NCBI GenBank assembly: GCA_050250895.1 | Contig: JBFWNU010000001.1 | Coordinates: 2,214,210 to 2,278,209, forward strand | Direction: 5' to 3' | DNA: 64,000 nucleotides | Origin: Vulcanimicrobiota bacterium | GTDB taxonomy: Bacteria > Vulcanimicrobiota > Xenobia > Xenobiales > JADMJV01 | Part shown: positions 1 to 64,000 of the stretch, in pieces | Numbering within the stretch: position 1 is the first letter of the stretch | Layout of the letters: each line of letters begins with the position of its first letter | Position numbers and translations under genes: made by a program | Notes under the pieces: model-generated | The model's input: only the letters and a program-made list of their open reading frames with translations | What the model was told of the DNA's origin: nothing | The model's database searches: none

Positions 1-1437
1 CTCGAGGCCCCGGCCCTGCTCGAGCCGTTGGTGACCTTCCATCGACGGCACCTACCGGGCAGCCAGCTTCACCTCACCTTCGCCGAGCGGACCCATTTGC
101 CAGACCTACAAGCTATGGAAGGGGCTATCCGCAACGGCAACAACCTCTGGCTGGCCCGGCGCCTGAAGGTGCCCACCCCCGACCTCGAGCGCGGCCAGAT
201 CTGTCTGGTGTTACGCAAGGGCACGCCCGAGTATCTGGCCACGGCCGGCTTCGGAGGCCACGCCATGGCCTTCGTCGATATCGAGCCGCAGGACATCTTC
301 ACGCCGACCGTCATCGCCCACGAGTTCTATCACGCGGTGGCCGGTCTGGCCCATACCGACGGGGTCAAGGCCCGCCACGACCCGTTCGGGTTAATGGGCT
401 ACCCGGGCACGGCCGTGCCCCTGGAAGAGAGTTACCTCAACTGGCAGCAGCGGGCTCATCTGGGCAGCCCGGCCGGCACGGCCGAGCGGGTGGGGCGCAT
501 TCGGGCCGCTGAACGGCGGGGCCGCTTCGAGCGAGTCCACCAGTTGCTGCTTGAATTGGTCGAGCACGACCCGCTGCATCTCTGGGCTCGGACCCAACTG
601 ACCCGCAGCTATCTGCGTCGGGGCGCCGTCGAGGCGGCGCTAGCTCAGGTCGACGAGCGGGCCCGTCTCGACCCCGGGCTGGCCGGTCAGGCCTGGGCCG
701 CCGAGTTGCGCCTGCGCCTGGCCGGCCAGGAGCCCCGCGAGCTGCCCGGGTTGGGCTATGAAGCGGTGTCGCATCTGGTGCTGGCCGAGCTACTGGCGGG
801 GCATTTGCGGTTGTCCGAGGCCGACTTCGAATGTTATCAGGCCAGGGGCCTCGGGGCCGACTCCGACGCCGTTGCCTATCAGCGCGCCGCCCTGGCCGAT
901 GCGCGTGGGCGGGCCGAAGCCGCCGAAGCCCTGCTGGCCGGGTGCTCGCCGAGCTTCACGGCGGCCTGGCGCAATCTGGCCCTGCTCGAGGCCCGGCGCG
1001 GCGATTTTCAGGCTGCCTCGCGAAGACTGGCGGCCACCCGCGGCCGTCAATCCCGTTCGGCGGGGCAAGCCTTTAGCGAGGGAATGCTGGCCTGGCATCA
1101 GAGGCGCTACCGGCAAAGCCAGGCCTGTTATCGTCGTGCGCTCCAGCACTCCAACCATGACCACCAGGGCGCCTGGCTACGTCTGGGTTACCAGGCCTGG
1201 GTGCTTGGCCAACCCTGTGATAAAGAACTGCGTCGAGCGGCGGCGGTGGCTCCCGCCAGCCATCTGGCTGCCTGCGCCGAGCTGTTGCTGCAGCCCGACC
1301 GGGCTCGCCTGCGCGAACTGCTGGCTAGAGACCCCTACGAGCCGATGCTGGTGGCCCTGGCCTTTCACTTCGCCCCGGCCCGCTATCGAGGCCGGCTGGC
1401 CAGGCTCGAGCCGTTCCACCCGTTCTTGGGTCGGTAG
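1..1437 (+). CDS. Putative zinc metallopeptidase-like protein with C-terminal TPR-like repeats (5' end probably outside window)
   Basis: The ORF 28..1437 has an open reading frame back to base 1. It carries an HEFYHAVAGLAH (HExxH) motif near the N-terminus and an Ala/Leu/Arg-rich helical repeat region typical of TPR in the C-terminal half. Confidence 0.45.
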   Translation, partial: LEAPALLEPLVTFHRRHLPGSQLHLTFAERTHLPDLQAMEGAIRNGNNLWLARRLKVPTPDLERGQICLVLRKGTPEYLATAGFGGHAMAFVDIEPQDIFTPTVIAHEFYHAVAGLAHTDGVKARHDPFGLMGYPGTAVPLEESYLNWQQRAHLGSPAGTAERVGRIRAAERRGRFERVHQLLLELVEHDPLHLWARTQLTRSYLRRGAVEAALAQVDERARLDPGLAGQAWAAELRLRLAGQEPRELPGLGYEAVSHLVLAELLAGHLRLSEADFECYQARGLGADSDAVAYQRAALADARGRAEAAEALLAGCSPSFTAAWRNLALLEARRGDFQAASRRLAATRGRQSRSAGQAFSEGMLAWHQRRYRQSQACYRRALQHSNHDHQGAWLRLGYQAWVLGQPCDKELRRAAAVAPASHLAACAELLLQPDRARLRELLARDPYEPMLVALAFHFAPARYRGRLARLEPFHPFLGR

Positions 1438-1470
1438 GAATGGCCAAAGGGTGCGGGAACTAAGTCCACA

Positions 1471-2169
1471 GTGAACGACGTGCTCCGATTTATGCGGCTC
1501 GAAGGGGGCCATGAGGGGGTTCCGGCCCTCTGGGAGGTCACCCTGGCGCTGGTGGTCACGCTGGCTTGTTCGTGCCTGATCGCCATGGTCTATCGGCGCA
1601 CCCACCGCACCCCGGGCTATTCCCAGTCCTATGTGCAATCGATGGTGCTGACCAGTCTGGTGACCTCGATGATCATGATCGTCATTGGCTCGAATCTGGC
1701 CCGAGCCTTCTCGTTGCTGGGCGCGCTCTCCATCATTCGCTTTCGTAACGCCATCAAAGAGACGCGCGATGTCGGCTTTATCTTCTTTTCCATGGCCGTC
1801 GCCATGGCCAGCGGGACCCGATTTTACGGCGTGGCCGTGCTGGGCACCATCTTCATCTGCACGACCATGCTGATTTTCGACGCCATCGGGTTCGGAGCCA
1901 GCCAGGTTCAGGCGGAACGGTTGCTCAAGCTCCAGACCCCTCCCGACCTCGACCTCAAGGCCGCCGTCCACCCTGTGCTCGAGAAGCACTTCGACGCCTA
2001 TACCCTGGTGGTGGTCGAGACGCTGCGCGACGGGGTGCTGTTAGAGGCCGTTTATTCGGTCAAGCCGCGCGGCGAGCTCGAGCCCAACACGGTGATCGCC
2101 GACCTGCAGGCCGTCAACGAGAAACTCAAAGTGGCCTATTTCTACGGCTACAACGCAGATGCTCCCTAG
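1471..2169 (+). CDS. DUF4956-family membrane protein
   Basis: 232 aa with N-terminal transmembrane segments and the conserved LSIIRFRNAIKETRD / FIFFSMAVAMASG motifs. DUF4956 proteins typically accompany VTC-domain and CotH proteins. Confidence 0.6.
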   Translation: MNDVLRFMRLEGGHEGVPALWEVTLALVVTLACSCLIAMVYRRTHRTPGYSQSYVQSMVLTSLVTSMIMIVIGSNLARAFSLLGALSIIRFRNAIKETRDVGFIFFSMAVAMASGTRFYGVAVLGTIFICTTMLIFDAIGFGASQVQAERLLKLQTPPDLDLKAAVHPVLEKHFDAYTLVVVETLRDGVLLEAVYSVKPRGELEPNTVIADLQAVNEKLKVAYFYGYNADAP

Positions 2170-2854
2170 GTTCGAGCTGAAGTTTCTCATCTCTCACGCG
2201 CAAAAAGAGCGCATTCGCGAGCTGGTGACCGAGATTCTCAAGCCCGACCCGTACGGCCACCTGGGGGTGTACCGGGTGACCAGCCTCTATTACGACACTC
2301 CCGGGTTGACCGCCTATTGGGAGAAGGTCGACGGGGTGGCCTCGCGACGAAAGTATCGGCTCAGGTTCTATGGGCCGTTGGAGTCGGCCGATACCTTCTT
2401 CATGGAGATCAAAGGCCGCGAGGATCGCGTGGTTCTCAAGCAGCGCTCGCGCCTCGAGCCGGCGGCGGCTCGTCGCAAACTGGTGGAACTCGAGTCGCTG
2501 GCCGGACTCACCAGTCAGGCGCTCGACCACCTGGATACGGCCGAGGCAGTCGAGCTCGAGGGCTATCGCCAGCAGCTGCGACCGGCGGCCACGGTCACTT
2601 ACCTGCGCGAGGCCTGGATCGGCATCCTCGAAAGCCGCCTGCGATTGACGTTTGATCAGTTTTGTCAGGGCGGTCCGCCGGGCAGCTTTAATTTTCGCGA
2701 AGCGGCCGCCCTGCACGCTCCCAGCCAATCGATCATGGAGGTCAAGTTCGACCACCAGATTCCCCGCTGGCTCAGCGACCGGATCACCGAGGTCGAGGCG
2801 CGCCCGGTCCGCTTCTCGAAATACGCCAACGCCGTCGAGATGCTAAAGTCGTGA
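2159..2854 (+). CDS. VTC-domain (polyphosphate polymerase-like / CYTH-like) protein
   Basis: 231 aa. The N-terminal FELKFLIS...YRVTSLYYDTP...RRKYRLRFYGP block is characteristic of the VTC domain (PF09359). It overlaps the upstream DUF4956 gene stop, suggesting an operon. Confidence 0.6.
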   Translation: MLPRFELKFLISHAQKERIRELVTEILKPDPYGHLGVYRVTSLYYDTPGLTAYWEKVDGVASRRKYRLRFYGPLESADTFFMEIKGREDRVVLKQRSRLEPAAARRKLVELESLAGLTSQALDHLDTAEAVELEGYRQQLRPAATVTYLREAWIGILESRLRLTFDQFCQGGPPGSFNFREAAALHAPSQSIMEVKFDHQIPRWLSDRITEVEARPVRFSKYANAVEMLKS

Positions 2855-4383
2855 GAGGCATCTGGCTGCGCGGCGAGGGGCGAGGACGGCTCATCCCCTG
2901 GTCTCACCTGGTGCTGGGTCTTACCTTTCCCGTGGCGCTGGTGCTTTTTCTGTTGCTGGCAGTCCAACACCAGGAGCCGATCTTCGAGTGGCTGATTTAC
3001 GCACGGCGGGGTCATCCGGTGGGCTATCAGGTGGCCCGGGAGATCTTTCAAGAGCGGGTCAGCAGCAGCTTCTACAACGTGCTGGTCAACCCTCAGACCC
3101 CGACCCAAGGCGAGCTTTCCGTGTTGCGGCTCTTTTCTGGCGACACCACGCTCGAGGCCCTGACCGAAGACCCCGACCGCGAGCCCAGACCGTATCTGCC
3201 TGCCTATCTGGTCGAGAACGGCCATCTTAAAGGCTGCCACATCGCGCTGCGGGGTTTTGGCCACTGGCATCACGCTCCCGAAAAGCCGTCGCTACGGGTC
3301 AAGGTGAAGCGTTCGGAGGTGGGCCAGGGAGCCCGCTTTCAGGACCTTTCTCGCCCCGAAGGTCCGTTGGCGTTGGGCAACTGGCTGCCCGAACAGATCG
3401 GCCAGAAATATGACCTGTTGGGCCAGCGGACCGACCATGTGGCCCTCTTTTTCAACCATCGCTACCTGGGAGTCTATGACCGCGGTTATCGAGCCGGAGA
3501 CGAATTGGCAGCCCGCCTCGAGCGACCAGGCGGAACCTTCTTCAAAGGCGACATCGTGGGGCCCGGTGGCTCGGTGGGCGCGCCCGGCCGCAGCCTCTGG
3601 ACCGGCTTGCAAGAGTGGAAGGTGCTTGGACCCGACCGGCCCGAGATCCGCCGGGCTTTCGAACACCTGCTGGCCGAACTGGCTCAGGACCGGGTGCCCA
3701 CCCAGCTCGACCTGGAAGCGATGGCGCGCTGGTCGGCTCTGATGGCCTTCTTTGGCAGCGCCCATGCCGACGCGTTCCATAATCAGGTCTTCTTTTACGA
3801 CCCCCAGCGCCAACTCTTCGAGCCGGTCGTCTGGGATGTCAACGGTCTGGGCATTCAACTGCCCGCGGATGCCCCGCTCGATCTGGCTCCCGGCCCGCTC
3901 GAAGCCCGCCTGATGCGCGAGCCCGCCTGGCGGGCCCGTCGAGCCGAGTTGCTCTTCGAGCTGCTCGAGGACCCCGCGGTGGATTCGACCGTCGAGGCCG
4001 AACTCGAACGGCTGCGCCCGTGGTTGAGCGCCGACCCCGGATTGAGCCGGCTCGAGCGAACTCCGGTCGGAGTCAACCGGCTACGCCGCTACTCTACCGG
4101 AGAGTTGCCTCGCCTCGAGGCCGAAACGCGCTGGTGGCTGGTGACCCGCCGCCAGGTGGTCAGGAACTACCTCGAGCAAGCCACCGTAGCTCGGAGCAAA
4201 GACCGGGTTTGGGTCGACGGCAACGTGCCGGTGCGGGCCGGCCAGCGCTTGCTCTATCCGGGCCTGGCCTCGCAACGGGTGCCTTATCGCTTCAACCTGG
4301 CCAGGCTGGCTTCCGAGGCCCGAGCCTATCAGGCCGAAGGACCGTTCTTCAACGCCATCACCGGTCAGCCCATCGATCCTTAG
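2851..4383 (+). CDS. CotH kinase-family protein
   Basis: 510 aa. It overlaps the VTC gene stop by 4 nt. It has an N-terminal TM/signal segment, and its length, composition and genomic association with VTC+DUF4956 fit the CotH family. Assignment rests on family memory, not a computed alignment. Confidence 0.45.
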   Translation: MRGIWLRGEGRGRLIPWSHLVLGLTFPVALVLFLLLAVQHQEPIFEWLIYARRGHPVGYQVAREIFQERVSSSFYNVLVNPQTPTQGELSVLRLFSGDTTLEALTEDPDREPRPYLPAYLVENGHLKGCHIALRGFGHWHHAPEKPSLRVKVKRSEVGQGARFQDLSRPEGPLALGNWLPEQIGQKYDLLGQRTDHVALFFNHRYLGVYDRGYRAGDELAARLERPGGTFFKGDIVGPGGSVGAPGRSLWTGLQEWKVLGPDRPEIRRAFEHLLAELAQDRVPTQLDLEAMARWSALMAFFGSAHADAFHNQVFFYDPQRQLFEPVVWDVNGLGIQLPADAPLDLAPGPLEARLMREPAWRARRAELLFELLEDPAVDSTVEAELERLRPWLSADPGLSRLERTPVGVNRLRRYSTGELPRLEAETRWWLVTRRQVVRNYLEQATVARSKDRVWVDGNVPVRAGQRLLYPGLASQRVPYRFNLARLASEARAYQAEGPFFNAITGQPIDP

Positions 4384-5858
4384 AGGGGCGTCAACTCGTT
4401 CCAACCGGCCAGAGGTTCGAAGCTCCAGTCGCTGCCGTAGAGGGTGCCGGCTCCGTCGCTCCACACCCGATCATGGCCCGAGGGCAGGTTATACACCGCG
4501 CCGGCGGCCGGGTCGAAATAATCCCCCGTGTCGCGGACGTAGTTGCTGAAGTTGTGAGCGGTGTAGTCGGTGCTCTGGCTGTAGTTTTGCCACCCGGCCA
4601 TCTGCATGTCCGAGATGGCCGCACCGGCCTCGCTGATGATGGCGGTGCGTTTGGCCATCTCGTTGGCCACGAACTGGTTGTGGTTCCTTTGCGACATCAT
4701 CATGGCCCCGGCCATCTGCTGCATCCGAGCCTGTTCGCGTTGCATCCACTGGGGAGAAACTTCGATGGTGGTGGCCACCCCGGTCAAAAGCGGCTCGAAC
4801 TGCTCCATGACGGGTGTCGGGGCCTGGTAGGAGTAGGCCACCGAGGCGGCCCACTGGGGGGGAGCCAGCTCCATTCTGGGCAGCTCATGGGCCTGCAGTC
4901 GGACCCGCCGCTGGTGGCCGTTGGCCAGGCCCAATCGCACTTCGTAGACCATCGGGCCCAGCACGAAGCGGTCCAGCATTCGCAATCCCGGCTCGGCTCG
5001 CTGCCACTCGGGCCAGAAATACTGGTCAAAAGCCCTCTCGAGGTCGCCGAAGGGCAGGGCCGGAGTGCCCATGGCTGCGTAGGCCATCTGATCGACTTTC
5101 TTGGCCCAACCCCACAGGGTGCCCAACAGCCCTTGCTCGGCCGGGGCCGCCGGCTGTTCCACTTGAAAAGCTTTGAAAATAGGAGCCACCTGGATACGGA
5201 TTTGACCCGCTCGATCAGCCCAGATGTCCAGGCAAGGCTGGCGGGTGCCCCGCATCGGATCGTTGTTTACCTGGCAGCGAGCCTGCCAGCCTCGGGGCAG
5301 CATCAGGCGCATCGCTCCCTCGGCCGGGTCCACCCAGGCTTCGCGGGGAATGGCTTGCAGGCTGGCCAGAGTGGGAGCGACCATGTCCAGGAGCTGGGCT
5401 GGGTCGAGTTGGCTGCGGTGGGGCACGAACATCGACAGCAAGACGCCGCCGTTGGAGCTGGCCCGGACCCTCAGGCAGCCTCGCCCCGCCTCGTTTTCAT
5501 AGGTGAAGGCGGCCTCGCCACCCGAACTCTGGATCGGCTGGACGGTAGTGGCGAATCCGTCGAAAAACAGCGAGGCGTGTCCGGCCGCATCCAGGCCCAG
5601 AGCCGGGTCGAGCAGTCGCATTTCCAGGGTATCACCCAGGGCGCTCCAGGCCCGCACGCCGTCGCCCGCGGTCACTCTCCAGCTTTCGGGCAGGGCCAGG
5701 CGAAAGCCACGCCAGACGTCCTGATAGGCCACCATGCCCGGGGGGACGGGGATGTCTCGAAACTCTTCCTGCACCACGGGAGCGCCGCAACGGTCGCAAA
5801 ATCGGGTATGGGCCTGAAGGGGAGTGTCACAATGGGTGCAGGTGGGCTTGGCAAACAT
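4380..5858 (-). CDS. Hypothetical protein with N-terminal zinc-ribbon (CxxC...CxxC)
   Basis: 492 aa with non-biased composition. The N-terminus CTHCDTPLQAHTRFCDRCGAP is a zinc-ribbon, and the C-terminal region is Q/M-rich. The opposite-strand 775-aa ORF (4020..6347) is R/G/A/P-rich and judged a shadow ORF. Confidence 0.5.
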   Translation of the reverse strand: MFAKPTCTHCDTPLQAHTRFCDRCGAPVVQEEFRDIPVPPGMVAYQDVWRGFRLALPESWRVTAGDGVRAWSALGDTLEMRLLDPALGLDAAGHASLFFDGFATTVQPIQSSGGEAAFTYENEAGRGCLRVRASSNGGVLLSMFVPHRSQLDPAQLLDMVAPTLASLQAIPREAWVDPAEGAMRLMLPRGWQARCQVNNDPMRGTRQPCLDIWADRAGQIRIQVAPIFKAFQVEQPAAPAEQGLLGTLWGWAKKVDQMAYAAMGTPALPFGDLERAFDQYFWPEWQRAEPGLRMLDRFVLGPMVYEVRLGLANGHQRRVRLQAHELPRMELAPPQWAASVAYSYQAPTPVMEQFEPLLTGVATTIEVSPQWMQREQARMQQMAGAMMMSQRNHNQFVANEMAKRTAIISEAGAAISDMQMAGWQNYSQSTDYTAHNFSNYVRDTGDYFDPAAGAVYNLPSGHDRVWSDGAGTLYGSDWSFEPLAGWNELTPL

Positions 5859-5923
5859 AGGGCTACCTTAGCCGAGCCCGCCGATCCGATCTGTGGCACA
5901 GTTCACTTTTCGAGGGCAGGGGG

Positions 5924-6904
5924 TTGGATCCGGCCACCCGAACCTTCCGGGCCATGGCCAAACGCCGTAAAAAAAGCAAGCACCAGAAACCCACCAGGAC
6001 CACCCGCTCCGACACCGGTTCGCCGCCCGATGAACTGGCCCTTGCCCGCCTGCGGGCCGAGGCCGCCGAGCAGCGAATGCTCGAACTCGAAGACCGGTTA
6101 TCCGAAACCGAGGGCCTGCTCGAATACACCGAGCAGCGCGCGAACGCGGCCGAGACTTTCGCCGAAGAGCAGGCCGACACCGAGAGCCGGGTCATGGTGC
6201 TGCGCCTGCAGGTCGAAGAACTCGAGCAAGAACTCAAGGAGGCTTTCGAGCAGGTGGCGGGCCTCGAGAGTCTGCGCCAGGACTTCGAAGAGATGGCCGA
6301 AGATGCCGAGGAGCGGGCCTATGAAGCCGAGTCGTTGCTACGCTTGACCGAACAGCGGGCCCGAGCGGCCGAGCAGCGCCTGCGCGACCTGGAGGGCAAG
6401 TTAGGCCAGGCTCATCAGGATTCTGGTCCGGATCCGCTCACCGGCCTGCCCGACCGGGGCTTGATGCTCAAGATGCTCGAGATGTCGATCAAGCAGTCCA
6501 CCCGCTATCAGCGCCGGGTGGCGGTGATGGCGTTCAGCCTTTTGACGATGCACGATCCCGGTCCGCTCCAGTCGATGGTGGCGCGACGCCTGCGCAAGAT
6601 CGTGCGGGATTCCGACGTGCTTGGGCGTCTTGATGACGAGACCTTCGGCATCATCCTGGCCGAGCACGACGAAGGCGAGGATGTGGTTCGCATGGCCGAG
6701 GCGGTGGCCCGGAGAACTCGCGAGGTGTTCAATCACCCCCTGGTGGTCCAGGGGCAACCCCTATTCGTCGAGGTTGCCTTTGGAGGCAGCGTCTATCCCG
6801 ACCACGCCCGGCTGGCTCATCAGGTGGTGGACAAGGCCGAGTCGGTGCTGACTGATTCTCTCGAGAAAGCCCGCCCGGGTCTGGCCTGGGCCGGCACTAC
6901 CTAG
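5924..6904 (+). CDS. Coiled-coil protein with degenerate GGDEF (diguanylate-cyclase-like) domain
   Basis: The N-terminal ~150 aa are an E/A/R/L-rich coiled coil. The C-terminus reads DPLTGLPDRGLM...RLDDETFGIIL, a GGDEF fold in which the GG(D/E)EF signature is replaced by DDETF, so it is probably catalytically inactive. Confidence 0.5.
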   Translation: MDPATRTFRAMAKRRKKSKHQKPTRTTRSDTGSPPDELALARLRAEAAEQRMLELEDRLSETEGLLEYTEQRANAAETFAEEQADTESRVMVLRLQVEELEQELKEAFEQVAGLESLRQDFEEMAEDAEERAYEAESLLRLTEQRARAAEQRLRDLEGKLGQAHQDSGPDPLTGLPDRGLMLKMLEMSIKQSTRYQRRVAVMAFSLLTMHDPGPLQSMVARRLRKIVRDSDVLGRLDDETFGIILAEHDEGEDVVRMAEAVARRTREVFNHPLVVQGQPLFVEVAFGGSVYPDHARLAHQVVDKAESVLTDSLEKARPGLAWAGTT

Positions 6905-6947
6905 CCTTGATCCAGGCGGTGGCCCACGAAAATCACGGTCGGGTCGA

Positions 6948-6976
6948 TTGACGGCAGCAGCTCGAGATGCTATCAT
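6948..6976 (+). promoter_or_regulatory. Candidate sigma70-type promoter for tRNA-Leu
   Basis: TTGACG (6948-6953), a 17-nt spacer, then TATCAT (6971-6976), located ~10 nt upstream of the tRNA 5' end. Confidence 0.4.
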
Positions 6977-6986
6977 CTGCAGGCTT

Positions 6987-7071
6987 GCCCGGGTGGCGAA
7001 ATTGGCAGACGCGCGGGTCTCAAAAACCCGTTCCTTCGGGAGTGCCGGTTCGAGTCCGGCCCCGGGCACCA
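6987..7071 (+). tRNA. tRNA-Leu (anticodon CAA)
   Basis: Acceptor stem GCCCGGG/CCCGGGC. The anticodon stem-loop is CGGGT-cuCAAaa-ACCCG with U33 and A37, and the long variable arm marks a type II tRNA. The T-arm is GCCGG-TTCGAGT-CCGGC, with discriminator A and an encoded CCA. Confidence 0.8.
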
Positions 7072-7081
7072 CTCCTGGCCT

Positions 7082-7993
7082 ATGTCACGGCTCTACCTGA
7101 TCGATACCCTCTATCATGTCTTTCGGGCTTTTCATGCCTTGCCGGCCAGTCTCACCGCTCCTGACGGAAGGCCCACCAACGCCGTGCACGGAGTGCTGGG
7201 AATCTTCTCCAACCTGTGGCGAACCGAGCAGGTGGAGTATGCCGTGGCCGTCTTCGAGTCCCTGACGGCTACCTTCCGCGAAGAGCTCGACCCCGAGTAC
7301 AAAGCCAACCGCGAACCGCCGGATCCAAACCTCAAGCGCCAGATTCCGTTAGTCGAGCGGGCTTGCCACTGTCTGGGGATCCCCACTCTGGCTGTCGATG
7401 GTTACGAGGCTGACGACGTGATGGGCGCGCTAGCCCACCGGGCCGTGGCCGCCGGCCACGCTGTAACCATCGTTTCAAACGACAAGGATCTGGCTCAAAT
7501 TCTGGCTCTGGGCGGCGATATCGAACTGCTCAGGCTCTCGGGCACGGGCAAGAGCGCCAAAGTCGAGCGCATCCGGCCCGAGGGGGTGGTCGAGCTGTTT
7601 GGCGTCCCGCCCGAGCTGATCCCATCCTGGTTGGCCCTTAAGGGCGACACCGTCGACAACATCAAGGGCGTGCCCGGCATCGGCCAGAAGACGGCTTCGA
7701 GACTCTTGCTCGAGCACGGTGGACTGGTCAACCTGCTGGCCGAACCTACCCGAGCCGGTCGCTACGCCGAAAAGCTGGTGGCCCTAAAAGACCGCCTGGT
7801 CCGCGACCTCGAGGTGGCCACCATCAAGACCGATTTAGACCTCGGCTTTGATGGCCTCGACCTCGAACGCTTCCGGCCCATCCCTCTGCAAGGTGCGGTC
7901 GAATTCTTCGAAGACCTCGGCATGCACCGGCACCTGTCCGCCGTCGAACAACTCATCTTCCCCGAGCCCACGGTGGCCGAACTCTGGGGCTAA
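7082..7993 (+). CDS. 5'-3' exonuclease (Pol I N-terminal-domain-like flap endonuclease)
   Basis: 303 aa. The N-terminus LYLIDTLYHVFRAFHALP is the hallmark of the PIN-like 5'-nuclease domain of DNA polymerase I / ExoIX, and a helix-hairpin-helix region follows. Confidence 0.75.
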   Translation: MSRLYLIDTLYHVFRAFHALPASLTAPDGRPTNAVHGVLGIFSNLWRTEQVEYAVAVFESLTATFREELDPEYKANREPPDPNLKRQIPLVERACHCLGIPTLAVDGYEADDVMGALAHRAVAAGHAVTIVSNDKDLAQILALGGDIELLRLSGTGKSAKVERIRPEGVVELFGVPPELIPSWLALKGDTVDNIKGVPGIGQKTASRLLLEHGGLVNLLAEPTRAGRYAEKLVALKDRLVRDLEVATIKTDLDLGFDGLDLERFRPIPLQGAVEFFEDLGMHRHLSAVEQLIFPEPTVAELWG

Positions 7994-8003
7994 CCGGCGA
8001 GCC

Positions 8004-9377
8004 CTACGCTCGCTGGTAGTTAGCCATCTCACGCAGGAGGTGGAGCGAGGTTTCGATGCCGCGGTGGTAGTTGCCCAGGTCGAAGTGCTCGTTAGGGGCG
8101 TGCAGGTTTTCGTCGTTTAAGCCAAAGCCCAAGAGCACGCCTGGCATGCCCAGGATATTCTGAAAGTCGACCACGATCGGGATCGAACCGCCTTCACGCA
8201 CGGTCACCGGCGTCTTGCCGAAGACCCGCTCCACGGCCCGGGCGGCGGCCTGCAGGGCGGGATGGTCGGGAGGGGTGATCCAGGGATGGCCGCCATGCAT
8301 TCGGGTCACCTTGCACTCGATGGTATCGGGGCAGAGTTTGCGGATGTGAGCCTCTAGCCTCTCGGCAATCTTGTCGGGGTTCTGGTTGGGCACCAGGCGG
8401 CAAGAGACCTTGGCCATGGCTTTGTTGGGCAGAACCGTCTTCGCTCCCTCGCCAGTGAAACCGCATAGAAGGCCGTTGATTTCGAGAGTGGGCCGGGCGG
8501 TGCGCTGCTCGAGCGGGGTGAAACCCTTCTCGCCCGAGAGGCCGGGCACACCCAGGTCGGCGCGGAATTTCTCAGGGTCAAAAGGCAGGGCGGCGAACTG
8601 GGCGCGTTCGGCCTGAGTCAACTCGAGCACCTCATCATAGAAGCCAGGCACCGTGATGTGGTCGTTCTCGTCTTTGAGAGCGGCCAGAATCTTGCACAGT
8701 TCCATGCCCGGGTTAGGCACAGCCCCGCCGAACACGCCCGAGTGCAAGTCGCCGTCAGCACCTTTAAGGTCAATCTGCAGATAGGTCAAGCCGCGAAGGG
8801 CATAAACCAGGCTGGGCGTGTCGGGAGCAAACATGGCACTATCGGAGATGACCAGCACATCGGCTTGGAGCAGGTCTTCGTTTTGCTTGAGAAACGGAGC
8901 CAGGCTGGGGCTGCCGATCTCTTCTTCGCCTTCGATGATGAACTTGACGTTGATCGGCAGTTGGCCGTCAGTCTGCATCAGAGTCTTGACCGCCTTGATA
9001 TGGGCCAGGAACTGGCCCTTGTCGTCGGTGGCGCCGCGGGCGTAGACCTTGCCGTTGCGCACGGTGGGCTCGAAGGGAGGGGTAGTCCAGAGTTCGATGG
9101 GGTCTTCGGGTTGGACATCATAGTGGCCGTAGATCAGGACCGTCGGCTTGCCGGCGGCCTCGGTCCACTGGGCGAAGACGGCCGGGTGACCGGCGGTGGG
9201 CATCACCCGTACATCGCTAAGACCGGCATCGCGCAATTGATTGGCGACCTCTTCGGCGCAGGCCTTCACATCGCCGGCTCGCTTGCTGTCGGTGCTGACA
9301 CTGGGGATCGCCAGGAGCTTCATCAGATCTTGTTCGAATTGTTGCTTGTTTGTGGTGAGGAAATCGGTGGTAGTCAT
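8004..9377 (-). CDS. M20-family metallopeptidase (dipeptidase-like)
   Basis: 457 aa with LIYGHYDVQP, GATDDKG and a dimerisation-domain pattern typical of M20/M25/M40 zinc hydrolases. Confidence 0.7.
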   Translation of the reverse strand: MTTTDFLTTNKQQFEQDLMKLLAIPSVSTDSKRAGDVKACAEEVANQLRDAGLSDVRVMPTAGHPAVFAQWTEAAGKPTVLIYGHYDVQPEDPIELWTTPPFEPTVRNGKVYARGATDDKGQFLAHIKAVKTLMQTDGQLPINVKFIIEGEEEIGSPSLAPFLKQNEDLLQADVLVISDSAMFAPDTPSLVYALRGLTYLQIDLKGADGDLHSGVFGGAVPNPGMELCKILAALKDENDHITVPGFYDEVLELTQAERAQFAALPFDPEKFRADLGVPGLSGEKGFTPLEQRTARPTLEINGLLCGFTGEGAKTVLPNKAMAKVSCRLVPNQNPDKIAERLEAHIRKLCPDTIECKVTRMHGGHPWITPPDHPALQAAARAVERVFGKTPVTVREGGSIPIVVDFQNILGMPGVLLGFGLNDENLHAPNEHFDLGNYHRGIETSLHLLREMANYQRA

Positions 9378-9560
9378 CGCAGCTCCTTATGGCACTTGGG
9401 ATTCGGCGTGGTTCTCGCGGCGAAAAAGGAACTCCTGCGTTTAACAAATTAGCAGTGAACCGGCAATAAAGTTTACAGGCTAGTTACAATGTTGCCGGTT
9501 CCTAACCGTTTTGCGGCGACTACAATTGGCTTAAGAGAAACGAAGAGAGGGTTACCGGTT

Positions 9561-9662
9561 GTGAAGAATCACGAAATCAGCTCCACCGACTACTACGATA
9601 TCGCGCTCGATGTCGAACTCATGCTGATCGCCCAGGCCGAGAAGGCTCTCAAGCGCCACTAA
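9561..9662 (+). CDS. Candidate small ORF (33 aa, GTG start)
   Basis: GTG start, 33 codons, then TAA (VKNHEISSTDYYDIALDVELMLIAQAEKALKRH). It is preceded by a GAGAGGG purine tract and sits in an unusually AT-rich divergent intergenic region. No homolog recognised. Confidence 0.2.
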   Translation: MKNHEISSTDYYDIALDVELMLIAQAEKALKRH

Positions 9663-10485
9663 GATTGGACTTCGCCAGCCCCTCGGTGAAACCGGCCGCG
9701 TTCTTGTGGCCACCGCCACCGGCTCGGCTGGCCAGTTCGGCCACATCGAAGTCGCCCTCCGAGCGAAGAGACCAGTTGCGGTCCCCCTCGGCATTTTCAT
9801 AGTAGGCCGCCGCGAACTTCGCCTCGGGATGCAGCTGGCATAACATATTGGCGATCTCGGAACGAAACTCGGTGGCGTTTACGATGGGCACACGGTATCC
9901 GAACAGTTCTCCCCAACGGGCTCTTTGACAGGCTGCCTCGACGATCTGGTCTTGCAGCCGCAACAGGGCGACTCCTTCGATCTTGAGATGAGCCACGGTG
10001 AGCTGGCTCCAGACCCTGAAATCCATGGGGTATGCGTGCAGCGCGATCGAGACCTCTTTGCTCTGGGGCAGCTCCCAACGCCAGAGGTCTTTATCTTCGA
10101 TATAGGCCACCAGTTCTGGCACGGGTTCGTCAGGATGCCAGTATTCCCAAGCCATCCGGGCCCCTGACTTGTGCATGTCGAAGGTGGCAAAATCGAGCCC
10201 GGCCAGCTCTTCTTCAGCGGTTTTGTGGTGGTCGAGGATCACCATGTCGGCGAAGCGCTCGCGCATTGCCAGGATGGTATCGCGGGTGTAAGAGAAGTCG
10301 ACGATGGCCACGCGGGCAGTGGCCGGCAGTTCGGGTGGCGGTTCGCCATGCGTCACCGGCAGATAGGTCGCTTCGTCCCCCAGAATTCTCCACGCCCCCA
10401 GCGCTGCCCCGAAACCATCGGGACACTGGGCGTGGTAGAGAACGTGGGTGACCTGGGTCGGATCCATCGGGCTAAAATTCTTCAC
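9649..10485 (-). CDS. DHH-family phosphoesterase (NrnA-like, DHH + DHHA1)
   Basis: Contains the ILDHHKT (DHH motif) and GGGHKNAAGF (DHHA1 GGGH motif) signatures. Confidence 0.6.
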   Translation of the reverse strand: MKNFSPMDPTQVTHVLYHAQCPDGFGAALGAWRILGDEATYLPVTHGEPPPELPATARVAIVDFSYTRDTILAMRERFADMVILDHHKTAEEELAGLDFATFDMHKSGARMAWEYWHPDEPVPELVAYIEDKDLWRWELPQSKEVSIALHAYPMDFRVWSQLTVAHLKIEGVALLRLQDQIVEAACQRARWGELFGYRVPIVNATEFRSEIANMLCQLHPEAKFAAAYYENAEGDRNWSLRSEGDFDVAELASRAGGGGHKNAAGFTEGLAKSNLSGA

Positions 10486-10506
10486 CCGAGGGGAAGACCC
10501 TCCGGC

Positions 10507-10932
10507 TCAAGCGGGCAGGCTGGCCAATCCGAACCAATAGTCTTGGATTCGTTTCATGGCGTTGGTGAACTGTTCGAAGCCAACGGGCTTGGTTACATAG
10601 GAATTGGCGTGATGCAGATAGGCCTGGCAGACATCGCAGTTGGACTCGGAAGTGGTGAGGATTACGACGGGAATTTTGCACAACTGGGCATCCTCTTTGA
10701 TCTGCTGTAGAACCTCGTGTCCGCTCTTGCGAGGCAAGTTCAGGTCCATCAAGATTAGGTCGGGCCGTTGACTGGCCGTGTAGTCGCCCTGGCGATAGAG
10801 GAATTCGAGAGCCTCAACCCCGTTTTTCACTACGTCAAGATTAATCTTGAAGCTGGACTCGCTGAGGGCCTCTTGAGTCAAACGGATGTCGCCCGGATTA
10901 TCTTCGATCAGCAGGATATGGACGGTCTTCAT
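10507..10932 (-). CDS. Single-domain response regulator (CheY-like receiver)
   Basis: 141 aa. ILLIEDNPGD ... DLILMDLNLPRKSG ... VVILTTS ... YVTKP receiver motifs, including the phospho-acceptor Asp. Confidence 0.75.
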   Translation of the reverse strand: MKTVHILLIEDNPGDIRLTQEALSESSFKINLDVVKNGVEALEFLYRQGDYTASQRPDLILMDLNLPRKSGHEVLQQIKEDAQLCKIPVVILTTSESNCDVCQAYLHHANSYVTKPVGFEQFTNAMKRIQDYWFGLASLPA

Positions 10933-11053
10933 CTCGCTCCTTACGTCACACCCCCCGAGTCCTTCTTCATTCTCCGGTGCAATCCTAGCAAACAGCGATC
11001 AACGACCATACAACAGAACAGGGGAACCTGTCCTCGGCAAGAATAGAGCCGGC

Positions 11054-11422
11054 ATGAAGCGAGTGCTAGTTTGTGATGATCAACCGGCTTTGAGAGAGGT
11101 TCTTCGGGACGCTCTGGCCGACTTGCGTGGGGACCTCGAGGTGATCGAGGCCGGCGATGGGAAAGCTGCCCTGGGTTTGCTCTCGGATAAAGCCTACGAT
11201 CTGGTTTTTCTTGACGTCGAGATGCCTCAATTGGACGGGTTCGAGACCCTCAAAGCTCTCAGGGCCAAAGAAAGCGGGCGGCGCACCCCGGTGGTCATGG
11301 TCACCGGCATGAACACCGAAGAGCACATCATCTCGGGCTGGCAACTCGACGCCGACGGCTATATCTCCAAGCCTTTCAATCTCGACGAGATCGCCGAGGC
11401 CGTGGCTACTCACCTGGCTTGA
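11054..11422 (+). CDS. Single-domain response regulator (receiver)
   Basis: The internal ATG gives MKRVLVCDDQPALREV... ; DLVFLDVEMPQLDG ; VVMVTG ; YISKPF. The upstream part of the 178-aa track ORF overlaps the neighbouring gene and lacks receiver features. Confidence 0.7.
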   Translation: MKRVLVCDDQPALREVLRDALADLRGDLEVIEAGDGKAALGLLSDKAYDLVFLDVEMPQLDGFETLKALRAKESGRRTPVVMVTGMNTEEHIISGWQLDADGYISKPFNLDEIAEAVATHLA

Positions 11423-11424
11423 AC

Positions 11425-11582
11425 CAAGGACCTGTCAGGAAATAACTTGTGCATTCGGGGCGATGATCCATCCCCTGTGGCTGCGTTGCGCTTCCCTTAC
11501 ATATTGCCGATATGCGCGGTCAGACGCGCCTTGCCACAGGGGCGCCTCAGCGCCCGGAATGCTACTCTTAATCCCTGACAGG
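11425..11582. repeat. Nested inverted-repeat element in convergent intergenic region
   Basis: Outer 9-bp inverted repeat CCTGTCAGG...CCTGACAGG; inner 10-bp inverted repeat CCCCTGTGGC...GCCACAGGGG; central hairpins GCGCG-gtcaga-CGCGC and GGGCGC-ctca-GCGCCC. Confidence 0.4.
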
Positions 11583-11584
11583 CC

Positions 11585-13072
11585 CTAGCGGCGGGCCGCT
11601 CGCAGGGTCTTGAGGGTGAATCGGGTCACCAGGCCGCCACGGTAGCCGGGTGCGAGCACCACTTCCAGGCTGTCGAGCACATCGTCGGGCCGAAAGCCCT
11701 CGCTGAGATAGGCGTCGACCTCGAGCAATTTGCAGGCATCGGCGTCGCCACGCTGACCTGCCAGGGTAAAGGCCAGAACTCTCTTGAACAGGCCGTGAGT
11801 CCGCTTGAGCACTTCGCTCAACCGACGAAAACCACCCCACTCCAGGTCATAGGCCAGCGCGTCATAGGGGCGGTCCGGCAACTCTTCGCTCTGGTGAATG
11901 ACCGTCTCCGGACCATTTTCTCCCAGGCTAACCTCGCCGGCGTCGTAGTGCTGGCTCATGATCAACATCCGACAGCCCGTGAGGCTGGTCGTCCCTTTCG
12001 GTAGGGGCTCGAAGCTGCCGACCGGAAGTTTGGCCGTGAACCAGAAGACCGAGCCCTGCCCGAGTCGGCTTTTGACCCCGATGTTTCCACCCATGATGGT
12101 CACCAGTCGCCGCGAGATGGCTAGACCTAGACCGGTGCCGCCGAAGCGACCGAGAATGGTTCGGTCGGCCTGTTCATAGGGTTGAAAGATCCTGTCTAGA
12201 GAGTCTTCGGCAATCCCGATGCCGGTGTCTCGGATCTCGAACACGATGCGCGGCGGGGCCAGTTTGACCACCACTCTGACCCGACCCTTTTCGGTAAACT
12301 TGATGGCGTTGCTGATGAGATTGGTCAGCACCTGACGCAAGCGCCCCGGGTCACCGACCACATAGCGAGGCACCAGGGCCGCCAACTCGAGCTGAATGCC
12401 GAGCTTTTTGTTGGCCGCCAATAGTCGCGAGGCCTGGACGGTGTCCTCGAGCATAGCATGCAGGTCGAAGACCTGCTCCAGCAAGGTGATGTCGCCTCGC
12501 GCCAGTTTGGCGAAATCGAGGATGTCGTTGACCAGGGTCTGAATGATCGACGACGAGTCCTCGATGAGGTGGATATACCGCTCTCTCTTCTCGGGTGCCA
12601 ACGAAGGCTTCTTGGAGAGTTGGCAGGCCATGCTGATCACCGACAGCGGCGAGCGCATCTCGTGGCTGACATGGGCTAGAAGTTGCTGAGCTCGGGAGGC
12701 GTCGGCCGCTTCGAATCGCTCGAGCCAGGCGGCGAAGCCTGGTCCCGAGAAAGTTTTGGGAGTGATGGCCAGCACGTCGTCAAAGCCGCTCGGACTCGAG
12801 CAGACCAGGACAACTTTCTCGGGTCGGACCTCGAGCCCGTCGAGCCAGGGGCGCCACCAGGACTGCTCGTCGTCGAGCAGGATGATGACCCGTTCCAGGT
12901 CGACGGTCCCAGCCACCACCTCGGCGGGCGTGGCTCGGGTGAGTTCGAAGTTGCTCAGGCTCTCGGGTAGGGGGTCGGCGCTATGGCTAATCAACAGCAG
13001 GCCCAATGGTAGTACCTCTAGAAGAGCCTTCTCGCGAGGTGCTCGGCGACCTGCCGCGCGGCCAAGTCGCAA
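11585..13072 (-). CDS. Sensor histidine kinase (HisKA + HATPase_c) with C-terminal receiver-like region
   Basis: Contains HVSHEMRSPL (H-box), NLISNAIKFT (N-box) and GTGLGLAISRRL (G2-box). The start codon is uncertain, because the 5' end overlaps the divergent gene at 13006. Confidence 0.6.
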   Translation of the reverse strand: MRLGRAAGRRAPREKALLEVLPLGLLLISHSADPLPESLSNFELTRATPAEVVAGTVDLERVIILLDDEQSWWRPWLDGLEVRPEKVVLVCSSPSGFDDVLAITPKTFSGPGFAAWLERFEAADASRAQQLLAHVSHEMRSPLSVISMACQLSKKPSLAPEKRERYIHLIEDSSSIIQTLVNDILDFAKLARGDITLLEQVFDLHAMLEDTVQASRLLAANKKLGIQLELAALVPRYVVGDPGRLRQVLTNLISNAIKFTEKGRVRVVVKLAPPRIVFEIRDTGIGIAEDSLDRIFQPYEQADRTILGRFGGTGLGLAISRRLVTIMGGNIGVKSRLGQGSVFWFTAKLPVGSFEPLPKGTTSLTGCRMLIMSQHYDAGEVSLGENGPETVIHQSEELPDRPYDALAYDLEWGGFRRLSEVLKRTHGLFKRVLAFTLAGQRGDADACKLLEVDAYLSEGFRPDDVLDSLEVVLAPGYRGGLVTRFTLKTLRAARR

Positions 13073-14577
13073 GGCCCAAATTGCAAACCAAAAACCGCGT
13101 CATACTCGTTGCCAACGATACGCCGGCTAGCCTTTCTGCTATTGCGGCCTCCCTGACGGAGGAGGGATACACTCCGCTGGCTGTTTGTGATGGTCATGAG
13201 GTCTTGCGCGAACTGCAGCGAAGCGAGGTCGACCTGGTAGCCCTCGATGTCTCGATGCCCACCATGGATGGTGTGGTCACCTGCCGCGAACTGCGTTCGA
13301 ATCCAGACTTTTCTCGCCTGCCGGTGATCATCTATGGGGACCTCGATGATGCCAATCGGCGCGAAGAGTCTTTTCGGGCGGGCTGCAACGTCTACGTGAG
13401 TCTGACCGACCCCGACGGGTTGCTGGGGCCTATCGAAGATCTCCTGGGCGAGGCCACCGAACCTGTCTTTCTCGACGAACTGGCCGAGCCGACGGTGATG
13501 GTCATCGACGACGACCCTCAGATTCTTCGCTTGTTGGTGCGCTTTCTAGAGATGGAAGGACTGCGGGTCATCACCGGCACCAGCGGCCAGGAACTCGATG
13601 AGAAGTTGGCCGCGGGCCTACCTGACGTCATCATCCTCGATGTCATGCTACCCGGAGAAGACGGGCTCCAGATCCTGCAGCGCCTCAAGTCTGACCCCTA
13701 TACCGAGCAGATTCCAGTAGTGATCACCTCCGGTGGGTCCGAGCGCGAACTGGTCAACCGTGCCCTCGAAAGCGGAGCCGACGACTATTTAGCCAAACCG
13801 GTGGACCCCAGTCGACTCAAAGCCCGGGTCAACGCATGCCTGAACACCCGGCGGCTGCTTCTGCTCCAGGCGGCCTATCGCCAGAAGCTAGAGACCGCCA
13901 ATCGCCAACTCGAGAATCTGGTCACTTCTCAGACGGCTCAGTTGGCCGAGGCCCATTTGGCGCTGGTGTTTGCGATGTCGAAGTTGGCGGAGTCGCGGGA
14001 TCCCGAGACGGGTGCCCATCTCGAGCGACTGCGGGCCTATTGCCAGACTCTTTGCAAAGCTTTGCTCGAGCAGGGCAGCTATGGTAGCGAATTGACCCCC
14101 GCCTTTGTGGACACGATCTATCAGGCCAGTCCGTTGCACGACATCGGCAAAGTGGGTGTTCCCGACTCGGTCTTGCTCAAGCCGGGCAAGCTCACGGCCG
14201 AAGAACTCGAGATCATGAAAACCCACACCACCCTCGGTGCCCAGACTCTGCTCGATGTCCAGAAGCGCTGTCCGGCCAACCGTCTGATCGAGATGGCTGT
14301 CGACATTACCTGGGCCCATCACGAGCGCTGGGACGGGCAAGGCTACCCTCGGGGCCTGGCGGGCCTAGAGATTCCTCTCAGCGCCCGCATTCTGGCCGTG
14401 GGTGACGTGTACGACGCTTTGACCTCCCGACGCCCGTACAAAGAGGCGCTGGCCCACGACGAAAGTGTGGCCATCATCGTTCAAGGCAGGGGGACTCAGT
14501 TTGACCCTCTGGTGGTGAGCGCATTCGAAGCAGTCTGTCAGGAGTTTCTAAAGGTTAGAGAAGCCTATAGCGAATAG
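13006..14577 (+). CDS. Response regulator with two receiver domains and an HD-GYP phosphodiesterase domain (RpfG-like)
   Basis: Two REC domains (VALDVSMPTMDG; VIILDVMLPGEDG) followed by HDIGKVGVP ... HHERWDGQGYP, the HD-GYP signature. The start codon is uncertain. Confidence 0.7.
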   Translation: MVVPLEEPSREVLGDLPRGQVARPKLQTKNRVILVANDTPASLSAIAASLTEEGYTPLAVCDGHEVLRELQRSEVDLVALDVSMPTMDGVVTCRELRSNPDFSRLPVIIYGDLDDANRREESFRAGCNVYVSLTDPDGLLGPIEDLLGEATEPVFLDELAEPTVMVIDDDPQILRLLVRFLEMEGLRVITGTSGQELDEKLAAGLPDVIILDVMLPGEDGLQILQRLKSDPYTEQIPVVITSGGSERELVNRALESGADDYLAKPVDPSRLKARVNACLNTRRLLLLQAAYRQKLETANRQLENLVTSQTAQLAEAHLALVFAMSKLAESRDPETGAHLERLRAYCQTLCKALLEQGSYGSELTPAFVDTIYQASPLHDIGKVGVPDSVLLKPGKLTAEELEIMKTHTTLGAQTLLDVQKRCPANRLIEMAVDITWAHHERWDGQGYPRGLAGLEIPLSARILAVGDVYDALTSRRPYKEALAHDESVAIIVQGRGTQFDPLVVSAFEAVCQEFLKVREAYSE

Positions 14578-14620
14578 TCTGGCATAGGCGAACTCGAGCG
14601 TCCGGGATTGGAAGGAAACT

Positions 14621-16024
14621 ATGCATCACTTTGGCGGGTTGATGCCGCATGGCCAATGCATGCTGTGGAGCCCAGGGCTTTTGGTTCTCCATGTGCTGTC
14701 GGACCTGATCATTGGATTGTCCTACTTCGCTATCCCGCTGTCGCTGTGGGCGGTGGTGCGGCGCGACCGTGAACTGCGAGCGATGCGGCTCTTTATGGCC
14801 TTTATCTTTCTGTGTGGTTTGACTCATCTGTGGAGTATCTACACCACCTGGGTTCCGGCCTACTATCTCGAAGGCGTGTTCAAGGCGGCTACGGCCATCA
14901 TTTCGCTCTGGACGGCGCTGGTCTTTCCCGGCGTCGTCAAGGCCTATGTGAAGAACCAGACCCGCGCCGAACTCGACGCCACCCGCCGTAACCTCGAGGC
15001 GGAGAAGTCGGTGTTGGAGAACGCTCTCGAGGGAGTCATTCGACTCGACGCCGAGGGCAATCTGGCGCAGGTCAACGGAGCCTTCGCTCGCCTGATGAAG
15101 TCGGATGCCGATGTTTTGCGGGGGGTTCCCTGGCGTTCGATCATCGCCCCGGCAGACCACGAACAACTGGCCGAGGTGCTGGCGCGGTCGGGGCGCACCG
15201 AGGCGAGTTTGATGGCCCAACGTCGGGATGGCCGCGAGGTTCCCGTCGATCTGGTGGTGCTGCGCTTAGGCGAGGGATGGGCCATTTTTCTGCGGGATAT
15301 GACGAGACATCGAGCCATGGAGGCCCGACTTGTCGAGCACAATGCGGCCCTGCAGCGATTTGCCTCGACGGCGGCTCACGATCTGCAAGAACCGATCCGC
15401 ATGATCATCGGCTACCTTGAACTGATCGAAAGGCGCTATGCGGACAAGCTCGACGATTCCGGTCACGAGTTCATCCAACTTGCCGTCGACGGCGCCGGAC
15501 GCATGGAGCGGTTGATCCGCGAGCTACTCAAGTTCACTCGACTGGATGCCGAGGTCCCAACCGAGGACTACCCTCTGAACAAACTGGTCCACGAGGCCCT
15601 TCAAGACCTCAAGCGATTGATCGACGAAACCGACGCCAAAGTCGAGGTGGGCGACCTTCCCACCCTCGAGGTTCAGCCCACCCGGCTGCGCCAGGTCTTT
15701 CAAAATTTGCTCGGCAATGCGCTGAAGTTCCGTCGACCCGACCAGGCCACGATTGTTCGGGTATGGGCCGAGCGCACGGATGAGGGCTGGGGCGTGTCGG
15801 TGCAGGATAACGGTATCGGTATTCCTGCCGACTGCATCGGCAAGGTCTTTCAGCCCCTATTTCGGGGGCACTCCAGCGAGGATTACAGCGGCACCGGCCT
15901 GGGTTTAGCGACCTGCAAGCAGATCGTGGCGGCCCACGGCGGTAAGATCTGGGCCGAATCACCCCCCGAAGGGGGTACCGTCATTCGCTTTAACCTACCT
16001 GATATCGCTCCACGATCGACTTGA
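14621..16024 (+). CDS. Membrane sensor histidine kinase with PAS domain
   Basis: The N-terminus has ~4 TM helices, followed by PAS, then HisKA (FASTAAHDLQEP) and HATPase_c (GNALKF; GTGLGLATCK). Confidence 0.7.
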   Translation: MHHFGGLMPHGQCMLWSPGLLVLHVLSDLIIGLSYFAIPLSLWAVVRRDRELRAMRLFMAFIFLCGLTHLWSIYTTWVPAYYLEGVFKAATAIISLWTALVFPGVVKAYVKNQTRAELDATRRNLEAEKSVLENALEGVIRLDAEGNLAQVNGAFARLMKSDADVLRGVPWRSIIAPADHEQLAEVLARSGRTEASLMAQRRDGREVPVDLVVLRLGEGWAIFLRDMTRHRAMEARLVEHNAALQRFASTAAHDLQEPIRMIIGYLELIERRYADKLDDSGHEFIQLAVDGAGRMERLIRELLKFTRLDAEVPTEDYPLNKLVHEALQDLKRLIDETDAKVEVGDLPTLEVQPTRLRQVFQNLLGNALKFRRPDQATIVRVWAERTDEGWGVSVQDNGIGIPADCIGKVFQPLFRGHSSEDYSGTGLGLATCKQIVAAHGGKIWAESPPEGGTVIRFNLPDIAPRST

Positions 16025-17603
16025 GTTCTTCTCCCAGCCCGGTCAGGTCACGAGCGGAAGATTCCAACATGCTCGAGGCCTGCACCGCCTGTTCGGCGGC
16101 GGCGTTGATCTCTTGCATACCCATCGAGATCTGCTCGATACCCACCTGCTGCTCCCCCGTCCCGGCGGCGATGATCTGAAAGGCCTCGATACTCTCGCGC
16201 AGGGCCGTGCCCAGCGAGTCCATGGTTACAGTGGCGTCCTCTCCCTGCGTGCGGGCCGTATCCACCAATTTTACCACCTCCTCGGTCAAGAGTACGGAGC
16301 GATTGATGCCTTTGCGGATGTCGCCCAGGATGGCTTGCACCCGCAGGGTAGCCTCGGCGCTGCGTTCGGCTAGCGACTTCATCTCGCCGGCCACCACTCC
16401 GAATCGATTCCCCTCGGCTCCTACCGATACGGCTTCAATGGCCGCGTTGAGGGCCAGCAGATTGGATTGTTCGGCCACTCCGCGGACCGTTTCGATGACA
16501 TCGCCGATGGCCTGAGTGCGTTCGCTGAGGCTCATGACGTTTTCGGCGACCTTCTCTACCTGAGCCCCGATGCGCTCCAGGCTCCCGGCCACATCCTTTA
16601 CCGCCTCGATGCCGCTCTCGCCGGCCTCGACCGTGCGTTCCCCCGAGGTGGCCACGCTATTGGCGCGCTGGCTGACTTGCTGGCTGTTGCGGGTCATCTC
16701 TTCCATGGTGGAAGTGATCTCTTGAACGGTGGTGGCGCGCTCTTGCAGAGAAACAGCTTGTTGTTCGGCCGAGGCTAGAATGGCGGCCGAATGCGAGTTG
16801 AGCTCCTTGGTCGTGTCTCGCATTCGAACCACCATCTGACGCAGACCGGAGGCCATGGTATCGAAGGCATTGGTGAGCAGCGAGAGTTCGTCTCGCCCGA
16901 TGACTCCGACCTCGGCCGTGCGTAAATCACCCTCCGAGATGCGGGTGGCCGAGCGCGTCAACACGGCCAACGGCTGCGTGATGCTGTGCCCCAAGCCCAG
17001 CTGAATGGCGGTCAGCAGCAAAAAGACCACGGTGAGGCTCAAGGCCAATCTGGTGAGCGCTAGACCAAGACGCTCCTCGAGCTGGGCCGAGGTGTCGGTG
17101 GCCAGTTGATTGTAGGCCTGGTTGAGAGTCTGAAGGGCGGCTGCCGCTGGGCGGTCGTCAAAGCGAACCTGCTGGTCGATGGCCGTCACGTCGGTTCCCG
17201 CCGAGCGCAGGCGGACGACCAGTTCCAGTTTGTCGAGATGGTTTTCTACCATGTCTTCGATGACGGCCAGAGCCCCTAACTCGTCAGGAGTAATTCCGGC
17301 CAACTTCTTATAGCTCTCGAGGATCTGGCGTGCGTCTTCGAGCTTTTGGCGGGCCTCTCGTTCGTCGCGGGACTCGCCTCGCAAAAGATAGTTCTTGAAG
17401 AGGTGGATGGCGCCACCGTAGCCGAGGCTGGCGCGAATGTCTTCGAGCAGGACCTGCCTTTGGACGACCTGCTCGCGATAGAAATCCCAACGGGTCTCGA
17501 CCTTCTTGAGGGCCTGCCATTGCAGACCTGCGATACAGGCGAAGGCGGCCAGGTTGAGGATCAGGCTCAGCAGCAGCTTGTTCTTGATCGATAGATTTCG
17601 CAT
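15990..17603 (-). CDS. Methyl-accepting chemotaxis protein (4HB sensor + HAMP + MCP signalling domain)
   Basis: N-terminal TM, a periplasmic helical sensor region, a second TM, HAMP, then the highly conserved signalling hairpin (LLALNAAIEAVSVGAEGNRFGVVAGEMKSLAERS). Confidence 0.8.
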   Translation of the reverse strand: MRNLSIKNKLLLSLILNLAAFACIAGLQWQALKKVETRWDFYREQVVQRQVLLEDIRASLGYGGAIHLFKNYLLRGESRDEREARQKLEDARQILESYKKLAGITPDELGALAVIEDMVENHLDKLELVVRLRSAGTDVTAIDQQVRFDDRPAAAALQTLNQAYNQLATDTSAQLEERLGLALTRLALSLTVVFLLLTAIQLGLGHSITQPLAVLTRSATRISEGDLRTAEVGVIGRDELSLLTNAFDTMASGLRQMVVRMRDTTKELNSHSAAILASAEQQAVSLQERATTVQEITSTMEEMTRNSQQVSQRANSVATSGERTVEAGESGIEAVKDVAGSLERIGAQVEKVAENVMSLSERTQAIGDVIETVRGVAEQSNLLALNAAIEAVSVGAEGNRFGVVAGEMKSLAERSAEATLRVQAILGDIRKGINRSVLLTEEVVKLVDTARTQGEDATVTMDSLGTALRESIEAFQIIAAGTGEQQVGIEQISMGMQEINAAAEQAVQASSMLESSARDLTGLGEELKSIVERYQVG

Positions 17604-17611
17604 GGCGCTCC

Positions 17612-19051
17612 TTAGCGAGGCAAAGTGATCTTGACCACCGTGCCTCGGGGTTCGTTGGATTCGAGCCAGATCTGGCCCCCGTGCAACTCGACGATTTTCC
17701 GGCTAAGGGCCAGACCGAGTCCGCTGCTCTGGTGCTCACCCAGAGTCTCGAACAGCTTGAACACGCGCGACCGGGCATCGGGTGGAATGCCGGGACCCTG
17801 GTCGGCCAGCGAGAGCACCCACTGGTCCCGGTCGGGCTGGACGTTCAGCGCAATCGGGGTTTGACCGCCGTAGACGATGGCATTCTTGAGCAGGTGCCAG
17901 AACATGGCTCGCAACTGCCGGGGGCGACCCCAGAGGGTGGGAAGAGGAGCCTCGATGACCAGTTCGGGGAGCTGCAGATGGCTCAGTTCGCGCAGCACCG
18001 CCTGCATGAGACGATCGAGGTCGACTTTCTCGAGGCCGGCTTCCTGCTCGAGTTCGAGATAGACTCCCAGATCGAGCAGAACCCGTTTCATGCGAGCCGC
18101 CCCCTGAACCACGAAATCGAGATATTCCCGTTGGCCCGGCGGCACTTCGAGGCGGCGAGCCAACAGGTCCGAGAAGCTCACCACCTGGCGCAGAGGTTCC
18201 TGCAAATGATGAGCGGTAACAAAGGTGAAACGACTAAACTCTTCGTGAAGCCTTTCCAACTCGGTGGCCTTGCGGGCCAGTTCTTTCTGTTGCTCGAGAC
18301 GGGCCGTGATGTCGCGGGAAATACTCACCAGAATGGGCGGGCCATTGCGTTGTTTGACGGCCACCCTGGTAGACGAGAACCACTGGTTCTCGTCAGCTAG
18401 CGCCTCGGTAACGTCGACCGAGGATTTGCCCTCGAGAGCTCGCTGCTCAGCTTCGGGTGCCCCTTCCAGGGTCCGCGCCCCAAGTTCTTGCTGAGTCTTG
18501 CCGACCGCCTCGTTGGGACTCGAAACACCCATCAGCTCACACTGTGGCTGGTTGACTCGCAAGAACCGTCCCAGGTGATCCTTGAAGTAGATCAGGTCGG
18601 GGATGTTGTCGAGCAAGGCATGCAGCAGCGTTCGCTCGAGTTGCATCTCACCCATGAGTTGGAAGCGCTGAGCCGCTCCCGTCACCAGGGCCCGCAGCTC
18701 CTGGGGCTCCCAGGGCTTGGATACAAAGGCGAAGAGCTGGCCATTGTTGACGGCTTCGACCAGGTCCTCGAAGTCGGTGTAGCCGGTCATGAGCACCTGG
18801 GTGGCGGCCGACAGCTCGGCGGCGTGGGCCAGGAACTCGTCTCCACTCATCCCCGGCATCCGCTGATCGCTCAAGACGACGGCTACGGGCCGGCTGGCCA
18901 GGACCTCCAAGGCCCGGGCTCCAGTGGTGGCGGTGAAGACCTCGAAGTCGTTCTCGAGCAGGTCTTCAATCGAGTCGAGAATGCCGGGCTCGTCGTCGAC
19001 GGCCAGCACGATGGGTCGACCCACCTGCCGGCCCGGAGAAACGGCGATCAT
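17612..19051 (-). CDS. Hybrid receiver-PAS-histidine kinase
   Basis: N-terminal REC (VLAVDDEPGILD; VLSDQRMPGMSG), PAS, an H-box (FTFVTAHHLQEPL) and HATPase (GLGLALSRKI). Its start overlaps the upstream gene stop. Confidence 0.7.
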   Translation of the reverse strand: MIAVSPGRQVGRPIVLAVDDEPGILDSIEDLLENDFEVFTATTGARALEVLASRPVAVVLSDQRMPGMSGDEFLAHAAELSAATQVLMTGYTDFEDLVEAVNNGQLFAFVSKPWEPQELRALVTGAAQRFQLMGEMQLERTLLHALLDNIPDLIYFKDHLGRFLRVNQPQCELMGVSSPNEAVGKTQQELGARTLEGAPEAEQRALEGKSSVDVTEALADENQWFSSTRVAVKQRNGPPILVSISRDITARLEQQKELARKATELERLHEEFSRFTFVTAHHLQEPLRQVVSFSDLLARRLEVPPGQREYLDFVVQGAARMKRVLLDLGVYLELEQEAGLEKVDLDRLMQAVLRELSHLQLPELVIEAPLPTLWGRPRQLRAMFWHLLKNAIVYGGQTPIALNVQPDRDQWVLSLADQGPGIPPDARSRVFKLFETLGEHQSSGLGLALSRKIVELHGGQIWLESNEPRGTVVKITLPR

Positions 19052-20661
19052 GACACCACCTCCGGCAGCCAGACGACGAAGCGGGCCCCCTCATCCTCTG
19101 GTCCCTCCACCGCGATACTACCCTGGTGCTGCTCGACGATCCGGCGGCAGATGGCCAGACCCAGACCTGTTCCCTCGCCCGCCGGCTTGGTGGTGTAGAA
19201 GGGGGTGAAGACCTTCTCTCGCTCGGCCGGCGGGATTCCCCGGCCGTTATCGGCCACGCACAGTTGCAGGCCGCCTCTCTCGAACCCGGTGGTGACGGTG
19301 ACCCGCCCTCCCCGGGCCACCGCATCCAGCGCGTTGCTGAGGAGATTGACGACCAGCTGGTTGAATGGGCCGGGATGGCATGAAAGTGGTTGGATGAAGT
19401 CAAAGCGCTTCACGATTTCGACCTCCTTGGCTTTGAACTGATGGCGCAGCAGCACCAACGCCGATTCGATACTCTCGCCAACGTCGATAGGCTTGCGTTC
19501 GGCCTCATCGAGGCGAGAGAAGGTGCGTAGTTGAAGTACGAGTTCTTTGACTCTGCCCAACCCGCTCAGCGATTCCTGCAGGCGGCGCCGGATTTTGGCC
19601 CAGCGAGCGGCCTGCCGGTCGTCGAGATGGGGCCCGACGGCGGGCTCGAGTTCGGCCAACCAGCCAACGACGTTGTGCAGGTTGGTGGCGACAAAGGTGA
19701 GAGGGTTGTTGACTTCGTGGGCAACTCCGGCCACCAGTTGTCCCAGGGTGGCCATCTTTTCCGAGTGGACGAGCTGGGTTTGGGCCTCTTCCAGACGACG
19801 ATACGACTCCTTGAGTTCCTGGTTCTTTTCGGCCAGCTGATCGGCCAGGGCGGCGCGCAGCTCTTTCTCTTGAATATGAGCTTCCAGGGCGAGGTTCTCG
19901 CGAACCGCGCGCAGCCGGCGCAGATGGTTTTTGACCCGGGCCTTGAGCAAGGCCAGGCCGTCACTCAACGAGACCACGTCGTCGAGACCCAATCCCAGCC
20001 AGTGACTGGTGCGCCGCTCACCCTGCACCAGCAAGATCAGCGGCAGATGGGATCCCAGCGAGTCTCGGACCCGGTCGAGGCCTTCACTTTCGAGCAAAGC
20101 CTCGTCTACTACCGCGCCTTCCAACGGTTGCTCGAGATCGCAATGGTCCAGCCGTTGGTGCTTCTGGATTTCGACTCCGTCTTCTTCAAAGGCGCTCGCA
20201 AGCTGCTCGAGTCGCTTGTGGTCGCTGACCAGCAACAGCAACTGAGGTCGGCGCAAGGCGCTGGCAGCCAGACTGGCCTGGCGGCCGCCGCTGCGGACCA
20301 GGGCGCTCAGACGGCTCAGCAGTGTCGGATGGTCGACGGATTTCTCCAGGTAGGCGTCGGCCCCACTCTCCAGGCCGCGTAATTCCAATTGATCCGAGTC
20401 GGCCCCGGTAAGGATGACCACCGGCAGGTCCCGGGTGTCGAGATTGCCGCGCAGGAGTCGGCACAGTTCATCGCCCCGCATGTCGGGCAGGTAAAAGTCG
20501 GTGAGAACCAGGGCGGGGCGGCGGTCGAGCACCGCCTGGACCGCCTGGTCGGCGCTCTCCACCCAGTCCACCTCCCAGCCCGCTCGTTCGAGCACGGCCG
20601 TCAGGCTCAGTGCCTGGGTTGGCGAGTCTTCGACCAACAGAATCCGGTGCGGTTCAATCAC
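19048..20661 (-). CDS. Hybrid receiver-histidine kinase
   Basis: N-terminal REC (ILLVEDSPTQ; LVLTDFYLPDMRGDE), a coiled-coil, an H-box (VAGVAHEVNNPL) and HATPase (GTGLGLAICRRI). It overlaps cheB by 8 nt. Confidence 0.7.
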   Translation of the reverse strand: MIEPHRILLVEDSPTQALSLTAVLERAGWEVDWVESADQAVQAVLDRRPALVLTDFYLPDMRGDELCRLLRGNLDTRDLPVVILTGADSDQLELRGLESGADAYLEKSVDHPTLLSRLSALVRSGGRQASLAASALRRPQLLLLVSDHKRLEQLASAFEEDGVEIQKHQRLDHCDLEQPLEGAVVDEALLESEGLDRVRDSLGSHLPLILLVQGERRTSHWLGLGLDDVVSLSDGLALLKARVKNHLRRLRAVRENLALEAHIQEKELRAALADQLAEKNQELKESYRRLEEAQTQLVHSEKMATLGQLVAGVAHEVNNPLTFVATNLHNVVGWLAELEPAVGPHLDDRQAARWAKIRRRLQESLSGLGRVKELVLQLRTFSRLDEAERKPIDVGESIESALVLLRHQFKAKEVEIVKRFDFIQPLSCHPGPFNQLVVNLLSNALDAVARGGRVTVTTGFERGGLQLCVADNGRGIPPAEREKVFTPFYTTKPAGEGTGLGLAICRRIVEQHQGSIAVEGPEDEGARFVVWLPEVVS

Positions 20662-21685
20662 GACGCGCCTCCTTGAGGGAAGACAACCATTTGGCGATAC
20701 TCTCGGGGCTGCGCGCCCGCGCCGTGGGAGCCTTCTCGAGGGCGCGTCGCGGCATACTCGCTACCAGGGCCGTGTCGGGCGCCTGCACGACGCCCAATCC
20801 ACCGGCCGCGGTCAGTTCGCCCAGGCCATCGGCTCCGTCACTTCCCATGCCGGTCAGCACCACCCCGGCCGCCCGACTCTTCAGGGCCTGAGCCAGCGAA
20901 CGCAGGAGCAGCGTGCCCGAGGGACGGTGGTATCCTACCGGCGGAGCATTGCTAAGCGAGAGCCGTCGGCCGAGCAGAGTAAGATGATAGCCGGACGGGG
21001 CCACATAGAGCCCGCCTCGAGTCAGGGTCTGGCCGTGGCTAGCTACGCAAACTTGCAGTCGCGTTTGAGTCTGAAGCCAGTTGGCGAAGTGGATCTCGAA
21101 GGTCGGGGTGATGTGCTGGACCAGCAGGATGGGCAGGTCGAAGTCCGGATCCAGCTTGCCAAAGATACTGGCTAATACGGCTGGCCCTCCGGTCGAAGCC
21201 ACCATGCCCACGGCTTCGCAGGTTTGGGGTCCGCCTCGGAGAGTCGCCGACTTGGGGCGGCCGTTTAGAGTGCGCCGCCGGCGTAGCACGGGCACCCGGC
21301 TCATGACCGCGAGCTTGGAATACAGGCTCTGGACCGCTCGCTCGTGTTCCGGGTCTGAGGGCGGCGGGGGTTTCTGTAAGACCTCCAGCGCCCCGAAGCG
21401 CAAGGCCTCGATGGCCCGGGTGTTGAGTTCGGGCAGCTTGCCGGTGACGACCACCACCGGAGTGGGATGGGTCTGCATGATGCGGCGCACGGCCTCGGCT
21501 CCGTCAAATTCGGGCAGGCAGAGGTCCATGCTGACGATGTCGGGACGCAGGCTTTCGGTCAGGGCGACCGCCTCGGGACCGCTGCCGGCCTCTCCCACCA
21601 CCTGGAAGCGCCCATCCTGGCTCAGGACGTGGCGAAGCAATACCAGATCGGCCTTCGAGTTCTCGACCAGTAGCACCCGAATCAT
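20654..21685 (-). CDS. cheB: Chemotaxis response regulator protein-glutamate methylesterase CheB
   Basis: REC N-terminal domain plus the CheB methylesterase domain (VASTGGPAVLASIF ... LLVQHI). Confidence 0.85.
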   Translation of the reverse strand: MIRVLLVENSKADLVLLRHVLSQDGRFQVVGEAGSGPEAVALTESLRPDIVSMDLCLPEFDGAEAVRRIMQTHPTPVVVVTGKLPELNTRAIEALRFGALEVLQKPPPPSDPEHERAVQSLYSKLAVMSRVPVLRRRRTLNGRPKSATLRGGPQTCEAVGMVASTGGPAVLASIFGKLDPDFDLPILLVQHITPTFEIHFANWLQTQTRLQVCVASHGQTLTRGGLYVAPSGYHLTLLGRRLSLSNAPPVGYHRPSGTLLLRSLAQALKSRAAGVVLTGMGSDGADGLGELTAAGGLGVVQAPDTALVASMPRRALEKAPTARARSPESIAKWLSSLKEARRD

Positions 21686-23766
21686 AATAGCTGTCTGACG
21701 GTTTCCAAGAGTTCCTCCTGCTGGAATCTTTGCTTGACAAGATAGGCCTGGGCCCCTAGTTCCAGGCCGCGTCGCTGGTCTACGGGGTCCGAGCGCGACG
21801 TCAGCAAAATAAACGGAAGGTCGCGATTGGGCCCGCTCGAGCGCACCCGCTCAAGTAATTCAAAACCTGTCATGCCGGGCATTTCTACATCGCTAACGAT
21901 CAGGTCGACCTGATTGAGACTCAGCTGCTCGAGGGCGTCGGGTCCGTCGACCGCCACCAGCACCAGATATCCCTCCGCTTCCAGGATACTGCGTTCCATG
22001 GCTCGGGTGGTGAGCGAGTCGTCGACCACCAGAATGACCCGGGGGCCGACTTCTGGCTCTTCGGCCGGCTGGCTGAAGTGGACCGGTCCGGCTTTCTGGA
22101 TCCGCTCGACCAGGGTGCCCAGCTTGAGCACCAGGGCCAGGCGGCCGTCGGCCAGCGGCCACACTCCGGCGAAGAGTTCGGTCGAGACCCCGGGCAGAGT
22201 GAGGGGCCGGATCATGGCGCGGCTGTGCCAGAGTAGCTGGTCGACGATCAGAGCGGCCTGGCCGAGCGGCGTCTTGACCACGACCAGCGGCAAAGCCTCG
22301 CCGTCGCCCAGCGAAACAGGTTGGCCCAGCAAGGTTCCCAGACCGGCCACGGGATAGGCCTCGTCGTCGAGCCGGATGATCTGGCCCTGGCCAGATTCCT
22401 CGAGTTGGTCTGGCTCGATCATCGAGAGCCGTTCGATCAGGTGGGCCGCCAGGCCGTAGACCTGACCGTTGCAAGAGACCAGCAGCAAGTCTTGAGCAGA
22501 GATGGAAACGGGCAACTCCAGGCGAACCGTCGTGCCCACGTTTTCCTCCGACTCGAGCAGGACATCGCCCGATAGCGACTGGATCACCTCGGAGAGCACC
22601 GCCAGGCCGACGCCGCGCCCGGCATAGTGGTCAATTTTGCTCTCGGTGGAAAACCCCGTGCGGAAGAGCAGTTGATGCAGTCGCTCGGGCGGGCAGTCTC
22701 CGGCTTCTTCGCTGGTCATCAGACCGAGTTGGACCGCCCTGGCCCGAATCTGGGCCAGGGATAGACCTCGGCCATCGTCGCAAACCTCCAGGCGGAGCTT
22801 GCCGCCCTCTTCGGCCAGCCGAAGTTCGACCGTGCCAGTGCCCGGCTTACCCACCCGAGCGCGCTGGTCTGGCGTTTCCAGCCCGTGGTGCACGCAATTG
22901 CGCAACAGATGCATGACGCCGGGTCGCAGCCGCTCGAGCACGGTCTTGTCGGCCAGCAACTCGAGCCCCACCTCGCGATAGCGAAGCTCTTTACCCTCGG
23001 CCCTTGCCTGCGCTCGCAGCGATGGTCCAAAACCCGACAGGACACCCGTGGCTTCGATCAAGCGCACCCTGGCCACGGCCCGCTCGAGGGTCATGGTGCC
23101 GCGGGCCAGTCGCTGAGAATTGTCGCGCAGGCGGGTGCGGGTGTCTCTGAGTTTAGCCGCCAACTCGAAAAGCGCCCGTTCATGTCCCTTGGAGTCGGCC
23201 GAGGGAAGACTGGTCAAGCCTTCTTCAATGTGCTTGAGTTCGTTGGAAAAGGTGTCGTGTAAGCTGCTGATGGTCACCAGGTCGGCCAGACTACTGAGCA
23301 GTTCGTCGAGGCCATGCGAGCGGCTGCGCTCGATGGCCGGGGTCGGTGGGGCGGCCGGGGCGACCACCTCGGCTGGGAGAACGACATCTTCGCCCAGCCA
23401 CACGGCCAGCGACCCATCGAGACTCAGGTCGCTCTCGGGGTCGGGTTGCGACAGCGAGTTGACGTAGTCTTCGATATGATCGAGGCACTCTTCTATCAAC
23501 ACCAAAGCCTCTTCGTCGAGAGTCTGGCGGCCGGTCGAAAGCCGGCTCAACACGGTTTCGAGACGATGGGCAGCGCGCTCGACGGGCGGCACGGCGGCGG
23601 CCCGGGCTGCTCCTTTGAGGGTGTGGCAGGCTCGTAGCATCTCCTCGAGGCCACTCGAGGACGACTCGTCGAGAGCCCGCCGAAAGCCTGCTCGCAGCAC
23701 CTTGAGATAGTCGCGGTATTCACTGCGAAAAGCCTCGAGCAGGCGGATGGCGAGCGCGTCGCTCAT
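21682..23766 (-). CDS. cheA: CheA-like histidine kinase with C-terminal receiver (CheA-REC hybrid)
   Basis: Hpt domain (LRACHTLKGAARAA), HATPase, CheW-like domain and C-terminal REC (ILVVDDSLTTR; LIVSDVEMPGMTG). The start was chosen at the ATG that forms an ATGA overlap with the cheW stop; the track ORF extends to 24171 through a low-complexity P/G/R-rich region. Confidence 0.75.
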   Translation of the reverse strand: MSDALAIRLLEAFRSEYRDYLKVLRAGFRRALDESSSSGLEEMLRACHTLKGAARAAAVPPVERAAHRLETVLSRLSTGRQTLDEEALVLIEECLDHIEDYVNSLSQPDPESDLSLDGSLAVWLGEDVVLPAEVVAPAAPPTPAIERSRSHGLDELLSSLADLVTISSLHDTFSNELKHIEEGLTSLPSADSKGHERALFELAAKLRDTRTRLRDNSQRLARGTMTLERAVARVRLIEATGVLSGFGPSLRAQARAEGKELRYREVGLELLADKTVLERLRPGVMHLLRNCVHHGLETPDQRARVGKPGTGTVELRLAEEGGKLRLEVCDDGRGLSLAQIRARAVQLGLMTSEEAGDCPPERLHQLLFRTGFSTESKIDHYAGRGVGLAVLSEVIQSLSGDVLLESEENVGTTVRLELPVSISAQDLLLVSCNGQVYGLAAHLIERLSMIEPDQLEESGQGQIIRLDDEAYPVAGLGTLLGQPVSLGDGEALPLVVVKTPLGQAALIVDQLLWHSRAMIRPLTLPGVSTELFAGVWPLADGRLALVLKLGTLVERIQKAGPVHFSQPAEEPEVGPRVILVVDDSLTTRAMERSILEAEGYLVLVAVDGPDALEQLSLNQVDLIVSDVEMPGMTGFELLERVRSSGPNRDLPFILLTSRSDPVDQRRGLELGAQAYLVKQRFQQEELLETVRQLL

Positions 23767-24251
23767 GGGGCTTGTCCTGTGAAGATGCGGTGGGCCAGTA
23801 GCTTGGCGGCATCCAACACGGCCACCCCGTCGCCGGTGAGCGCCTGGACGGCCGCCTCGCCCGGGGTGGGAGCCCGAAGTTGCTCTGGCCTGAGCTCGAG
23901 AAAGTCGCCCAGTTCGTCGACGGCCAGGCCGATCTCGCTGTGGGGATGGCGCAGTAGCAAGATCGTTACTCGTTGTCCCAGGGGGGCCTGGGTTCTCCCC
24001 AGCAGACGGGCCAGAGAAAACACCGGATGGAGTCGGCCCTGATGCTGGACCAGGCCCAGCAGTTCGGGCTCTGAACCCGGTAAGGGCGTAAGGTTTTGGG
24101 CCACGAACACCCCGGCCAGGGCCTTGAGATAAAAGCCTACGCGGGTTCGAGAAAGTAGCACGGTCAGACACGGCTCACCAACCTGTGTCGCCTGTCGGCG
24201 GCCGGGTGCGGCCAGAGCCTGACCACGTTGCCGGCGGACTTCATCGGTCAT
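23763..24251 (-). CDS. cheW: CheW coupling protein
   Basis: The internal ATG gives a 162-aa CheW-like domain (LGLVQHQGRLHPVFSLARLLG ... ILLLRHPHSEIGLAVDEL). The upstream part of the track ORF overlaps cheR. Confidence 0.7.
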   Translation of the reverse strand: MTDEVRRQRGQALAAPGRRQATQVGEPCLTVLLSRTRVGFYLKALAGVFVAQNLTPLPGSEPELLGLVQHQGRLHPVFSLARLLGRTQAPLGQRVTILLLRHPHSEIGLAVDELGDFLELRPEQLRAPTPGEAAVQALTGDGVAVLDAAKLLAHRIFTGQAP

Positions 24252-25575
24252 TGCCGACCCCCTTGAGCTGCCCGGAGACAGCCGAACGCAGCTCTTCTCT
24301 GGTGACGCCGTCAAGCCATTCAAGCCCGCGTGCCGAGCCCGGGTCAGACAGCAGCCTTTGCAGCGTCGATAGAGACTTGCGAGCGCGTTCAGCTTGACCC
24401 TGCTCGCGGGCGAAAATCGCCTGATAGTAGTGGGCCGGCAGGAAGCGACGATCGAGAAACAGAGCCCGGTCCAGCGCCTCGGCACAGGCTGTGGAGCGGC
24501 CCTGTTCGTCGAGCAGCAAAGCGTGCAGAAAGTGAGCGGCCGGCTCGAGGGGGTTGGCCTTCAAATAGCCTTCGCAGGCTGCCTGAGCCTGGAGGATTTG
24601 GCCTTGATCGGCCAGCTGGCGAATCTCTTTGAGGCTCGGGGCAGGCGGCGGCTGCCTGACGGCGGAGCAGCGTCGAGCCGGGCTCATGGACGAGCTGGGC
24701 GCCCGCGGGCGGGGGGGTTTGGAAACACTGGGTTTGAGGGGCTTGCGAAAAGCAGACACGCCCTCGAGGCGAACCCTTTCCAGGCCCTGCAAAAGATCCA
24801 GCCCCGGTTCGGAGTGACCTACCAGCAACCAGCCACCCGGCCGCAGACAGGCCCGCAGCGAAGCCAGGACGCGCCGCATCAAGCGCAGACTAAAATAGAT
24901 CATCACGTTGCGGCAGAGGATAAGATCCACGGAGCCCGGGCTCGGGAACTCCTGGCCGGCCAGGTTGTGAAAACCGTATTGAATCAGGTCGCGATACTTC
25001 TCTAGCAGCAACCAGCGGCCAGCTCGGGGCAGGAAGCACTCCCGTCGAACGGCCTCGGGGGTCGAGCGCAAGCTCCAGTTGTTGTAGCTGGCGGTCCGAG
25101 CTTGTTCGAGCGCTTGCTGATCGATGTCGGTGGCCCATAGCCCCAGGTTCCAGCCGGTCAGAGATTGGCTGAAGCCACGTCGCAGCAGGATATTGAGACT
25201 GGCGGGCTCGGCCCCGTTGGCACAACCGGCCGACCAGATTCGCAGACTGCGGCGGGTTCGATTTTGTTCGAGCAAGGCCGGAATGATCTCTCGCTCGAGG
25301 GCGAAGAAATGGCGTCGATTACGAAAAAAGTAGGTTTCCCCCACGGTCAGCACCGAAATCAGGCGCGCCATCTCTCCCTGGCTGGGGTCATAGGGACTTA
25401 GCTGCTCGAGATAGGCCTTGCAGCTGTTTGCGCCGACAGCCGTCAGCCGCTTGGCCACCCGCCGAGCGAGGTCCTCGGGGCGACTCTGGTAGTAATGAAG
25501 TCCTGAACTGGCCAGGGCCACGTCCCTCAGACGCTCAAAATGGGGGTCGGCCAGAACCTGGGCTTCACTGCTCAT
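24241..25575 (-). CDS. cheR: Chemotaxis protein methyltransferase CheR with C-terminal TPR repeats
   Basis: CheR N-terminal and SAM-methyltransferase domains (IWSAGCANGAEP), followed by a TPR-like C-terminal region. Confidence 0.8.
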   Translation of the reverse strand: MSSEAQVLADPHFERLRDVALASSGLHYYQSRPEDLARRVAKRLTAVGANSCKAYLEQLSPYDPSQGEMARLISVLTVGETYFFRNRRHFFALEREIIPALLEQNRTRRSLRIWSAGCANGAEPASLNILLRRGFSQSLTGWNLGLWATDIDQQALEQARTASYNNWSLRSTPEAVRRECFLPRAGRWLLLEKYRDLIQYGFHNLAGQEFPSPGSVDLILCRNVMIYFSLRLMRRVLASLRACLRPGGWLLVGHSEPGLDLLQGLERVRLEGVSAFRKPLKPSVSKPPRPRAPSSSMSPARRCSAVRQPPPAPSLKEIRQLADQGQILQAQAACEGYLKANPLEPAAHFLHALLLDEQGRSTACAEALDRALFLDRRFLPAHYYQAIFAREQGQAERARKSLSTLQRLLSDPGSARGLEWLDGVTREELRSAVSGQLKGVGNDR

Positions 25576-26066
25576 TTTGCGGCCGCCCCCGCTCTGGCCA
25601 GCCTACTTTGGGCTCGTTGTTGGAGTGCCCGCGTGGCTGCTTGCTCGTAATCTTGCAGGAGTTTGACCTCGCAGAGCAAGCTCAAGAGGCCGATTTCCGT
25701 TGTGGCCACCAGAGCCTCCACGCAAGGCGCAAACGCCTCATGGTCTTGCTCTACCGGCTGCCAGGTTCCGGGGGGTAGCAAGGTGTGAGCTCGAAACACG
25801 TGCAGGGCGAATGGAGGCGGTTGCCCACGCAAGATCAAGAGAGGGCTATAAAGGTCTAGTTCTCGGATGGGAAGACCCCAGAGCCGGGCCGGACAGACAA
25901 CCGGCACGGCCAGCCCTTCGTAATTGAGCACCCCGGTGACGAAGTCGGGGCTCTCGGGCACCTGGGCCAGTTCTGGGCAGGGCACGATTTCTTGCAAAGC
26001 ACTCGAGCGTAGCGCCAGCTGCAAATCGCAGACCTCGAACCGCAGCAGGTGCTCGCCCGGGTTCAC
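25572..26066 (-). CDS. Second CheW-like coupling protein
   Basis: 164 aa with a CheW-like core (FVTGVLNYEGLAVPVVCPARLWGL). It overlaps the cheR start by 4 nt. Confidence 0.55.
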   Translation of the reverse strand: MNPGEHLLRFEVCDLQLALRSSALQEIVPCPELAQVPESPDFVTGVLNYEGLAVPVVCPARLWGLPIRELDLYSPLLILRGQPPPFALHVFRAHTLLPPGTWQPVEQDHEAFAPCVEALVATTEIGLLSLLCEVKLLQDYEQAATRALQQRAQSRLARAGAAAK

Positions 26067-26476
26067 GGACGCCTCACCAACGTAAGCCCCAGTTGGTCCA
26101 CGGCGGCGACCACTTTCAGCAGTTGGGCCAATCCGATGGGCTTCTCCACGAAAACGTCTGGCGGCGGGGTGTCGGCTGACAATAGCTCGGGTTGGCTGGT
26201 CGCAATGGCCACGGCGATATCACAGAACTGCTCATCGGATCGAATGCGAGCCAGGAGTTCACCTCCATCCATGGAGGGCAGTTGCAGGTCGAGCAAGATC
26301 AGATCGGGTCTGGGTTGGTCATGATATTCGCCCCGGCGATAGAGAAAGTCGAGGGCCGGCGGCCCGTCGCGAACGACGTGGATGGCGTTGAAGACCTTCG
26401 AGTCCTTGAGGTTCTCGAGGGTCAGCAAAATATCTCCCGGGTTGTCCTCTACGAGGAGAATCTCCAGTGGTTTCAA
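26063..26476 (-). CDS. Single-domain response regulator (receiver), probable TTG start
   Basis: Receiver motifs ILLVEDNPGD ... LILLDLQLPSMDG ... FVEKP. There is no ATG or GTG before the domain. A TTG at 26476 is preceded by GGGAG and overlaps the upstream kinase stop as TTGA. The 5' 90 codons of the track ORF are out-of-frame overlap with the upstream gene. Confidence 0.5.
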   Translation of the reverse strand: MKPLEILLVEDNPGDILLTLENLKDSKVFNAIHVVRDGPPALDFLYRRGEYHDQPRPDLILLDLQLPSMDGGELLARIRSDEQFCDIAVAIATSQPELLSADTPPPDVFVEKPIGLAQLLKVVAAVDQLGLTLVRRP

Positions 26477-28959
26477 CAGGCTTGCTCCCGGCGCGCCTCG
26501 GAATGGCGCGGTAAAGTGATCGAGACGACGACCCCCCTCTCCCTTCTTCGATTTCTGATCGAGATTGTCCCCTTGAAACGGGCAACGATTGTTTGACACA
26601 AGTGAAGGCCTAAACCTACTCCGGGAAACTCCTCTCTTCCATGGAGTCGGCCAAATAGACGGAAGCAACGCTCGGTGTCTTCGGAGGGCAAACCGGGGCC
26701 GTTGTCGCTCACCGTCAAGAGCCACTGGGTGCCTGCGTCGACACACTCCACCACCACGGCAGGTGTCTCGTCACCACGAAATTTGGTGGCGTTGGAAAGC
26801 AGCTGGAAGAAGACCTCTTCGAGCAATCGCTCGGGCATCGTCACCACCGGCTTCGGACCGAGCCAGGTGATCCTGGCATCGACTTCGCCCAGGCGCTCCA
26901 GACTGCTCTCGAAGGCGGCCCCGCAGTCGGCCTCGCCACCCTCCACGGCCGCTCCCTCGAGGCGCGAGAGAAAGAGCAAGCCCGTCAACATCTGTTGCAT
27001 CCGTCGGGCTCCGTCGATGGCAAACGCCACGAACTCGGCCTGGTCGGCGGGAAGGGTAGTGGACGCCCTGCGATTGAGCAACTCGAGATAGCCAACCACC
27101 ATTCGTAGTGGCTCTTGCAGATCGTGGGATAGCACGTACTGGAGGTGGGCTAACTCCAGGCGGGCTCTGGGTTCACTGTGGGTAACCTGGGCCTTCGAGC
27201 GCACCAGGCAGCCGCGTCGATGCTCGTCGATGGGCCAGGTTTGGGCCATTTTCAGGGCCTCGGCCAGGTTGACCGGATCGGACTTGAGGGCCAGGGCGGT
27301 CGGGTTGCAGGGGCGGATGCCCCCATCGTCGTCGAGCACGAAGATGGCCTCGGGGCAGCGGGCAAACACTGCCTCGAGGGTCTCGGTGAAGGGGTCGGGG
27401 CCCTGCCCGGTGGGGTCGGGCAGCAACGGCGGGGGGGCCTCGAGAACTTCTTCGACCCGCGTCAGCAGTCGGCCCGGTGTGAACGGTTTGAGCAGTATCG
27501 GGAGAGGGTGTTCCGATTTGATGGGATCTTCGGCGTGACTGGTGAGCATGACTACCCGCAACTGAGGGGACCGCCGGTGGAACTTCCTGGCCAACTCGAG
27601 TCCCGGCGTGCGCCCAAATTGGCGAGCCACGATCAAAAGCTCGACACGAGAATCGAAGAGCGCCTCGGCTTCGCTAGGACCGGCCGCCAGGCGTATTTCG
27701 AAGCCGACCTTTTCGAGCACTTTCTGAATCAGGCGCCGCAACGACGAACTGGGCTCGACCGCCAGCACGGTCGCGGTGCGACTGGGCGAGGTGATCTCGG
27801 CGGGCGACGCCGGATCGGCCATCGTCTCTTCACTCAGCGGCAGATACACGGTCATGCGAGTGCCGCTACCAAGGTCGCTGTCCACCTCGATGGCTCCGTT
27901 ACAGGAACGGAGAATACCGTAGACGGTGGACAGCCCCAGACCGGTACCGCGGCCCTCGGGCTTGGTGGTGTAAAAGGGGTCGAAGATCCTGGACATCTCT
28001 TCGGGGGAGATGCCACAGCCGCTGTCGGCCACCGACAGGCGGGTATAGCTGCCTGCCTCGCGCAAGCCCAGGCGTTCCTTTTGCGCTTCGCCGATCTCGA
28101 CTGACGAGGTTTCTACCAGGATTCGCCCCCCCTCGGGCATGGCATCGCGGGCGTTGACGACCAGATTGAGAATGACCTGCTCGAGGTGTCCCCGGTCGGC
28201 CTTCACCCACGGCAGCGGAGTTTGCAACTCGATGTCGAGAGTGGTCTGCTTGGGTAGCAGACGGTTTAGCATGCGAACCATATGATCGACCACCTCGTTG
28301 ACATCCACCGCCTCGAGGCGAGGCTGATCGCGGCGGCTGAAAGCCAGGATCTGCCGAGTCAGGTCAGCGGCCCGCTCGCCGGCTTTCTGGATCTCTTCGG
28401 CGTCGGCTCGGCTTTGCGGATCTTCGAGTTCGGCGCAGAGGATGCTCGAATACCCGAGGATGCTGGTGAGCATGTTGTTGAAATCGTGAGCGATGCCTCC
28501 GGCCAGCCGGCCCAGAGCCTCGAGCCGTTGGGCTTCGCGGAAACGGTCGCGGGTGGCCAACATGGCTTCGGTGACCCGCTTGCGTTCGATGGCATGCAGC
28601 AGCACGCGACGCAGCACGGCGGCCTTGGCGCTGTCCTTGACCAGATAGTCTTCGGCTCCTTCTCGCAAGGCCGCGATGGCCATGCGCTCGTCGTCAAAGC
28701 CCGTGAGAACCACGATGGGTATCGAGGGAAATTGCGCCCGCAGAGTCGATACCCCGCCCAGACCCGTGGCGTCCGGCAGCGACAGATCAAGCAGGATTAT
28801 GTCGATGCCGGGCTGCTTGAGGCGTCGAGTGGCTTCGGAGAGCCGATTGACCTCTTCCACCTGGATCCGAGGCTCCTGAATCTCGGCCAGCTCTAGCTTG
28901 ACCAGTCGGCGCTCGTCTGGTGAGTCCTCAATCAGCAGCACCTTGAATTCGCTGAACAA
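26473..28959 (-). CDS. Multi-domain hybrid sensor kinase (REC-HisKA/HATPase-REC-HisKA/HATPase)
   Basis: N-terminal REC (VLLIEDSPDE; ILLDLSLPDATG), an H-box (IAHDFNNML) with HATPase (GTGLGLSTV), a second receiver-like region, and a second H-box (YVLSHDLQEPL) with HATPase (GVGLGLHLCQ). Confidence 0.75.
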   Translation of the reverse strand: MFSEFKVLLIEDSPDERRLVKLELAEIQEPRIQVEEVNRLSEATRRLKQPGIDIILLDLSLPDATGLGGVSTLRAQFPSIPIVVLTGFDDERMAIAALREGAEDYLVKDSAKAAVLRRVLLHAIERKRVTEAMLATRDRFREAQRLEALGRLAGGIAHDFNNMLTSILGYSSILCAELEDPQSRADAEEIQKAGERAADLTRQILAFSRRDQPRLEAVDVNEVVDHMVRMLNRLLPKQTTLDIELQTPLPWVKADRGHLEQVILNLVVNARDAMPEGGRILVETSSVEIGEAQKERLGLREAGSYTRLSVADSGCGISPEEMSRIFDPFYTTKPEGRGTGLGLSTVYGILRSCNGAIEVDSDLGSGTRMTVYLPLSEETMADPASPAEITSPSRTATVLAVEPSSSLRRLIQKVLEKVGFEIRLAAGPSEAEALFDSRVELLIVARQFGRTPGLELARKFHRRSPQLRVVMLTSHAEDPIKSEHPLPILLKPFTPGRLLTRVEEVLEAPPPLLPDPTGQGPDPFTETLEAVFARCPEAIFVLDDDGGIRPCNPTALALKSDPVNLAEALKMAQTWPIDEHRRGCLVRSKAQVTHSEPRARLELAHLQYVLSHDLQEPLRMVVGYLELLNRRASTTLPADQAEFVAFAIDGARRMQQMLTGLLFLSRLEGAAVEGGEADCGAAFESSLERLGEVDARITWLGPKPVVTMPERLLEEVFFQLLSNATKFRGDETPAVVVECVDAGTQWLLTVSDNGPGLPSEDTERCFRLFGRLHGREEFPGVGLGLHLCQTIVARFKGTISIRNRRRERGVVVSITLPRHSEARREQAC

Positions 28960-28966
28960 GGTTGCG

Positions 28967-37281: not shown

Positions 37282-38133
37282 TTCATCGCCCTCTCCATCG
37301 CTACGCTTCTGACCGGTGCGGCTCTGGCTGGACCTCTAGACAATCAGCGCGTGCTGCCCGAATCGGCGACCCCGGCGGCGGCCGTGCCCGCTCCCGTCAA
37401 GACCCGCTTCGAGCACCCCGGCTTCGCTCAGATCGCGGCCGGACAAAGCCTCACCTACGGGGCTAAGGGCGAAGTGGTGACCACCATCCAGCAGACCCTC
37501 ATCGACATGGGCTTCGGTGTCCCGGCCGGGGCTACCGGCTACTACGGCGAGCAGACCGTCAACGCCGTAGCCGCCTTTCAGGCCAGTCGTGGCCTGGCCG
37601 CCAGCGGAACCTTCGACGCCGCCACCTTGACCTCGCTCAAGAAGACGGCTCCCGCTCCCGGCTTGAAGATCTGGGAAGACGCCACCTCCGCCAGCCTGGG
37701 CGCCCCGGCACGGCCCACCTTCGGCACCAAAGCAGCCCGCGCTCTGGTCGACTTGAGCGAACACCGGATCACCTTCTATGGCCAGGACGGCAGTGTCGAG
37801 CGAGTCTTTCCGGTGGCTTCAGGCGCCTGGGGCACGCCTACCGACACGGGCGTGAAGGTGGTCATCGACCGGGTGGCCGACCCCAGTCCCATCGCCTGGG
37901 CTCTGTGGCCCGAGAGTCGGGGCGGAGCCTTTGGCACCCGACTGCTCGACCTGAGCTGGCACGATCCGAGCAGCGGCGCGACCTGGGGGTCGGGTGAAGA
38001 GATGCACGGCACCTACGTGCGCGATTCTATCGGAACCTACGCTTCCCACGGCTGTATTCGAATGCAGAACGAAGACATCGAGTGGGTCTATCAGCACCTT
38101 CAGGTGGGTGACCTCGTGGTCGTCCAGAACTAG
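37261..38133 (+). CDS. L,D-transpeptidase with two peptidoglycan-binding domains
   Basis: Signal peptide (MKQQFIALSIATLLTGAALA), two PG_binding_1-like repeats (GEVVTTIQQTLIDMGF; AVAAFQASRGLAASG) and a YkuD catalytic domain (SHGCIRMQNEDI). Confidence 0.7.
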   Translation: MVTMKQQFIALSIATLLTGAALAGPLDNQRVLPESATPAAAVPAPVKTRFEHPGFAQIAAGQSLTYGAKGEVVTTIQQTLIDMGFGVPAGATGYYGEQTVNAVAAFQASRGLAASGTFDAATLTSLKKTAPAPGLKIWEDATSASLGAPARPTFGTKAARALVDLSEHRITFYGQDGSVERVFPVASGAWGTPTDTGVKVVIDRVADPSPIAWALWPESRGGAFGTRLLDLSWHDPSSGATWGSGEEMHGTYVRDSIGTYASHGCIRMQNEDIEWVYQHLQVGDLVVVQN

Positions 38134-39125
38134 CTGATGAGGATTTCCTGGTCCCCGACGCGTAAGTGATCGGGGGCCAGTTCCATTGCTGGGGGCTGTT
38201 TGCCGCTACCCACCAGGTCTTGCTGCATGAGAGCCGCCTGCTCGGCCGCCGAAAGACCCTCCAGGCCGCGGATCGAGCCGGTCAGATGGTGGGCCAGCAC
38301 GAGACGCTGGCAGGCCTGCTCTAGTGACTCTTCGGGTTGCTGGGCTCGGTGTCCCCAAAGCGCCAGGTGGGGGGCCATGTCGGCTTTGAGCCCATAACTC
38401 TCCAGCAGGGTTGCGCAGTTGGTCAGGGCGTCGGATGGGGGTTCGAACTCGTCCGCGGGTCTTGATTCCAGGCTGGGGACCAGCTCCAACAAGCGAGTCG
38501 TCTCGGCCTCGGCCTGGCTCAGGTCAAGGGGTCGCGTCAGACCCAGTTGCTCGATCAGGGCTTGCTCTCGACCCGGGTCAAGATTTTGTTGGACCACCCA
38601 CAGAGCCGACCAGGCGGAGCCCAGCACCGGCAACAGCCGTTCGAACTGACCTAGCCGCTCGGGGTCGCGGTCGAGCAGTCGGGTTCGCACCAGAGTGGCG
38701 TCGTAGGCCCCCCGCAGCTGAGTCGCCAGGTTGGCGCTGTTCGGTCGCGGGGTCAAGTGTCGGAAGTAGCGCACCATGTCCTGAGCCGACCCGCCCAGCG
38801 TCAGGGGCAGGGTGCTCTGGCGAAAGAAGGCCTCGACTTCCAGTTGCCCAAATCGCTTGAAGGTCTGGGAAGTGGCCGGGCTGGCCAGATCCGAACTCAT
38901 CATTCCCATCATCTGGCCGAGCAGCCGGCTCCCCGGCTCTTCCGCCAACAGCCCCCAGGGCAGACCGTCTCTGAGTGTCTGGAAGGCCCTTTCGCGCTCG
39001 TTCTGGCTGGCCTGGCGCAAAGCCCATGAGTCGGGAGCGGTCACGAACTCGTCATGCGGGTCCAGGCTCGTGGGCGGGGTAGGCCGGGCCGGGGTGAGGG
39101 CGCGATGGATTGGACCTATCTGCAT
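38130..39125 (-). CDS. Hypothetical protein
   Basis: 331 aa of ordinary composition. No family recognised. Confidence 0.3.
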   Translation of the reverse strand: MQIGPIHRALTPARPTPPTSLDPHDEFVTAPDSWALRQASQNERERAFQTLRDGLPWGLLAEEPGSRLLGQMMGMMSSDLASPATSQTFKRFGQLEVEAFFRQSTLPLTLGGSAQDMVRYFRHLTPRPNSANLATQLRGAYDATLVRTRLLDRDPERLGQFERLLPVLGSAWSALWVVQQNLDPGREQALIEQLGLTRPLDLSQAEAETTRLLELVPSLESRPADEFEPPSDALTNCATLLESYGLKADMAPHLALWGHRAQQPEESLEQACQRLVLAHHLTGSIRGLEGLSAAEQAALMQQDLVGSGKQPPAMELAPDHLRVGDQEILIS

Positions 39126-39159
39126 TCTTCGAGGTTAGGTCAAGAAGCTGAAACTAGTC

Positions 39160-40356
39160 TTAACTCAGGGCGCCCAGGTCGGCCTGAGGGTGGGCCCGTA
39201 AGAAGTCGACCAGACGGGGCAGATAGCTGAACAGAGCGGGCACTTCCAGGTCTAGATCCCGGGCGGTCTGGTCGTTGGTGTAGTGGGTGGGATGGACGAA
39301 ATAGTCCAGCGAGGCTGCGGGAATCTGGGCAATGGCTTCCACCGGCCGAAAGCCTAGCAGCCATTTACTGAGGCGCAAGGCAACGGGCACCCGCCAGGCT
39401 CGGCGCCCGGTCAGGCGGGCGCATTCGGTGATGAGTTCGTCCCCCGTGACCGGGCGCGGGTCGCACAGTTGATAGACTTTTCCGAGCGAGTGTGGTTGGC
39501 CCCCCAAGCGGCCGATGGCCTGGACCACGAAGTCGCTCGGAACCAGGTTCACCCGGACCCGGGCCGGGTCGCCAACGGTGGGCACCAGGGCCAGCAGGGT
39601 CGGTTGCCTGAGCAGCAACTTGAGTAGATAGTAGGGACCGTCGTATTTCTGGGTGAAGCCGGTTCGGCTGTCCCCGACCACGATCGAGGGTCGATAGATG
39701 GTGGCCGGCAGGCCGGCCCGCATGGCCTTTTGCACCTCGACCTCGGCCAGGAATTTGCTTTCCTCGTAGTAGTTGTTGAAGGTCTGGCCCAGATCCAGGT
39801 CGGTTTCACGGAAGATGCCGCAGTAGCGACCGCTCACGTAGCAAGTGCTGACGTACTGAAAGCGCTCCAGGCTCGGACTCGAAGCGGCCAACTCCAGGGT
39901 GTTGCGTGTGCCCTGGAGATTGATCGCAAGGCCGAGTGGGCGAGGCACCGACAGGTCATAGATGGCGGCCAGATGATAGACTTCGACCACTCGGCTCAGC
40001 CATTCGGGCTGGCCCAGGCCGAGCCCGCTTTGAGTGATGTCGCCGCAGACCAGTTCCAGGTCTAATTCCAGCGACCTGGCCCGCTCTTGAGCCAGCCCCA
40101 AGAACTTGTCTTGAACCAGGCAGATAGCCCTCGCCCCGGGTCTGCGAGCCAGGACCAGCGGCAGCAGCTTGGAGCCAAGAAAGCCCGGGAAACCGGTAAA
40201 AAAGACGACTTCGCTCACGGCGGGCTCCAGGCGGGCAGCTCGCACAAGCCGCCTCCCAGAAAGAGATGATGCCACAGCTGAGTGCTGACCACTCCCACCA
40301 GGGCGACTTCCGCTCCCATATGCGGAAAGCGCTCCCTCCCCGAGAGCTTGACACAA
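39160..40356 (-). CDS. NAD-dependent epimerase/dehydratase (extended SDR, acyl-reductase-like) family protein
   Basis: Rossmann motif FFTGFPGFLGSKLL and an SDR YxxxK region. The true start is probably downstream of the track start, because the N-terminal 50 aa are low-complexity. Confidence 0.55.
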   Translation of the reverse strand: MCQALGEGALSAYGSGSRPGGSGQHSAVASSLSGRRLVRAARLEPAVSEVVFFTGFPGFLGSKLLPLVLARRPGARAICLVQDKFLGLAQERARSLELDLELVCGDITQSGLGLGQPEWLSRVVEVYHLAAIYDLSVPRPLGLAINLQGTRNTLELAASSPSLERFQYVSTCYVSGRYCGIFRETDLDLGQTFNNYYEESKFLAEVEVQKAMRAGLPATIYRPSIVVGDSRTGFTQKYDGPYYLLKLLLRQPTLLALVPTVGDPARVRVNLVPSDFVVQAIGRLGGQPHSLGKVYQLCDPRPVTGDELITECARLTGRRAWRVPVALRLSKWLLGFRPVEAIAQIPAASLDYFVHPTHYTNDQTARDLDLEVPALFSYLPRLVDFLRAHPQADLGALS

Positions 40357-42134
40357 CGCCGCACGCGGTCCGGGTCGAAAAAGCCGGTTCGCTGCAGCGA
40401 TTCAGGCGACAATAACTGGGTCACGTAATCGGGCATGGGGTCCAGGAACGTGCCGGCATAGCGAGCCCGAAAGATGCTCTTGGGCCGGCCGGAGATCGCC
40501 ACCGGCAGCAAACTCGCGGCAAAACAGCGCAGCAGATGCTTGTCGCGGCGCAGGTTGCGCAGCTTCCAGCGGGGATGGACCCGGCAGCACAGTTCGATGA
40601 CCCGATCGTCGAGGAAAGGGAAGCGAGTTTCTACCGAGTTGGCCATAGCGGGCCGGTCCCCTTTGTGGCTCATCAGAAGCCCAGGCAACATCACCTTATA
40701 GCCGAGATAGAGGGCCCGATTCAGCGGATCCCAGCGGGCCATGCCCTCGTAGTTGAGTTCCAGGTCGTCGACAGCCATGTGGCCCCCCAGGCTGTCGCGA
40801 AAGTCTCGAGCCATGACCATGTAGCCCGACAGGCTGCAGGCGGCGTACAGATCCGAGGCTCCGTGGAACCCGCCCATCAGGCGGTAGCGATGTTCGAAGA
40901 GCGACCATGGAAGCCGTCTGCGACTGGCCAGGCGAAAGGCGGCTCGGCGCAACCAGAGCCCCAGACCCAGGCGGTCCATAGGCTCGAGCATGCGCTGGGA
41001 CTTGTGCCAGGGATAGCCCGCCAGCGCTTCGTCGGCCCCCTCTCCGGTCAGAGCAACCTTATAGCCCTGCTGGTGGACGGCTGCGGCCAGGCGGTAGATG
41101 GCCGCCGACGAGGTGTCGATGACCGGAGACTCGCTGGCCACCACCAGCTCTGGATAGCTGCTTGCGATGGCGGCGTTGTCGCAGCGAATGGTGTGGGGCG
41201 TAGAGCCGATGACGCGAGCGGCCATCAGTGCTCGGTCGGTCTCGTCGAGGTCCGATTGAGCGATCTGAATGGTGAAGGTTGGAAGGCTTCGGCCCAGGAC
41301 CTGGCCGGCCAGGCAGGCGATCGTGGTGCTGTCCACTCCGCCCGAGAGATAGCTGACCACGGGGACGTCGGCTCGCAGGCGAATCCGGACGGCTTCGCGC
41401 AGCGTATCGGCAAAAGTCTCGACCAGACCCGGCGAATCCTCGCCCTGGCCCGCCTCGGGAAAATCCAGGTCCCAGTAACGACGTTCCCGCACTGGTCCGA
41501 CCCCGAGCTCGAGGTAATGACCCGGCAGCACGGCCGAGATGCCGGCAAACATCGTCCGCCGCGTGCCCATGGCGAAGAAACTGAAGACGTGGTCGAGGGC
41601 CTTCGGGTCGAGGCGGGCCTGGACCGCTCCCGAGGCCAGAATCGCCTTGATCTCGGAGCCAAAGAAGAGCCGGCCGTCACGGACCGCCCAGTAGAGTGGA
41701 CAGATCCCCATCTTGTCGCGGGCCAGCACCACCCGTCGCTGGGCGAGATCGGCCAGAGCGAAGGCGAACTGGCCTCGCAGCTCGGTCAGCATGGCCGGGC
41801 CTTTCTCTTCCCAGAGGTGAACCAGGAGTTCGGTGTCGGTGTCGGTAGAGAAGCGGTGACCGCGAGCCTCGAGTTCGCGTCGCCGCTCTGGATAGTCGAA
41901 CAGTTCGCCGTTATAGACGACCACCACGGATCGGTCCTCGTTGAAGATTGGCTGCCGTCCGTTTTCGATTCCGACAATAGACAGACGACACGAGGCCAGG
42001 CCCAGACCAGGGCCGGCATAGTAGCCGTCCTGATCAGGACCGCGGTGAAGGATGGCCCGGACCATCCGAGCGAGCAGAGCCTGGTCGACGGGTCGGGGCT
42101 CGTCGAGATCGATGATACCGGCGATGCCGCACAC
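40215..42134 (-). CDS. asnB: Asparagine synthase (glutamine-hydrolysing) family amidotransferase
   Basis: CGIAGI at the N-terminus requires Cys as residue 2, so the start is the GTG at 42134 and not the upstream ATG of the 786-aa track ORF. The glutaminase domain (YNGELFDYPERRRELEARGHRFSTDTDTE) and synthetase PP-loop (SGGVDST) are present. Confidence 0.75.
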   Translation of the reverse strand: MCGIAGIIDLDEPRPVDQALLARMVRAILHRGPDQDGYYAGPGLGLASCRLSIVGIENGRQPIFNEDRSVVVVYNGELFDYPERRRELEARGHRFSTDTDTELLVHLWEEKGPAMLTELRGQFAFALADLAQRRVVLARDKMGICPLYWAVRDGRLFFGSEIKAILASGAVQARLDPKALDHVFSFFAMGTRRTMFAGISAVLPGHYLELGVGPVRERRYWDLDFPEAGQGEDSPGLVETFADTLREAVRIRLRADVPVVSYLSGGVDSTTIACLAGQVLGRSLPTFTIQIAQSDLDETDRALMAARVIGSTPHTIRCDNAAIASSYPELVVASESPVIDTSSAAIYRLAAAVHQQGYKVALTGEGADEALAGYPWHKSQRMLEPMDRLGLGLWLRRAAFRLASRRRLPWSLFEHRYRLMGGFHGASDLYAACSLSGYMVMARDFRDSLGGHMAVDDLELNYEGMARWDPLNRALYLGYKVMLPGLLMSHKGDRPAMANSVETRFPFLDDRVIELCCRVHPRWKLRNLRRDKHLLRCFAASLLPVAISGRPKSIFRARYAGTFLDPMPDYVTQLLSPESLQRTGFFDPDRVRRCVKLSGRERFPHMGAEVALVGVVSTQLWHHLFLGGGLCELPAWSPP

Positions 42135-42136
42135 GG

Positions 42137-42598
42137 TTAGCCGACCACCCGATCGGCCAGGGCCAGCAGGTGCCCGTCGGGATCCTGGAGGTAGGCCACC
42201 TGGGCCCCCCAGTCCCGCCAGCCGAGCGGATTGACGACCGTGGCTCCGGCTTCGACCGCCCGCGCCACCATCTGGGCGGTCTCGGGGACCACCAGGTAGA
42301 GTTCGCTGCCGCCCTTTCCGGTCGGCAACTGCAGGCGTCGCGCCGAACGGGTCGGCATCAGGCCGAGGACGGCTCCGTCGAGAAGGACGAATTCGGTCAT
42401 GCCGGGCACGTCCAAACGTGGCTTGCGAGCCAGCACGACCTGGTAGAAGTCGCGGCTGCGTGCCTGATCTTCTACGAATAGGATGAGGTGGGCTGCCTGC
42501 ACCGAGCGAGCTTCGGGCGGGGTTGGCCCGCCTCCTATCGGGATTCCCAAGCTGTGGAAAGACATACATTGGCAATCTCCGGCTGGATAGAAATTCAA
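42137..42598 (-). CDS. VOC-family (glyoxalase/bleomycin-resistance-like) protein
   Basis: HLILFVEDQARSRDFYQ ... GGSELYLVV ... LQDPDGHLLAL is the paired beta-alpha-beta-beta-beta pattern of VOC proteins. The start is probably an internal Met. Confidence 0.45.
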   Translation of the reverse strand: MNFYPAGDCQCMSFHSLGIPIGGGPTPPEARSVQAAHLILFVEDQARSRDFYQVVLARKPRLDVPGMTEFVLLDGAVLGLMPTRSARRLQLPTGKGGSELYLVVPETAQMVARAVEAGATVVNPLGWRDWGAQVAYLQDPDGHLLALADRVVG

Positions 42599-42767
42599 GC
42601 TCGCAAAACCTTACTGGAGCGAATCTGGGCGGCCCGGGCCAAGCATGCCGATCATGGACTGCAGTTCACATGTTTGGAACATGTAGGCTTCTCCTGGATC
42701 ATATATTCCTTCCACGAGGCGCCCGTCCGGGGGGGCAAGCGCCCAAACTAAAAGGGGTTTTAGTTCC

Positions 42768-45050
42768 ATGATCAATTCTGTTCACAACCTGTCCTCGACC
42801 ACCGCCCAGACGATTCGTCACGGCGCGTCGTGTCACTGCGCCGCCTGCGGCTGCAAACAGTCCAAAGAAGCCGGCAGCGCTGCTCCGGCCGACCAGGTGA
42901 CGCTATCGGGCAAACCCGAAGCTCCCAAAGGTCCCAAGCTTGACCAGGCCGAGCCCGGCAAGCCTGAATACAAATCCGGCGAAGTCCTGGTGAAATTCAA
43001 ACCCGGCACCAGCCTCGACAGCGTCGAGTCGATGGCCGACAAGAACGGCCTGTCGGTGATTCGCCACTTCAATGTTCCTTCGAACATGGTCGAGTCCTTC
43101 GGCGGCGAACTGTATCAGTTCGGCATCAAGAACGGCCAGACCGTAGAAGAGATGGTGGCCAATCTTTCGGGTCGCCCCAACATCGCCTACGCCGAGCCCA
43201 ACTACCTCATTCAGGTAGAGGACGGCCAGCAGCCGCCGCCGGCCAGCGGCGAGCCCAACGACTTGCACCCCAAGCTCTGGGGCCTGAAAAACACCGGTCA
43301 GGACGGCGGCACCGCCGGCGTAGATGTCAACGCCACCGGCGCCTGGGCCACCACCACCGGCGGCACCAAAGAGACTGCCCCCCTGATCGCCATCATCGAC
43401 ACCGGTGTCGACTATAACCACCCGGACCTGGCCGCCAACATGTGGACCAATCCCGGCGAGATCGCCGGTGACGGCATCGACAACGACGGCAACGGCTATA
43501 TCGACGATGTGCACGGCGCCAACATGATCACCAACGGCGGTGATCCGATGGACGACAACCGTCACGGCTCCCACTGCGCCGGCACCATCGGCGGCGTGGG
43601 CAACAATGGCCAGGGCGTGGTCGGTGTCAACTGGACCGCCAACATGGCCGGCGTGAAATTCCTGTCCGGCAGCGGCGGCGGCACCTATGCCGACGCTATC
43701 GAGGCCGTGCTCTACTCGGGCACCATCGGCGCCCGCGTCACCTCCAACTCCTGGGGCGGCACCGGTTCGTCGGACGCTCTCAAGGACGCTTTCGCGGCCA
43801 ACCCGGCCATTCACATCGCGGCCGCCGGTAACTCGGGTGTCGACGCCGACCGTCGTCCCCACTTTCCCTCCGGCTTCGATCTCCCCAACATCGTGTCGGT
43901 AGCCGCCCACGACCGCAACGACCACCTGGCCAGCTTCTCCAACTGGGGAGCCAACTCGGTCGACGTTGCCGCCCCCGGCGTAGACATTTACTCGACTGTT
44001 CCTGGTGGCGGCTACGCTTCGCTGTCAGGCACCTCGATGGCCACTCCCCACGTCTCTGGCGTGGTGGGCCTGATGCTGGCCAACGACCCCGAGTTGACCA
44101 ACGAGCAGATCAAAGCCCGTCTGATCGGCACTACCATCAAGTCCTCGGCCTACGAAGGCAAGATGGTCGGCAACGGCCGCGTCAGCGCGCTCAACGTGCT
44201 CGAGACCGACAGCACTCCGCCGGCCACCCCGGCCGACTTCCACATCTCCGACCTCGGCGCCACGGGCATCACCGTCGGCTGGACCGCTACCGGTGACGAC
44301 GGCTATGAAGGCCAGGCTTCCAGCTATCAGCTGCGCGTGTCCGACCAGCCCATCAACGCCGACAACTTCGCCGATGCCAAAGCTGTATCCGGCACCCCGT
44401 TGCCGTCCGCGGCCGGTGATGCCGAAGAGGTTCGGGTGGGCGTCAGCCCCAGCGAAGACGGCAAAGTCCAGTACTTCGGCCTGAAGATCCTCGACAATAT
44501 GGGCAACGCCTCGGGTCTCGTGACCGGCGCCGCCAAGGCCAAGAACGCCGCGGTCGCCTTCAGCGACGACATGGAAGTCGACGGCAACAACTGGACCGTG
44601 GACGGAACCTGGGCTAAAGTCGATGTCGAAGGTATGGGCAAGGTCTACACCGACTCGCCCGAAGGCGCCTACGCCGCCGACGCCAACACCAGCCTGACCT
44701 CACGCAGCTTCGACCTGTCCACGGTGGCCAACCCCACCCTGCAGTTCAAGATGAAGCACGACACCGAGGCCGGATTCGACCGCGTCCACCTCGAGATCAC
44801 CACCGACGGCGAGAACTGGAGTGAACTCCAGAAGTTCGAGGGCCTGTCGGATTGGGCCGAGCACTCCGTAGACCTGTCGGCTTTCGAGAACCAGAGCGTT
44901 CAGGTGCGCTTCCGCCTCACCTCCGACCGCTCGGTCCAGAAAGACGGCGTCTACATCGACGATGTAAAGGTGGCCGGCGACCACAAGGTCAGCTGCCCGG
45001 CCCCTCCTCCCTGCCCGCCCCCCCAGAACCCGGGCCAGGGTGACCAGTAA
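42768..45050 (+). CDS. Subtilisin-like serine protease (S8) with C-terminal beta-rich domains
   Basis: Catalytic triad contexts DTGVDYNHPDL (Asp), HGSHCAGTIGG (His) and GTSMATPHVSGV (Ser), followed by ~330 aa of FN3/CBM-like sequence and a Pro/Cys-rich tail. Confidence 0.8.
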   Translation: MINSVHNLSSTTAQTIRHGASCHCAACGCKQSKEAGSAAPADQVTLSGKPEAPKGPKLDQAEPGKPEYKSGEVLVKFKPGTSLDSVESMADKNGLSVIRHFNVPSNMVESFGGELYQFGIKNGQTVEEMVANLSGRPNIAYAEPNYLIQVEDGQQPPPASGEPNDLHPKLWGLKNTGQDGGTAGVDVNATGAWATTTGGTKETAPLIAIIDTGVDYNHPDLAANMWTNPGEIAGDGIDNDGNGYIDDVHGANMITNGGDPMDDNRHGSHCAGTIGGVGNNGQGVVGVNWTANMAGVKFLSGSGGGTYADAIEAVLYSGTIGARVTSNSWGGTGSSDALKDAFAANPAIHIAAAGNSGVDADRRPHFPSGFDLPNIVSVAAHDRNDHLASFSNWGANSVDVAAPGVDIYSTVPGGGYASLSGTSMATPHVSGVVGLMLANDPELTNEQIKARLIGTTIKSSAYEGKMVGNGRVSALNVLETDSTPPATPADFHISDLGATGITVGWTATGDDGYEGQASSYQLRVSDQPINADNFADAKAVSGTPLPSAAGDAEEVRVGVSPSEDGKVQYFGLKILDNMGNASGLVTGAAKAKNAAVAFSDDMEVDGNNWTVDGTWAKVDVEGMGKVYTDSPEGAYAADANTSLTSRSFDLSTVANPTLQFKMKHDTEAGFDRVHLEITTDGENWSELQKFEGLSDWAEHSVDLSAFENQSVQVRFRLTSDRSVQKDGVYIDDVKVAGDHKVSCPAPPPCPPPQNPGQGDQ

Positions 45051-45076
45051 AGTTCAGGTGTGAACACTAAACCCCT

Positions 45077-45104
45077 CGGGGGCCCCAACAGGGGCCCCTT
45101 TTTT
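45077..45104 (+). terminator. Rho-independent terminator
   Basis: GGGGGCCCC-aaca-GGGGCCCC followed by TTTTTTT. Confidence 0.8.
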
Positions 45105-45155
45105 TGTTCACGAAGGGCATACGGATGAGCAGCCACACCTGGCCTCGAGGCAGGC

Positions 45156-45740
45156 TTGGATAATCGCCGCAAGCTGGTCCTGACCTTTCTGGTGGTCCAT
45201 CTGACGGCCATTGTCTATCAGGCTCTGCCGGCGGGGCATCTCTACCCCCCGGGGCCACCTCTGGCCTCGGGGTTCACCTGGTTGCAGCGCTTCGAGTCGG
45301 CCAGCATCCGCCTGAAGGCAAGCACCCAATCGGTGGCGACCCCGCTCCGGTTTTACGCCCGATGGGCCGGGGTTCAGCAGGGCTGGAACACCTTTGCCCC
45401 GGTTCCTCCCATCGTCACCCACAAGGTGAGCGTGGTGGCCGTGACCGAGTCCGGTCGCGACGTCCCGCTGTGGGACGACGGCGTCGACCTGGGTAGCTCG
45501 GCGGGATTGATCTATGATCCCCAGGTCAAACTGGTCGATGTGCTGACGCCACCCCACGAGCAGCCTCTGGCCACCACCTTCCTGCTCTACTTCGCTCGAC
45601 GCTATGAGCAGGCGGGGCTGGGACGCCCTCGGAGTCTGGATTTGCGCGAGGTCCTCATCGACTTGCCCGGTCCCGGGCAGGGCCGCCCCGAGGCGGCTCG
45701 ACGGGTCCAGCGACTGGCCCATCAATTGCAGGCCCAATGA
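45156..45740 (+). CDS. Hypothetical protein (membrane-anchored?)
   Basis: 194 aa with an N-terminal hydrophobic segment. It overlaps the HTTM gene start by 4 nt (ATGA). Confidence 0.35.
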   Translation: MDNRRKLVLTFLVVHLTAIVYQALPAGHLYPPGPPLASGFTWLQRFESASIRLKASTQSVATPLRFYARWAGVQQGWNTFAPVPPIVTHKVSVVAVTESGRDVPLWDDGVDLGSSAGLIYDPQVKLVDVLTPPHEQPLATTFLLYFARRYEQAGLGRPRSLDLREVLIDLPGPGQGRPEAARRVQRLAHQLQAQ

Positions 45741-46624
45741 AAAGGCTCGAGAGCTGGCTGTTTTCCCCCGAGTCCGCCTACCCTTATGCGGTGATCCGCA
45801 TCGGCGTCGGCCTGGTCGCTTTCCTCCATCTGCTCTTCTATGCACCCTACGTGGTCTTCTTCTTCTCGGACGAAGGGTTCTTGCCAAGCCGCCAGCTCCC
45901 CGTGCTGGTTCCCGAGGGTTGGCCGCTGTATTTCTTCTGGTTGGCCCGTTCCGCCGCGGCCGTCTGGTGTGTTTACGGCTTGACTCTGGCGGCTTCGCTG
46001 GCCTACGCGGCCGGTTTCAAAACCCGTCTGACCGGCCCGTTGCTGTGGCTGTTGTTGCTCTCCTTCATCCATCGCAACGTCTTCGTCATCGACGGCATCT
46101 GGAATCTGCTGGTGGCGATTCTCACCCCTTTGATGTTGGTAGACTCGGGCGGGGTTCTCTCGTGGGACGCGCGGGGGCGCAAGCAAGCCGCAACCATCGA
46201 CTCGTGGGTCGGGGTGGTGCTGCGCTTCCAGCTGGGCGTGACCTACGTCAAAAGCGGGTTCTACAAGCTGATGGGCAGTTACTGGGTCAAGGGAACCTCG
46301 CTCTACTACGTGCTCGAAAACCCCCAGTGGCGTCGATTCGACTACGGCTTTTGGCTCGACCAGGGGTGGGTGGTGGCCATCCTGGCCGTGGTCACGGTGG
46401 TCACGGTGTGGTGGGAGTTGTTTTTTCCCCTGTTGGTGGCCATTCGTCCCTGGCGCTACTATGTGTTAGGGTTTGGGGTCTTTCTCCACGGTAGCCAGTT
46501 CATCACCATCGACACCAGTGTCTTCTCGCTGTTGCTGATGACGCTCTACGTGGCCTTCTTGCCACCTGAGAGGGTCAAAGAGGCTGCACGTAAACTCGCG
46601 TCCCGAACTCGTAGCGCTGATTGA
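45737..46624 (+). CDS. HTTM-domain (vitamin-K-dependent gamma-carboxylase-like) integral membrane protein
   Basis: The N-terminus W..P.SAYPYAVIRIGVGLVAFLHLL... is the HTTM signature, followed by ~8 TM helices. Confidence 0.65.
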   Translation: MKRLESWLFSPESAYPYAVIRIGVGLVAFLHLLFYAPYVVFFFSDEGFLPSRQLPVLVPEGWPLYFFWLARSAAAVWCVYGLTLAASLAYAAGFKTRLTGPLLWLLLLSFIHRNVFVIDGIWNLLVAILTPLMLVDSGGVLSWDARGRKQAATIDSWVGVVLRFQLGVTYVKSGFYKLMGSYWVKGTSLYYVLENPQWRRFDYGFWLDQGWVVAILAVVTVVTVWWELFFPLLVAIRPWRYYVLGFGVFLHGSQFITIDTSVFSLLLMTLYVAFLPPERVKEAARKLASRTRSAD

Positions 46625-47210
46625 ACTCGTTGATGGGCATCTCGATCTTGCTCTGCTGGGTGGGGTAGGGGTCCCGCAGGATGACGCGATAGATGACCGG
46701 CTGTTGGAATTCGTTGATGTGAACGTAAGCCGCAGTCAACACGTAGGCATGCCCCGAGGCCGCGCCTCGCGGGCCCCTCAGTCCGACGATCAGGGGATAG
46801 CATTGCTGCAGGTCAGAGACGACAGTGGCCGTGTCCATATTGTAGGGGTCGGCATAGATGGCCGAGTGGCGTCCGGAAGGGTCGGCGACCCAGCCGCGCA
46901 GCGCCGCCAGGATCTCTCCGCCCGAGGCCGGTCGGTCGATGGCGGCGCCAAAGACTCGGGTCACGATCTGCTGCTGGTCGACGTGCAGTCCGTGGTAGTT
47001 GAGCACCATTTGGATACAGGCGGCCCAGCACCAGTTTCGCATTCGTTGGCGGCCGCGGCCTTCGGGGGCGGCGAAATGAACGAATTCTTCGCTCGGGACG
47101 CCGACAATATACTCGTTGGGACCGATCTGGCCGATGTCGGCGATGGCCGGAAATGCAGCCAGCCCGACCAGAAGGATTGCTAGCAACCAGCGAGAGAGGT
47201 AGCGATTCAA
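46575..47210 (-). CDS. Secreted papain-like cysteine peptidase-like protein (C39-like)
   Basis: Signal peptide, then a NWCWAACIQMVL putative catalytic-Cys motif and a downstream His (SGHAYVL). Confidence 0.35.
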   Translation of the reverse strand: MNRYLSRWLLAILLVGLAAFPAIADIGQIGPNEYIVGVPSEEFVHFAAPEGRGRQRMRNWCWAACIQMVLNYHGLHVDQQQIVTRVFGAAIDRPASGGEILAALRGWVADPSGRHSAIYADPYNMDTATVVSDLQQCYPLIVGLRGPRGAASGHAYVLTAAYVHINEFQQPVIYRVILRDPYPTQQSKIEMPINEFNQRYEFGTRVYVQPL

Positions 47211-47397
47211 GGGACTTCAGCCTCCAGGCTATTATGATAGCGCGTTCGGAGCGACCTGTAAACGGCCGCGGACTAGAGGTTGAACCTGGCCGCCGAAGGG
47301 TTGTTTCTGCTTTCCGCCTTTACCAGGACAGCCGATCCTCATTGGAGAATGTCATCCGATGAATCAGCTTCAAACCACGAATCGACCGGGGTGAGGG

Positions 47398-47820
47398 ATG
47401 CAGGTCGAGTGGGTCGTTCTGGCTGACGCTGCCGAGGTTGTCGACAATAAGCTTTATCTCCTGGGAGGCGGCTGGACCCGTCTGACGGTTCACTCGGGTT
47501 TTCCGGCCGCTCAGCACTGCGCCGTGGCGACGGCGGTGCTCGTAGACTGGGAAGAGACCCAGCAGTCCCATGAGTTCAGCCTCGAAGTCTACGATCCCGA
47601 AGAACAACTTATCTCGGCTATCGAAGCTGAATTCGAAGTCGGAAGGCCGCACGGTGTTCCGCCCGGCAAGCCCCAGCGATGGCAGTTCGCCGGTGACTTC
47701 GACTTGGTGCTTGACGCGCCTGGGACCCATACCGTGATGGTGGTTATTGGAGGCGAGGAGCTTTGCAGGCAAGATTTCGAAGTGGTCAAAGGAGTGCGAG
47801 CCGCCGACTTGCCGGGCTGA
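47398..47820 (+). CDS. Hypothetical protein
   Basis: 140 aa of unbiased composition, immediately upstream of the PilZ gene. Confidence 0.35.
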   Translation: MQVEWVVLADAAEVVDNKLYLLGGGWTRLTVHSGFPAAQHCAVATAVLVDWEETQQSHEFSLEVYDPEEQLISAIEAEFEVGRPHGVPPGKPQRWQFAGDFDLVLDAPGTHTVMVVIGGEELCRQDFEVVKGVRAADLPG

Positions 47821-47824
47821 ACTT

Positions 47825-48574
47825 ATGCTGGAATCTGTGAAAAACCTTATCGACGGACTGATCTCTTTCTTCTTGCCGCGAGGCGGGCGAACTCCCGAGG
47901 AGCGACGCCGGCTCATTCGAGTCAAGTGCGAATATGAGGTCAGTTGCATTTCGGGCAATCGCAGCTTTCCGGCGGTGGTGGTCGACATGGGTCTGAGCGG
48001 TCTGCGACTGCAGGTGCCCAACCGGCTCAAACAAGGTGGCACGGTCTATATCCATCACCCCAAGCCCTCGAACCGTTTCAACAACGAGCACGTGATGTGT
48101 ACGGTCATGTGGTGTCGTCGCAAGGCTGGCACCAACGAGTTGGAGGCCGGTCTCAAATACGCCGACACGCCGGGCAACATGCGCCGATCGTGGGTGAAAT
48201 TCTTGCTCAAAGAACTCGGCTTTGAGGAGCGGGCCATCTATAGCCGCCGCAAAGCTATCCGGGCTCCTTCCGAGTTGTCGGCTCGGCTGCGCAATCAGGG
48301 CGGCGAGGCCCTGGAAGGCCGGGTCATCAACCTGGGTATCGGGGGGGCGCTGTTTGAATCCGATGGCGGCTTCTCTCCGGGTCAGGCGGTGCGACTCGAG
48401 ATGGACCGGGTCGGGCGGCTCAAGAAGATCGAACTCGACGCGACCGTGATCACGACCAGTCGCCAGGATGACGACTCCTATCATCTCAGCCTGCGCTTCA
48501 CCGACCCGTCCTCGAAAGAGGTAGAGAGAGTGGGTGACTACGTGTTGTTGCTGCTAAAGAATGCTGCCGAGTGA
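47825..48574 (+). CDS. Tandem PilZ-domain protein (c-di-GMP receptor-like)
   Basis: Two PilZ signatures: RRRLIRVKCEYEV...DMGLSGLRL and RKAIRAPSELSARL...NLGIGGALFE. Confidence 0.55.
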   Translation: MLESVKNLIDGLISFFLPRGGRTPEERRRLIRVKCEYEVSCISGNRSFPAVVVDMGLSGLRLQVPNRLKQGGTVYIHHPKPSNRFNNEHVMCTVMWCRRKAGTNELEAGLKYADTPGNMRRSWVKFLLKELGFEERAIYSRRKAIRAPSELSARLRNQGGEALEGRVINLGIGGALFESDGGFSPGQAVRLEMDRVGRLKKIELDATVITTSRQDDDSYHLSLRFTDPSSKEVERVGDYVLLLLKNAAE

Positions 48575-49331
48575 GATCGCGAGCTGCTTCGGCCGAATTC
48601 CGGCCCAGGCGGCGATCTGTTATCGCGACCTGACCGGCAGTCAGGCGTGGGGGCAGGACCACCGTCAAGACTTTCCCGCCGCCAGCGTCATCAAAGTGGC
48701 CATTATGGTCGAGTTGCTGCAACGCGTCGAGGCCGGCCAGAGCCGGTTGACCGAACGCCTTGAAGTCGCTTCGGATCGGCTGGTGGGCGGGGCCGGTGTG
48801 CTTTTCGAGCTTGATCCCGGGCTGCGCCTGAGCCTGGGTGACCTGTGCCGGTTGATGATCGTGGTCAGCGACAACACCGCCTCCAATCTGTTGATTGACT
48901 ATTTGGGAGGGCTCGAGGTCATGACCGCCGCCATGGCCGAAATGGGCTTGTCGGCCCGGCTGGGGCGCTACTTTATGGAACCCCCGATTGGTCAACGCGA
49001 TAACCGGATGACCTGTGAAGACGCGGTCGTCCTGCTGTGGCGATTGCGTCGAGGAGAGCTACTCGGCCCTGAATTGACCACTTTCGCCCGGGGCGTGCTC
49101 GAGCGCCAGCAGTATCGCGAGAAGATTCCCCAGCGTCTCCCGGCCGAACTGGTGGTGGGCCACAAGACCGGCGAACTCGATGGGGTGCGTCACGACGCTG
49201 CTATTGTCGAGCACTCTCGGCCCTATGTTCTGGCCATCTTTACGCGCAATGGCGGCCATGCCTGGGAGGTGGACGAGCACATCGCCCTGACCTCGCGGGC
49301 GGTCTATGATTGGGTGGAACAAGATGTATAG
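48561..49331 (+). CDS. Class A beta-lactamase-like serine hydrolase
   Basis: SVIK (SxxK), SDN and KTG (HKTGE) motifs in the correct order and spacing. No obvious signal peptide. Confidence 0.55.
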   Translation: MLPSEIASCFGRIPAQAAICYRDLTGSQAWGQDHRQDFPAASVIKVAIMVELLQRVEAGQSRLTERLEVASDRLVGGAGVLFELDPGLRLSLGDLCRLMIVVSDNTASNLLIDYLGGLEVMTAAMAEMGLSARLGRYFMEPPIGQRDNRMTCEDAVVLLWRLRRGELLGPELTTFARGVLERQQYREKIPQRLPAELVVGHKTGELDGVRHDAAIVEHSRPYVLAIFTRNGGHAWEVDEHIALTSRAVYDWVEQDV

Positions 49332-50199
49332 AAGCGGCTTCGTGGCCCTGGTCGGCAAGCCCAATGTGGGGAAGTCGACTCTGATCAACCGTCTGGTGGG
49401 AACCAAGGTCGCCATCACCTCCTCCAAGCCCCAAACGACCCGGCATCGGGTGCTGGGCGTCATGCACGGTCAGGAGTATCAGATCGTGCTGGTGGACACT
49501 CCCGGACTCATGCAACCGCGCCACGCCCTCGGCCGCAAGATGGAGAAATGGGCCCTCGAAGAGAGTCGCGAGGCGGACCTGGTGTTGTTCCTGGTCGAGT
49601 TGACGCACGCCCCCACCGCCGAGGACCGCTTTGCGGCCGAGCATCTGGCCCCGCTGGGAGACCGGGTCTGGTTGGTGATGAACAAGCTCGACCGGTGCAA
49701 GGACGAACAGGTGGCCGAGCAGTACCAGGCGTTGGGCGGCTATCCGCGCAGCTTCCAGGTTTCCGCCCTCGAGGGGCAGGGGTTGGAACAGCTTACCCAG
49801 GCTTTGTGCGAGGTCTTGCCCGAAGGCGACCCCTTTTTCCCCCCCGACCAGGTGACCGACCAGAATCGGGCTCTGTTGGCCAGCGAGGTGATCCGCGAGA
49901 AGGTCCTGCATCTGACCCGCCAGGAGATTCCTCACGCCGTGGCCGTGGTGGTCGACGAGCTGCGCCCCGCCGACAAACCCGACATGCTGTATCTGAGCGC
50001 CTATCTCTATGTAGAGCGGCCCAATCAAAAACGCATCCTGATCGGAAAGAACGGCCAGTTGCTAAAGTCCATCGGCGCCGAAGCCAGACTCGAACTCGAG
50101 CAACTATGGGGGCAACGCGTCTTTCTCGAGCTATGGGTCAAAGTGAAGGAAGGCTGGCGCGACCGCGAGGACTGGCTCCGCTCCCTCGGCTATGAATAA
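49306..50199 (+). CDS. era: GTPase Era
   Basis: G1 GKPNVGKST, TTR, DTPG, NKLD and a C-terminal KH domain. Confidence 0.85.
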   Translation: MIGWNKMYRSGFVALVGKPNVGKSTLINRLVGTKVAITSSKPQTTRHRVLGVMHGQEYQIVLVDTPGLMQPRHALGRKMEKWALEESREADLVLFLVELTHAPTAEDRFAAEHLAPLGDRVWLVMNKLDRCKDEQVAEQYQALGGYPRSFQVSALEGQGLEQLTQALCEVLPEGDPFFPPDQVTDQNRALLASEVIREKVLHLTRQEIPHAVAVVVDELRPADKPDMLYLSAYLYVERPNQKRILIGKNGQLLKSIGAEARLELEQLWGQRVFLELWVKVKEGWRDREDWLRSLGYE

Positions 50200-50640
50200 G
50201 TCGGCCCAGCGGCGCGGCGCGAAGCGCCGTAGGGAATGACGAGAAGGCCGCATCCTGTGCAGTTTCAGCTAGTGGTCATACCTTCTCGTCGTTCCCGTAG
50301 AGCCGCGGCCGGGCCGACGCCCATACGAAGTCGGCCCAGCGGCGCGGCGCGAAGCGCCGTAGGGAATGACGAGAAGGCCGCATCCTGTGCAGTTTCAGCT
50401 AGTGGTCATACCTTCTCGTCGTTCCCGTAGAGCCGCGGCCGGGCCGACGCCCATACGAAGTCGGCCCAGCGGCGCGGCGCGAAGCGCCGTAGGGAATGAC
50501 GAGAAGGCCGCATCCTGTGCAGTTTCAGCTAGTGGTCATACCTTCTCGTCGTTCCCTTAGAGCCGCGGCCGGGCCGACGCCCATACGAAGTCGGCCCAGC
50601 GGCGCGGCGCGAAGCGCCGTAGAGTGGCAGCGGCCGAGCC
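50200..50640. repeat. 130-bp tandem repeat, 3.3 copies, each containing a 16-bp-stem hairpin
   Basis: Copies start at 50200, 50330, 50460 and 50590 (partial), with 1 mismatch among the full copies. Each has the inverted repeat GGGAATGACGAGAAGG...(33 nt)...CCTTCTCGTCGTTCCC and a second IR, GCCGGGCCGAC/GTCGGCCCAGC, spanning the unit junction. Confidence 0.85.
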
Positions 50641-50718
50641 AAAGGAACCCCTGATCGAGCCGTCGAACGGTCGGGCCTCGGGAGTGCCACTCCCCTAAAG
50701 ATTGAAAGGCGACAAGCA

Positions 50719-51024
50719 ATGATCACTACTTACGAAGCCCTGGGCATGATTGAAACCAAAGGCCTGGTGGCGATGATTGAAGCTGCCGATGCTATGGTCA
50801 AGGCGGCCAACGTGAAACTGATCGGTTACGAGAAAATCGGAGCCGGCTATGTGACCGCTCTGGTTCGCGGCGATGTGGCTGCCGTGCGTGCGGCTACCGA
50901 TGCCGGCGCTTCTGCCGCCCGCAAAGTGGGCGAGCTGATCGCCGTCCACGTTATTCCCCGTCCCCACAAGGATCTCGACGATGTGCTACCGATCGCCCCT
51001 CCCCGTGAGAAAGCCGGGAAGTAG
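50719..51024 (+). CDS. BMC-H hexameric microcompartment shell protein (PduA/EutM family)
   Basis: [30 protein letters not shown]...[17 protein letters not shown] is the canonical BMC domain. Confidence 0.85.
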
Positions 51025-51043
51025 TCCAGGCTCGAGCCATTAG

Positions 51044-51781
51044 ATGGACCCCGCTCTGATCGATACGATCACCGAGCTGGTCCTGCGCGAACTGCAAGGC
51101 AATCAGCCGGCGGGGCCGCCCGCCCCTCCCAAACAGGGCAAGAAGGTGCTCTTGTGCCCGGGGCCGGGCGCCGGCAGCTCGGCGATCTGGCAGGGGCTGG
51201 CTCAGCTCTCGGACATTGGCTGGCAAGCCGTGGCCTGGCCCGGCTTTGACACTCATCGCCTCGAGCGCGCGCTGGGCCGCAAGGTGCCGACTTCGGACCC
51301 TCCCACCTGCTGGGAACAGCTGGTTCAAGGGGTAGAGGCGGTCGTCTTGCCCAGCCTCGATCTGGGTGGGTTGGCCAGCCTGGCCTTGCTGCTGACCGAC
51401 CGCCCCCCGGCCGGGGCCGGCGTGGCCGGGATCGTGCTCGGCAAGCCGGTGCTGGCCCTCAACGAGGGGCTGGAGCGCTATCGACGCCACTCGGCTCGCT
51501 TGCCGGGCGGGTTTTTAGATGTCTTCGAGCGTCACTATCGAGGGGCCGAGAGTATGGGCGTCACTTTTTTAGGGGTGGGGGAGCTGGCCGGGGCTCTGGC
51601 CGGTCCGGGGGCCAAGAAGGTCACCGCCACCTCGACCGGGCGCGACGTGGTCACTCTGGAAGACCTCGAGGCGGTGCGGCGGCGTGGCCAGACGGTGCTG
51701 GAAGTGTCGGCCGGGGCCATCGTCACCCCGCTGGCCAGCCAGGCCGCGCGAGAGATGGGGATTGAGGTGAAGACTCGATGA
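51044..51781 (+). CDS. BMC-associated protein of unknown function with encapsulation-peptide-like N-terminus
   Basis: The N-terminal amphipathic helix ([18 protein letters not shown]), then a P/G linker, resembles the N-termini of the downstream AldDH and DeoC. The C-terminus ends [24 protein letters not shown]. Confidence 0.4.
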
Positions 51782-52083
51782 TCTTGGCGAAAGTCGTGGG
51801 TACAGTGGTCTGCACCCAAAAAGAGCCGCGCCTCGACGGGCTGAAGTTGCAGCTGGTCTGCCCGCTTTCGCTAGCCGATATGGCCGTCGACGGCAAGCCG
51901 CTGGTAGCCGTCGACGCCGTCGGGGCCGGACCCGGCGAGGTGGTTCTGGTGGCCGCCGGCAGTTCGGCGCGCCAGACCGAGGCGACCCTCAACACCCCGA
52001 CCGATGCCGTCATTATGGGCATCGTCGATACAGTCGAAATGGAAGGCAAGACCGTCTTCCAGAAACATCGGGCCAAGGAGTAG
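51778..52083 (+). CDS. BMC-P pentameric vertex protein (EutN/CcmL/PduN family), copy 1
   Basis: [27 protein letters not shown]...[22 protein letters not shown] is the EutN/CcmL fold signature. Confidence 0.8.
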
Positions 52084-52086
52084 GCA

Positions 52087-53523
52087 ATGGATATCGACCG
52101 CGACGTCATTCGCAAGATTGTGGAAGAGGTGGTGCGCCAACAGATCGGCTCAGGCTCGGCGCCACGCTCGGTCGAAGTTCCGGTGGCCAGTGGTCGCTAC
52201 GGAATCTTCACTTCGGCCGACGATGCGGTGGCCGCAGCCGGCGAGAGCTACAAAGCCTGGTTCTCGATGAGTCTCGAGACCAAAGCTGCCTGTGTCCAGG
52301 CGATGCGAGACGTTTCTCTGGCCCAGGCCCGTCCCATGGCCGAATTGGCTCATGCCGAGACCGGTCTCGGTAGGGTCGAGGACAAAGTCAACAAGAATCT
52401 GCTCCAGGTGGCCAAGACGCCCGGACTAGAGGATGTCAAGCCTCAGGTGTTTACCGGAGACCGCGGTCTGACCCTGGTCGAGAAGGCTCCCTTCGGGGTG
52501 ATCTGCTCGGTCACGCCCACCACCAATCCGGTGGCGACCATCATCAACAACTCGATTTCGATGGTGAGCGGCGGGAACGCGGTGGTCTTCAATCCCCACC
52601 CGCGCGCCAAAGGGTGCTGCAATCAGATGATTCAGCTGCTCAACCAGGCCATCCACAAGGCCGGGGGCCCTCCCACCCTGCTCACTTCCGTGGCCGAGCC
52701 TACCATCGAGACCTCGCAGGCCCTGATGAAGCACAAGGGAGTGCGTTGCTTGGTGGTGACCGGCGGTCCGGGCGTGGTGGCCCAGGCCATGGCCAGTGGC
52801 AAGAAAACGATCGCGGCCGGTCCCGGCAATCCGCCGGTGGTCGTCGACGAGACGGCCGACCTGCGCCAGGCTGCCCGCGATACGGTGGCCGGCTCGTCGT
52901 TCGACAACAACGTGATGTGCACGTGCGAGAAAGAAGTCTTCATCGTCGATAGCGTCTTTCGCGAGTTCAAAGAGCATATGCTCAATAACGGCTGCTACGA
53001 ACTCACTCCTCGCCAGCTCGACGAGCTCACCCGGGTCATCTTCCAACCACCGCCGGTGGGCAGCACCAAGACGGTGCTCAACCGTGACCTCATCGGTCAG
53101 CACGCCAGCGACATCGCCCGCACCATCGGGCTTGACCTGCCCCGCGACACGCGGCTTTTGATCGCCGAGACTCCCTTCGAGCATCCGCTGGTGCTCAAAG
53201 AGCAGATGATGCCGGTGCTGCCGCTGGTTCGTTGTCGTGATGTCAACGAGGCCATCGAGCGCGCCGTCCAGGCCGAGGGCGGGCGCTATCACACGGCCGT
53301 GATGCATTCGCGCAACATCGAGAACCTGTCGCGCATGGCCCGGGTGGTCAACGCCAACATCTTCATCAAGAACGGGCCCAACTACGCAGGTCTGGGCTTC
53401 GGAGGCGAAGGCTTTACCACCATGACCATCGCCGGCACCACCGGTGAAGGGGTGACCTCGGCTCGCACCTTCACTCGCGAGCGCCGCTGCGCCCTCATCG
53501 ACTATTTCAGGATTCTAGGCTAG
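52087..53523 (+). CDS. CoA-acylating aldehyde dehydrogenase (PduP/EutE family)
   Basis: FGVICSVTPTTNPVATIINNSISMVSGGNAVVFNPHP, plus the catalytic Cys region and an N-terminal encapsulation-peptide-like helix (MDIDRDVIRKIVEEVVRQQ). Confidence 0.8.
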   Translation: MDIDRDVIRKIVEEVVRQQIGSGSAPRSVEVPVASGRYGIFTSADDAVAAAGESYKAWFSMSLETKAACVQAMRDVSLAQARPMAELAHAETGLGRVEDKVNKNLLQVAKTPGLEDVKPQVFTGDRGLTLVEKAPFGVICSVTPTTNPVATIINNSISMVSGGNAVVFNPHPRAKGCCNQMIQLLNQAIHKAGGPPTLLTSVAEPTIETSQALMKHKGVRCLVVTGGPGVVAQAMASGKKTIAAGPGNPPVVVDETADLRQAARDTVAGSSFDNNVMCTCEKEVFIVDSVFREFKEHMLNNGCYELTPRQLDELTRVIFQPPPVGSTKTVLNRDLIGQHASDIARTIGLDLPRDTRLLIAETPFEHPLVLKEQMMPVLPLVRCRDVNEAIERAVQAEGGRYHTAVMHSRNIENLSRMARVVNANIFIKNGPNYAGLGFGGEGFTTMTIAGTTGEGVTSARTFTRERRCALIDYFRILG

Positions 53524-53532
53524 GAGGTCCCC

Positions 53533-53994
53533 ATGCGGGTTGTAATCGGTAGCGATCACGGAGGCTACGAGCTCAAGAACGAGCTGGCCGGGCTGATTCG
53601 AGAGCTGGGCCACGAACTGATCGATTTCGGCACCCACGGACCCGACCCGGTCGACTATCCCGATTTCGCCTTACTGGTGGGCAAGGCCGTGGCCAACGAC
53701 CCCGATCACACCCTCGGCATCGTGGTCGATGGGGCCGGCTGCGGCAGCGCCATCACCGCCAATAAAGTGCCGGGGGTGCGTGCGGCTGCCTGCTACTGCA
53801 CGGCCACGGCCAAGAACTCTCGCGAGCACAACGACGCCAATGTCTTGACCCTGGGTAGCAAGATTACCGGGTCCGAGGTGGCCAAAGATATCGTGCGCAC
53901 CTGGCTCGGCACCCCTTTTGCCGGCGGGCGCCACTCGCGCCGAGTCGAGAAAGTGCTCTTGATCGAGCGACGTTTTGCCAAGGAGGCGCCGTAG
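53533..53994 (+). CDS. rpiB: RpiB/LacA/LacB-family sugar-phosphate isomerase
   Basis: MRVVIGSDHGGYELK ... GAGCGSAITANK ... the ribose-5-phosphate isomerase B fold. Confidence 0.8.
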   Translation: MRVVIGSDHGGYELKNELAGLIRELGHELIDFGTHGPDPVDYPDFALLVGKAVANDPDHTLGIVVDGAGCGSAITANKVPGVRAAACYCTATAKNSREHNDANVLTLGSKITGSEVAKDIVRTWLGTPFAGGRHSRRVEKVLLIERRFAKEAP

Positions 53995-54261
53995 TTGTTT
54001 CTGGGTCGGGTTTGCGGGACGGTGGTGGCCACCCATCGAGTAGACAACCTCGACGGAGCGACCTTTCGTGTGGTGGTGCCTGTGAATCACGACGGCTCGC
54101 CTTACGGTAAACCCTTCGTGGCTGTCGACAACGTCTCGGCCATGACCGGCGATCTGGTCTATCTGGTCAAGGGCAAAGAGGCCATCATCCCCTGGAAGCG
54201 CTCGGATATGGCGCCCATTGATGCCGCCATCGTGGGGTTGGTGGATGGGATGGATATCTGA
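53995..54261 (+). CDS. BMC-P vertex protein, copy 2
   Basis: MFLGRVCGTVVATHRVDNLDGATFRVVVPV...VAVDNVSAMTGDLVYLVKG. Confidence 0.75.
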   Translation: MFLGRVCGTVVATHRVDNLDGATFRVVVPVNHDGSPYGKPFVAVDNVSAMTGDLVYLVKGKEAIIPWKRSDMAPIDAAIVGLVDGMDI

Positions 54262-54554
54262 TGCTCTATGCACGGATTTTAGGAAGTTTGTGGGCCACCG
54301 CTCAGGTGGCGGGCTTTGAGGGTAGATCTCTTAAGCTGATCGAGCCTGTCGATGCGCGGACCGGTAAGGGCGCGGGGGACACGCTGCTGGCGGTCGACCT
54401 GGTCGGGGCGCGCAAGGGTGACCACGTTCTGGTCGTCTACGAGGGCAGCTCGTCGCGTCTGGCCATGGGCAGTCAGACGACGCCCTGCGAGGCGATCGTG
54501 GTCGGCATCGTGGATCGGCTCGATTTGGAAAGTGAGGAATCAGGTGGACATTGA
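54261..54554 (+). CDS. BMC-P vertex protein, copy 3
   Basis: [30 protein letters not shown]...[24 protein letters not shown]. Its start overlaps the copy-2 stop by 1 nt. Confidence 0.75.
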
Positions 54555-55500
54555 AGCGATTGTAGCCAGAATCACCAGGGAAGTGGTGGAAGAACTCCAG
54601 CGCCCGCAGGCGGCCTCGTCCCCCTCTGCCGAGGTGGACCGCACCGCCCCTCCAGGACGTCTGCGCGTGGCCGAGGGCTCGTCTTCGAACGGTTCAGGCA
54701 AGGTCTGCATGGAGCGTCTCACCGGCGAGTGCGCCGGAGTTGGCTGCTGTGCTCAGTTGCTTCCCGAGCGGGTGCGGGCCGTGATCGAGTCCGGGGCCGA
54801 CCGGGTGGGCAATTCCCCCGGGGGGGTGGTGGACGGGGCCGACATCGCCGCCCGTATCGACCACACTTTGCTCAAAGCCGACGCTACCCGCCAGGAAGTC
54901 CTCGAGCTGTGCGACGAGGCCCGCACCCACCGGTTTGCCTCGGTCTGCATCAACCCGGCTTTCGTGGCCACGGCCGCCGACGCTCTGCGGGGCACCGGGG
55001 TCAAAGTTTGCACCGTCGTGGGCTTTCCGCTGGGAGCCACCACGACCCTCACGAAAGTCACCGAGACCCGAGATGCGCTCGCCAACGGGGCCGACGAGAT
55101 CGACATGGTGATCAACATCGGAGCCCTCAAGAACAACCAGGATGACCTGGTCGAATCCGATATCCGCGAGGTGGTGGCTGCCGCCGGCGGGCGCATCACC
55201 AAAACGATTTTCGAGACGGCCATCCTCTCGGACGACGAAGTGGTGAGGGCCTGCCTGTTGGCCAAGCGGGCCGGAGCAGATTTCGTCAAGACCTCGACCG
55301 GATTCGGTCCAGGCGGAGCCACTGTGCATCACGTGGCTTTGATGCGCCAGACGGTGGGACGCTCCATGGGAGTCAAAGCCTCGGGCGGGGTGCGCGATCT
55401 CGAGACGGCCCGCCAGATGATCGAGGCGGGAGCCACCCGAATCGGGGCCAGTGCTTCCGTCAAGATCGTGCGCGGTGAGCAAGGCAGCGGCAACTACTGA
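54544..55500 (+). CDS. deoC: Deoxyribose-phosphate aldolase (DeoC) with N-terminal encapsulation-peptide-like extension
   Basis: DeoC core ([11 protein letters not shown]...[10 protein letters not shown]...[14 protein letters not shown]...KTSTGF). A GTG start at 54544 is preceded by AGGAAT and begins [19 protein letters not shown]. The 5' part of the track ORF is out-of-frame overlap with BMC-P copy 3. Confidence 0.75.
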
Positions 55501-55526
55501 GCAAGTTCTTCAAGACCGAGGCGCTG

Positions 55527-56234
55527 GTGCTCGAGCGTCGACCACTGGGAGAGTCCGACGAGATCGTGGCTCTGCTCTCGCCTGTGCGAGGACGCTTTGA
55601 TGCGGTGGCGCGAGGCTCTCGCAAGGCCTCCAGCCCCTGGGTAGCCAGGGTCGAGCCGTTCACTTTGCTCAGCGGCCAGTTCGCGGCCGGTCGCAAGGAC
55701 CTGGACTATTTCAATCAGGCGCGGGTGGTCAAAGCTTTTGGGGGCCTGCGCCAGTCGCTTGACAAGATGGTCTATGGTAGCTATGTGCTCAAGTTGGTGC
55801 GAGACGGCCTCGAGCAAGGCGAATCCATCCCCGAGTTCTTTCGCCTCTTGCTAGACTGGCTATCTCAGCTGGAGGAGCAAGAGCCGGGACCAAGCCTGGT
55901 TCGCTGGTTCGAATTGCGATTGGCCCGTCAGCTGGGGGTCGAGCCCCAACTAGATCGGTGCACTGGCTGCGGAAATGCCGACGTGGTGGGCTTCTCGCCG
56001 GTGGCCGGCGGGGTGGTCTGTGGCCAGTGCCGGGATCGGACCAGCCTGCGGTTAGCTCCGGGCGGGCTGGCGGCCCTGCGCTATCTTGGTCGCAGCCGTC
56101 TCGAGGCGACCACGCGGCTCCGGCTATCGCCAGCCGACGCCGGTGACCTGGAGGCCGCCCTGACCGCTCATCTTAGCGAGCACTGGCCCAGCGGGCGCCG
56201 ATTTCCACAAATTTCCAAGGAGTTGCTGTCGTGA
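55527..56234 (+). CDS. recO: DNA repair protein RecO (start codon uncertain)
   Basis: RecO N-terminal OB-fold and zinc-binding CTGCG...CGQC motif. The conserved N-terminal residues (KTEALVLERR) lie upstream of the first GTG, so the real start may be non-canonical or further upstream. Confidence 0.65.
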   Translation: MLERRPLGESDEIVALLSPVRGRFDAVARGSRKASSPWVARVEPFTLLSGQFAAGRKDLDYFNQARVVKAFGGLRQSLDKMVYGSYVLKLVRDGLEQGESIPEFFRLLLDWLSQLEEQEPGPSLVRWFELRLARQLGVEPQLDRCTGCGNADVVGFSPVAGGVVCGQCRDRTSLRLAPGGLAALRYLGRSRLEATTRLRLSPADAGDLEAALTAHLSEHWPSGRRFPQISKELLS

Positions 56235-56647
56235 GAGTGCTAGCCATCGATCCCGGCAAGAAGCGGGTGGGAGTTGCCCTGAGCGACCCCACGGGCACCC
56301 TGGCCTCTCCCCTGGTCACCCTCGAGGGTCGCGAGCAAGAGAAGCTGCTGGTCGAGATTGCCGGACTGGTCGCAGAACATGGCGTCCACCGAGTGCTGGT
56401 GGGCCATCCCAAGAACATGGATGGCTCCATCGGTCCCGCCGCCAAGGCGGCTCAGCGCCTCGCTCGGGCTTTAGAAGAACGGCTGGCGGTGCCGGTCGAG
56501 TTAGTCGATGAGCGATTGTCGTCGAGTCAAGCCAGGGTGGCCATGCGTGAGGCCGGAACCAACGCCAAGAAAGCCCGAGAGAAGGTCGATCAGATGGCGG
56601 CCGTAGTGGTGTTGCAGGCCTATCTGGAAAGGAACCGTTCGGGCTAA
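56231..56647 (+). CDS. ruvX: Holliday-junction resolvase-like RuvX/YqgF
   Basis: RVLAIDPGKKRVGVALSDP... is the YqgF RNase H-like fold. It overlaps the recO stop by 4 nt. Confidence 0.8.
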   Translation: MRVLAIDPGKKRVGVALSDPTGTLASPLVTLEGREQEKLLVEIAGLVAEHGVHRVLVGHPKNMDGSIGPAAKAAQRLARALEERLAVPVELVDERLSSSQARVAMREAGTNAKKAREKVDQMAAVVVLQAYLERNRSG

Positions 56648-56664
56648 AGGCGAACGCGGCCCAG

Positions 56665-57672
56665 GTGAAGGTCCTTCTCAACCTTTTCAAGGTCGGGTGT
56701 CTGCTTTTTATCGTTCTCTCGTGCGCTGCCATGTGGCTGCTTTATCAGTCGATCGTGCCGGCTGACGGCGAAGGAACCAGGCCGGCCCTCGTGTTCGAGG
56801 TGCGCGAAGGCGCCTCGGGCAAGGTGATCGCCGAGGAACTCGAGCAGAAAAAGGTGATCCGGTCAGCCATGGCCTTCCGCCTTTTGCTGCGCTACAAAGG
56901 CGATCAGGGCGTGCTGAAAACCGGCTATTACGAAGTCGACCCCAAGTTGCCCACCCTGAAGGTGTTCGAGCAGCTGGTCAAAGGGAAGACTCTTACTCGC
57001 AAGGCCACCGTTCCCGAGGGGCTGACCATGGCCCAGACGGCCGAATCGCTCGAAAAGCAAGACATCGCCCCCGCCCAGGAAGTGTGGGCTGCCGCCAATG
57101 CAGGTGGCAATCGCTACGGCAAAATCTATCCGGACAACCTCGAGGGCTACCTCTTTCCCAATACTTACGAGTTCCCATACCAGTCCGACGGCGAGGCGGC
57201 CGTGCGCACGATGCTGGCCCTTTTCGAGGCCGAGATCTTGCCGATGTGGGAAAAATCCAAGGGAAAAACGGGATTGGACCTTCATCAGACCATCATCCTC
57301 GCCTCGCTGGTCGAACGCGAGGCCCAGGTCGCTTCAGAGAGACCGCTGATCGCTGGCGTCTACCTCAATCGCATCAAAAAGGACATGTTGTTGCAATGTG
57401 ACGCCACCGTTCAGTTTGCTCTGGGCAAGCCCCGAGCCGTGCTGACTTATCAAGATCTCGAAGTGCGCTCTCCTTACAATACGTATCTCTACAAAGGTCT
57501 GCCCCCGGGTCCGATCGCCAGTCCCGGCAAGGCTTCCATCGAGGCGGCCATGAATCCGAAATCGTCGAACTATCTCTTTTACGTACGCAACGACGTCAAA
57601 GGGGATGGGAGCCACGTATTCACCACCAATTACGCGGAGCACCAACGAGCCATTGACAAGTATCAGCGTTAA
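56665..57672 (+). CDS. mltG: Endolytic murein transglycosylase MltG (YceG family)
   Basis: N-terminal TM, a LysM-like region, and the YceG catalytic domain ([10 protein letters not shown]...ASLVEREA). Confidence 0.75.
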
Positions 57673-58309
57673 CAAACCCCTGGTCATCGGGGTGGCCGGG
57701 GGCACCGGCAGTGGCAAAACCACCGTGGCCAGAAGCCTGGTCGAGATCTTCGTTCACCGACCGATCGTCCTGATTCCCCAGGATGCCTACTATCGTGACC
57801 AGAGCCACCTGAGCGCAAGCGAGCGTGCCGAGACCAACTATGACCATCCTCTGGCTTTCGACAACGACCTGCTGGTGGAGCACCTCGATGCGCTCTGTCG
57901 CGGCGAGTCGGTCAACCAACCCGTCTACAATTTCGTGACCCACACGCGCGCGGTCGAGGTCAAACGGGTGGATCCCGCCCCCATTCTCGTGGTCGAAGGC
58001 ATTCTCGTGCTTGAGGAAGAGCGTTTGCGTCAACGCATGGACATCAAGGTGTATGTCGATACCGACTCGGACGAGCGCTTCATCCGCCGGTTGGGACGAG
58101 ACATGCTCGAGCGTGGCCGCTCGGTGGAATCGATCGTCGATCAATACCTGAACTCTGTTCGTCCCATGCACCTGCAATTCGTCGAGCCGACCAAGCGCTA
58201 TGCTGATCTGATCATCCCCGAGGGGGGGGCAAATTTGGTGGCCATCGACCTGCTAGCGGTCAAGATCCGTTCGACCCTCGATCAACAGGCGCCGGCTAAC
58301 GCCTCTTGA
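57605..58309 (+). CDS. udk: Uridine kinase
   Basis: P-loop [14 protein letters not shown], and [10 protein letters not shown]. The true start is probably the TTG at 57653, because the track start overlaps mltG. Confidence 0.7.
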
Positions 58310-58445
58310 GGCGGTGGTAAAGGAGTTTCTCTGAAGGCGTGGAACCTTAATCGTGGTGCGGGCCTACCACCTTTCGGCTCATTTTTTGTGCTCTTTTGGC
58401 GTTACGCCAGGGGCGAATCCCGGTTTTGGACGGAGTGAATCATAG

Positions 58446-60179
58446 ATGATCGCGAGCTCTAAAGAAGATCTTGGAAAACTTCTGATTGAAGAGGGGCTAG
58501 TAACACAAAGGCAACTGGATAAAGCGATTGCCAAAGCGGAAGCTTCTGGCGACGCGCTCCAGAAGGTCCTCATTTCGATGGGGTTCGTTACCGAGAAGGA
58601 TGTGGTTGAGACTCTCGGTGTCCAGATGGGCGTCAAGTTCGTCGACCTGGATGAAACTCACCTCGACCCCGAACTCGCGCGTTCGGTGCCCGAGCATCTG
58701 GCGCAGCGCTATAAGGTCATTCCGGTGGCTCAAAACGACAACCGGTTGACGCTGGCGATGGTTGACCCGCTCAACGTTATCGCCATCGACGATATTCGTC
58801 TCATCACCGGCTTCGACATTGACCCGGTCATCGCCACTGAAGAAGGCATCATGAAGGCCATCAACGGACAATATGGCGTCACCGACCTGGTCGAGGTGGA
58901 AGAAACGGTGAAGGACATCTCCGCCCAAGACTTCGGTCCCCTCGAGTTCGAGGACGATATGGACGAAGAGATCGCCCTCGACAAGCTTAAAGAGTTGGTC
59001 GACGAGGCTCCCATCGTGCGCGTCGTCAACCTGATTATCTCTCAGGCTATCAACGACAAAGCCTCGGATATTCACATCGAGCCCGAGGCCAAGTCGGTGC
59101 GTGTGCGTTATCGAGTCGACGGCGTGCTGCACGACGTGATGAGCCCGCCCAAGCATATTCAGGCCCCGATGGTCAGCCGCATCAAGATTATGGCCAACAT
59201 GGATATCGCTGAGCGGCGTGTTCCTCAAGACGGCAAGATCCACTTGACTCACGACGGGCGCGAGTTCGACCTTCGTGTCTCGACCATCCCCACCGTCCAC
59301 GGCGAGAAGACGGTCATGCGTATTCTCGACAAGAGTTCGGTTATGTTGGGTCTCAATAAGCTGGGCTTCGCCGATGACAACCTGCAGCTTTGGGAGTCGG
59401 TGGTCGAAAAGCCCTACGGCATGATCCTGGTGACCGGTCCGACCGGTTCGGGTAAGTCGACCACTCTCTACTCGTGCTTGAACAAGCTCAATAGCGGCGA
59501 CAAGAACATCATCACCTGCGAAGACCCGGTCGAGTATCAGATTCCGGGGATCAACCAGGTGCAGACCAACAATAAGGCCGGTTTGACCTTTGCCACGGCA
59601 CTGAAGTCCTTCTTGCGTCAAGACCCCGACATCATCATGGTCGGTGAGATTCGTGACGGTGAAACGGCGAAAATCGCGGTAGAGGCCGCGCTCACCGGTC
59701 ACCTTGTGCTCTCGACGCTGCACACCAACGACTCTTCCGGCGCTATCTCGCGTCTGGTCGAGATGGGGGTAGAGCCGTTCCTGGTGGCTTCGGCGCTCAT
59801 CGGCGTTCTAGCCCAGCGGCTGGCTCGTTGTATCTGCCCCAACTGCAAAGAGAGCTTCACTCCGCCGGTCGAGGCTGTCCGCAAGTTCGGAATGGCGATG
59901 TTCGGTGACTCTGATATCCAGTTCTACCGCGGCCGTGGCTGCGACCACTGCAAGATGACTGGCTATCGTGGCCGAACCGGCATTCACGAAGTCTTCACCC
60001 TGTCTGACCGAATTCGTGGGTTGATCCTCAACCGCGCTTCTTCGGCCGAGATCCGACAAGCCGCTATCGAGGAAGGAATGAAGACCATGCAGGACGATGG
60101 TTTACGTAAGACCCTCGGCGGCACGACGACGATGGAAGAGTGTCTCCGCGTCGTCTACATCGAGGGTGGCGAACTCTAG
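58446..60179 (+). CDS. pilB: Type IV pilus assembly ATPase PilB with MshEN-type N-terminal domain
   Basis: GspE-family Walker A GPTGSGKST, a tetracysteine motif CPNC...CDHC, and N-terminal tandem motifs DLGKLLIEEGLVTQRQLDKAI and LISMGFVTEKDVVETLGVQ. Confidence 0.85.
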   Translation: MIASSKEDLGKLLIEEGLVTQRQLDKAIAKAEASGDALQKVLISMGFVTEKDVVETLGVQMGVKFVDLDETHLDPELARSVPEHLAQRYKVIPVAQNDNRLTLAMVDPLNVIAIDDIRLITGFDIDPVIATEEGIMKAINGQYGVTDLVEVEETVKDISAQDFGPLEFEDDMDEEIALDKLKELVDEAPIVRVVNLIISQAINDKASDIHIEPEAKSVRVRYRVDGVLHDVMSPPKHIQAPMVSRIKIMANMDIAERRVPQDGKIHLTHDGREFDLRVSTIPTVHGEKTVMRILDKSSVMLGLNKLGFADDNLQLWESVVEKPYGMILVTGPTGSGKSTTLYSCLNKLNSGDKNIITCEDPVEYQIPGINQVQTNNKAGLTFATALKSFLRQDPDIIMVGEIRDGETAKIAVEAALTGHLVLSTLHTNDSSGAISRLVEMGVEPFLVASALIGVLAQRLARCICPNCKESFTPPVEAVRKFGMAMFGDSDIQFYRGRGCDHCKMTGYRGRTGIHEVFTLSDRIRGLILNRASSAEIRQAAIEEGMKTMQDDGLRKTLGGTTTMEECLRVVYIEGGEL

Positions 60180-60195
60180 AAGGAGACTTGACTAA

Positions 60196-61287
60196 ATGGC
60201 CCTAGCACAACCACTGAGATTCACCATGGATGACCTGCTTCGCACCACCGTGGAACGCGGAGCTTCGGACCTCCATTTAACGGTGGGTCTCCCGCCCGTG
60301 CTGAGAATCAACGGAAAACTCATTCCGACGGAGTATCCGCGGTTGGCTCCCGAAGAGTCCAAGCGGCTAGTCTACAGTATTCTCAATGACAAGCAGAAAG
60401 AGAAGTTCGAGAAGACCTGGGAGTTGGATTGCTCTCACGGTGTGCGCGGCTTCGGGCGCTTCCGCGTCAACGTCTTTCGCCAAAGAGGTGTGGTAGGGGC
60501 CTGTCTGCGGGCTATTTCTAGCACGGTGGCCACGAGAGAAGAGTTGCATCTGCCTCAGGTCATCGAAGATATCGTCCATCGACCCCATGGTCTGATTCTG
60601 GTGACCGGGGCTACCGGCGCCGGAAAGTCGACCTCTCTCGCCTGTATGATCGATCTGATCAACCGCGAGAAGACCTTCCATATCATCACCATCGAAGACC
60701 CGATCGAGTACATTCACCCGCACAAGAAGTCGATGATCAATCAGCGCGAGGTCGGCCAGGACACTCTGAGCTGGGCCAACGCTCTGCGCGGCTCCCTGCG
60801 TGAGGATCCCGATGTCATCCTGATCGGTGAGATGCGCGACCAGGACACGATCTCTGGGACACTCACGGCGGCCGAAACCGGCCATCTGGTGTTCTCGACT
60901 TTGCATACTTCCGACGCCGCCCAGACGGTCGACCGTATCGTCGATGTCTTTCCTCCGCACCACCAACAACAGATTCGAGTTCAGTTGTCGAGCGTGCTGG
61001 AAGCGGTGTTCTCTCAGCAACTAATACCACATGCCTCCGGTGTCGGCCGCGTTCCTGCCGTCGAGGTCCTGATCGCGACGCCGGCCATGCGAAACCTCAT
61101 CCGAGAGGGAAAAACGCAACAGATCTATAATGCAATTCAGACTGGCTCAAAGCACGGAATGCAGACAATGGAGCAATCCCTGCTCGAGCTGGTAAACCGT
61201 AAGATGATCACGCAGGAAGAAGCGATGTCTTCGACAATGCATGTAGATGATCTAAAACGGATGCTCGAGGGAGGCCGGAAAGGGTAA
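60196..61287 (+). CDS. pilT: Twitching-motility ATPase PilT
   Basis: Walker A GATGAGKST, plus the Asp-box and His-box characteristic of PilT. Confidence 0.85.
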   Translation: MALAQPLRFTMDDLLRTTVERGASDLHLTVGLPPVLRINGKLIPTEYPRLAPEESKRLVYSILNDKQKEKFEKTWELDCSHGVRGFGRFRVNVFRQRGVVGACLRAISSTVATREELHLPQVIEDIVHRPHGLILVTGATGAGKSTSLACMIDLINREKTFHIITIEDPIEYIHPHKKSMINQREVGQDTLSWANALRGSLREDPDVILIGEMRDQDTISGTLTAAETGHLVFSTLHTSDAAQTVDRIVDVFPPHHQQQIRVQLSSVLEAVFSQQLIPHASGVGRVPAVEVLIATPAMRNLIREGKTQQIYNAIQTGSKHGMQTMEQSLLELVNRKMITQEEAMSSTMHVDDLKRMLEGGRKG

Positions 61288-61323
61288 TACCGATCCGGTT
61301 ACGAATCGATCAAAGAACGGAGG

Positions 61324-61389
61324 TAGACTGTCATGAATATGGTTTGGTGGCTTGTTCCGCTAGCTATTCTTATTGCCGGACATCTCACT
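61324..61389 (+). CDS. Candidate small ORF (21 aa hydrophobic peptide)
   Basis: ATG..TAA encoding MNMVWWLVPLAILIAGHLTAL, preceded by GGAGG at -10. It lies in the pilT-pilC intergenic region. Confidence 0.2.
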
Positions 61390-61457
61390 GCCCTGTAAGA
61401 TACAAGGGCCAATGAGGGACCGCTAGAAGACTTACACTGTTTGGAGGTTGGGGTCGG

Positions 61458-62684
61458 ATGCCTGTTTTTCAGTACGAGGCGCGTGATGCGACCGGCCAGC
61501 TACGCAAAGATACTATAGAAGCTCAGAATGTGCGAATGGCGACTCAGCGTCTGCAAGAGCAGAAGATGACCGTCATCCACATCAAGGAGAAAGCTGGTGG
61601 CGCGGGCGATACCAGCATCATGGCTTGGCTCGACAAGATCAAGAAGGTCAACGAGCAGGCGCTTACGGTGTTCAGCCGTCAGTTCGCCACCATGATCAAC
61701 GCTGGTCTCGCGATGGTCCGCTGTCTGGATATCCTCTCCGAACAGACCGAGGATAAAAAGCTCCAGGCAACGTTGGTTCAGGTGCGAAGAGACGTCGAGG
61801 GTGGTTCCACTCTGTCGAATGCTCTCGCCAAACATCCGAGCGTGTTCTCCACGCTCTATATCAGTATGGTAAAAGCCGGCGAGATGGGCGGTGTACTCGA
61901 CGAAGTGCTCGAGCGTCTAGCTGGCTTTATGGAAAAAGATTTCGGTCTCAAGAAGAAGGTGAAGTCGGCACTCACCTATCCGGTCGTCATCCTGGTGATG
62001 GCCCTCGGTATCGTGTTCTTCTTGGTGACCTACATTTTGCCGACCTTCGTCCAGTTGTTCGAAGGTATGAGCCTGACGTTGCCCCTGCCGACCCGAATTC
62101 TCATCGGCATCACCAAGGGCGCGCGAAATCCCTACGTAATGGGCCCGGTTCTGATTCTGGTCATCGGTGGCGTTGTATTGCTCAATCGCTATGTCCAGAC
62201 CCCGACGGGTAAGAAGCAGTATGACCTGCTCAAGCTGAACATCCCGGTTTTCGGGTTGCTCAATAAGAAGGTGGCCATCTCTCGCTTCTGTCGCACCCTG
62301 GGCACGCTGCTCAGTTCCGGTGTGCCGATTATGCAGGCCCTCGAGATCGTCGGTAAGGCTTCCGGTAACGAGATTATCGCGATGACCGTCACCAAGATTC
62401 GTGAGAGTATCCGCGAAGGCGAGAGTATCGCTTCGCCGCTCGGCGCGAGCGGTATGTTCCCTCCGATGGTGACGCAAATGGTCGCGGTCGGCGAAGAGAC
62501 CGGTAACCTCGACGCGATGCTCGGAAAGATCTCCGACTTCTACGACACCGAGGTAGAGTATCTACTCGCCTCGCTGACCTCGATGCTCGAACCGATCATG
62601 ATCGTCGGAATGGGTGGAATCGTCGGTTTTATCGTGATCTCCGTCTTCCTCCCGCTGTATCAGTTGATCGGCAACCTGGGATAG
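61458..62684 (+). CDS. pilC: Type IV pilus inner-membrane platform protein PilC (GspF family)
   Basis: Two GspF repeats with 3 TM segments; the typical PilC N-terminus MPVFQYEARDATGQ. Confidence 0.85.
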   Translation: MPVFQYEARDATGQLRKDTIEAQNVRMATQRLQEQKMTVIHIKEKAGGAGDTSIMAWLDKIKKVNEQALTVFSRQFATMINAGLAMVRCLDILSEQTEDKKLQATLVQVRRDVEGGSTLSNALAKHPSVFSTLYISMVKAGEMGGVLDEVLERLAGFMEKDFGLKKKVKSALTYPVVILVMALGIVFFLVTYILPTFVQLFEGMSLTLPLPTRILIGITKGARNPYVMGPVLILVIGGVVLLNRYVQTPTGKKQYDLLKLNIPVFGLLNKKVAISRFCRTLGTLLSSGVPIMQALEIVGKASGNEIIAMTVTKIRESIREGESIASPLGASGMFPPMVTQMVAVGEETGNLDAMLGKISDFYDTEVEYLLASLTSMLEPIMIVGMGGIVGFIVISVFLPLYQLIGNLG

Positions 62685-62725
62685 TGAATGAGGAACAAAA
62701 CCTCTACAAGCAGGTAAGCTAAGGG

Positions 62726-62760
62726 GACAGGGGTCCACGGACCCCTGTCTTTCTGCGTTT
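62726..62760 (+). terminator. Rho-independent terminator after pilC
   Basis: GACAGGGGTC-cacg-GACCCCTGTC followed by TTTCTGCGTTT. Confidence 0.6.
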
Positions 62761-63558
62761 ATGAGAGCAGAACAAGCCTCTATAGAACGGGAATTGGAGG
62801 TGGCGCCAGGCGCCACTGACGATTCTCGTTCTCTTGATGCCGACGAAGAAGAAGAAGGCTTTCGTCGACTCCGCGAGACCGGCGACCGCCGCTTGCGTGA
62901 GGCCCTTGTTGTCAAGCACCTCAGCCTGGTGCCCGGTATCGTGAAGAAGTATCGGGGTCGAGCCGAGTGGGAGGATCTCATCCAGGTTGGCTACGTGGGG
63001 CTGCTCAAGGCTATCGACGGTTTCGAGCTGGGCCGCAACGCCCGCTTTGCCACCTACGCCACTCACTGTATACACGGTGAGTTGCGCCACTACCTGAGGG
63101 ATCGGGTGGACATGATCCGCCGACCTCGCTGGCTGACGCAGCTGTCGCGCCAGGTAGCGGCCTTCATCGAGCGCCATCTGCACGAAGAGCACCGGCTGCC
63201 CAGTTTCGCCGAGATCTCGTCCCAGCTCAACATTTCCGAGGACGGCGTGATCGAGTTGCTCAAAGCCCGTTCTCCGGCTTCGCTGGACCGTGAGCCCGAG
63301 GCCGGCATTGCAGTCGAGAAGATCCGGCGCAAGCGCTACGAGACATTTCGTCTGCCGGTCGAGGACCGCATCATTCTGCTTCAGTCACTTGAGCGTTTGA
63401 AAGATCTTGAACGCCGAATTATTTATCTATTTTTCTATAAAGACCTAACCCAGCGCCAGATTGCAGGAGAGCTGGATTTGTCCCCGAAAAAGGTTTCTCG
63501 CGTTATGCAAAAGGGTCTTGAGCGTCTCAAGGAGATTCTCAATACCGAGATCTTTTGA
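62761..63558 (+). CDS. RNA polymerase sigma factor, sigma-70 family group 3 (FliA/SigB-like)
   Basis: Region 2 (DLIQVGYVGLLKAIDGFELGRNARFATYATHCIHGEL) and region 4 HTH (LTQRQIAGELDLSPKKVSRVMQKGLERLK). Confidence 0.7.
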   Translation: MRAEQASIERELEVAPGATDDSRSLDADEEEEGFRRLRETGDRRLREALVVKHLSLVPGIVKKYRGRAEWEDLIQVGYVGLLKAIDGFELGRNARFATYATHCIHGELRHYLRDRVDMIRRPRWLTQLSRQVAAFIERHLHEEHRLPSFAEISSQLNISEDGVIELLKARSPASLDREPEAGIAVEKIRRKRYETFRLPVEDRIILLQSLERLKDLERRIIYLFFYKDLTQRQIAGELDLSPKKVSRVMQKGLERLKEILNTEIF

Positions 63559-63635
63559 AGGAACATGTGTTCCCTGGTAAGAAAGTGCTAGGGAAAATCT
63601 CGGCCACGGGGTGTCCGAAACCAAATCCGTTGGGT

Positions 63636-63645
63636 ATAATCCATA
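63636..63645 (+). promoter_or_regulatory. Candidate -10 element (TGGGTATAAT) upstream of pilA
   Basis: A perfect TATAAT hexamer ~70 nt upstream of the pilin ATG; the pilin RBS AGGAGGA lies at 63701-63707. Confidence 0.3.
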
Positions 63646-63714
63646 GCGGATAAGCCGGAAGGGGCGACCCCCGGCAGACAAAGATCTCAGAAATAGGGAG
63701 AGGAGGAAGCAGTA

Positions 63715-64000
63715 ATGCTTCACAAGGTACGAAGCGGGAAGGGCGGATTTACGCTCATCGAGCTGATGATCGTTATCGCAATTATCGCTATCCTGGCGGC
63801 CATTTTGGTCCCGAACTTCATCCGCGCCCGCGCTCAAGGTCAACTTACAGCCTGTAAGTCAAACCTCAAGAACATCGGTACGGCTCTGGAAATGTATTCC
63901 ACCGACTGGTCGGGCCGTTACCCGACCACCGGCTCGATCGTGCTGATCACGCCGAACTACCTGAAGACCGTTCCGACCTGTCCGTCGGCCGGTTCGAACA
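63715..64000 (+). CDS. pilA: Type IVa major pilin PilA (3' end outside window)
   Basis: MLHKVRSGKGGFTLIELMIVIAIIAILAAILVPNF is a class III signal peptide with the G^FTLIE cleavage site and Glu5. Confidence 0.85.
   Translation, partial: MLHKVRSGKGGFTLIELMIVIAIIAILAAILVPNFIRARAQGQLTACKSNLKNIGTALEMYSTDWSGRYPTTGSIVLITPNYLKTVPTCPSAGSN

Follow-up and report, generated by a model that had tools for sequence, protein, structure and literature searches.

A compact SPU-type microcompartment operon at the era-recO junction of a Eremiobacterota/Vulcanimicrobiota lineage

Gene content of the era-recO interval

The window (the whole stretch of DNA analysed, 64 kb of a 3.95-Mb Vulcanimicrobiota genome) carries era ending at 50199 and recO opening at 55527, or at a CTG codon at 55497, which leaves a gap of 5.3 kb with all genes on one strand. 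It contains a tandem array (130-bp unit, 3.3 copies) and, again on that strand, the eight genes of an SPU-type microcompartment operon. A preliminary description of the locus had placed the end of era and, approximately, the start of recO at these positions and the array with the whole microcompartment (BMC) locus between them in the same orientation; the Pfam and NCBIfam gene calls agree, and the identities and coordinates of the genes were confirmed. The features are as follows.

48561..49331, + strand: Beta-lactamase2-family gene (Pfam PF13354, 200 bits); its 3' end overlaps the era start
49306..50199, + strand: era, GTPase Era (MMR_HSR1 and KH_2 Pfam domains)
50198..50622, + strand: tandem array (TRF score 843, period 130, 3.3 copies)
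50641..50669, + strand: conserved non-coding motif, from an alignment of 13 era-to-BMC-H spacers
50719..51024, + strand: BMC-H shell hexamer protein (PF00936, 104.8 bits)
51044..51781, + strand: 245-aa operon protein without Pfam match (TIGR02536, 32.5 bits, below cut-off)
51778..52083, + strand: BMC-P (EutN/CcmL) pentamer protein 1 (PF03319, 100.6 bits)
52087..53523, + strand: acylating aldehyde dehydrogenase (AldDH), EutE/PduP type (PF00171; NF011927, 638.8 bits)
53533..53994, + strand: RpiB, ribose-5-phosphate isomerase B (PF02502, 170.2 bits; NF004051/TIGR01120 above cut-off)
53995..54261, + strand: BMC-P pentamer protein 2 (PF03319, 86.8 bits)
54261..54554, + strand: BMC-P pentamer protein 3 (PF03319, 74.5 bits), adjoining BMC-P 2
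54544..55500, + strand: DeoC, deoxyribose-phosphate aldolase (TIGR00126, 280.8 bits, residues 102-309; PF01791)
55497 (CTG) or 55527 (GTG)..56234, + strand: recO (RecO_N and RecO_C; TIGR00613, 139.6 bits)
56231..56647, + strand: ruvX (Pfam RuvX)
56665..57672, + strand: mltG/YceG (Pfam YceG)
57605..58309, + strand: udk, in a syntenic block with ruvX and mltG

The publicly annotated era product (P0001, 291 aa, start at 49324) carries the name 'GTPase Era' and matches at 100 % identity. The start of DeoC was adopted from the gene call on an independent contig, L081. In the window rnc is not upstream of era, and the Beta-lactamase2-like gene is found there instead.

Classification of the operon

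Between era and recO lies a microcompartment operon of the SPU type (sugar-phosphate utilisation), minimal but complete. SPU loci are defined by pfam01791, pfam02502, AldDh and at least three BMC-P genes, two of them adjacent (PMC8217296, main text and Supplementary Data 2). All of these were found: a pfam01791 DeoC (E 2e-16), which scores 280.8 bits against the 117.3-bit cut-off of the TIGR00126 deoC equivalog; a pfam02502 RpiB; an acylating AldDh of EutE/PduP type (NF011927 score 638.8 bits, cut-off 403); and three PF03319 genes, mutually 35-37 % identical (37 % between BMC-P 1 and BMC-P 2), of which those at 53995-54261 and 54261-54554 abut. The single PF00936 gene, BMC-H, is the sole BMC-domain gene that tblastn with BMC-H recovered in the 64-kb window, and as it is a single-domain gene, no BMC-T was found by that search; BMC-H identity across the lineage is 89-99 %. 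PTAC (pfam06130) and triosephosphate isomerase had no match among the eight era-recO genes in the Pfam search.

The 245-aa protein is present in all relatives at the same position (35-48 % identity). It scores 32.5 bits with the TIGR02536 'eut_hyp' profile, under the cut-off of 152.6, and is, as judged from this match, a distant relative of that family; a profile search of the PDB yielded no relative. A single-sequence AF2 model was poor (pLDDT 49) except for the C-terminal 45 residues; it shows residues 3-18 as helical. An amphipathic-looking helix at the N-terminus and a Pro-rich linker give the protein the look of one with an encapsulation peptide. The AldDH N-terminal extension (DVIRKIVEEVVRQQI) likewise resembles an encapsulation peptide by sequence appearance, and that of DeoC (∼100 aa) opens with an amphipathic-looking helix (16-residue stretch). 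The same arrangement, an amphipathic-looking N-terminal helix followed by a Pro/Gly/Ser-rich linker, recurs in AldDH, DeoC and the 245-aa protein (13-residue stretch), and these helices probably target the three proteins to the lumen.

The slot between AldDH and RpiB varies across the lineage: most relatives have an unannotated membrane-protein gene there, which is absent from the window, where RpiB starts 9 bp past the AldDH stop.

Tandem array and spacer motif

The array copies are 99 % identical, with one substitution between copies, and the 130-bp unit is predicted to fold into a very stable multi-hairpin structure (−73.3 kcal/mol, z −6.7). A search of the remaining window and of 102 loci gave no further copy of the unit, and the era-to-BMC-H spacers of relatives (63-149 bp) are without the array; contig L081 begins inside the last array copy. 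This genome alone has the array. With no relative sharing it, it is no integration scar, and it probably arose as a later, genome-specific expansion of the era-to-BMC-H spacer. A comparison of the array and spacers (window and locus L003) with Rfam gave no match at the gathering threshold and chance-level matches at E up to 10.

A conserved motif, in the window AAAGGAACC-N15-CGAACG with two GAAC cores exactly 20 nt apart, lies 3' of the array and ahead of the ribosome-binding site of BMC-H. In the alignment of 13 spacers the AGGA and GAA columns are invariant and the flanking C positions near-invariant; GGAACC-N15-CGAAC precedes BMC-H in most lineage genomes, and two of the 13 (L095 and L102) depart from the full cores. 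The motif is a candidate regulatory element of the microcompartment operon, as its promoter, operator or leader. When six clade-A spacers were folded together, the consensus was weak and had no compensatory pairs, so no RNA structure is claimed for the motif. Scans for sigma-70 promoters and intrinsic terminators over 49-58.5 kb showed no excess over shuffled sequences.

Synteny among relatives and outgroups

Twelve relatives (Era identity 53-67 %) have sequence that continues beyond era, and in each of them BMC-H lies directly 3' of that gene; with the window this makes 13 genomes (window, L001-3, L086, L093-97, L099, L100 and L102). The order deoC-recO(-ruvX) was found in 9/9 relatives that reach far enough; deoC-recO is reached in 10 genomes, counting the window and L100, whose contig ends inside recO. 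Gene order is identical across all lineage genomes, and era-BMC-recO is kept down to 53 % Era and ∼30 % RecO identity among the sampled relatives. Downstream, ruvX, mltG and udk are tightly packed, and syntenic in relatives with long enough contigs. A further 18 contigs, one of 5,045 bp, putatively combine an in-clade Era with an in-group AldDH. Upstream of era the gene varies by subclade (Beta-lactamase2, glnA or lysine aminomutase), the Beta-lactamase2 gene being shared with L092-L097 and L102, a part of the lineage; rearrangements therefore do occur here.

Metagenomes scanned with a RecO alignment gave 10 loci, of which L086 alone was syntenic. Eight (L082-L085 and L087-L090) belong to unrelated organisms with no era or microcompartment genes nearby, and a 1.7-kb contig (L091) has era directly before recO. 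A RecO profile search gave 49 matches and confirmed three lineage contigs, but none of the matches came from the deeper AldDH group.

The lineage AldDH proteins are 68-86 % identical to that of the window. The best representatives among 50 %-identity clusters are 41-55 % identical and equidistant from all lineage members, and this search gave no donor to propose. Homologues of 54-65 % identity are named as Candidatus Xenobia, Ca. Eremiobacteraeota, Armatimonadetes, Chloroflexi and Firmicutes.

The gene order is rnc-era-recO in E. coli and cdd-era-recO in Bacillota. In 60 of 71 non-lineage loci, spanning Gammaproteobacteria, Clostridia and Nitrospirota, a RecO open reading frame opens within 550 bp of era; the other 11 are without this adjacency. 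The nearest outgroup examined, L101, reads cdd-era-recO-glyQS with era and recO overlapping and no microcompartment genes. The preliminary description was thus right that era and recO are neighbours in many bacteria. Because the pair is adjacent in most loci outside the lineage and in L101, the microcompartment operon counts as inserted when set against that ancestral state. The preliminary description had looked to relatives lacking a microcompartment, with era immediately followed by recO; no such Eremiobacterota genome was found among the relatives sampled, as every one has era-BMC-recO, and the empty site is seen in other phyla only.

Age and origin of the insertion

Trees of Era, RecO and RuvX recover the same clades as those of AldDH, DeoC, RpiB and the 245-aa protein (the Era tree is a neighbour-joining tree, not a species tree), and pairwise distances of cargo and flank proteins correlate with Pearson coefficients of 0.85-0.94. 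GC content and codon usage had been named in the preliminary description as a check on horizontal acquisition; the locus is ordinary in GC content (0.641 against 0.623 ± 0.021), in tetranucleotide distance (0.172 against 0.159 ± 0.032; 19 % of equal-sized windows are more deviant) and in codon usage (leave-one-out log-likelihood z of −2.3 to +1.3). The integration scars that the preliminary description proposed to look for did not appear at the borders: direct or inverted repeats bracketing 50.2 and 55.5 kb were short chance-level matches only. No integrase-like gene was present among the genes identified in the interval and immediate flanks, and the sole tRNA, as a possible target, lies at 6987, 43 kb away. 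The operon is old, fixed and common to every sampled relative, and not a recent insertion with scars. Of the earlier reading as a horizontally acquired insertion, the insertion into an ancestrally adjacent pair is supported; a recent event is not, with the microcompartment present in 12/12 relatives that have sequence 3' of era.

From the synteny, tree congruence and composition we infer a single ancient insertion, the most economical history in view of the adjacency outside the lineage and the gene order of L101: the SPU operon entered the ancestral era-recO junction once, in an ancestor of a large Eremiobacterota/Vulcanimicrobiota clade, and has been inherited vertically since (probability about 0.8). 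It would now be a structural part of a long same-strand string, era-BMC-recO-ruvX-mltG-udk.

A history without insertion, in which era and recO moved separately beside a pre-existing microcompartment locus or were never adjacent ancestrally in this phylum, is improbable. The lack of a recovered microcompartment-free Eremiobacterota locus, the differing genes upstream of era and the 11/71 non-adjacent outgroup loci would suit it, but it needs two coincident events in place of one, and it is opposed by the adjacency in 60/71 loci and in L101 and by the order and strand of era and recO, which are those of adjacent-pair operons. Far less credible still is a junction that took up related SPU cassettes several times independently in sublineages. 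The variable AldDH-RpiB slot does show that the locus tolerates gain and loss of genes, and AldDH relatives of 54-65 % identity occur under several phylum names; against this stand the identical gene order in all genomes, the closeness of the lineage AldDH proteins to each other relative to the equidistant cluster representatives, cargo trees that mirror the flank trees, and a spacer motif kept before BMC-H in most lineage genomes. A recent genomic island, newly acquired by this organism or its close kin and leaving scars at 50.2 and 55.5 kb that include the array, is very improbable. Microcompartment loci are compact modules known to move between phyla (PMC8217296), the interval splits a gene pair adjacent in most other bacteria, and a repeat array marks the left border, but the reading is already contradicted by the relatives (the same insertion in 12/12 past era, down to 53 % Era identity), by congruent trees and ordinary composition and codon usage, and by borders with no flanking direct repeats, no integrase-like gene identified and an array missing from every relative.

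Under the single ancient insertion, one microcompartment locus has kept a single address within a housekeeping string across a large, little-studied clade. Microcompartment loci are usually regarded as mobile metabolic modules. For genome scans the case is a caution against reading recent transfer from the interruption of a conserved gene pair; the address also offers a clean synteny marker for the Eremiobacterota lineage.

Coupling of recO to deoC

The recO frame is open from CTG 55497, which overlaps the deoC stop (TAC TGA, giving CTGA), and its canonical GTG start at 55527 is preceded by GAGG. The TIGR00613 match extends back to profile position 2 only if the 10 codons before the GTG are translated as well, and a 15-residue N-terminal stretch of the window RecO aligns with 'MSRLFKSLVLVLKRR' of L096/L097. 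The CTGA overlap of deoC and recO occurs in six genomes, which makes recO look like a fused member of the operon; a canonical recO start at the homologous N-terminus is missing from at least six genomes, which represent three deep branches. By its reading frames the locus would be a case from nature in which an organelle operon has become fused with genes of DNA repair. It is doubtful that the microcompartment operon is a functional part of the housekeeping operon, with recO translated from CTG by termination-reinitiation and the spacer element regulating the entire string in a way not described before; were it so, the supply of a recombination-repair protein would be coupled to the expression of an organelle thought to digest DNA-derived sugars.

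Proposed function

Beyond the gene identities, synteny, trees and composition, we infer encapsulation, co-transcription and a substrate. From the known chemistry of their families, RpiB and DeoC would process (deoxy)ribose-5-phosphate from nucleic acids; acetaldehyde would be released at the DeoC step and converted by the aldehyde dehydrogenase to acetyl-CoA within the shell.

Comparison with known systems

Other era-recO pairs share the order and strand of the two genes and a recO start tightly coupled to the preceding gene (era in L101, deoC here). The present locus is unlike them in the 5.3 kb of microcompartment genes between the two and in the overlap of recO with deoC rather than era, and unlike the E. 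coli and Bacillota operons in having neither rnc nor cdd upstream.

SPU loci comprise subtypes SPU1-7 (Axen et al. 2014; Sutter et al. 2021, PMC8217296) and are spread patchily over 26 phyla (PMC8217296). Eremiobacterota and Vulcanimicrobiota do not occur in those parts of the catalogue text and supplements that were searched (PMC8217296), and a literature search found no paper linking Eremiobacterota or WPS-2 to microcompartments. In common with SPU loci (PMC8217296) the operon has DeoC (pfam01791), RpiB (pfam02502) and an acylating AldDh, a triplet of distinct BMC-P genes of which two are adjacent and next to the signature enzymes, one BMC-H, and encapsulation-peptide-like N-terminal extensions on AldDh and DeoC. 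With SPU4 it shares a eut_hyp-like accessory protein (PMC8217296), and with SPU2 an equally small set of enzymes. SPU2, SPU3, SPU5 and SPU6 have a BMC-T, whereas none was found in the 64-kb window; SPU1 and SPU4 have PTAC/triosephosphate isomerase and SPU7 has PTAC, neither of which is in this locus; SPU4 has two BMC-H genes in place of one. The fixed era-recO address and the unannotated membrane-protein gene in the operons of many relatives also set the lineage apart from the catalogue. With one hexamer, three pentamers, three enzymes and no BMC-T in the window, so compact a locus could serve as a minimal model shell.

For the SPU operons of Hodarchaeales (Asgard) one ancient horizontal transfer followed by vertical inheritance has been proposed (bioRxiv 10.1101/2025.11.08.687404). 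They differ in their archaeal host and in a Myxococcota donor deduced from phylogeny, whereas here no donor is proposed and the operon lies within a string of housekeeping genes. An ancient single arrival and vertical inheritance are deduced in both cases, for Hodarchaeales with congruent operon and species trees.

Gene organisation

Eight close-packed genes on the + strand (the BMC operon) separate era from recO in the window. The preliminary description had placed era, a tandem array, the BMC genes and recO correctly, and the gene identities were now established.

Features of the region (window coordinates, strand, description)
48561–49331, +, Beta-lactamase2-like gene
49306–50199, +, era (public annotation start at 49324)
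50198–50622, +, 130-bp tandem array
50719–51024, +, BMC-H (hexamer shell protein)
51044–51781, +, 245-aa protein without Pfam match
51778–52083, +, first BMC-P (pentamer shell protein)
52087–53523, +, AldDH (acylating aldehyde dehydrogenase)
53533–53994, +, RpiB
53995–54261, +, second BMC-P
54261–54554, +, third BMC-P
54544–55500, +, DeoC
55527–56234, +, recO

On the + strand, recO is followed by ruvX, mltG, udk and pilB/T/C genes. Two other features of the window were recorded: a large chemosensory/two-component cluster (13006–29722) with an MCP, a CheA-like kinase, CheB, CheR, several hybrid kinases and HD_5 response regulators, and an 810-aa ORF (30785–33217, − strand) for a bacterial MVP-like protein, in which the shoulder domain of the major vault protein (PF11978) matched at 93 bits.

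Synteny in relatives

A genome scan with Era yielded three Vulcanimicrobiota MAGs (L001–L003) with an Era identity of only 55 %; all three have the order era/BMC-H/245-aa homologue/BMC-P/AldDH/(extra gene)/RpiB/BMC-P/BMC-P/DeoC/recO/ruvX/mltG/udk/pilB, and the gene order of a metagenome contig (L086) is identical. Further relatives were obtained by sampling the contigs of Era homologues stepwise from 67 % down to 53 % identity. BMC-H lay directly 3′ of era in L093, L094, L095, L096, L097, L099, L100 and L102, and deoC was followed by recO in L094–L097 and L100, whose contigs extend that far; L092, the contig of which stops 26 nt past era, was the sole relative uninformative for synteny. The era–BMC arrangement was seen directly in 13 genomes, window included, and the deoC–recO junction in ten.

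In a neighbour-joining tree built on the 120 best Era matches, about 97 clusters form one clade, which contains all BMC-positive genomes. For some 18 further clusters of this clade, Era and a lineage-type AldDH were found on contigs of exactly the same size (one of them of only 5,045 bp), indirect but strong evidence that the two are linked there. Among genomes with sequence beyond era, no clade member lacked BMC genes at this position.

A variable element of the operon is the slot between AldDH and RpiB, which is empty in the window (53524–53532) and in L095. Where it is filled by a polytopic membrane protein (408–528 aa), the clade A and clade B versions are homologous (31–38 %), and neither Pfam nor NCBIfam gave a match.

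Occupants of the AldDH–RpiB slot (locus and coordinates, description)
L001 13688–14914, membrane-protein gene
L096 12899–14485, membrane-protein gene
L094 7832–10600, − (opposite strand), unrelated gene for a 922-aa protein with a Spermine_synth domain

Ancestral state of the era–recO junction

The nearest out-of-clade Era inspected belongs to the outgroup locus L101, with the order ybeY-dgkA-corC-cdd-era-recO-glyQ-glyS, overlapping era and recO, and sporulation genes upstream. RecO was also searched for with jackhmmer across 77 non-lineage genome loci; of the 71 with enough sequence downstream, 60 had a RecO ORF opening ≤550 bp after era, and these 60 included loci from Gammaproteobacteria, Clostridia and Nitrospirota. 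Adjacency of era and recO is the widespread state, and on that basis the most parsimonious history is a single insertion of the BMC operon between them. The preliminary description was right in calling the locus an insertion relative to this adjacency; the bare era–recO pair that it expected in relatives occurs in the outgroups, and all informative relatives carry the BMC genes. The label "insertion" is defensible for deep time only.

Age and inheritance

Neighbour-joining trees of the flanking proteins Era, RecO and RuvX gave the same groups as those of the cargo proteins AldDH, DeoC, RpiB and the 245-aa protein: L001–L003 with L086 and L100, L096 with L097, and the window, L094 and L095 as deep single branches. 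Pairwise distances of flank and cargo were correlated (Pearson 0.85–0.94). RecO identity across the syntenic genomes is only 28–47 %, and the shared era–BMC–recO arrangement is therefore deep. Among AldDH clusters at 50 %, the best representatives were equidistant, at 41–55 %, from every lineage member; a 90 %-cluster search gave a second tier at 54–65 % identity, in which some sequences carried the names Candidatus Xenobia and Ca. Eremiobacteraeota and others the names Armatimonadetes, Chloroflexi or Firmicutes.

Horizontal acquisition, as initially proposed, had been expected to leave a foreign composition and integration scars. The operon is not compositionally foreign: its GC content is 0.641 (0.623 ± 0.021 in windows of equal size), it does not stand out in tetranucleotide distance, and its genes fall among the other 41 in GC3 and leave-one-out codon likelihood. 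Direct repeats on either side of the BMC locus were looked for and not found. Hunting for scars at its borders would be fruitless; no integrase was found at the locus, and the sole tRNA is 43 kb away. As judged from trees, composition, codon usage and the lack of mobility signals, the insertion is an old and vertically inherited one.

Tandem array and spacer motif

The array consists of 3.3 copies of a 130-bp unit (99–100 % identity). An independent assembly contig begins within the final copy, which fits a real repeat. No further copies were found in the window or in 102 fetched loci, and the array is wholly absent from the era-to-BMC-H spacers of relatives (63–149 bp), on which ground it was rejected as an integration scar. 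Its absence from relatives and its position, with the era stop on one side and a conserved spacer motif on the other, mark it as a later, private expansion. The 130-nt unit is predicted to form a nested multi-hairpin fold (−73.3 kcal mol−1; z −6.7) and matched no Rfam family; insulation of era from the operon and mRNA stabilisation are possible roles. The contig of a relative with 64 % Era identity (L092, 9880–9905) ends GC-rich (…CCCCGGCGCGTAGCGCTC), resembling the first hairpin of the unit, and this genome too may carry a repeat at the same spot.

The motif, AAAGGAACC-N15-CGAAC, lies in non-coding sequence upstream of the shell gene (window 50641–50669) and is common to most of the 13 spacers compared (window, L001–L003, L086, L093–L097, L099, L100 and L102). 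Its two GAAC cores are spaced by exactly 20 nt; none of the 13 spacers deviates in the AGGA or GAA columns, and the full cores are not kept in L095 and L102. A GAAAGG ribosome-binding site is situated 3′ of the motif, with a variable GC hairpin and T-run in between in clade A. No conserved RNA fold was demonstrable for the spacer, which makes a promoter or operator as likely as a leader RNA; the motif is a candidate for any of the three.

The deoC–recO junction

In eight of nine genomes deoC ends in TAC TGA, and in six of them (window, L094, L100 and L001–L003; window 55495–55530) the CTG within the CTGA of the deoC stop opens the recO frame. The N terminus so opened (15 residues in the window) is homologous to the ATG-initiated N termini of L096 and L097 (MSRLFKSLVLVLKRR), and the RecO equivalog model aligned from position 2 only when the upstream codons were included. 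Gene callers pick a downstream GTG or TTG behind GAGG/GGAGG, a start that would shorten the homologous, conserved N terminus by about ten residues. L095, L096 and L097 have a separate ATG start. The reading frames suggest a non-canonical or coupled recO start in the six CTGA genomes, and an apparent fusion of the operon with recO. Together with the spacer motif and the variable AldDH–RpiB slot, this junction is read as a sign of the operon's integration.

Microcompartment type

The definition of the sugar-phosphate utilisation (SPU) class includes a pfam01791 aldolase, a pfam02502 isomerase, an acylating AldDh and three or more BMC-P, two of them neighbours (PMC8217296, Supplementary Data 2); by gene content, the locus between era and recO is an SPU-type microcompartment. 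It is a lean one, with a single BMC-H; no BMC-T is encoded within the 64-kb window, and neither PTAC nor triosephosphate isomerase in the locus. AldDH, DeoC and the 245-aa protein each have, at the N terminus, a helix of amphipathic appearance and then a linker rich in Pro, Gly and Ser; these are candidate encapsulation peptides by their looks. The 245-aa protein is a below-threshold relative of TIGR02536 "eut_hyp", the accessory family noted in subtype SPU4. The microcompartment is thus of a known kind, the literature searched containing no report of one in the phylum Eremiobacterota (WPS-2; listed by NCBI as Vulcanimicrobiota), and what is notable about the operon is mainly that its chromosomal address is fixed and that it appears to be fused with recO.

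What the first reader, a model, noticed from the sequence alone, without database searches (positions are those of the whole stretch)
50200..50640. Near-perfect 130-bp x3.3 tandem repeat with a 16-bp-stem hairpin, between era and the first shell gene
Three complete copies differ by a single substitution (G to T at about 50555), and a fourth is truncated after 33 bp. This implies very recent expansion or active homogenisation. Each unit contains GGGAATGACGAGAAGG-(33 nt)-CCTTCTCGTCGTTCCC, a long imperfect hairpin, and a second inverted pair bridging unit junctions. The array is in the leader region upstream of the BMC-H gene, so it could be a structured regulatory RNA (riboswitch- or attenuator-like), a protein-binding array, or a repetitive element that mediated the insertion. 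The two identical 64-aa ORFs in the six-frame track (50236, 50366) are by-products of the repeat.
Basis: seen in the sequence. Interest (0 to 1): 0.6.

Follow-up and report, generated by a model that had tools for sequence, protein, structure and literature searches.

The report
Lineage-specific hairpin minisatellite after era
A real 130-bp, roughly three-copy, hairpin-rich tandem repeat sits just after the era gene in one uncultured Vulcanimicrobiota lineage, but close relatives with the same downstream operon lack it and it matches nothing known, so it looks like a young minisatellite and not a conserved regulator.

Summary
Window 50198-50622 holds 3.3 head-to-tail copies of a 130-bp unit with one substitution (G>T at 50557). 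Each unit folds into an outer stem, a GAA-loop mini-hairpin and a long hairpin with 16-bp arms (-73 kcal/mol, z = -6.7).

The regulatory interpretation is not supported.
- The array starts at the first base after the era stop codon. It lies upstream of an approximately 80-nt leader that is conserved in every relative.
- About 20 related loci keep era followed by BMC-H with spacers of only 63-151 nt. Some of them have an identical BMC-H protein. None has an array.
- Only the window strain and one lineage about 94% identical in DNA (DRR438474) carry the unit.
- The unit has no Rfam match and no promoter or terminator consensus. There is no other copy in the 64-kb window.
- It has no match in GTDB representative genomes, JGI metagenomes, IMG/VR, PLSDB, INPHARED or 5.8 billion protein clusters (six-frame query).
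- No mobile-element gene was found in the flanks examined.
- The "truncated" fourth copy is a degenerate edge copy that lacks the long hairpin. About 20 nt of each unit is homologous to the ancestral spacer.

Best reading: a locally born minisatellite (VNTR-type array), homogenised by unequal recombination or slippage. At most it acts as a stack of stem-loops between era and the BMC operon. Interest is low to moderate.

The parts
49324..50199 (+). era (GTPase Era). Its TAA stop codon (50197-50199) directly abuts the first unit.
   Evidence: Pfam MMR_HSR1 5.6e-27 and KH_2 1.6e-14. The 291-aa product is on record as NCBI MGE0491826.1, 'GTPase Era [Vulcanimicrobiota bacterium]'.
50198..50622 (+). 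Tandem array: three full 130-bp units (50198-50327, 50328-50457, 50458-50587) plus the first 35 nt of a fourth.
   Evidence: TRF period 130, 3.3 copies, 99% matches. The repeat finder family D1. Sequence read directly.
50200..50318 (+). Unit 1 outer stem P1: 5' arm 50200-50214 and 3' arm 50304-50318. The same arms recur at +130 and +260. The 3' arm can instead pair with the next unit's 5' arm across an 11-nt linker.
   Evidence: Inverted repeats I10, I13, I15 (within a unit) and I16, I19, I21 (bridging). Minimum-free-energy folds.
50214..50230 (+). P2 mini-hairpin GCGGCGC-GAA-GCGCCGT. It recurs at 50344-50360, 50474-50490 and 50604-50620, and is followed by GTAG.
   Evidence: Fold of the unit. 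The G-U closing pair is standard only on the + strand RNA.
50232..50296 (+). P3 long hairpin: 16-bp arms with one G-U pair, extended by 4 further pairs, with an AT-richer apical loop. It recurs at 50362-50426 and 50492-50556. It is flanked on both sides by the direct repeat CCGTAG.
   Evidence: I4, I6, I3.: -35.8 kcal/mol, z = -7.1. Flanking repeat read.
50557..50557 (+). The only substitution among the full copies (G in units 1 and 2, T in unit 3). It lies in an unpaired joining segment.
   Evidence: families D2, D3.
50588..50640 (+). Degenerate edge copy: P1 5' arm, P2 and GTAG, then directly a diverged P1 3' block (GGCAGCGGCCGAGCC). P3 is absent.
   Evidence: Alignment A3. The DRR438474 lineage has a different P3-less edge copy, GTAGGGAAGGCTGCGGCCGGGCC.
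50640..50718 (+). Conserved BMC-H leader, not part of the repeat: AGGAACC (50643-50649), CGTCGAACG (50661-50669), small hairpin GGGAGTGCCACTCCC, and the ribosome-binding region GAAAGGCG (50704-50711).
   Evidence: Alignments A1, A2 and A4. The motifs are kept in relatives down to about 57-67% Era identity.
50719..55500 (+). Microcompartment locus downstream: BMC-H, a 245-aa ORF with no Pfam hit, EutN, aldehyde dehydrogenase, RpiB, EutN, EutN, DeoC. recO follows at 55527-56234.
   Evidence: Pfam. Gene calls on the identical contig L001.

Best explanation
The array is a lineage-restricted minisatellite (a VNTR-type tandem duplication) that arose in place within the short spacer between era and the microcompartment operon of an uncultured Vulcanimicrobiota bacterium.

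Shown:
- Each 130-bp unit contains about 20 nt homologous to the ancestral spacer (GCCGCGGCCGGGCCGACGCCC). The other roughly 110 nt, of unknown origin, supply the 5' arm of the outer stem (the 3' arm lies in the ancestral block), a GAA-loop mini-hairpin and a long hairpin.
- Interior copies are almost identical, while the 3' edge copy is diverged and has lost the long hairpin.
- The unit is present in two lineages about 6% apart and is absent from all more distant relatives. Those relatives keep the same gene order and the same conserved BMC-H leader.

Inferred:
- Copies are generated and kept alike by unequal recombination or replication slippage between 130-bp units. This process homogenises the interior of an array and leaves the edges to decay.
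- The long palindrome is lost recurrently by slippage between short flanking direct repeats (CCGTAG in the window strain, GCCGC in DRR438474).
- The array is transcribed, if at all, as the 3' untranslated tail of era. There, three very stable multi-stem modules starting at the base after the stop codon would act as a generic barrier. They could block 3' exonucleases, pause or terminate read-through into the BMC operon, and possibly hinder the terminating ribosome. This would resemble REP elements lying within 15 nt of a stop codon.
- The array is not required for regulating the BMC operon and is probably neutral or mildly modulatory.
For: - Array and structure.
- Absent from syntenic relatives. 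L003-L010 are 82-92% identical in flanking DNA, have an identical BMC-H protein, and have a 112-nt spacer wherever the spacer is present on the contig. L106-L112 are about 72% identical with a 151-nt spacer. L124, L125 and L126 have spacers of 63, 81 and 65 nt.
- Present in the same strain in independent short-read data. L001 and L011 are 100% identical to the window, and each contig stops exactly where its last or first 30 nt become shared with the unit.
- Present in a second lineage. L113 and L002, both from DRR438474, have 93.9% DNA identity and 97% Era identity. They show the same 5' junction and a different 3' edge copy.
- Homology of the unit's 3' block to the ancestral spacer directly after the stop codon: 19/20 identical to L005, reached by 3 of 500 shuffles. 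Blast gives 21/22, E = 0.001. See also alignment A3.
- No other copy anywhere. Rest of window. GTDB representative genomes gave 93 single hits in unrelated taxa, and none of those checked extends beyond 14-18 nt. JGI metagenomes gave 0 hits for the hairpin arms; the P2 21-mer gave 9 hits in what look like about 3 unrelated contexts, none extending. IMG/VR. PLSDB and INPHARED. A six-frame pseudo-protein against 5.8 billion protein clusters.
- No Rfam family. No promoter-like or terminator-like site in the array.
- Neighbours are housekeeping genes, with no transposase, reverse transcriptase or integrase domain among the genes examined across about 39.3-63.6 kb of the window, roughly 10 kb upstream and 13 kb downstream. 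Two ORFs there have no Pfam hit.
- A second, unrelated hairpin-rich tandem array at 33295-33983 shows that this genome tolerates such arrays.
Against: - No copy-number comparison between strains was possible, because short-read contigs break in the array. The VNTR behaviour is therefore inferred and not observed.
- The origin of the roughly 110 nt of non-ancestral sequence is unexplained. A purely local duplication does not account for it.
- Only 64 kb of a roughly 3.95-Mb genome could be searched, so dispersed copies elsewhere are not excluded.
- Two G-U pairs that are standard only on the + strand RNA, and persistence across about 6% lineage divergence, are mild hints of selection on an RNA.
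- No expression data are available, so the barrier role is an analogy and was not tested.
Confidence: 0.55

Rival explanations
1. The unit, or its long hairpin P3, is a small non-autonomous mobile element (MITE-, REP- or REPIN-like). It inserted at the era stop codon and was then reiterated in tandem with flanking DNA, as described for clustered GTAG-tagged REPs.
For: - The unit has terminal inverted arms (15 nt, 87% complementary).
- Both hairpins are preceded by GTAG, the tag of the largest REP superfamily. [quoted passage not shown]
- P3 is flanked by a 6-bp direct repeat, CCGTAG. The window's edge copy reads like an empty site, CCGTAG|AG.
- About 110 nt of the unit has no counterpart in the ancestral spacer.
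Against: - There is no second copy in the other 63.5 kb of the window by pattern search, blastn-short or nhmmer.
- GTAG-tagged hairpins are not enriched in the window relative to 40 control tetranucleotides (0.045 per tag, mid-range).
- Nothing was found in GTDB representatives, JGI metagenomes, IMG/VR, plasmids, phages or the protein universe.
- No transposase domain was found among the genes examined across about 39.3-63.6 kb of the window.
- P3 (16-20 bp stem, apical region over 20 nt) lies outside the REP ranges of 5-13 bp stems and 2-20 nt loops.
- The DRR438474 edge copy keeps part of the P3 5' arm (GGGAAGGC). This fits deletion of P3 better than a never-filled site.
Confidence: 0.17
2. 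Each unit is a functional structured RNA. It could be a tandemly duplicated small-RNA gene or a cis-acting module in the era 3' UTR or BMC 5' UTR, and it would regulate era or the microcompartment operon.
For: - The predicted structure is very stable and well defined: z = -6.7, with the minimum-free-energy structure taking 39% of the ensemble.
- The + strand folds slightly better than the - strand (-73.3 vs -69.3 kcal/mol). Two non-Watson-Crick positions are G-U only on the + strand, which is the sense strand of both flanking genes.
- The unit persists in two lineages about 6% apart.
Against: - It is absent from all other relatives that keep the operon, its leader and an identical BMC-H.
- There is no Rfam match at E <= 10.
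- No unit has a promoter-like or terminator-like site.
- No covariation evidence exists, because the copies are identical.
- The array lies upstream of the conserved leader, not inside it.
- The outer stem has a competing register across unit junctions.
Confidence: 0.1
3. The copy number is an assembly artefact. The strain carries one full unit plus the partial copy, and the assembler or polisher inflated it to 3.3.
For: - The short-read contigs would break in the same way with 1.3 copies, so they do not verify the count.
- The single G>T difference could be a consensus error.
Against: - The source contig is 3.95 Mb, which implies long reads that span 425 bp easily (inference).
- Two NCBI assemblies carry the flanking proteins.
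- The repeat itself (a stretch of at least 31 nt present at least twice, with two different continuations) is independently supported in three sequencing runs.
Confidence: 0.07
4. The array is a DNA-level protein-binding or cruciform-forming site, for example nucleoid-protein or regulator operators repeated at 130-bp spacing upstream of the BMC promoter.
For: - It has regularly spaced inverted repeats just upstream of a conserved candidate promoter or operator motif.
Against: - The half-sites are 33 bp apart, which is unlike typical operators.
- The array is absent from relatives that share the conserved motif and operon.
- No regulator gene is adjacent.
Confidence: 0.03

Closest known systems
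Bacterial intergenic minisatellites (VNTRs), e.g. mycobacterial interspersed repetitive units (MIRU-VNTR)
   Same: Head-to-tail copies of a unit tens to about 100 bp long. They lie in a short spacer between co-oriented genes and abut a stop codon. They are present in some lineages and absent in close relatives. Interior copies are nearly identical.
   Different: MIRUs are a dispersed family found at many loci. They carry a short ORF that is translationally coupled to the flanking genes (PMC12548453). This unit is 130 bp, which is not a multiple of 3, has stop codons in every frame, is dominated by long hairpins, and is known from one locus only.
GTAG-tagged REP elements, BIME and REPIN clusters
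   Same: Extragenic palindromes preceded by an unpaired GTAG. They are often found right after stop codons and can be reiterated in tandem together with flanking DNA (PMC3733652). G-T pairs suggest an RNA-level role. REPs within 15 nt of a stop codon can reduce translation of the upstream gene (as summarised in PMC12306157).
   Different: REPs are 20-40 bp, with 5-13 bp stems and 2-20 nt loops. They occur tens to thousands of times per genome and are tied to a RAYT transposase. Here the hairpins are much longer. No second copy and no GTAG-hairpin enrichment was found in 64 kb. No RAYT could be looked for in the rest of the genome.
MITEs (e.g. Correia, ERIC, RUP, BOX)
   Same: About 100-150 bp, non-coding, with terminal inverted repeats. 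They fold into a long stem-loop when transcribed and are inserted next to genes.
   Different: MITEs are dispersed in many copies with target-site duplications and are rarely in perfect tandem. This unit has neither dispersed copies (as far as could be searched) nor a clear target-site duplication.
Tandem intrinsic terminators and 3'-UTR stabiliser stem-loops
   Same: Stable GC-rich stem-loops immediately downstream of a stop codon, between two co-oriented transcription units.
   Different: No U-tract follows any stem. The modules are far larger than terminators, and array-less relatives manage without them.
Tandem riboswitches, attenuators and tandem sRNA genes
   Same: Repeated structured RNA modules upstream of an operon.
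   Different: Those are conserved across species and diverge between copies while keeping structure. These copies are identical, lineage-restricted, have no Rfam match and lie upstream of the conserved leader.

Membership tests
VNTR / minisatellite | Head-to-tail copies of one unit with no unique spacers | tested here: met
   TRF period 130, 3.3 copies, 0% indels. Start-to-start spacing is exactly 130.
VNTR / minisatellite | Presence or copy number differs between related strains at the same locus | tested here: inconclusive
   Presence versus absence is shown. Two lineages carry the unit, and about 20 syntenic relatives lack it. Copy-number variation could not be measured, because short-read contigs break inside the array.
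VNTR / minisatellite | Interior copies homogenised, edge copies diverged | tested here: met
   Units 1-3 differ at 1 of 390 positions. The 3' edge copy lacks P3 and differs in its 3' block. The edge copy of DRR438474 is a different derivative.
MIRU-type repeats | Unit carries an ORF in phase with, and coupled to, the flanking genes | tested here: not met
   130 is not a multiple of 3, and stop codons occur in all frames. The 64-aa ORFs shift frame from unit to unit.
REP / BIME / REPIN | Short palindrome (stem 5-13 bp, loop 2-20 nt) with an unpaired GTAG (or CGTC) tag at one end | tested here: inconclusive
   GTAG precedes P3 (0 nt away) and the junction hairpin (2 nt away). However, P3 has a 16-20 bp stem and a 33-nt gap between its arms. 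The junction hairpin has 15-bp arms with 2 mismatches. Ranges are taken from PMC3733652.
REP / BIME / REPIN | Dispersed family of tens to thousands of copies per genome | tested here: not met
   No further copy in the 64-kb window. GTAG-tagged hairpins are not enriched. There are no hits in the public collections. The remaining roughly 3.9 Mb of the genome could not be searched.
REP / BIME / REPIN | Cognate RAYT (Y1 transposase) gene in the genome | not testable with these tools
   No transposase domain was found among the genes examined across about 39.3-63.6 kb of the window.
MITE | Terminal inverted repeats plus target-site duplication, with multiple dispersed copies | tested here: not met
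   Inverted arms are present. Only trivial direct repeats (AG) flank the unit, there are no dispersed copies, and the copies lie in perfect tandem.
Riboswitch / attenuator leader | Conserved sequence and structure upstream of orthologous operons | tested here: not met
   Orthologous operons with the conserved leader lack the array.
Riboswitch / attenuator leader | Match to a described RNA family | tested here: not met
   Rfam 15 at gathering thresholds finds only a tRNA at 6987. In E-value mode over 50100-50800, the best hits are 21-23 bits against cut-offs of 59-137.
Intrinsic terminator | GC-rich hairpin followed by a U-tract | tested here: not met
   No terminator-like site lies within 50198-50718.
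Tandem sRNA genes | Each copy has its own promoter and terminator | tested here: not met
   No sigma-70-like promoter or terminator consensus lies in the array. Promoter types of this phylum are unknown, so this is a weak test.
CRISPR array | Short repeats separated by unique spacers | tested here: not met
   The whole 130-bp period is repeated and there are no unique spacers.

The most novel reading that the evidence does not exclude
The 130-nt module is a previously undescribed structured element specific to a Vulcanimicrobiota lineage. It would be either a new hairpin-type mobile element with GTAG-tagged stems that targets the base after a stop codon and amplifies in tandem, or a new non-coding RNA. 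Its copy number would tune how much transcription or translation passes from the essential GTPase gene era into a sugar-phosphate-type microcompartment operon.
Probability: 0.15. Interest if true: 0.5.

Novelty: new member of a known kind. Interest (0 to 1): 0.25.

Why it matters
If the main reading holds, the finding has limited reach. It is one more example of a hairpin-rich minisatellite in a bacterial spacer, here in a poorly studied, uncultured phylum.

It is useful in three ways:
- It is a strain marker.
- It warns that short-read assemblies of this lineage will always break between era and the microcompartment locus.
- It is a natural case for studying concerted evolution and palindrome loss in a small array.

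It should not be used as evidence for a riboswitch or leader control of this microcompartment operon. The conserved motif downstream of the array (50643-50669) is the better candidate for that control.

The finding would matter more only if the unit proves to be mobile or transcribed as a discrete RNA.

Tried and rejected
- Known RNA families. Rfam gathering on the whole window and E <= 10 on 50100-50800 gave nothing usable. ARAGORN found only tRNA-Leu at 6987.
- Coding potential. The 64-aa ORF is not on record. A concatenated six-frame pseudo-protein of the unit found nothing at E <= 1e-3 among 5.8 billion clusters.
- Dispersed copies in the window. Pattern search with 3 mismatches, blastn-short and nhmmer on the masked window found none.
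- GTDB genomes, with the 10+10-nt hairpin arms. This gave 93 single hits in unrelated taxa, and none of those checked extends beyond 14-18 nt, so they are chance.
- JGI metagenomes. The 12+12-nt arms gave 0 hits.
- JGI metagenomes, P2+GTAG 21-mer. It gave 9 hits in what look like about 3 unrelated contexts. The match does not extend and no Rfam family lies there, so these are chance.
- IMG/VR, PLSDB and INPHARED gave nothing. The one IMG/VR arm hit was a single isolated match, presumed chance and not checked further.
- REP hypothesis. GTAG-tagged perfect hairpins are no more frequent than for 40 random tetranucleotide tags. The first version of that script timed out.
- Longer homology between the unit and the ancestral spacer. 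By eye, blocks resembling the leader (CGAA..GTCGG) and the ribosome-binding region (GAAWGRCGASAAG) seemed collinear. Local alignment with shuffles supports only the 20-nt block, so the larger claim was dropped.
- Possible anti-ribosome-binding-site pairing of the P3 3' arm. This was seen by eye only, is expected by chance at this length, and the arm is locked in a 16-bp stem, so it was dropped.
- L123 (Era 64% identical). This 38-kb contig ends 26 nt after the era stop at a P2-like hairpin. Whether another repeat lies there could not be resolved.
- ECF-type promoter reading of the conserved leader motif. The 11-12 nt spacing does not fit the usual 16-17 nt (own knowledge), so this is left open.
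Full report
**1. What is there**

Tandem Repeats Finder reports one array at 50198-50622: period 130, 3.3 copies, 99% matches, no indels, score 843. The three full copies are in exact 130-nt register. They differ only at 50557, which is G in units 1 and 2 and T in unit 3.

Each unit contains the 16-nt inverted pair GGGAATGACGAGAAGG / CCTTCTCGTCGTTCCC, 33 nt apart. It also contains a 15-nt pair GTCGGCCCAGCGGCG / CGCGGCCGGGCCGAC. That pair can close within a unit or bridge two units across an 11-nt linker.

As RNA, the + strand of one unit folds to -73.3 kcal/mol (z = -6.7; 0 of 200 shuffles as good). The fold has three parts:
- an outer stem (P1);
- a GCGGCGC-GAA-GCGCCGU mini-hairpin (P2);
- a long hairpin (P3).

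The - strand gives -69.3 kcal/mol. P3 alone gives -35.8, z = -7.1. The whole spacer gives -298.5, z = -10.1, with P3 constant and P1 switching register.

**2. Context**

Pfam confirms Era at 49324-50199 and a BMC-domain shell protein at 50719-51024. The following genes are a 245-aa ORF without a Pfam hit, EutN, aldehyde dehydrogenase, RpiB, two EutN and DeoC. After those come recO, ruvX, yceG, a uridine-kinase-family (PRK) gene and type IV pilus ATPases.

Upstream lie beta-lactamase-family, PilZ, DUF6941 and peptidase genes. No transposase, integrase or reverse-transcriptase domain was found among the genes examined across about 39.3-63.6 kb of the window.

The first unit begins at the base after the era stop codon.

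Exact protein look-ups identify the source as a MAG labelled Vulcanimicrobiota bacterium. Its longest contig is 3,947,236 bp, and two NCBI accessions exist per protein.

**3. Relatives**

The exact BMC-H protein is encoded on many public contigs. They fall into groups.

- **Same strain.** L001 (SRR27751816) and L011 (SRR27751815) are 100% identical to the window.
  - L011 ends 28 nt after the era stop. L001 begins 126 nt before the BMC-H start.
  - In both, the terminal 30 nt are exactly the part shared with the unit, and the next base is the first that distinguishes the border from a full unit.
  - This is the break expected in a k = 31 assembly graph when at least 31 nt are repeated. That Logan uses k = 31 is my own knowledge.
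  - These contigs verify both borders independently, but they do not verify the copy number.
- **Second lineage.** L113 and L002 (both DRR438474) are 93.9% identical in DNA, and their Era is 97% identical.
  - L113 shows the same 5' junction (TAA then GTCGGCCC...) and stops inside the unit.
  - L002 starts inside the unit and shows a different 3' junction (GCCGTAGGGAAGGCTGCGGCCGGGCC then AAAGG).
- **No array.** All of the following lack it:
  - L003-L010, with 82-92% DNA identity, an identical BMC-H protein and a 112-nt spacer wherever the spacer is present on the contig;
  - L106-L112 from JGI metagenomes, at about 72% identity with a 151-nt spacer;
  - L124, L125 and L126, with Era 67-69% identical and spacers of 63, 81 and 65 nt.

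The window's spacer is 519 nt.

All relatives share a leader containing AGGAACC, then 11-12 nt, then CGTCGAACG, and later GAAAGGCG before the start codon (alignment A4). In the window this leader is intact and lies downstream of the array (50640-50718).

**4. Anatomy of the array against the ancestral spacer**

In array-less relatives the stop codon is followed by G-CCGCGGCCGGCCCGACGCCC (L005). This is 19/20 identical to the 3' end of the unit, a score reached by 3 of 500 shuffles. Blast gives 21/22.

Alignment A3 shows the block GCNGCGGCCGNNCC in four places: the unit, both edge copies and both array-less spacers. Each unit is therefore about 20 nt of ancestral spacer plus about 110 nt of unknown origin. 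That new sequence carries the P1 5' arm, P2, GTAG, P3 and a second GTAG.

The so-called truncated fourth copy continues to about 50640 as P1 5' arm, P2, GTAG, AGTG, GGCAGCGGCCGAGCC. It is a diverged unit without P3.

P3 is flanked by the direct repeat CCGTAG, and the window's edge copy reads as the product of a deletion between those repeats. The DRR438474 edge copy keeps GGGAAGGC from the P3 5' arm. It can be derived from a full unit by two deletions between short direct repeats (GAA...GAA and GCCGC...GCCGC) plus one substitution. I read this, so it is inference.

Nearly identical interior copies with independently decayed edge copies are what unequal exchange within an array produces (established population-genetic behaviour of tandem arrays; own knowledge).

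**5. Is the unit anywhere else?**

| Collection searched | Query | Result |
|---|---|---|
| Rest of the window | patterns with 3 mismatches, blastn-short, nhmmer | no copy |
| GTDB species-representative genomes | 10+10-nt P3 arms with variable gap | 93 single hits in unrelated taxa; none of those checked extends beyond 14-18 nt (chance) |
| JGI metagenomes | 12+12-nt arms | 0 hits |
| JGI metagenomes | P2-GTAG 21-mer | 9 hits in what look like about 3 unrelated contexts; none extends, none matches Rfam |
| IMG/VR | arms; P2 | one isolated arm hit, presumed chance; P2 none |
| PLSDB, INPHARED | whole unit, distant blastn | no match |
| 5.8 billion protein clusters | concatenated translation of all six frames | nothing at E <= 1e-3 |

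Within what could be searched, the unit is an orphan confined to this locus. The remaining roughly 3.9 Mb of the source genome could not be searched. That is the main gap.

**6. Known families**

- **Rfam.** No match at gathering thresholds. At E <= 10 there are only sub-threshold noise hits of 21-23 bits against cut-offs of 59-137.
- **Promoters and terminators.** No sigma-70-like promoter or hairpin-plus-U terminator lies within the array.
- **REP lead.** Both hairpins are preceded by GTAG. [quoted passage not shown] Tested here:
  - GTAG followed by a perfect hairpin is no more frequent in the window than for 40 control tags.
  - The stems and loops exceed the REP ranges given in that paper.
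  - No second copy exists in 64 kb.

  Membership is therefore not supported, although a RAYT gene elsewhere in the genome cannot be excluded.
- **MIRU-type repeats.** These share the position between co-oriented genes, but they carry a coupled ORF (PMC12548453). The present unit cannot, because it is 130 nt long with stops in every frame.

**7. How it most likely works**

Shown: position, structure, distribution, partial homology to the ancestral spacer, and lack of relatives.

Inferred: the array arose locally and is maintained and homogenised by unequal recombination or slippage. The long palindrome is recurrently lost at the edge.

The array lies between the era stop codon and the conserved leader, and relatives do without it. 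It is therefore unlikely to be a dedicated regulator of the microcompartment operon.

If transcribed with era, three modules of about -73 kcal/mol each would form a physical barrier. It could act against 3' exonucleases, against read-through and, because the first stem starts at the base after the stop codon, possibly against the terminating ribosome. REPs within 15 nt of a stop codon are reported to reduce translation (summarised in PMC12306157). This functional part is an analogy and carries low confidence.

**8. Rivals**

- A mobile hairpin element (0.17) is kept alive by the unexplained 110 nt, the GTAG tags and the CCGTAG flanks.
- A functional RNA (0.10) is kept alive by the + strand G-U pairs and by persistence across about 6% divergence.
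- Inflated copy number (0.07) cannot be excluded with short-read data.
- A protein-binding DNA array (0.03) has no positive evidence.

**9. Verdict**

This is a real, striking repeat, but an ordinary kind of object: a young, lineage-restricted, hairpin-rich minisatellite. The riboswitch or attenuator reading and the "mediated the insertion" reading are not supported. Interest is 0.25.

Noticed in passing
window 33295-33983: A second, unrelated hairpin-rich tandem array. It has 27-nt sub-repeats (GGGAGCCCTGCGCTTCGCTTGGGAGAG) nested in a 187-nt x3 higher-order repeat (93% matches, score 966) and includes GTAGGCGGCCTTCGGCCGC hairpins. It lies between two minus-strand genes.
   Followed up: partly
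window 30785-33217 (-): An 809-aa protein with a major-vault-protein shoulder domain (PF11978, 1.7e-26) and a weak Vault_3 repeat hit. This is a bacterial MVP-like gene, next to the second tandem array.
   Followed up: no
window 50640-50718; L003, L005, L106, L124, L125, L126 spacers: The BMC-H leader is conserved in relatives down to about 57-67% Era identity. It contains AGGAACC (50643-50649), then 11-12 nt, then CGTCGAACG (50661-50669), and GAAAGGCG (50704-50711) before the start codon. It is a candidate promoter, operator or leader RNA of the microcompartment operon and has no Rfam match.
   Followed up: partly
window 49324-56234: The eight-gene microcompartment locus (BMC-H to DeoC) sits between era and recO, which are adjacent in many bacteria (own knowledge: rnc-era-recO in E. 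coli). The era to BMC-H arrangement is shared by all relatives examined, so it is old.
   Followed up: partly
window 51044-51781 (+): A 245-aa ORF directly after BMC-H has no Pfam hit. It is syntenic and of similar length (237-256 aa) in most relatives, though some gene calls give a shorter 146-aa product, so it may be an uncharacterised microcompartment component.
   Followed up: no
window 54352/54544-55500 (+): The DeoC-family aldolase domain starts about 100 residues into the protein, even from the start used by the public gene call (about 54544). This leaves an N-terminal extension that could be an encapsulation segment.
   Followed up: no
L123 3377-3405 (DRR378781, Era 64% identical): A 38-kb Logan contig stops 26 nt after the era stop codon at ...CCCCGGCGCGTAGCGCTC. 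That sequence is a hairpin like P2 but with a GTA loop. Another repeat may follow era in this more distant relative.
   Followed up: partly
L114-L119, L121 (JGI metagenome contigs): A block of over 150 nt that looks non-coding surrounds the same 21-mer, GCGGCGCGAAGCGCCGTAGAG. It is conserved across several contigs from unrelated high-GC organisms and has no Rfam hit. Similarity to the unit does not extend beyond the 21-mer.
   Followed up: partly

Follow-up and report, generated by a model that had tools for sequence, protein, structure and literature searches.

A compact SPU-type microcompartment locus in a Vulcanimicrobiota (Eremiobacterota) bacterium with no BMC-T or PduS gene in its 64-kb surroundings

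SPU compartments and their closest described forms

SPU compartments are among the most widespread metabolosome classes, with more than 280 loci catalogued in 26 phyla and divided into subtypes SPU1–SPU7 (Axen 2014; Sutter 2021; Dwyer 2024). Their definition includes a triplet of BMC-P paralogues, two of them adjacent (Sutter 2021, Supplementary Data 2), and the encapsulation peptide of the aldehyde dehydrogenase (AldDH) is N-terminal in all subtypes but SPU6. The lack of PTAC and ADH is usual in SPU2, SPU3 and SPU6 (Sutter 2021), and cofactor handling in such PTAC-less subtypes is what is at stake. At least one BMC-Ts is reported for every SPU subtype, with BMC-Tdp typical of the PTAC-less ones (Dwyer 2024, PMC11585597). 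The initial annotation of the locus described here called the class experimentally uncharacterised, which is outdated. In 2024, deoxyribose-phosphate aldolase (DERA) and RPI of SPU6 were studied in vitro: DERA was active, the DERA–RPI complex was roughly 1:1, and purified RPI was nearly inactive; Cys66-to-Asp was reported for all SPU RPIs, and no reaction connects RPI with DERA (Dwyer, Sutter and Kerfeld 2024, PMC11585597). A 2025 preprint (PMC12747264) reported that SPU-like archaeal shells assemble and that cargo is recruited to shell particles by way of encapsulation peptides. A native bacterial SPU organelle has not yet been seen or purified in published work.

SPU4, found mostly in Firmicutes, stands alone among the described SPU subtypes in having a eut_hyp-type, flavoprotein-related protein with an N-terminal encapsulation peptide, and a protein of this kind is also encoded in the window (the whole 64-kb stretch of DNA analysed here). 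The BMC-P triplet is likewise common to both, and the main SPU4 locus has no consistent BMC-T. SPU4 differs in having a PduL-type PTAC, triosephosphate isomerase and two BMC-H, whereas the window contains a single BMC-H and Pfam scans of 30 upstream ORFs found no triosephosphate isomerase or PTAC. SPU4-like loci (L027, L039, L047, L058 and L060) carry two DERA genes and BMC-T, and their DERA extensions lack the four-cysteine motif of the window's DERA; the eut_hyp-like proteins of SPU4-like loci are about 25–40% identical, over partial lengths, to the 245-aa protein of the window. In the Hodarchaeales compartments of the 2025 preprint (PMC12747264), as in the window, the core is formed by DERA and AldDH and a flavoprotein domain is tied to DERA. 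However, this domain is fused to DERA in the archaea and is a separate protein in the window, and the archaeal operon has MNdh (PduS) with BMC-Ts, and PTAC, which the window does not.

Like other SPU loci, the window locus encodes AldDH and DERA with predicted N-terminal encapsulation peptides, and like SPU2, SPU3 and SPU6 it has no PTAC or ADH. Unlike the published subtypes, it has no BMC-T or PduS within 64 kb, and the fixed chromosomal site of its clade, between era and recO, sets it apart from known SPU loci. Eremiobacterota were not found as a host in the text or supplements of the SPU catalogue. The class itself is already known, and the locus leaves the known picture of SPU compartment function unchanged; what is new is a form, typical of the little-studied Eremiobacterota, with no BMC-T or PduS in the 64 kb.

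An eight-gene locus between era and recO

The locus lies at 50719–55500 (plus strand) of the window and belongs to a Vulcanimicrobiota (Eremiobacterota) MAG with a genome of 3.9 Mb. Eight contiguous plus-strand genes had been proposed in the initial annotation, encoding one BMC-H, three BMC-P, AldDH, an RpiB-like protein, DERA and a 245-aa protein. This was borne out gene by gene with Pfam matches and with NCBIfam profiles scored against curated cut-offs, and all four genes that it had typed as shell genes match PF00936 or PF03319 (E 2.3e-30 to 1e-20). The features are:

50641–50668, plus strand: conserved upstream motif AAAGGAACCCCT...GTCGAAC, ~50 nt ahead of the BMC-H start
50719–51024, plus strand: BMC-H hexameric shell protein, 101 aa (PF00936 BMC, E 2.3e-30)
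51044–51781, plus strand: 245-aa accessory protein, distant eut_hyp relative (no Pfam match)
51778–52083, plus strand: BMC-P pentameric vertex protein, paralogue 1, 101 aa (PF03319 EutN_CcmL, E 7.1e-29)
52087–53523, plus strand: CoA-acylating AldDH, EutE/PduP type, 478 aa (PF00171)
53533–53994, plus strand: RpiB-like protein, 153 aa (PF02502, E 3e-50)
53995–54261, plus strand: BMC-P paralogue 2, 88 aa (PF03319, E 1.5e-24)
54261–54554, plus strand: BMC-P paralogue 3, 97 aa (PF03319, E 1e-20)
54544–55500, plus strand: DERA, 318 aa, GTG start (PF01791; ORF 54352–55500)

The intergenic spacing ranges from −11 to +19 nt, ribosome-binding sites are present, all eight ORFs are intact, and the GC content equals that of the surroundings. 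The tight spacing, together with the lack of a convincing internal terminator within the eight-gene run, fits a single operon. We consider it probable (about 0.72, a figure that covers operon identity and inferred mechanism together) that the locus forms a single operon encoding an SPU-type metabolosome. This class assignment, already made in the initial annotation, is supported by DERA, RPI and acylating AldDH beside shell genes, by the BMC-P triplet with two adjacent members and by the encapsulation helices. Asp66 of the RPI and the N-terminal DERA extension with its amphipathic helix are further SPU features. Expression, shell formation and substrate are predictions from the genes.

BMC-H scored 142.6 bits against NF012018 (EutM; cut-off 133) and shares 89–96% identity with its orthologues from 12 related loci. 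The window has no other BMC-H, and in its whole 64 kb no shell-protein gene beyond the four of the locus and no second PF00936-like ORF was found. Judged from their sequences, the three BMC-P paralogues are anciently diverged; they are mutually remote (E 1e-9 to 1e-13, with BMC-P1 showing only a distant relationship to BMC-P2 and BMC-P3 at E about 1e-12), and each has close orthologues in relatives (61–68% identity for BMC-P1, 56–69% for BMC-P3). BMC-P2, which starts with TTG preceded by AGGAGG, adjoins BMC-P3 in the manner of the SPU 'grey/orange' pair of the published definition.

The gene order is kept in at least nine related genomes (L001 and L003–L010), in L003 as far as BMC-P3, where the contig ends, and in L001 and L004–L010 the operon is flanked by era and recO. 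The flanking genes are less conserved (era 54–62%, recO 30–47% identity) than BMC-H, AldDH (69–75% among clade orthologues) and DERA (66–75%). The better conservation of the cargo and shell proteins argues for a functional unit, and the operon is under strong purifying selection in related genomes.

In L011 (Candidatus Xenobia) and L015, the same site is occupied by a sister locus with a shared arrangement (era, BMC-H, eut_hyp-like, AldDH ... RpiB, DERA, recO) and with four cysteines in the DERA extension, as in the window's DERA. These two loci also carry PduS (Complex1_51K, SLBB, Fer4 and RnfC_N domains), a tandem-domain BMC-T and a second BMC-H, all of which are missing from the window's clade. 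Conversely, they have no BMC-P, of which the clade has three, so further shell genes must sit elsewhere in those genomes. The two kinds of loci at one site provide a natural comparison for the need of PduS and BMC-T. With four shell and four cargo or accessory genes, no self-contained SPU gene set in this analysis is smaller than the Eremiobacterota form, which would suit heterologous reconstitution as a small construct.

Cargo enzymes and the 245-aa accessory protein

AldDH scored 638.8 bits against the EutE/PduP-type profile NF011927 (cut-off 403). Its predicted N-terminal encapsulation peptide spans residues about 3–20 (muH 0.69), with the hydrophobic pattern hh-xx-hh-xx-hh at residues 7–16. 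The DERA gene most likely starts at GTG 54544 and not at the first ATG of the ORF at 54352; GAGGA lies 5 nt upstream of this GTG, from which the gene overlaps the BMC-P3 stop by 11 nt. The protein scored 279.8 bits against TIGR00126 (cut-off 117.3), and its residues 100–318 form the catalytic TIM barrel, which aligns to solved DERAs (E 1e-81) and has intact catalytic motifs KTSTG (with the Schiff-base lysine), GVKASGG and ADEID. The 99-residue N-terminal extension ahead of the catalytic domain comprises a predicted amphipathic encapsulation-peptide helix (residues 1–20, muH 0.83), a Pro/Ala-rich linker (residues about 21–50) and a conserved four-cysteine motif, GKVC-x7-C-x-GVGCC ... GADRVGN (residues about 52–94), which possibly binds a metal or an Fe-S cluster. 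The extension, of a kind that non-BMC DERAs lack, is kept in L001 and L004–L010 and is missed by automatic annotation, in which the L001 DERA is called at 223 aa; the cysteine motif also occurs in DERAs of MAGs labelled Clostridia/Bacillota and Planctomycetota.

Encapsulation helices with the hh-xx-hh pattern are predicted at the N-termini of DERA, AldDH and the 245-aa protein (muH 0.57–0.83). The initial annotation had expected such peptides on DeoC and AldDH and named their absence as evidence against its reading; since both enzymes bear amphipathic helices, that objection falls away.

The RpiB-like protein passes the score cut-off of TIGR01120 (146.2 against 138.65 bits), but the RpiB equivalog also requires the catalytic Cys, which is not present. 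In alignment with the solved RpiB 3he8, Asp66 occupies the position of this Cys, as does an Asp in all seven related loci whose RpiB motif was read, while SREHND, and with it the His of the HND motif, is kept. No encapsulation peptide is present, and since AldDH stops at 53523 and the RpiB ATG follows after only 9 nt, an N-terminal extension would not fit. On these residues, it is probably a member of the RpiB fold family and not an active ribose-5-phosphate isomerase; a role as DERA partner is the likelier one, and any function of RPI in the compartment is a guess.

The 245-aa protein, listed as unknown in the initial annotation, is not an orphan but a distant eut_hyp-type BMC accessory protein. 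Residues 101–244 match TIGR02536 (eut_hyp) with 32.5 bits (E 6.4e-8), far short of the cut-off of 152.6 bits, and all 32 members of the family give sub-threshold matches (best E 9e-14). By profile score, it is a distant relative of eut_hyp and not a TIGR02536 member. In the AF2 model, an encapsulation-peptide-like helix (residues 3–19) is followed by a disordered linker. Residues about 33–185 have a flavoprotein (HFCD/UbiX-like) fold, with DmrB reductase, UbiX and EpiD/PPC-decarboxylases heading the list of structural neighbours and no sequence match to PF02441. The fold is oligomeric in solved relatives. In HFCD/UbiX proteins, the loop after strand 1 is rich in Gly, Ser and Thr and binds the phosphate of FMN. 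At this place the 245-aa protein has CPGPG and the consensus of its family PAPA, so the loop is not conserved. The C-terminal 'TPLA' module (residues about 200–245) aligns to EutQ positions 3–46 and weakly to the PduM C-terminus, each of these matches being weak on its own (E 2e-3 to 0.08). The aligned region of EutQ (H1/H2) binds the shell in Salmonella (PMC12487888). In SPU loci of Planctomycetota, RPI has an N-terminal extension built of the same two modules, helix and TPLA, and across phyla the gene of the 245-aa family almost always has BMC-H and BMC-P genes as its neighbours. Both the 245-aa protein and EutQ of the Salmonella Eut system appear to combine a BMC-binding part with a globular domain; in EutQ, this domain is a cupin acetate kinase and the module is N-terminal, whereas in the 245-aa protein it has the flavoprotein fold and the module is C-terminal. 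The combination of helix, flavoprotein fold and EutQ-N-terminus-like C-terminal module suggests that the 245-aa protein is probably a shell–cargo linker. This EutQ-like linker role and the cysteine motif of the DERA extension are both open to direct testing.

In the mechanism that we favour, the shell would be supplied by one BMC-H and the three BMC-P paralogues, and DERA, AldDH and the eut_hyp-like protein would be recruited through their amphipathic N-terminal helices. [quoted passage not shown] The shell would retain the volatile, toxic acetaldehyde, and AldDH would oxidise it to acetyl-CoA, using CoA and NAD+. The RpiB-like protein would enter as a stoichiometric partner of DERA, as for SPU6 in vitro, and not as an isomerase. 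The 245-aa protein would act as a multivalent linker, its N-terminal helix binding the cargo core and its C-terminal module the shell, and its flavoprotein-fold domain may oligomerise.

Cofactor regeneration and alternative readings

No BMC-T was found in the 64-kb window or within ±10 kb in L005–L010, so the BMC-T expected of an SPU locus is absent at this scale. In agreement with the initial annotation, which had noted no phosphotransacylase or alcohol dehydrogenase, no PTAC, ADH, PduS or nucleoside-catabolic genes were found in the locus or in the scanned parts of the window (Pfam on 30 ORFs upstream of the locus; downstream genes matched to their annotated L001 counterparts), and there is no PduS, PTAC or ADH within ±10 kb in the six relatives L005–L010. 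What is unusual for SPU is that BMC-T and PduS are missing too. Given the subtype rule of Dwyer 2024, the canonical model cannot be closed from the sequence, and regeneration of NAD+ and CoA is not encoded in the locus or window. It most likely depends on genes elsewhere in the genome, namely a satellite BMC-T, PduS or PTAC.

The fullest form of this explanation is a split system with ordinary cofactor recycling, in which satellite sites would encode BMC-T, PduS and/or a PduL-type PTAC carrying encapsulation peptides. It concerns the completeness of the locus and is compatible with the SPU operon reading; we regard it as a serious possibility, somewhat short of even odds. SPU and HO types commonly have satellite loci (published BMC catalogue), and the era–recO loci L011 and L015 have PduS and BMC-T and no BMC-P. 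However, none of these genes is present in the 64 kb here or within ±10 kb in L005–L010, and the H plus 3P set of the clade's one operon could close a shell by itself. An unlikely case is a minimal Eremiobacterota SPU organelle of one hexamer and three pentamers, with trimeric shell proteins, PduS, PTAC and ADH missing genome-wide. Exchange or regeneration of NAD+ and CoA would then take some other route, for which the flavoprotein-fold linker or the four-cysteine element of DERA are candidates; if true, the metabolosome cofactor problem would have a new solution.

The DERA and AldDH reactions are both reversible, which counts for a reductive, condensing direction, a reading that we hold improbable. 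As an NADH sink, AldDH would turn acetyl-CoA into acetaldehyde, DERA would condense acetaldehyde with glyceraldehyde-3-phosphate to deoxyribose-5-phosphate, and the RpiB-like enzyme would process the sugar phosphate, as in the model of Nobu et al. 2016 for Atribacteria DERA/RPI BMC loci (described in PMC6281690). Cofactor exchange would be needed as much as in the forward direction, though, and the last step would fall to a protein without the catalytic Cys, whose SPU6 homologue is nearly inactive. The field currently favours deoxyribose-5-phosphate catabolism (Dwyer 2024, PMC11585597), and the window shows no sign of a fermentative NADH-sink context.

We give equally little weight to the idea that the 245-aa protein is the missing redox module, binding flavin and re-oxidising NADH within the shell in place of PduS/PduT. 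Its nearest structures are indeed flavoproteins, a flavoprotein domain is fused to DERA in archaeal SPU-like compartments (PMC12747264), and the lineage has no PduS/T. Yet the family occurs beside PduS and BMC-T in L011 and L015 and beside BMC-T in many Firmicutes loci, and is therefore not their substitute. The unconserved strand-1 loop, the missing PF02441 match and the lack of an electron exit route (an Fe-S BMC-T) also speak against it. Finally, a decaying remnant of an organelle no longer built, which the missing BMC-T and cofactor-recycling genes and the lost RpiB-like Cys might suggest, is very improbable, because the intact and tightly coupled ORFs retain ribosome-binding sites, at least nine other genomes keep their order, era and recO are less well conserved than the shell and cargo proteins, and Cys-to-Asp is a class-wide SPU trait and not decay.

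The motif ahead of BMC-H consists of GGAAC (50644–50648), a 15-nt spacer and CGAAC (50664–50668) and also aligns 5′ of BMC-H in L001, L003 and L005–L010; it may serve the operon as a promoter or operator of its own. A tandem repeat precedes it.

Gene content and class of the operon

All eight plus-strand genes are present at the positions listed in the initial annotation; their matches to Pfam and NCBIfam profiles are given below.

Features of the BMC operon (window coordinates; bit scores and cut-offs are those of NCBIfam)
50719–51024, +, BMC-H shell protein, EutM-type (PF00936; 142.6 bits, cut-off 133)
51044–51781, +, 245-aa accessory protein (no match in the Pfam scan)
51778–52083, +, first BMC-P (PF03319)
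52087–53523, +, acylating aldehyde dehydrogenase (AldDH), EutE/PduP-type (PF00171; 638.8 bits, cut-off 403)
53533–53994, +, RpiB-like protein (PF02502; 146.2 bits, cut-off 138.65)
53995–54261, +, second BMC-P (PF03319)
54261–54554, +, third BMC-P, BMC-P3 (PF03319)
ORF ending at 55500, +, DERA (PF01791; DeoC 279.8 bits, cut-off 117.3)

The genes are preceded by ribosome-binding sites and separated by −11 to +19 nt, and a scan for internal terminators gave nothing convincing, which together indicate that they form an operon. A promoter scan also returned nothing convincing, and the GC content is even over the region. GTG 54544 is the most likely start of the DERA gene, rather than ATG 54352, because GAGGA is located 5 nt upstream of the GTG, the first 64 codons of the ORF listed from ATG 54352 overlap BMC-P3, and the protein read from 54544 opens with a helix that is kept in relatives.

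The operon contains every element of the published definition of the SPU class of metabolosomes (DERA, RPI, AldDH, and a BMC-P triplet with two adjacent members), in agreement with the class to which it was initially assigned. The DERA motifs are intact, and in the RPI an Asp replaces the catalytic Cys66 while the His is kept, which is the SPU hallmark described by Dwyer, Sutter and Kerfeld (2024). The initial annotation regarded a lack of encapsulation peptides as evidence against the assignment; N-terminal amphipathic helices of the hh-xx-hh type are present on AldDH and DERA, and also on the 245-aa protein (muH 0.57–0.83). The N-terminal extension of SPU DERAs tends to escape automatic annotation (Dwyer, Sutter and Kerfeld 2024, PMC11585597). 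The DERA of the related locus L001 is annotated at 223 aa, and the conserved extension sits upstream of that call. A PVM-like locus, suggested by the BMC-P triplet together with DeoC, was rejected, as the aldolase of such loci belongs to class II (Axen 2014, Sutter 2021).

The locus is thus genuine and its initial classification correct, but the system is not of a new kind. The SPU class is already known and in part characterised, and its description as experimentally uncharacterised is out of date, since the SPU6 DERA–RPI complex and RPI activity have been studied (Dwyer 2024). None of the seven described subtypes fully fits the locus. SPU4 is similar in having a eut_hyp protein and no consistent BMC-T, but differs by its PTAC, TPI, and two BMC-H proteins. 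The minimal enzyme set is also that of SPU2 and SPU3, which however possess BMC-Ts and BMC-Tdp. The terms 'Eremiobacter', 'WPS-2', and 'Xenobia' are absent from the searched supplements of the BMC locus catalogue (Sutter 2021), 'Eremiobacter' is absent from the main texts of the catalogue and of Dwyer 2024, and a literature search found no paper on BMCs in the Eremiobacterota phylum. The most fitting description of the locus is a compact SPU variant, not yet catalogued and typical of Eremiobacterota.

Shell complement and cofactor recycling

SPU subtypes each have at least one BMC-Ts, and a BMC-Tdp, a possible exit for acetyl-CoA, is typical of those lacking PTAC (Dwyer 2024, PMC11585597). No second BMC-domain ORF was found in the 64 kb window. 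The absence of PTAC and ADH from the locus, noted initially, holds for all window genes scanned, among which PduS and TPI were not found either; the other genes encode chemotaxis/signalling proteins, proteases, type IV pilus components, and housekeeping functions. Cofactor recycling is not encoded at the window locus. In the related loci L005–L010, no shell genes beyond those of the operon itself were found within ±10 kb.

There are two sister loci at the era–recO site, L015 and L011, the latter from Candidatus Xenobia, a class within the phylum. Both contain a gene for a PduS homologue (Complex1_51K, SLBB, Fer4, and RnfC_N domains), after which come a tandem-domain BMC-T and a second BMC-H (L011 12405–14293, L015 12149–14197), and neither locus contains BMC-P genes. 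Their shell set is the complement of that of the window, so that one lineage has two layouts at one chromosomal site. These complementary layouts argue for the existence of satellite loci in the group, and the source genome of the window may keep PduS and BMC-T elsewhere. Satellite-encoded cofactor recyclers are the likeliest of the alternatives considered. The window locus could serve for reconstitution of a minimal system, and it offers a natural comparison to the PduS/T-bearing sister loci.

The 245-aa protein, the DERA extension, and the proposed pathway

The 245-aa protein is 100% identical to a hypothetical protein encoded on a 3.9-Mb contig of a Vulcanimicrobiota (Eremiobacterota) MAG. 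It has 42 close relatives, all from the Eremiobacterota phylum where named. Searching 1.84 billion representatives with a profile identified 1169 proteins at E ≤ 1e-3; among the best 150 of these, most are ∼250 aa long and most align from the N-terminal helix onward. The protein had been listed as unknown, but all 32 aligned family members (32/32) match TIGR02536 (eut_hyp), in every case far below the cut-off, which indicates a distant relationship. The family profile gave nothing significant against PDB sequences. In the AF2 model (pLDDT 78.7), a helix (residues 3–19) is followed by a disordered linker, an α/β domain with an HFCD/UbiX-like flavoprotein fold (residues 33–185), a second linker, and a small domain (residues 200–245). 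The association of a flavoprotein domain with DERA recurs in archaeal SPU-like compartments, in which the two are fused (PMC12747264).

The C-terminal module, termed TPLA, carries the invariant motif GRDV.T.ED...G.I.TPLA. The module weakly matches EutQ in 24 of the 32 members (profile positions 3–46 in the members tabulated) and PduM in six of the 32 (the C-terminal end of PduM in the member tabulated). EutQ of Salmonella is essential for encapsulation, with its N-terminal helices H1/H2 binding the shell and H3/H4 binding cargo peptides (PMC12487888). In two Planctomycetota SPU loci (L041 1789–2604, L045 628–1380), an encapsulation helix and TPLA precede the RpiB domain as an N-terminal extension of RPI, and in two Gemmatimonadota loci (L024 and L036) TPLA forms a stand-alone protein of ∼130 aa, adjoining BMC-T, that has an amphipathic helix at its C-terminus. 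This distribution suggests that TPLA is a mobile BMC-targeting module. Across phyla, genes of the 245-aa family nearly always have BMC-H and a BMC-P gene as their neighbors. Based on this flanking, the EutQ-like C-terminal module, and its recurrence as an RPI extension, we propose that the 245-aa protein is a shell–cargo linker. A redox role, in which the flavoprotein-fold protein would replace PduS, is less likely, as family members stand alongside PduS/T in L011 and L015 and the loop following strand 1, which contacts FMN in flavin-binding relatives, is Pro-rich and not conserved in the family.

The DERA extension (residues 1–99, window 54544–54840) comprises a helix, a Pro/Ala-rich linker, and a Cys motif, GKVC-x7-C-x-G-[VT]-G-C-C followed by GADRVGN, which is invariant in the Eremiobacterota clade (L001, L004–L010). 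In the DERAs of L011, L015, L035, and L046 the pattern is C-x6-7-C-x-G-C-G-x-C and then GA[DEQ]RI, the DERA of the Planctomycetota locus L045 has a looser four-Cys spacing ahead of GADRIG, and the extract of the L041 DERA contains the first three Cys only; the four-Cys motif was not found in SPU4-like DERAs. DERAs with four Cys span several phyla. The four conserved cysteines suggest a metal site and may form a metal or Fe-S center; they are not discussed in the main text of Dwyer 2024. The extension alone retrieved two homologues in a search that was limited by the word index and by the fact that such extensions are usually unannotated. An AF2 model of full-length DERA, built from a three-sequence alignment, had a pLDDT of 51, with the extension unresolved.

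Judging from established DERA and EutE/PduP-type chemistry and the SPU literature, deoxyribose-5-phosphate would enter the shell and be cleaved by DERA to give glyceraldehyde-3-phosphate plus acetaldehyde, and the acetaldehyde would be trapped by AldDH as acetyl-CoA. Operation in the reductive, condensing direction, as proposed for Atribacteria, is unlikely. The ATG of the RpiB-like gene is located only 9 nt after the AldDH stop codon, which leaves no N-terminal peptide possible, and just 12 residues follow the Pfam domain at the C-terminus. In SPU6, DERA and RPI form a ∼1:1 complex, and the RPI is nearly inactive on ribose-5-phosphate (Dwyer 2024, PMC11585597). The simplest reading of these observations is that the RpiB-like protein would ride into the shell with DERA.

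Conservation, upstream region, and other features of the window

The order BMC-H, 245-aa protein, BMC-P, AldDH, RpiB, BMC-P, BMC-P, DERA is common to the related loci L001 and L003–L010 (in L003 it is readable only to BMC-P3, where the contig stops), and in L001 and L004–L010 the operon is placed between era and recO. The relatives' records, where named, come from MAGs that bear the labels Eremiobacterota, Vulcanimicrobiota, 'Armatimonadetes', 'Burkholderiales', or just 'bacterium'. Identities between the window and relatives are 89–96% for BMC-H, 69–75% for AldDH, 66–75% for DERA, 66–70% for RpiB, 56–69% for the three BMC-P proteins, and 39–49% for the 245-aa protein, compared with 54–62% for era and 30–47% for recO. 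The operon is therefore constrained more strongly than its housekeeping neighbors, which makes it highly improbable that it is a decaying remnant.

The gap between AldDH and RpiB is empty in the window and in L003. Most relatives carry a conserved ∼440-aa gene there (L004 3630–4961; L005–L010), whose product lacks any significant Pfam match and resembles an integral membrane protein. In L012 the gap holds a different 543-aa ORF with a weak PMT_2 match, and in L001 a spermine-synthase-like gene of 922 aa that lies on the opposite strand.

The spacer from the era stop codon to the operon, only ∼50–130 bp long in relatives, is occupied in the window by 3.3 tandem copies of a 130-bp unit (50198–50622; copies 99–100% identical). 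As RNA, each unit is predicted to fold very stably (−73.3 kcal/mol, z −6.7), with a 16-bp hairpin, GGGAAUGACGAGAAGG...CCUUCUCGUCGUUCCC, at its core. Further copies were found neither elsewhere in the window nor, in an exact-match scan, in metagenome contigs. The array may have arisen by duplication of a small palindromic insertion, or it may be an artefact of assembly. A riboswitch or other known RNA was rejected, as Rfam gave no gathering match and only E-values at chance level. The motif AAAGGAACC(C/G)CT then CGAAC (GGAAC, 15 nt, CGAAC; window 50641–50668) lies ∼50 nt upstream of the BMC-H start and is kept in nine related loci (the window and, at the same position, L001, L003, and L005–L010). 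In shape it is similar to promoters of the ECF-sigma type, and the operon would then have a regulated promoter of its own.

Elsewhere in the window, a gene for a vault-like bacterial protein of 810 aa (30785–33217, −) encodes a Major Vault Protein shoulder domain (PF11978, E 1.7e-26). Between it and a FabH-like gene is a dense array of ∼27-nt direct repeats (33287–33930; GGGAGCCCGTCGCTTCGCTTGGGAGAG and variants, at least 11 copies) with higher-order repeats of ∼190 nt. At 1471–4383, DUF4956, VTC-domain, and CotH-kinase-like genes form a cluster that is unrelated to the BMC locus.

What the first reader, a model, noticed from the sequence alone, without database searches (positions are those of the whole stretch)
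51044..55500. Shared amphipathic N-terminal helices (encapsulation-peptide-like) on three cargo proteins, including an unknown 245-aa protein
AldDH (MDIDRDVIRKIVEEVVRQQIG), DeoC ([21 protein letters not shown], after re-calling a GTG start) and the unknown protein 51044..51781 ([20 protein letters not shown]) begin with closely similar ~18-aa amphipathic helices followed by Pro/Gly/Ala-rich linkers. That is the architecture of BMC encapsulation peptides. It predicts that all three are lumen cargo and makes the unknown protein a candidate new SPU-BMC core component. I could not place its C-terminal motif [25 protein letters not shown] in a family from memory.
Basis: partly seen in the sequence, partly recalled or inferred. 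Interest (0 to 1): 0.6.

Follow-up and report, generated by a model that had tools for sequence, protein, structure and literature searches.

The report
PduM-like shell-core linker in SPU microcompartment
The three N-terminal targeting helices are real, and the "unknown" 245-aa protein is a distant relative of PduM, the protein that helps attach enzyme cargo to the shell in bacterial microcompartments; it has a degenerate flavoprotein fold and a tail that matches the shell-binding end of EutQ.

Summary
Observation confirmed. AldDH (52087), DeoC/DERA (GTG 54544) and ORF 51044-51781 each start with a ~18-aa amphipathic helix followed by a Pro/Gly/Ala/Ser-rich linker. A profile of the unknown's N-terminus picks out the DeoC N-terminus from the six-frame window (20.3 bits, E 1.6e-5).

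The encapsulation peptides (EPs) on SPU (sugar-phosphate-utilising BMC) AldDH and DERA are already published (Dwyer 2024).

The unknown is not an orphan. It belongs to a large, shell-gene-linked family:
- 956 cluster representatives.
- 60 of 60 fetched loci have shell genes nearby, and 51 of 60 have a BMC-P gene immediately downstream.
- The family is related to NCBIfam TIGR02536 and Pfam PF02441.

Its C-terminal motif is the same ~45-aa module as EutQ residues 2-45. Experiments assign that stretch to shell binding. Enterobacterial PduM is a shortened homologue (hhalign 94.5%, E 7.8e-8) and occupies the same gene slot.

Best reading: an encapsulated shell-core linker, not a metabolic enzyme. 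The family assignment is firm. The linker function is inferred (about 0.5).

It is a new member of a known kind. The PduM / flavoprotein-fold / EutQ-module link did not turn up in the literature I could search.

The parts
50719..51024 (+). BMC-H shell hexamer gene, the only BMC-domain gene in the 64-kb window
   Evidence: PF00936, E 2.3e-30. No other BMC-H hit anywhere in the window.
51044..51781 (+). PduM-like / TIGR02536-related protein of 245 aa (the 'unknown')
   Evidence: The same slot between BMC-H and BMC-P is kept in orthologous loci.
51044..51100 (+). N-terminal encapsulation-peptide-like amphipathic helix (residues 1-19, [19 protein letters not shown])
   Evidence: AF2 H3-19. V13 is one of only two invariant columns across 86 relatives. 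The peptide aligns to the PduM N-terminal region (PduM 1-20): hhalign 93.9%, P 1.5e-7.
51101..51136 (+). Pro/Gly/Ala-rich linker (residues 20-31), highly variable in length among relatives
   Evidence: pLDDT below 50 at residues 19-30. Relatives carry insertions of up to about 70 aa here.
51137..51604 (+). Rossmann-like HFCD/flavoprotein-fold domain (residues 32-187) with degenerate flavoprotein-type motifs
51482..51514 (+). Clade-specific conserved basic motif [11 protein letters not shown] (residues 147-157); function unknown
   Evidence: R147, R148, R152, P154 and G156 are invariant in the 9 closest homologues.
51638..51778 (+). C-terminal ~45-aa module (residues 199-245, [44 protein letters not shown]), homologous to EutQ residues 2-45 and to the PduM C-terminus
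   Evidence: Profile against E. coli EutQ 2-45: 28.6 bits. EutQ-cupin protein in L066: E 1.5e-16. PduM C-terminus: hhalign 96.7%, P 3.5e-10.
51778..52083 (+). BMC-P pentamer gene; its ATG overlaps the stop codon of the PduM-like gene
   Evidence: PF03319, E 7e-29. A BMC-P gene lies immediately downstream of the family gene in 51 of 60 loci.
52087..53523 (+). CoA-acylating aldehyde dehydrogenase (EutE/PduP type) with an N-terminal EP (residues 1-20, 52087-52146)
   Evidence: NF011927, 4.7e-192, covering residues 7-476. Hydrophobic moment 0.69 with a G/S/A/P-rich linker.
53533..53994 (+). RpiB-type sugar-phosphate isomerase with no N-terminal extension
   Evidence: PF02502 covers residues 3-141 of 153. 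The gene starts 10 nt after the AldDH stop, so there is no room for an extension.
53995..54261 (+). BMC-P pentamer gene 2
   Evidence: PF03319, E 1.5e-24.
54261..54554 (+). BMC-P pentamer gene 3
   Evidence: PF03319, E 1e-20.
54544..55500 (+). Deoxyribose-phosphate aldolase (DERA) with a ~100-aa N-terminal extension: EP helix residues 1-19 (54544-54600), a linker, and a Cys-rich element
   Evidence: TIGR00126 deoC, 5.5e-84, covers only residues 102-309. EP profile hit of 20.3 bits. AF2 H3-18.
54706..54750 (+). Conserved C-x7-C-x4-CC motif inside the DERA extension
   Evidence: Alignment of orthologous extensions.

Best explanation
ORF 51044-51781 encodes the PduM-equivalent of a minimal SPU-type (sugar-phosphate-utilising) microcompartment. 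I read it as a low-copy structural protein that couples the enzyme core to the shell.

Proposed mechanism:
- Its N-terminal amphipathic helix is of the same type as the helices on DERA and AldDH. It joins the EP-mediated cargo assembly.
- A flexible linker leads to a flavoprotein-fold body. In this clade the body has lost the motifs that other family members share with PF02441 flavoproteins, so it probably acts as a spacer or oligomerisation unit.
- A second flexible linker presents a ~45-aa C-terminal module. This module is homologous to EutQ H1/H2, which binds hexamer shell tiles.
- DERA and AldDH are packaged through their own EPs. RpiB has no EP here and probably rides in bound to DERA.

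Shown by computation: family membership, fold, module homology, EP character, conserved gene position. Inferred: shell binding, linker role, loss of flavin binding.
For: Family and context:
- TIGR02536 hit.
- 956 cluster representatives at E<=1e-3.
- 77 of 86 relatives hit TIGR02536 and 31 of 86 hit PF02441.
- All 60 fetched loci with a full-length family gene have shell genes. BMC-P is immediately downstream in 51 and BMC-H immediately upstream in 35.
- The family occurs in chemically different BMC types: SPU, a Sporomusa PDU locus where it sits between pduL and the BMC-P gene (the pduN slot), i.e. in the pduM slot, and a Cytobacillus locus with purine-type enzymes and no AldDH. That spread fits a generic assembly role rather than a pathway-specific one.

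PduM homology:
- hhalign of the family against PduM gives 94.5%, E 7.8e-8.
- The parts are collinear: EP 93.9%, middle 23.6% (P 8.6e-4), C-terminus 96.7%.
- PduM 1-23 is a proven targeting signal, and deleting pduM partly separates core from shell (PMC12108088; PMC9132943).

EutQ module:
- The module profile hits E. coli EutQ 2-45 and a EutQ-cupin protein at E 1.5e-16.
- Deletion and localisation experiments assign Salmonella EutQ H1/H2 (deletion of residues 9-41) to shell association. Other parts of that paper place the binding at the EutM/EutL shell proteins. H3/H4 binds cargo EPs (PMC12487888).

Minimal versions exist. Gemmatimonadota and Firmicute BMC loci encode proteins of about 105-130 aa that consist only of this module, a linker and EP-like helices. 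The middle domain is therefore dispensable for whatever the two ends do.

Degenerate motifs. Firmicute members keep FTGG[ST]IGL, VPVLTQNTAAK and NAADP. The window clade has [20 protein letters not shown] and LNEGLE at those positions.
Against: - No direct test of binding, localisation or flavin content was possible.
- In Salmonella, PduM co-localises with cargo rather than with shells when PduB 1-37 is missing, so shell binding by the PduM-type C-terminus is not demonstrated.
- The middle-domain match to PduM is weak on its own (23.6%).
- The clade keeps a strongly conserved basic motif, [11 protein letters not shown], plus invariant W49 and W60. These could form a ligand or catalytic site.
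- The locus has no PTAC, alcohol dehydrogenase or PduS/MNdh, so a cofactor-recycling enzyme is otherwise missing.
- The AF2 model rests on only 9 sequences (pLDDT 78.7).
Confidence: 0.5

Rival explanations
1. It is an active, encapsulated flavoenzyme. It would regenerate NAD+ or move electrons inside the compartment, filling the gap left by the absent alcohol dehydrogenase and PduS/MNdh.
For: HFCD flavoprotein fold. 31 of 86 relatives hit PF02441 and keep flavoprotein-type motifs. The locus lacks every known cofactor-recycling enzyme. PF02441 proteins in BMC loci have been proposed as electron acceptors (PMC11626177). A conserved basic motif is present.
Against: The window protein itself does not hit PF02441 even at E<=10. 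The motifs shared with PF02441 flavoproteins are replaced by non-conserved residues in this clade. The homologue PduM lacks half the fold and still functions structurally. The family also occurs in a BMC type without AldDH.
Confidence: 0.2
2. It is an encapsulated ligand-binding or regulatory subunit, for example binding a sugar phosphate or CoA through the basic [11 protein letters not shown] patch. It would modulate DERA or AldDH rather than tether core to shell.
For: Clade-specific invariant Arg, His and Ser residues. The gene sits in a sugar-phosphate operon.
Against: The motif is not conserved across the wider family, whereas the two terminal elements are. The family spans BMC types with unrelated substrates.
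Confidence: 0.12
3. It works outside the shell, docking on the outer face through the C-terminal module as a cytosolic electron acceptor or adaptor.
For: Sutter et al. 2024 suggest that some PF02441 proteins accept electrons from the BMC-T(SE) shell protein outside the shell.
Against: It carries an N-terminal EP of the same type as the lumenal DERA. PduM and EutQ localise inside. The locus has no BMC-T or MNdh to hand electrons out.
Confidence: 0.05
4. The shared N-termini are coincidental low-complexity helices and the ORF is not a real gene.
For: A high-GC genome yields many spurious ORFs.
Against: Homologues at 42-89% identity keep the same slot in several phyla. EP profile hit at E 1.6e-5. 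Confident AF2 fold.
Confidence: 0.01

Closest known systems
PduM (Pfam PF15953, NCBIfam TIGR04493), structural protein of the Salmonella/Citrobacter Pdu microcompartment
   Same: N-terminal EP-like helix. C-terminal 'VVTALAR(D/E)AA..I(Q)LI' module. Gene immediately upstream of the BMC-P gene. Collinear profile-profile match (94.5%, E 7.8e-8). PduM has an experimentally shown role in core-shell coupling and a proven N-terminal targeting signal.
   Different: PduM is 163 aa and keeps only a remnant of the Rossmann-like domain. The window protein does not reach any PduM model on its own. It sits in an SPU-type locus, not a PDU locus.
NCBIfam TIGR02536 'eut_hyp' ethanolamine-utilisation protein, and the PF02441 'Flavoprotein' genes noted in BMC loci (Axen 2014; Sutter 2024)
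   Same: Same overall architecture: flavoprotein-fold body plus the C-terminal ITPLA module, next to shell genes. 77 of 86 relatives hit TIGR02536.
   Different: The window protein scores 32.5 bits against a cutoff of 152.6. It lacks the flavoprotein-type motifs kept by the Firmicute members. No function has been established for either group.
EutQ N-terminal region (Salmonella/E. coli), residues 1-99
   Same: EutQ residues 2-45 (H1/H2) are the same module as residues 199-245 here. EutQ combines it with a flexible linker and amphipathic helices, and it links shell to cargo.
   Different: In EutQ the module is N-terminal and is followed by a cupin acetate-kinase domain. The order of elements is reversed here, and the body is a flavoprotein fold.
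HFCD flavoproteins (EpiD, PPC decarboxylase CoaC, UbiX, DmrB/AfpA, DpaB)
   Different: 9-14% identity. The motifs that other family members share with PF02441 flavoproteins are not conserved here. The protein has extra N- and C-terminal BMC-specific elements. HFCD proteins are not BMC-associated.
SPU BMC encapsulation peptides on DERA, AldDH and RPI (Dwyer, Sutter, Kerfeld 2024)
   Same: DERA has an N-terminal helix plus an extra element, and AldDH has an N-terminal EP, as published.
   Different: RpiB has no EP here. The locus has no BMC-T. The PduM-like gene is not listed among SPU components in that paper's main text.

Membership tests
BMC encapsulation peptide | Terminal amphipathic alpha-helix of about 15-20 aa | tested here: met
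   AF2 H3-19 in the unknown and H3-18 in DeoC. Hydrophobic moments 0.57, 0.69 and 0.83 against a background mean of 0.40.
BMC encapsulation peptide | Separated from the body by a poorly conserved flexible linker | tested here: met
   pLDDT below 50 after each helix. Linker length varies by up to about 70 aa among relatives. 55-60% P/G/A/S.
BMC encapsulation peptide | Extension absent from homologues not associated with BMCs | tested here: met
   The housekeeping deoC model TIGR00126 covers only residues 102-309. In the PDB profile search the longest alignments to HFCD structures begin at family-profile positions 23-32, downstream of the N-terminal helix. For AldDH, Pfam Aldedh starts at residue 42.
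BMC encapsulation peptide | Sufficient and necessary for targeting into the shell | not testable with these tools
   Needs GFP-fusion and shell co-expression experiments. Shown only for the homologous PduM 1-23 (PMC12108088).
PduM family (PF15953 / TIGR04493) | Sequence reaches the family model | tested here: not met
   No PduM model hit for the window protein. Only 3-4 of 86 relatives hit weakly. Homology is seen only profile to profile.
PduM family (PF15953 / TIGR04493) | N-terminal signal helix plus the conserved C-terminal VTALAR-type module | tested here: met
   hhalign on the parts: N-terminus 93.9%, C-terminus 96.7%.
PduM family (PF15953 / TIGR04493) | Gene immediately upstream of the vertex (BMC-P/PduN) gene | tested here: met
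   The stop at 51781 overlaps the BMC-P start at 51778. Same arrangement in 51 of 60 loci. pduM slot in L030.
NCBIfam TIGR02536 (eut_hyp) | Score above the curated cutoff (152.6 bits) | tested here: not met
   32.5 bits, E 6.4e-8, aligned over residues 101-244 only. Related, but not an equivalog.
Pfam PF02441 Flavoprotein / HFCD | Rossmann-like HFCD fold | tested here: met
Pfam PF02441 Flavoprotein / HFCD | Sequence reaches the Pfam gathering score | tested here: not met
   No hit for the window protein at E<=10. 31 of 86 relatives hit at E<=0.01; the Sporomusa member scores 36.6 bits against the 22.7-bit cutoff.
Pfam PF02441 Flavoprotein / HFCD | Conserved flavoprotein-type motifs (TGS-type loop after beta-1, PA[ST]ANT, PxMN). 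The motif definitions come from my own knowledge of the family. | tested here: not met
   The window clade has [20 protein letters not shown] and LNEGLE where Firmicute members have FTGG[ST]IGL, VPVLTQNTAAK and NAADP. Actual cofactor binding is untested.
EutQ N-terminal shell-binding module | Sequence homology to EutQ H1/H2 | tested here: met
   28.6 bits against E. coli EutQ residues 2-45. E 1.5e-16 against a PF06249-bearing protein.
EutQ N-terminal shell-binding module | Binds the BMC-H/BMC-T tile interface | not testable with these tools
   Shown for Salmonella EutQ only (PMC12487888). No multimer prediction was available here.
SPU (sugar phosphate utilisation) BMC locus | DERA with an N-terminal extension, plus AldDH, plus a BMC-P triplet | tested here: met
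   Criteria from PMC11585597.
SPU (sugar phosphate utilisation) BMC locus | At least one BMC-T shell gene, and an EP on RPI | tested here: not met
   One BMC-H and no tandem-BMC gene in the 64 kb. RpiB has no room for an extension. Satellite loci elsewhere in the genome cannot be excluded.

The most novel reading that the evidence does not exclude
PduM, TIGR02536 'eut_hyp', the PF02441-type 'flavoproteins' of BMC loci and this SPU protein form one superfamily descended from an HFCD flavoprotein. They share a two-ended targeting design: an N-terminal core-binding EP and a C-terminal shell-binding module that EutQ, EutT/PduO-type adenosyltransferases and some SPU RpiB proteins also carry. On this reading they are a near-universal shell-core tether of metabolosomes, translationally coupled to the vertex protein. 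The flavoprotein body decays step by step: intact in Firmicutes, degenerate here, truncated in enterobacterial PduM. This would contradict the published statement that PduM has no homologues outside Pdu compartments.
Probability: 0.4. Interest if true: 0.7.

Novelty: new member of a known kind. Interest (0 to 1): 0.5.

Why it matters
How cargo is attached to the shell is a central open question for metabolosomes and for engineering them. Separate linkers have been worked out case by case: PduB 1-37 and PduM, EutQ, CcmN, CsoS2. If one ~45-aa module plus an EP recurs on PduM-like proteins, EutQ, adenosyltransferases and RpiB across SPU, PDU, EUT and purine-type compartments, three things follow:
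- There would be a portable shell-binding tag.
- PduM's unexplained 'body' effect would have an explanation.
- The minimal eight-gene SPU operon of Eremiobacterota (one hexamer, three pentamers, three enzymes, one linker) would become an attractive reconstitution system.

For this particular finding, the practical result is that the 'unknown' gene can now be annotated.

Tried and rejected
- Pfam on the whole protein and on its halves gave nothing, apart from a sub-threshold HTH_91 hit on the C-terminal fragment (E 0.053, 13.7 bits against a cutoff of 27), even at E<=10. The placement came from NCBIfam and from scanning relatives.
I used the 9-sequence alignment A1 instead. This biases the fetched loci toward sequences that keep the GRDVVTxED and GxIVTPLA motifs.
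- The supplementary tables of Dwyer 2024, which list SPU components and EPs, are not held. I therefore could not check whether this family is listed there or which SPU subtype this locus belongs to.
- A glycine-rich GxGxG after beta-1 was considered as a dinucleotide-binding motif and rejected. Only 'CP' is conserved there among close homologues.
- The 130-bp tandem repeat upstream was checked against Rfam. Nothing came near a gathering score.
- The promoter and terminator scans gave nothing informative.
It retrieved genuine database PduM proteins (94% identity to Citrobacter), and only those retrieved sequences were used afterwards.
- The single-sequence AF2 model of DeoC is poor overall (pLDDT 49). 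I used it only for the N-terminal helix.

Full report
**What is there.** Window 50719-55500 holds a compact plus-strand operon:
- BMC-H, 50719-51024
- a 245-aa ORF, 51044-51781
- BMC-P, 51778-52083
- EutE/PduP-type acylating aldehyde dehydrogenase, 52087-53523
- RpiB, 53533-53994
- BMC-P, 53995-54261
- BMC-P, 54261-54554
- deoxyribose-phosphate aldolase (DERA)

The era gene lies upstream and recO downstream. An exact copy of the 245-aa protein is on record from a Vulcanimicrobiota (Eremiobacterota) MAG. DERA, AldDH, RpiB and a BMC-P triplet together are the signature of the sugar-phosphate-utilising (SPU) microcompartment (PMC11585597).

**Checking the observation.**
- The DeoC start at GTG 54544 overlaps the preceding BMC-P stop by 11 nt. 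Orthologues begin with M or V at the same position, which validates the start.
- AF2 with a 9-sequence alignment (pLDDT 78.7) gives helix 3-19 in the unknown, followed by a disordered stretch at 19-30.
- A single-sequence AF2 model of DeoC is poor overall. Even so, it gives helix 3-18 at pLDDT 70-72, followed by about 90 disordered residues.
- Hydrophobic moments are 0.57, 0.69 and 0.83. The mean over 50 other ORFs in the window is 0.40. The following 20 residues are 55-60% P/G/A/S, against 37% in the background.
- A 20-residue profile from 86 relatives of the unknown, run over the six-frame translation of the window, finds the DeoC N-terminus as the next-best hit (20.3 bits, E 1.6e-5). The AldDH helix shares the pattern but scores only 2.3 bits.
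- In related loci the same profile hits 29 of 35 DeoC ORFs.

The specific similarity is strongest between the unknown and DERA.

**What was already known.** Dwyer, Sutter and Kerfeld (2024) report that all SPU DERAs carry an N-terminal helix plus an extra element. They also report that SPU AldDHs carry an EP, N-terminal in every subtype except SPU6, and that start sites are often mis-annotated. That part of the finding is a rediscovery.

**Identity of the 'unknown'.**
- Pfam gives nothing apart from a sub-threshold HTH_91 hit on the C-terminal fragment (E 0.053). NCBIfam TIGR02536 ('eut_hyp', an uncharacterised ethanolamine-utilisation protein) matches residues 101-244 at E 6.4e-8, well below the model's cutoff.
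- A word-indexed search found only 9 close homologues. In every contig examined they sit in the same operon position.
- An exhaustive profile search found 956 cluster representatives at E<=1e-3. Most are about 250 aa and match from residue 4 onward.
- Of 86 aligned relatives, 77 hit TIGR02536 and 31 hit Pfam PF02441 'Flavoprotein'. Several also hit CoaBC, AfpA, DpaB or UbiX models.

PF02441 genes in BMC loci have been noted before. They have no established role and have been speculated to be electron acceptors (PMC4207490; PMC11626177).

**Are the flavoprotein motifs intact?** Firmicute members keep FTGG[ST]IGL after strand 1, VPVLTQNTAAK (the PASANT region) and NAADP. The window protein and its clade have [20 protein letters not shown] and LNEGLE at those positions, and the first region is not even conserved among close homologues. 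By sequence, this clade looks like a degenerate flavoprotein. The motif definitions come from my own knowledge of the HFCD family, and cofactor binding was not tested.

**The C-terminal motif.**
- I built a profile of residues 198-245 and ran it over all ORFs of 73 fetched loci. Besides the family itself it hits a Propionibacterium protein that has this module at residues 12-54 and a EutQ cupin (PF06249) at 123-215 (E 1.5e-16).
- It hits the N-termini of PduO/EutT-type adenosyltransferases.
- It hits the region between the EP helix and the RpiB domain in Planctomycetota and Acidobacteriota SPU RpiB proteins.
- It hits proteins of about 105-130 aa in Gemmatimonadota and Firmicute BMC loci that consist only of this module, a linker and EP-like amphipathic helices.
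- Against real E. coli sequences it aligns to EutQ residues 2-45 (28.6 bits) and, weakly, to EutT residues 2-47.
- For Salmonella EutQ, deletion and localisation experiments assign H1/H2 (deletion of residues 9-41) to shell association. Other parts of that paper place the binding at the EutM/EutL shell proteins. H3/H4 (62-99) binds cargo EPs, and residues 1-99 suffice for targeting (PMC12487888).

Its one characterised copy binds the shell.

**Link to PduM.**
- In a complete Sporomusa genome the family member (PF02441 hit, E 4.5e-9) lies between pduL and the BMC-P gene (the pduN slot) of a classical pdu operon, which is the pduM slot.
- I retrieved genuine PduM sequences and aligned 16 of them. 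Profile-profile comparison with the family gives 94.5% probability, E 7.8e-8, over 131 columns.
- Taken separately, the parts score as follows: C-terminal module 96.7% (P 3.5e-10), N-terminal helix 93.9% (P 1.5e-7), middle 23.6% (P 8.6e-4). They are collinear, and the middle aligns at the PASANT-region helix.
- PduM thus looks like a shortened member of the same family.
- PduM 1-23 is a demonstrated signal sequence. Deleting pduM partly separates core from shell and enlarges compartments. Unencapsulated PduM 'body' still perturbs shells by an unknown mechanism. PduM is described as having no homologues outside Pdu compartments (PMC12108088; PMC9132943).
- A full-text search for papers that mention both PduM and flavoprotein found nothing relevant.

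**Genomic association.** Sixty fetched loci hold a full-length family gene. All 60 have shell genes, 51 have a BMC-P gene immediately downstream, 35 have a BMC-H gene immediately upstream, and 26 have DeoC. A Cytobacillus locus with the family gene encodes purine-type enzymes and UbiX/UbiD but no AldDH. The family therefore tracks shells rather than a particular chemistry. One caveat applies: the loci were retrieved through two C-terminal peptide patterns, so the sample is not unbiased.

**Interpretation.** The best-supported reading is a PduM-like shell-core linker.
- An N-terminal EP, of the DERA type, engages the cargo assembly.
- A degenerate flavoprotein body sits between two flexible linkers.
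- A EutQ-H1/H2-type module at the C-terminus contacts the shell.

It is the only protein in this eight-gene operon that is neither shell nor assignable enzyme. Family, fold, module homology and synteny are shown by computation. Shell binding, loss of flavin and the linker role are inferred. My confidence in the linker role is about 0.5.

The main rival is an active flavoenzyme that recycles cofactors, which this locus otherwise lacks (about 0.2). The fold supports it. So does a clade-specific conserved [11 protein letters not shown] motif. Motif loss, PduM's truncation and the family's presence in chemically unrelated BMC types argue against it.

**Verdict.** Two of the three EPs are already published. 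The third sits on a protein that can now be placed as a new, divergent member of a known but poorly understood BMC family. The added value is the apparent unification of PduM, TIGR02536 and BMC 'flavoproteins', together with the shared EutQ-type module. This gives a testable mechanism for shell-core coupling.

Noticed in passing
window 50198-50622: A nearly perfect tandem repeat, 130 bp x 3.3 copies at 99% identity, fills the gap between era (ends 50199) and the BMC-H gene (starts 50719). No Rfam family comes near its gathering score. Its role (regulatory, mobile or assembly artefact) is unknown.
   Followed up: partly
window 54706-54750 (DeoC residues 55-69): The DERA N-terminal extension contains a C-x7-C-x4-CC motif within '[21 protein letters not shown]'. 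It is conserved in Eremiobacterota and UBP9 orthologues, and other lineages have different Cys-rich stretches. It could be a metal, Fe-S or disulfide element. It lies in the part of the extension, downstream of the EP helix, where Dwyer 2024 model two low-confidence beta-strands.
   Followed up: partly
window 53533-53994: RpiB has no N-terminal extension or EP here. It starts 10 nt after the AldDH stop. Published SPU RPIs carry an EP and a ~75-aa linker. In Planctomycetota and Acidobacteriota loci (L054, L058, L056) that 'linker' actually contains the same EutQ-type module found at the C-terminus of the PduM-like protein.
   Followed up: partly
window 1-64000; loci L008, L009, L014, L019: This lineage's SPU-type locus is minimal: one BMC-H, three BMC-P, and no BMC-T, PTAC, alcohol dehydrogenase or PduS/MNdh within the window or within +/-10 kb in relatives. 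It is syntenic between era and recO. How NAD+ and CoA are recycled is unexplained. Satellite loci were not searched.
   Followed up: partly
L037 9920-10300, L050 2092-2430, L031 12743-13057, L048 7935-8321: Short proteins of about 105-130 aa in Gemmatimonadota and Firmicute BMC loci consist only of the EutQ-type module, a linker and one or two EP-like amphipathic helices. They resemble the EutQ N-terminal region without the cupin domain, and may be minimal shell-core tethers.
   Followed up: partly
L045 1-20444 (Cytobacillus firmus NBRC 15306): A BMC locus carries a family member next to a xanthine/uracil permease, amidohydrolases, an isochorismatase, UbiX plus UbiD, adenine deaminase, a cyclase and DUF1989. 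No AldDH was detected. It looks like a purine or heterocycle-degrading BMC type.
   Followed up: partly
window 51482-51514 (residues 147-157 of the PduM-like protein): The basic motif [11 protein letters not shown], together with W49 and W60, is invariant among the closest homologues but not across the wider family. It may be a clade-specific binding site.
   Followed up: no
L003 3630-4961; L001 7832-10600: Some orthologous operons have an extra gene inserted between AldDH and RpiB. In L003 it is a 443-aa protein with no Pfam hit. In L001 it is a 922-aa spermine-synthase-domain protein on the opposite strand. Neither is present in the window.
   Followed up: no
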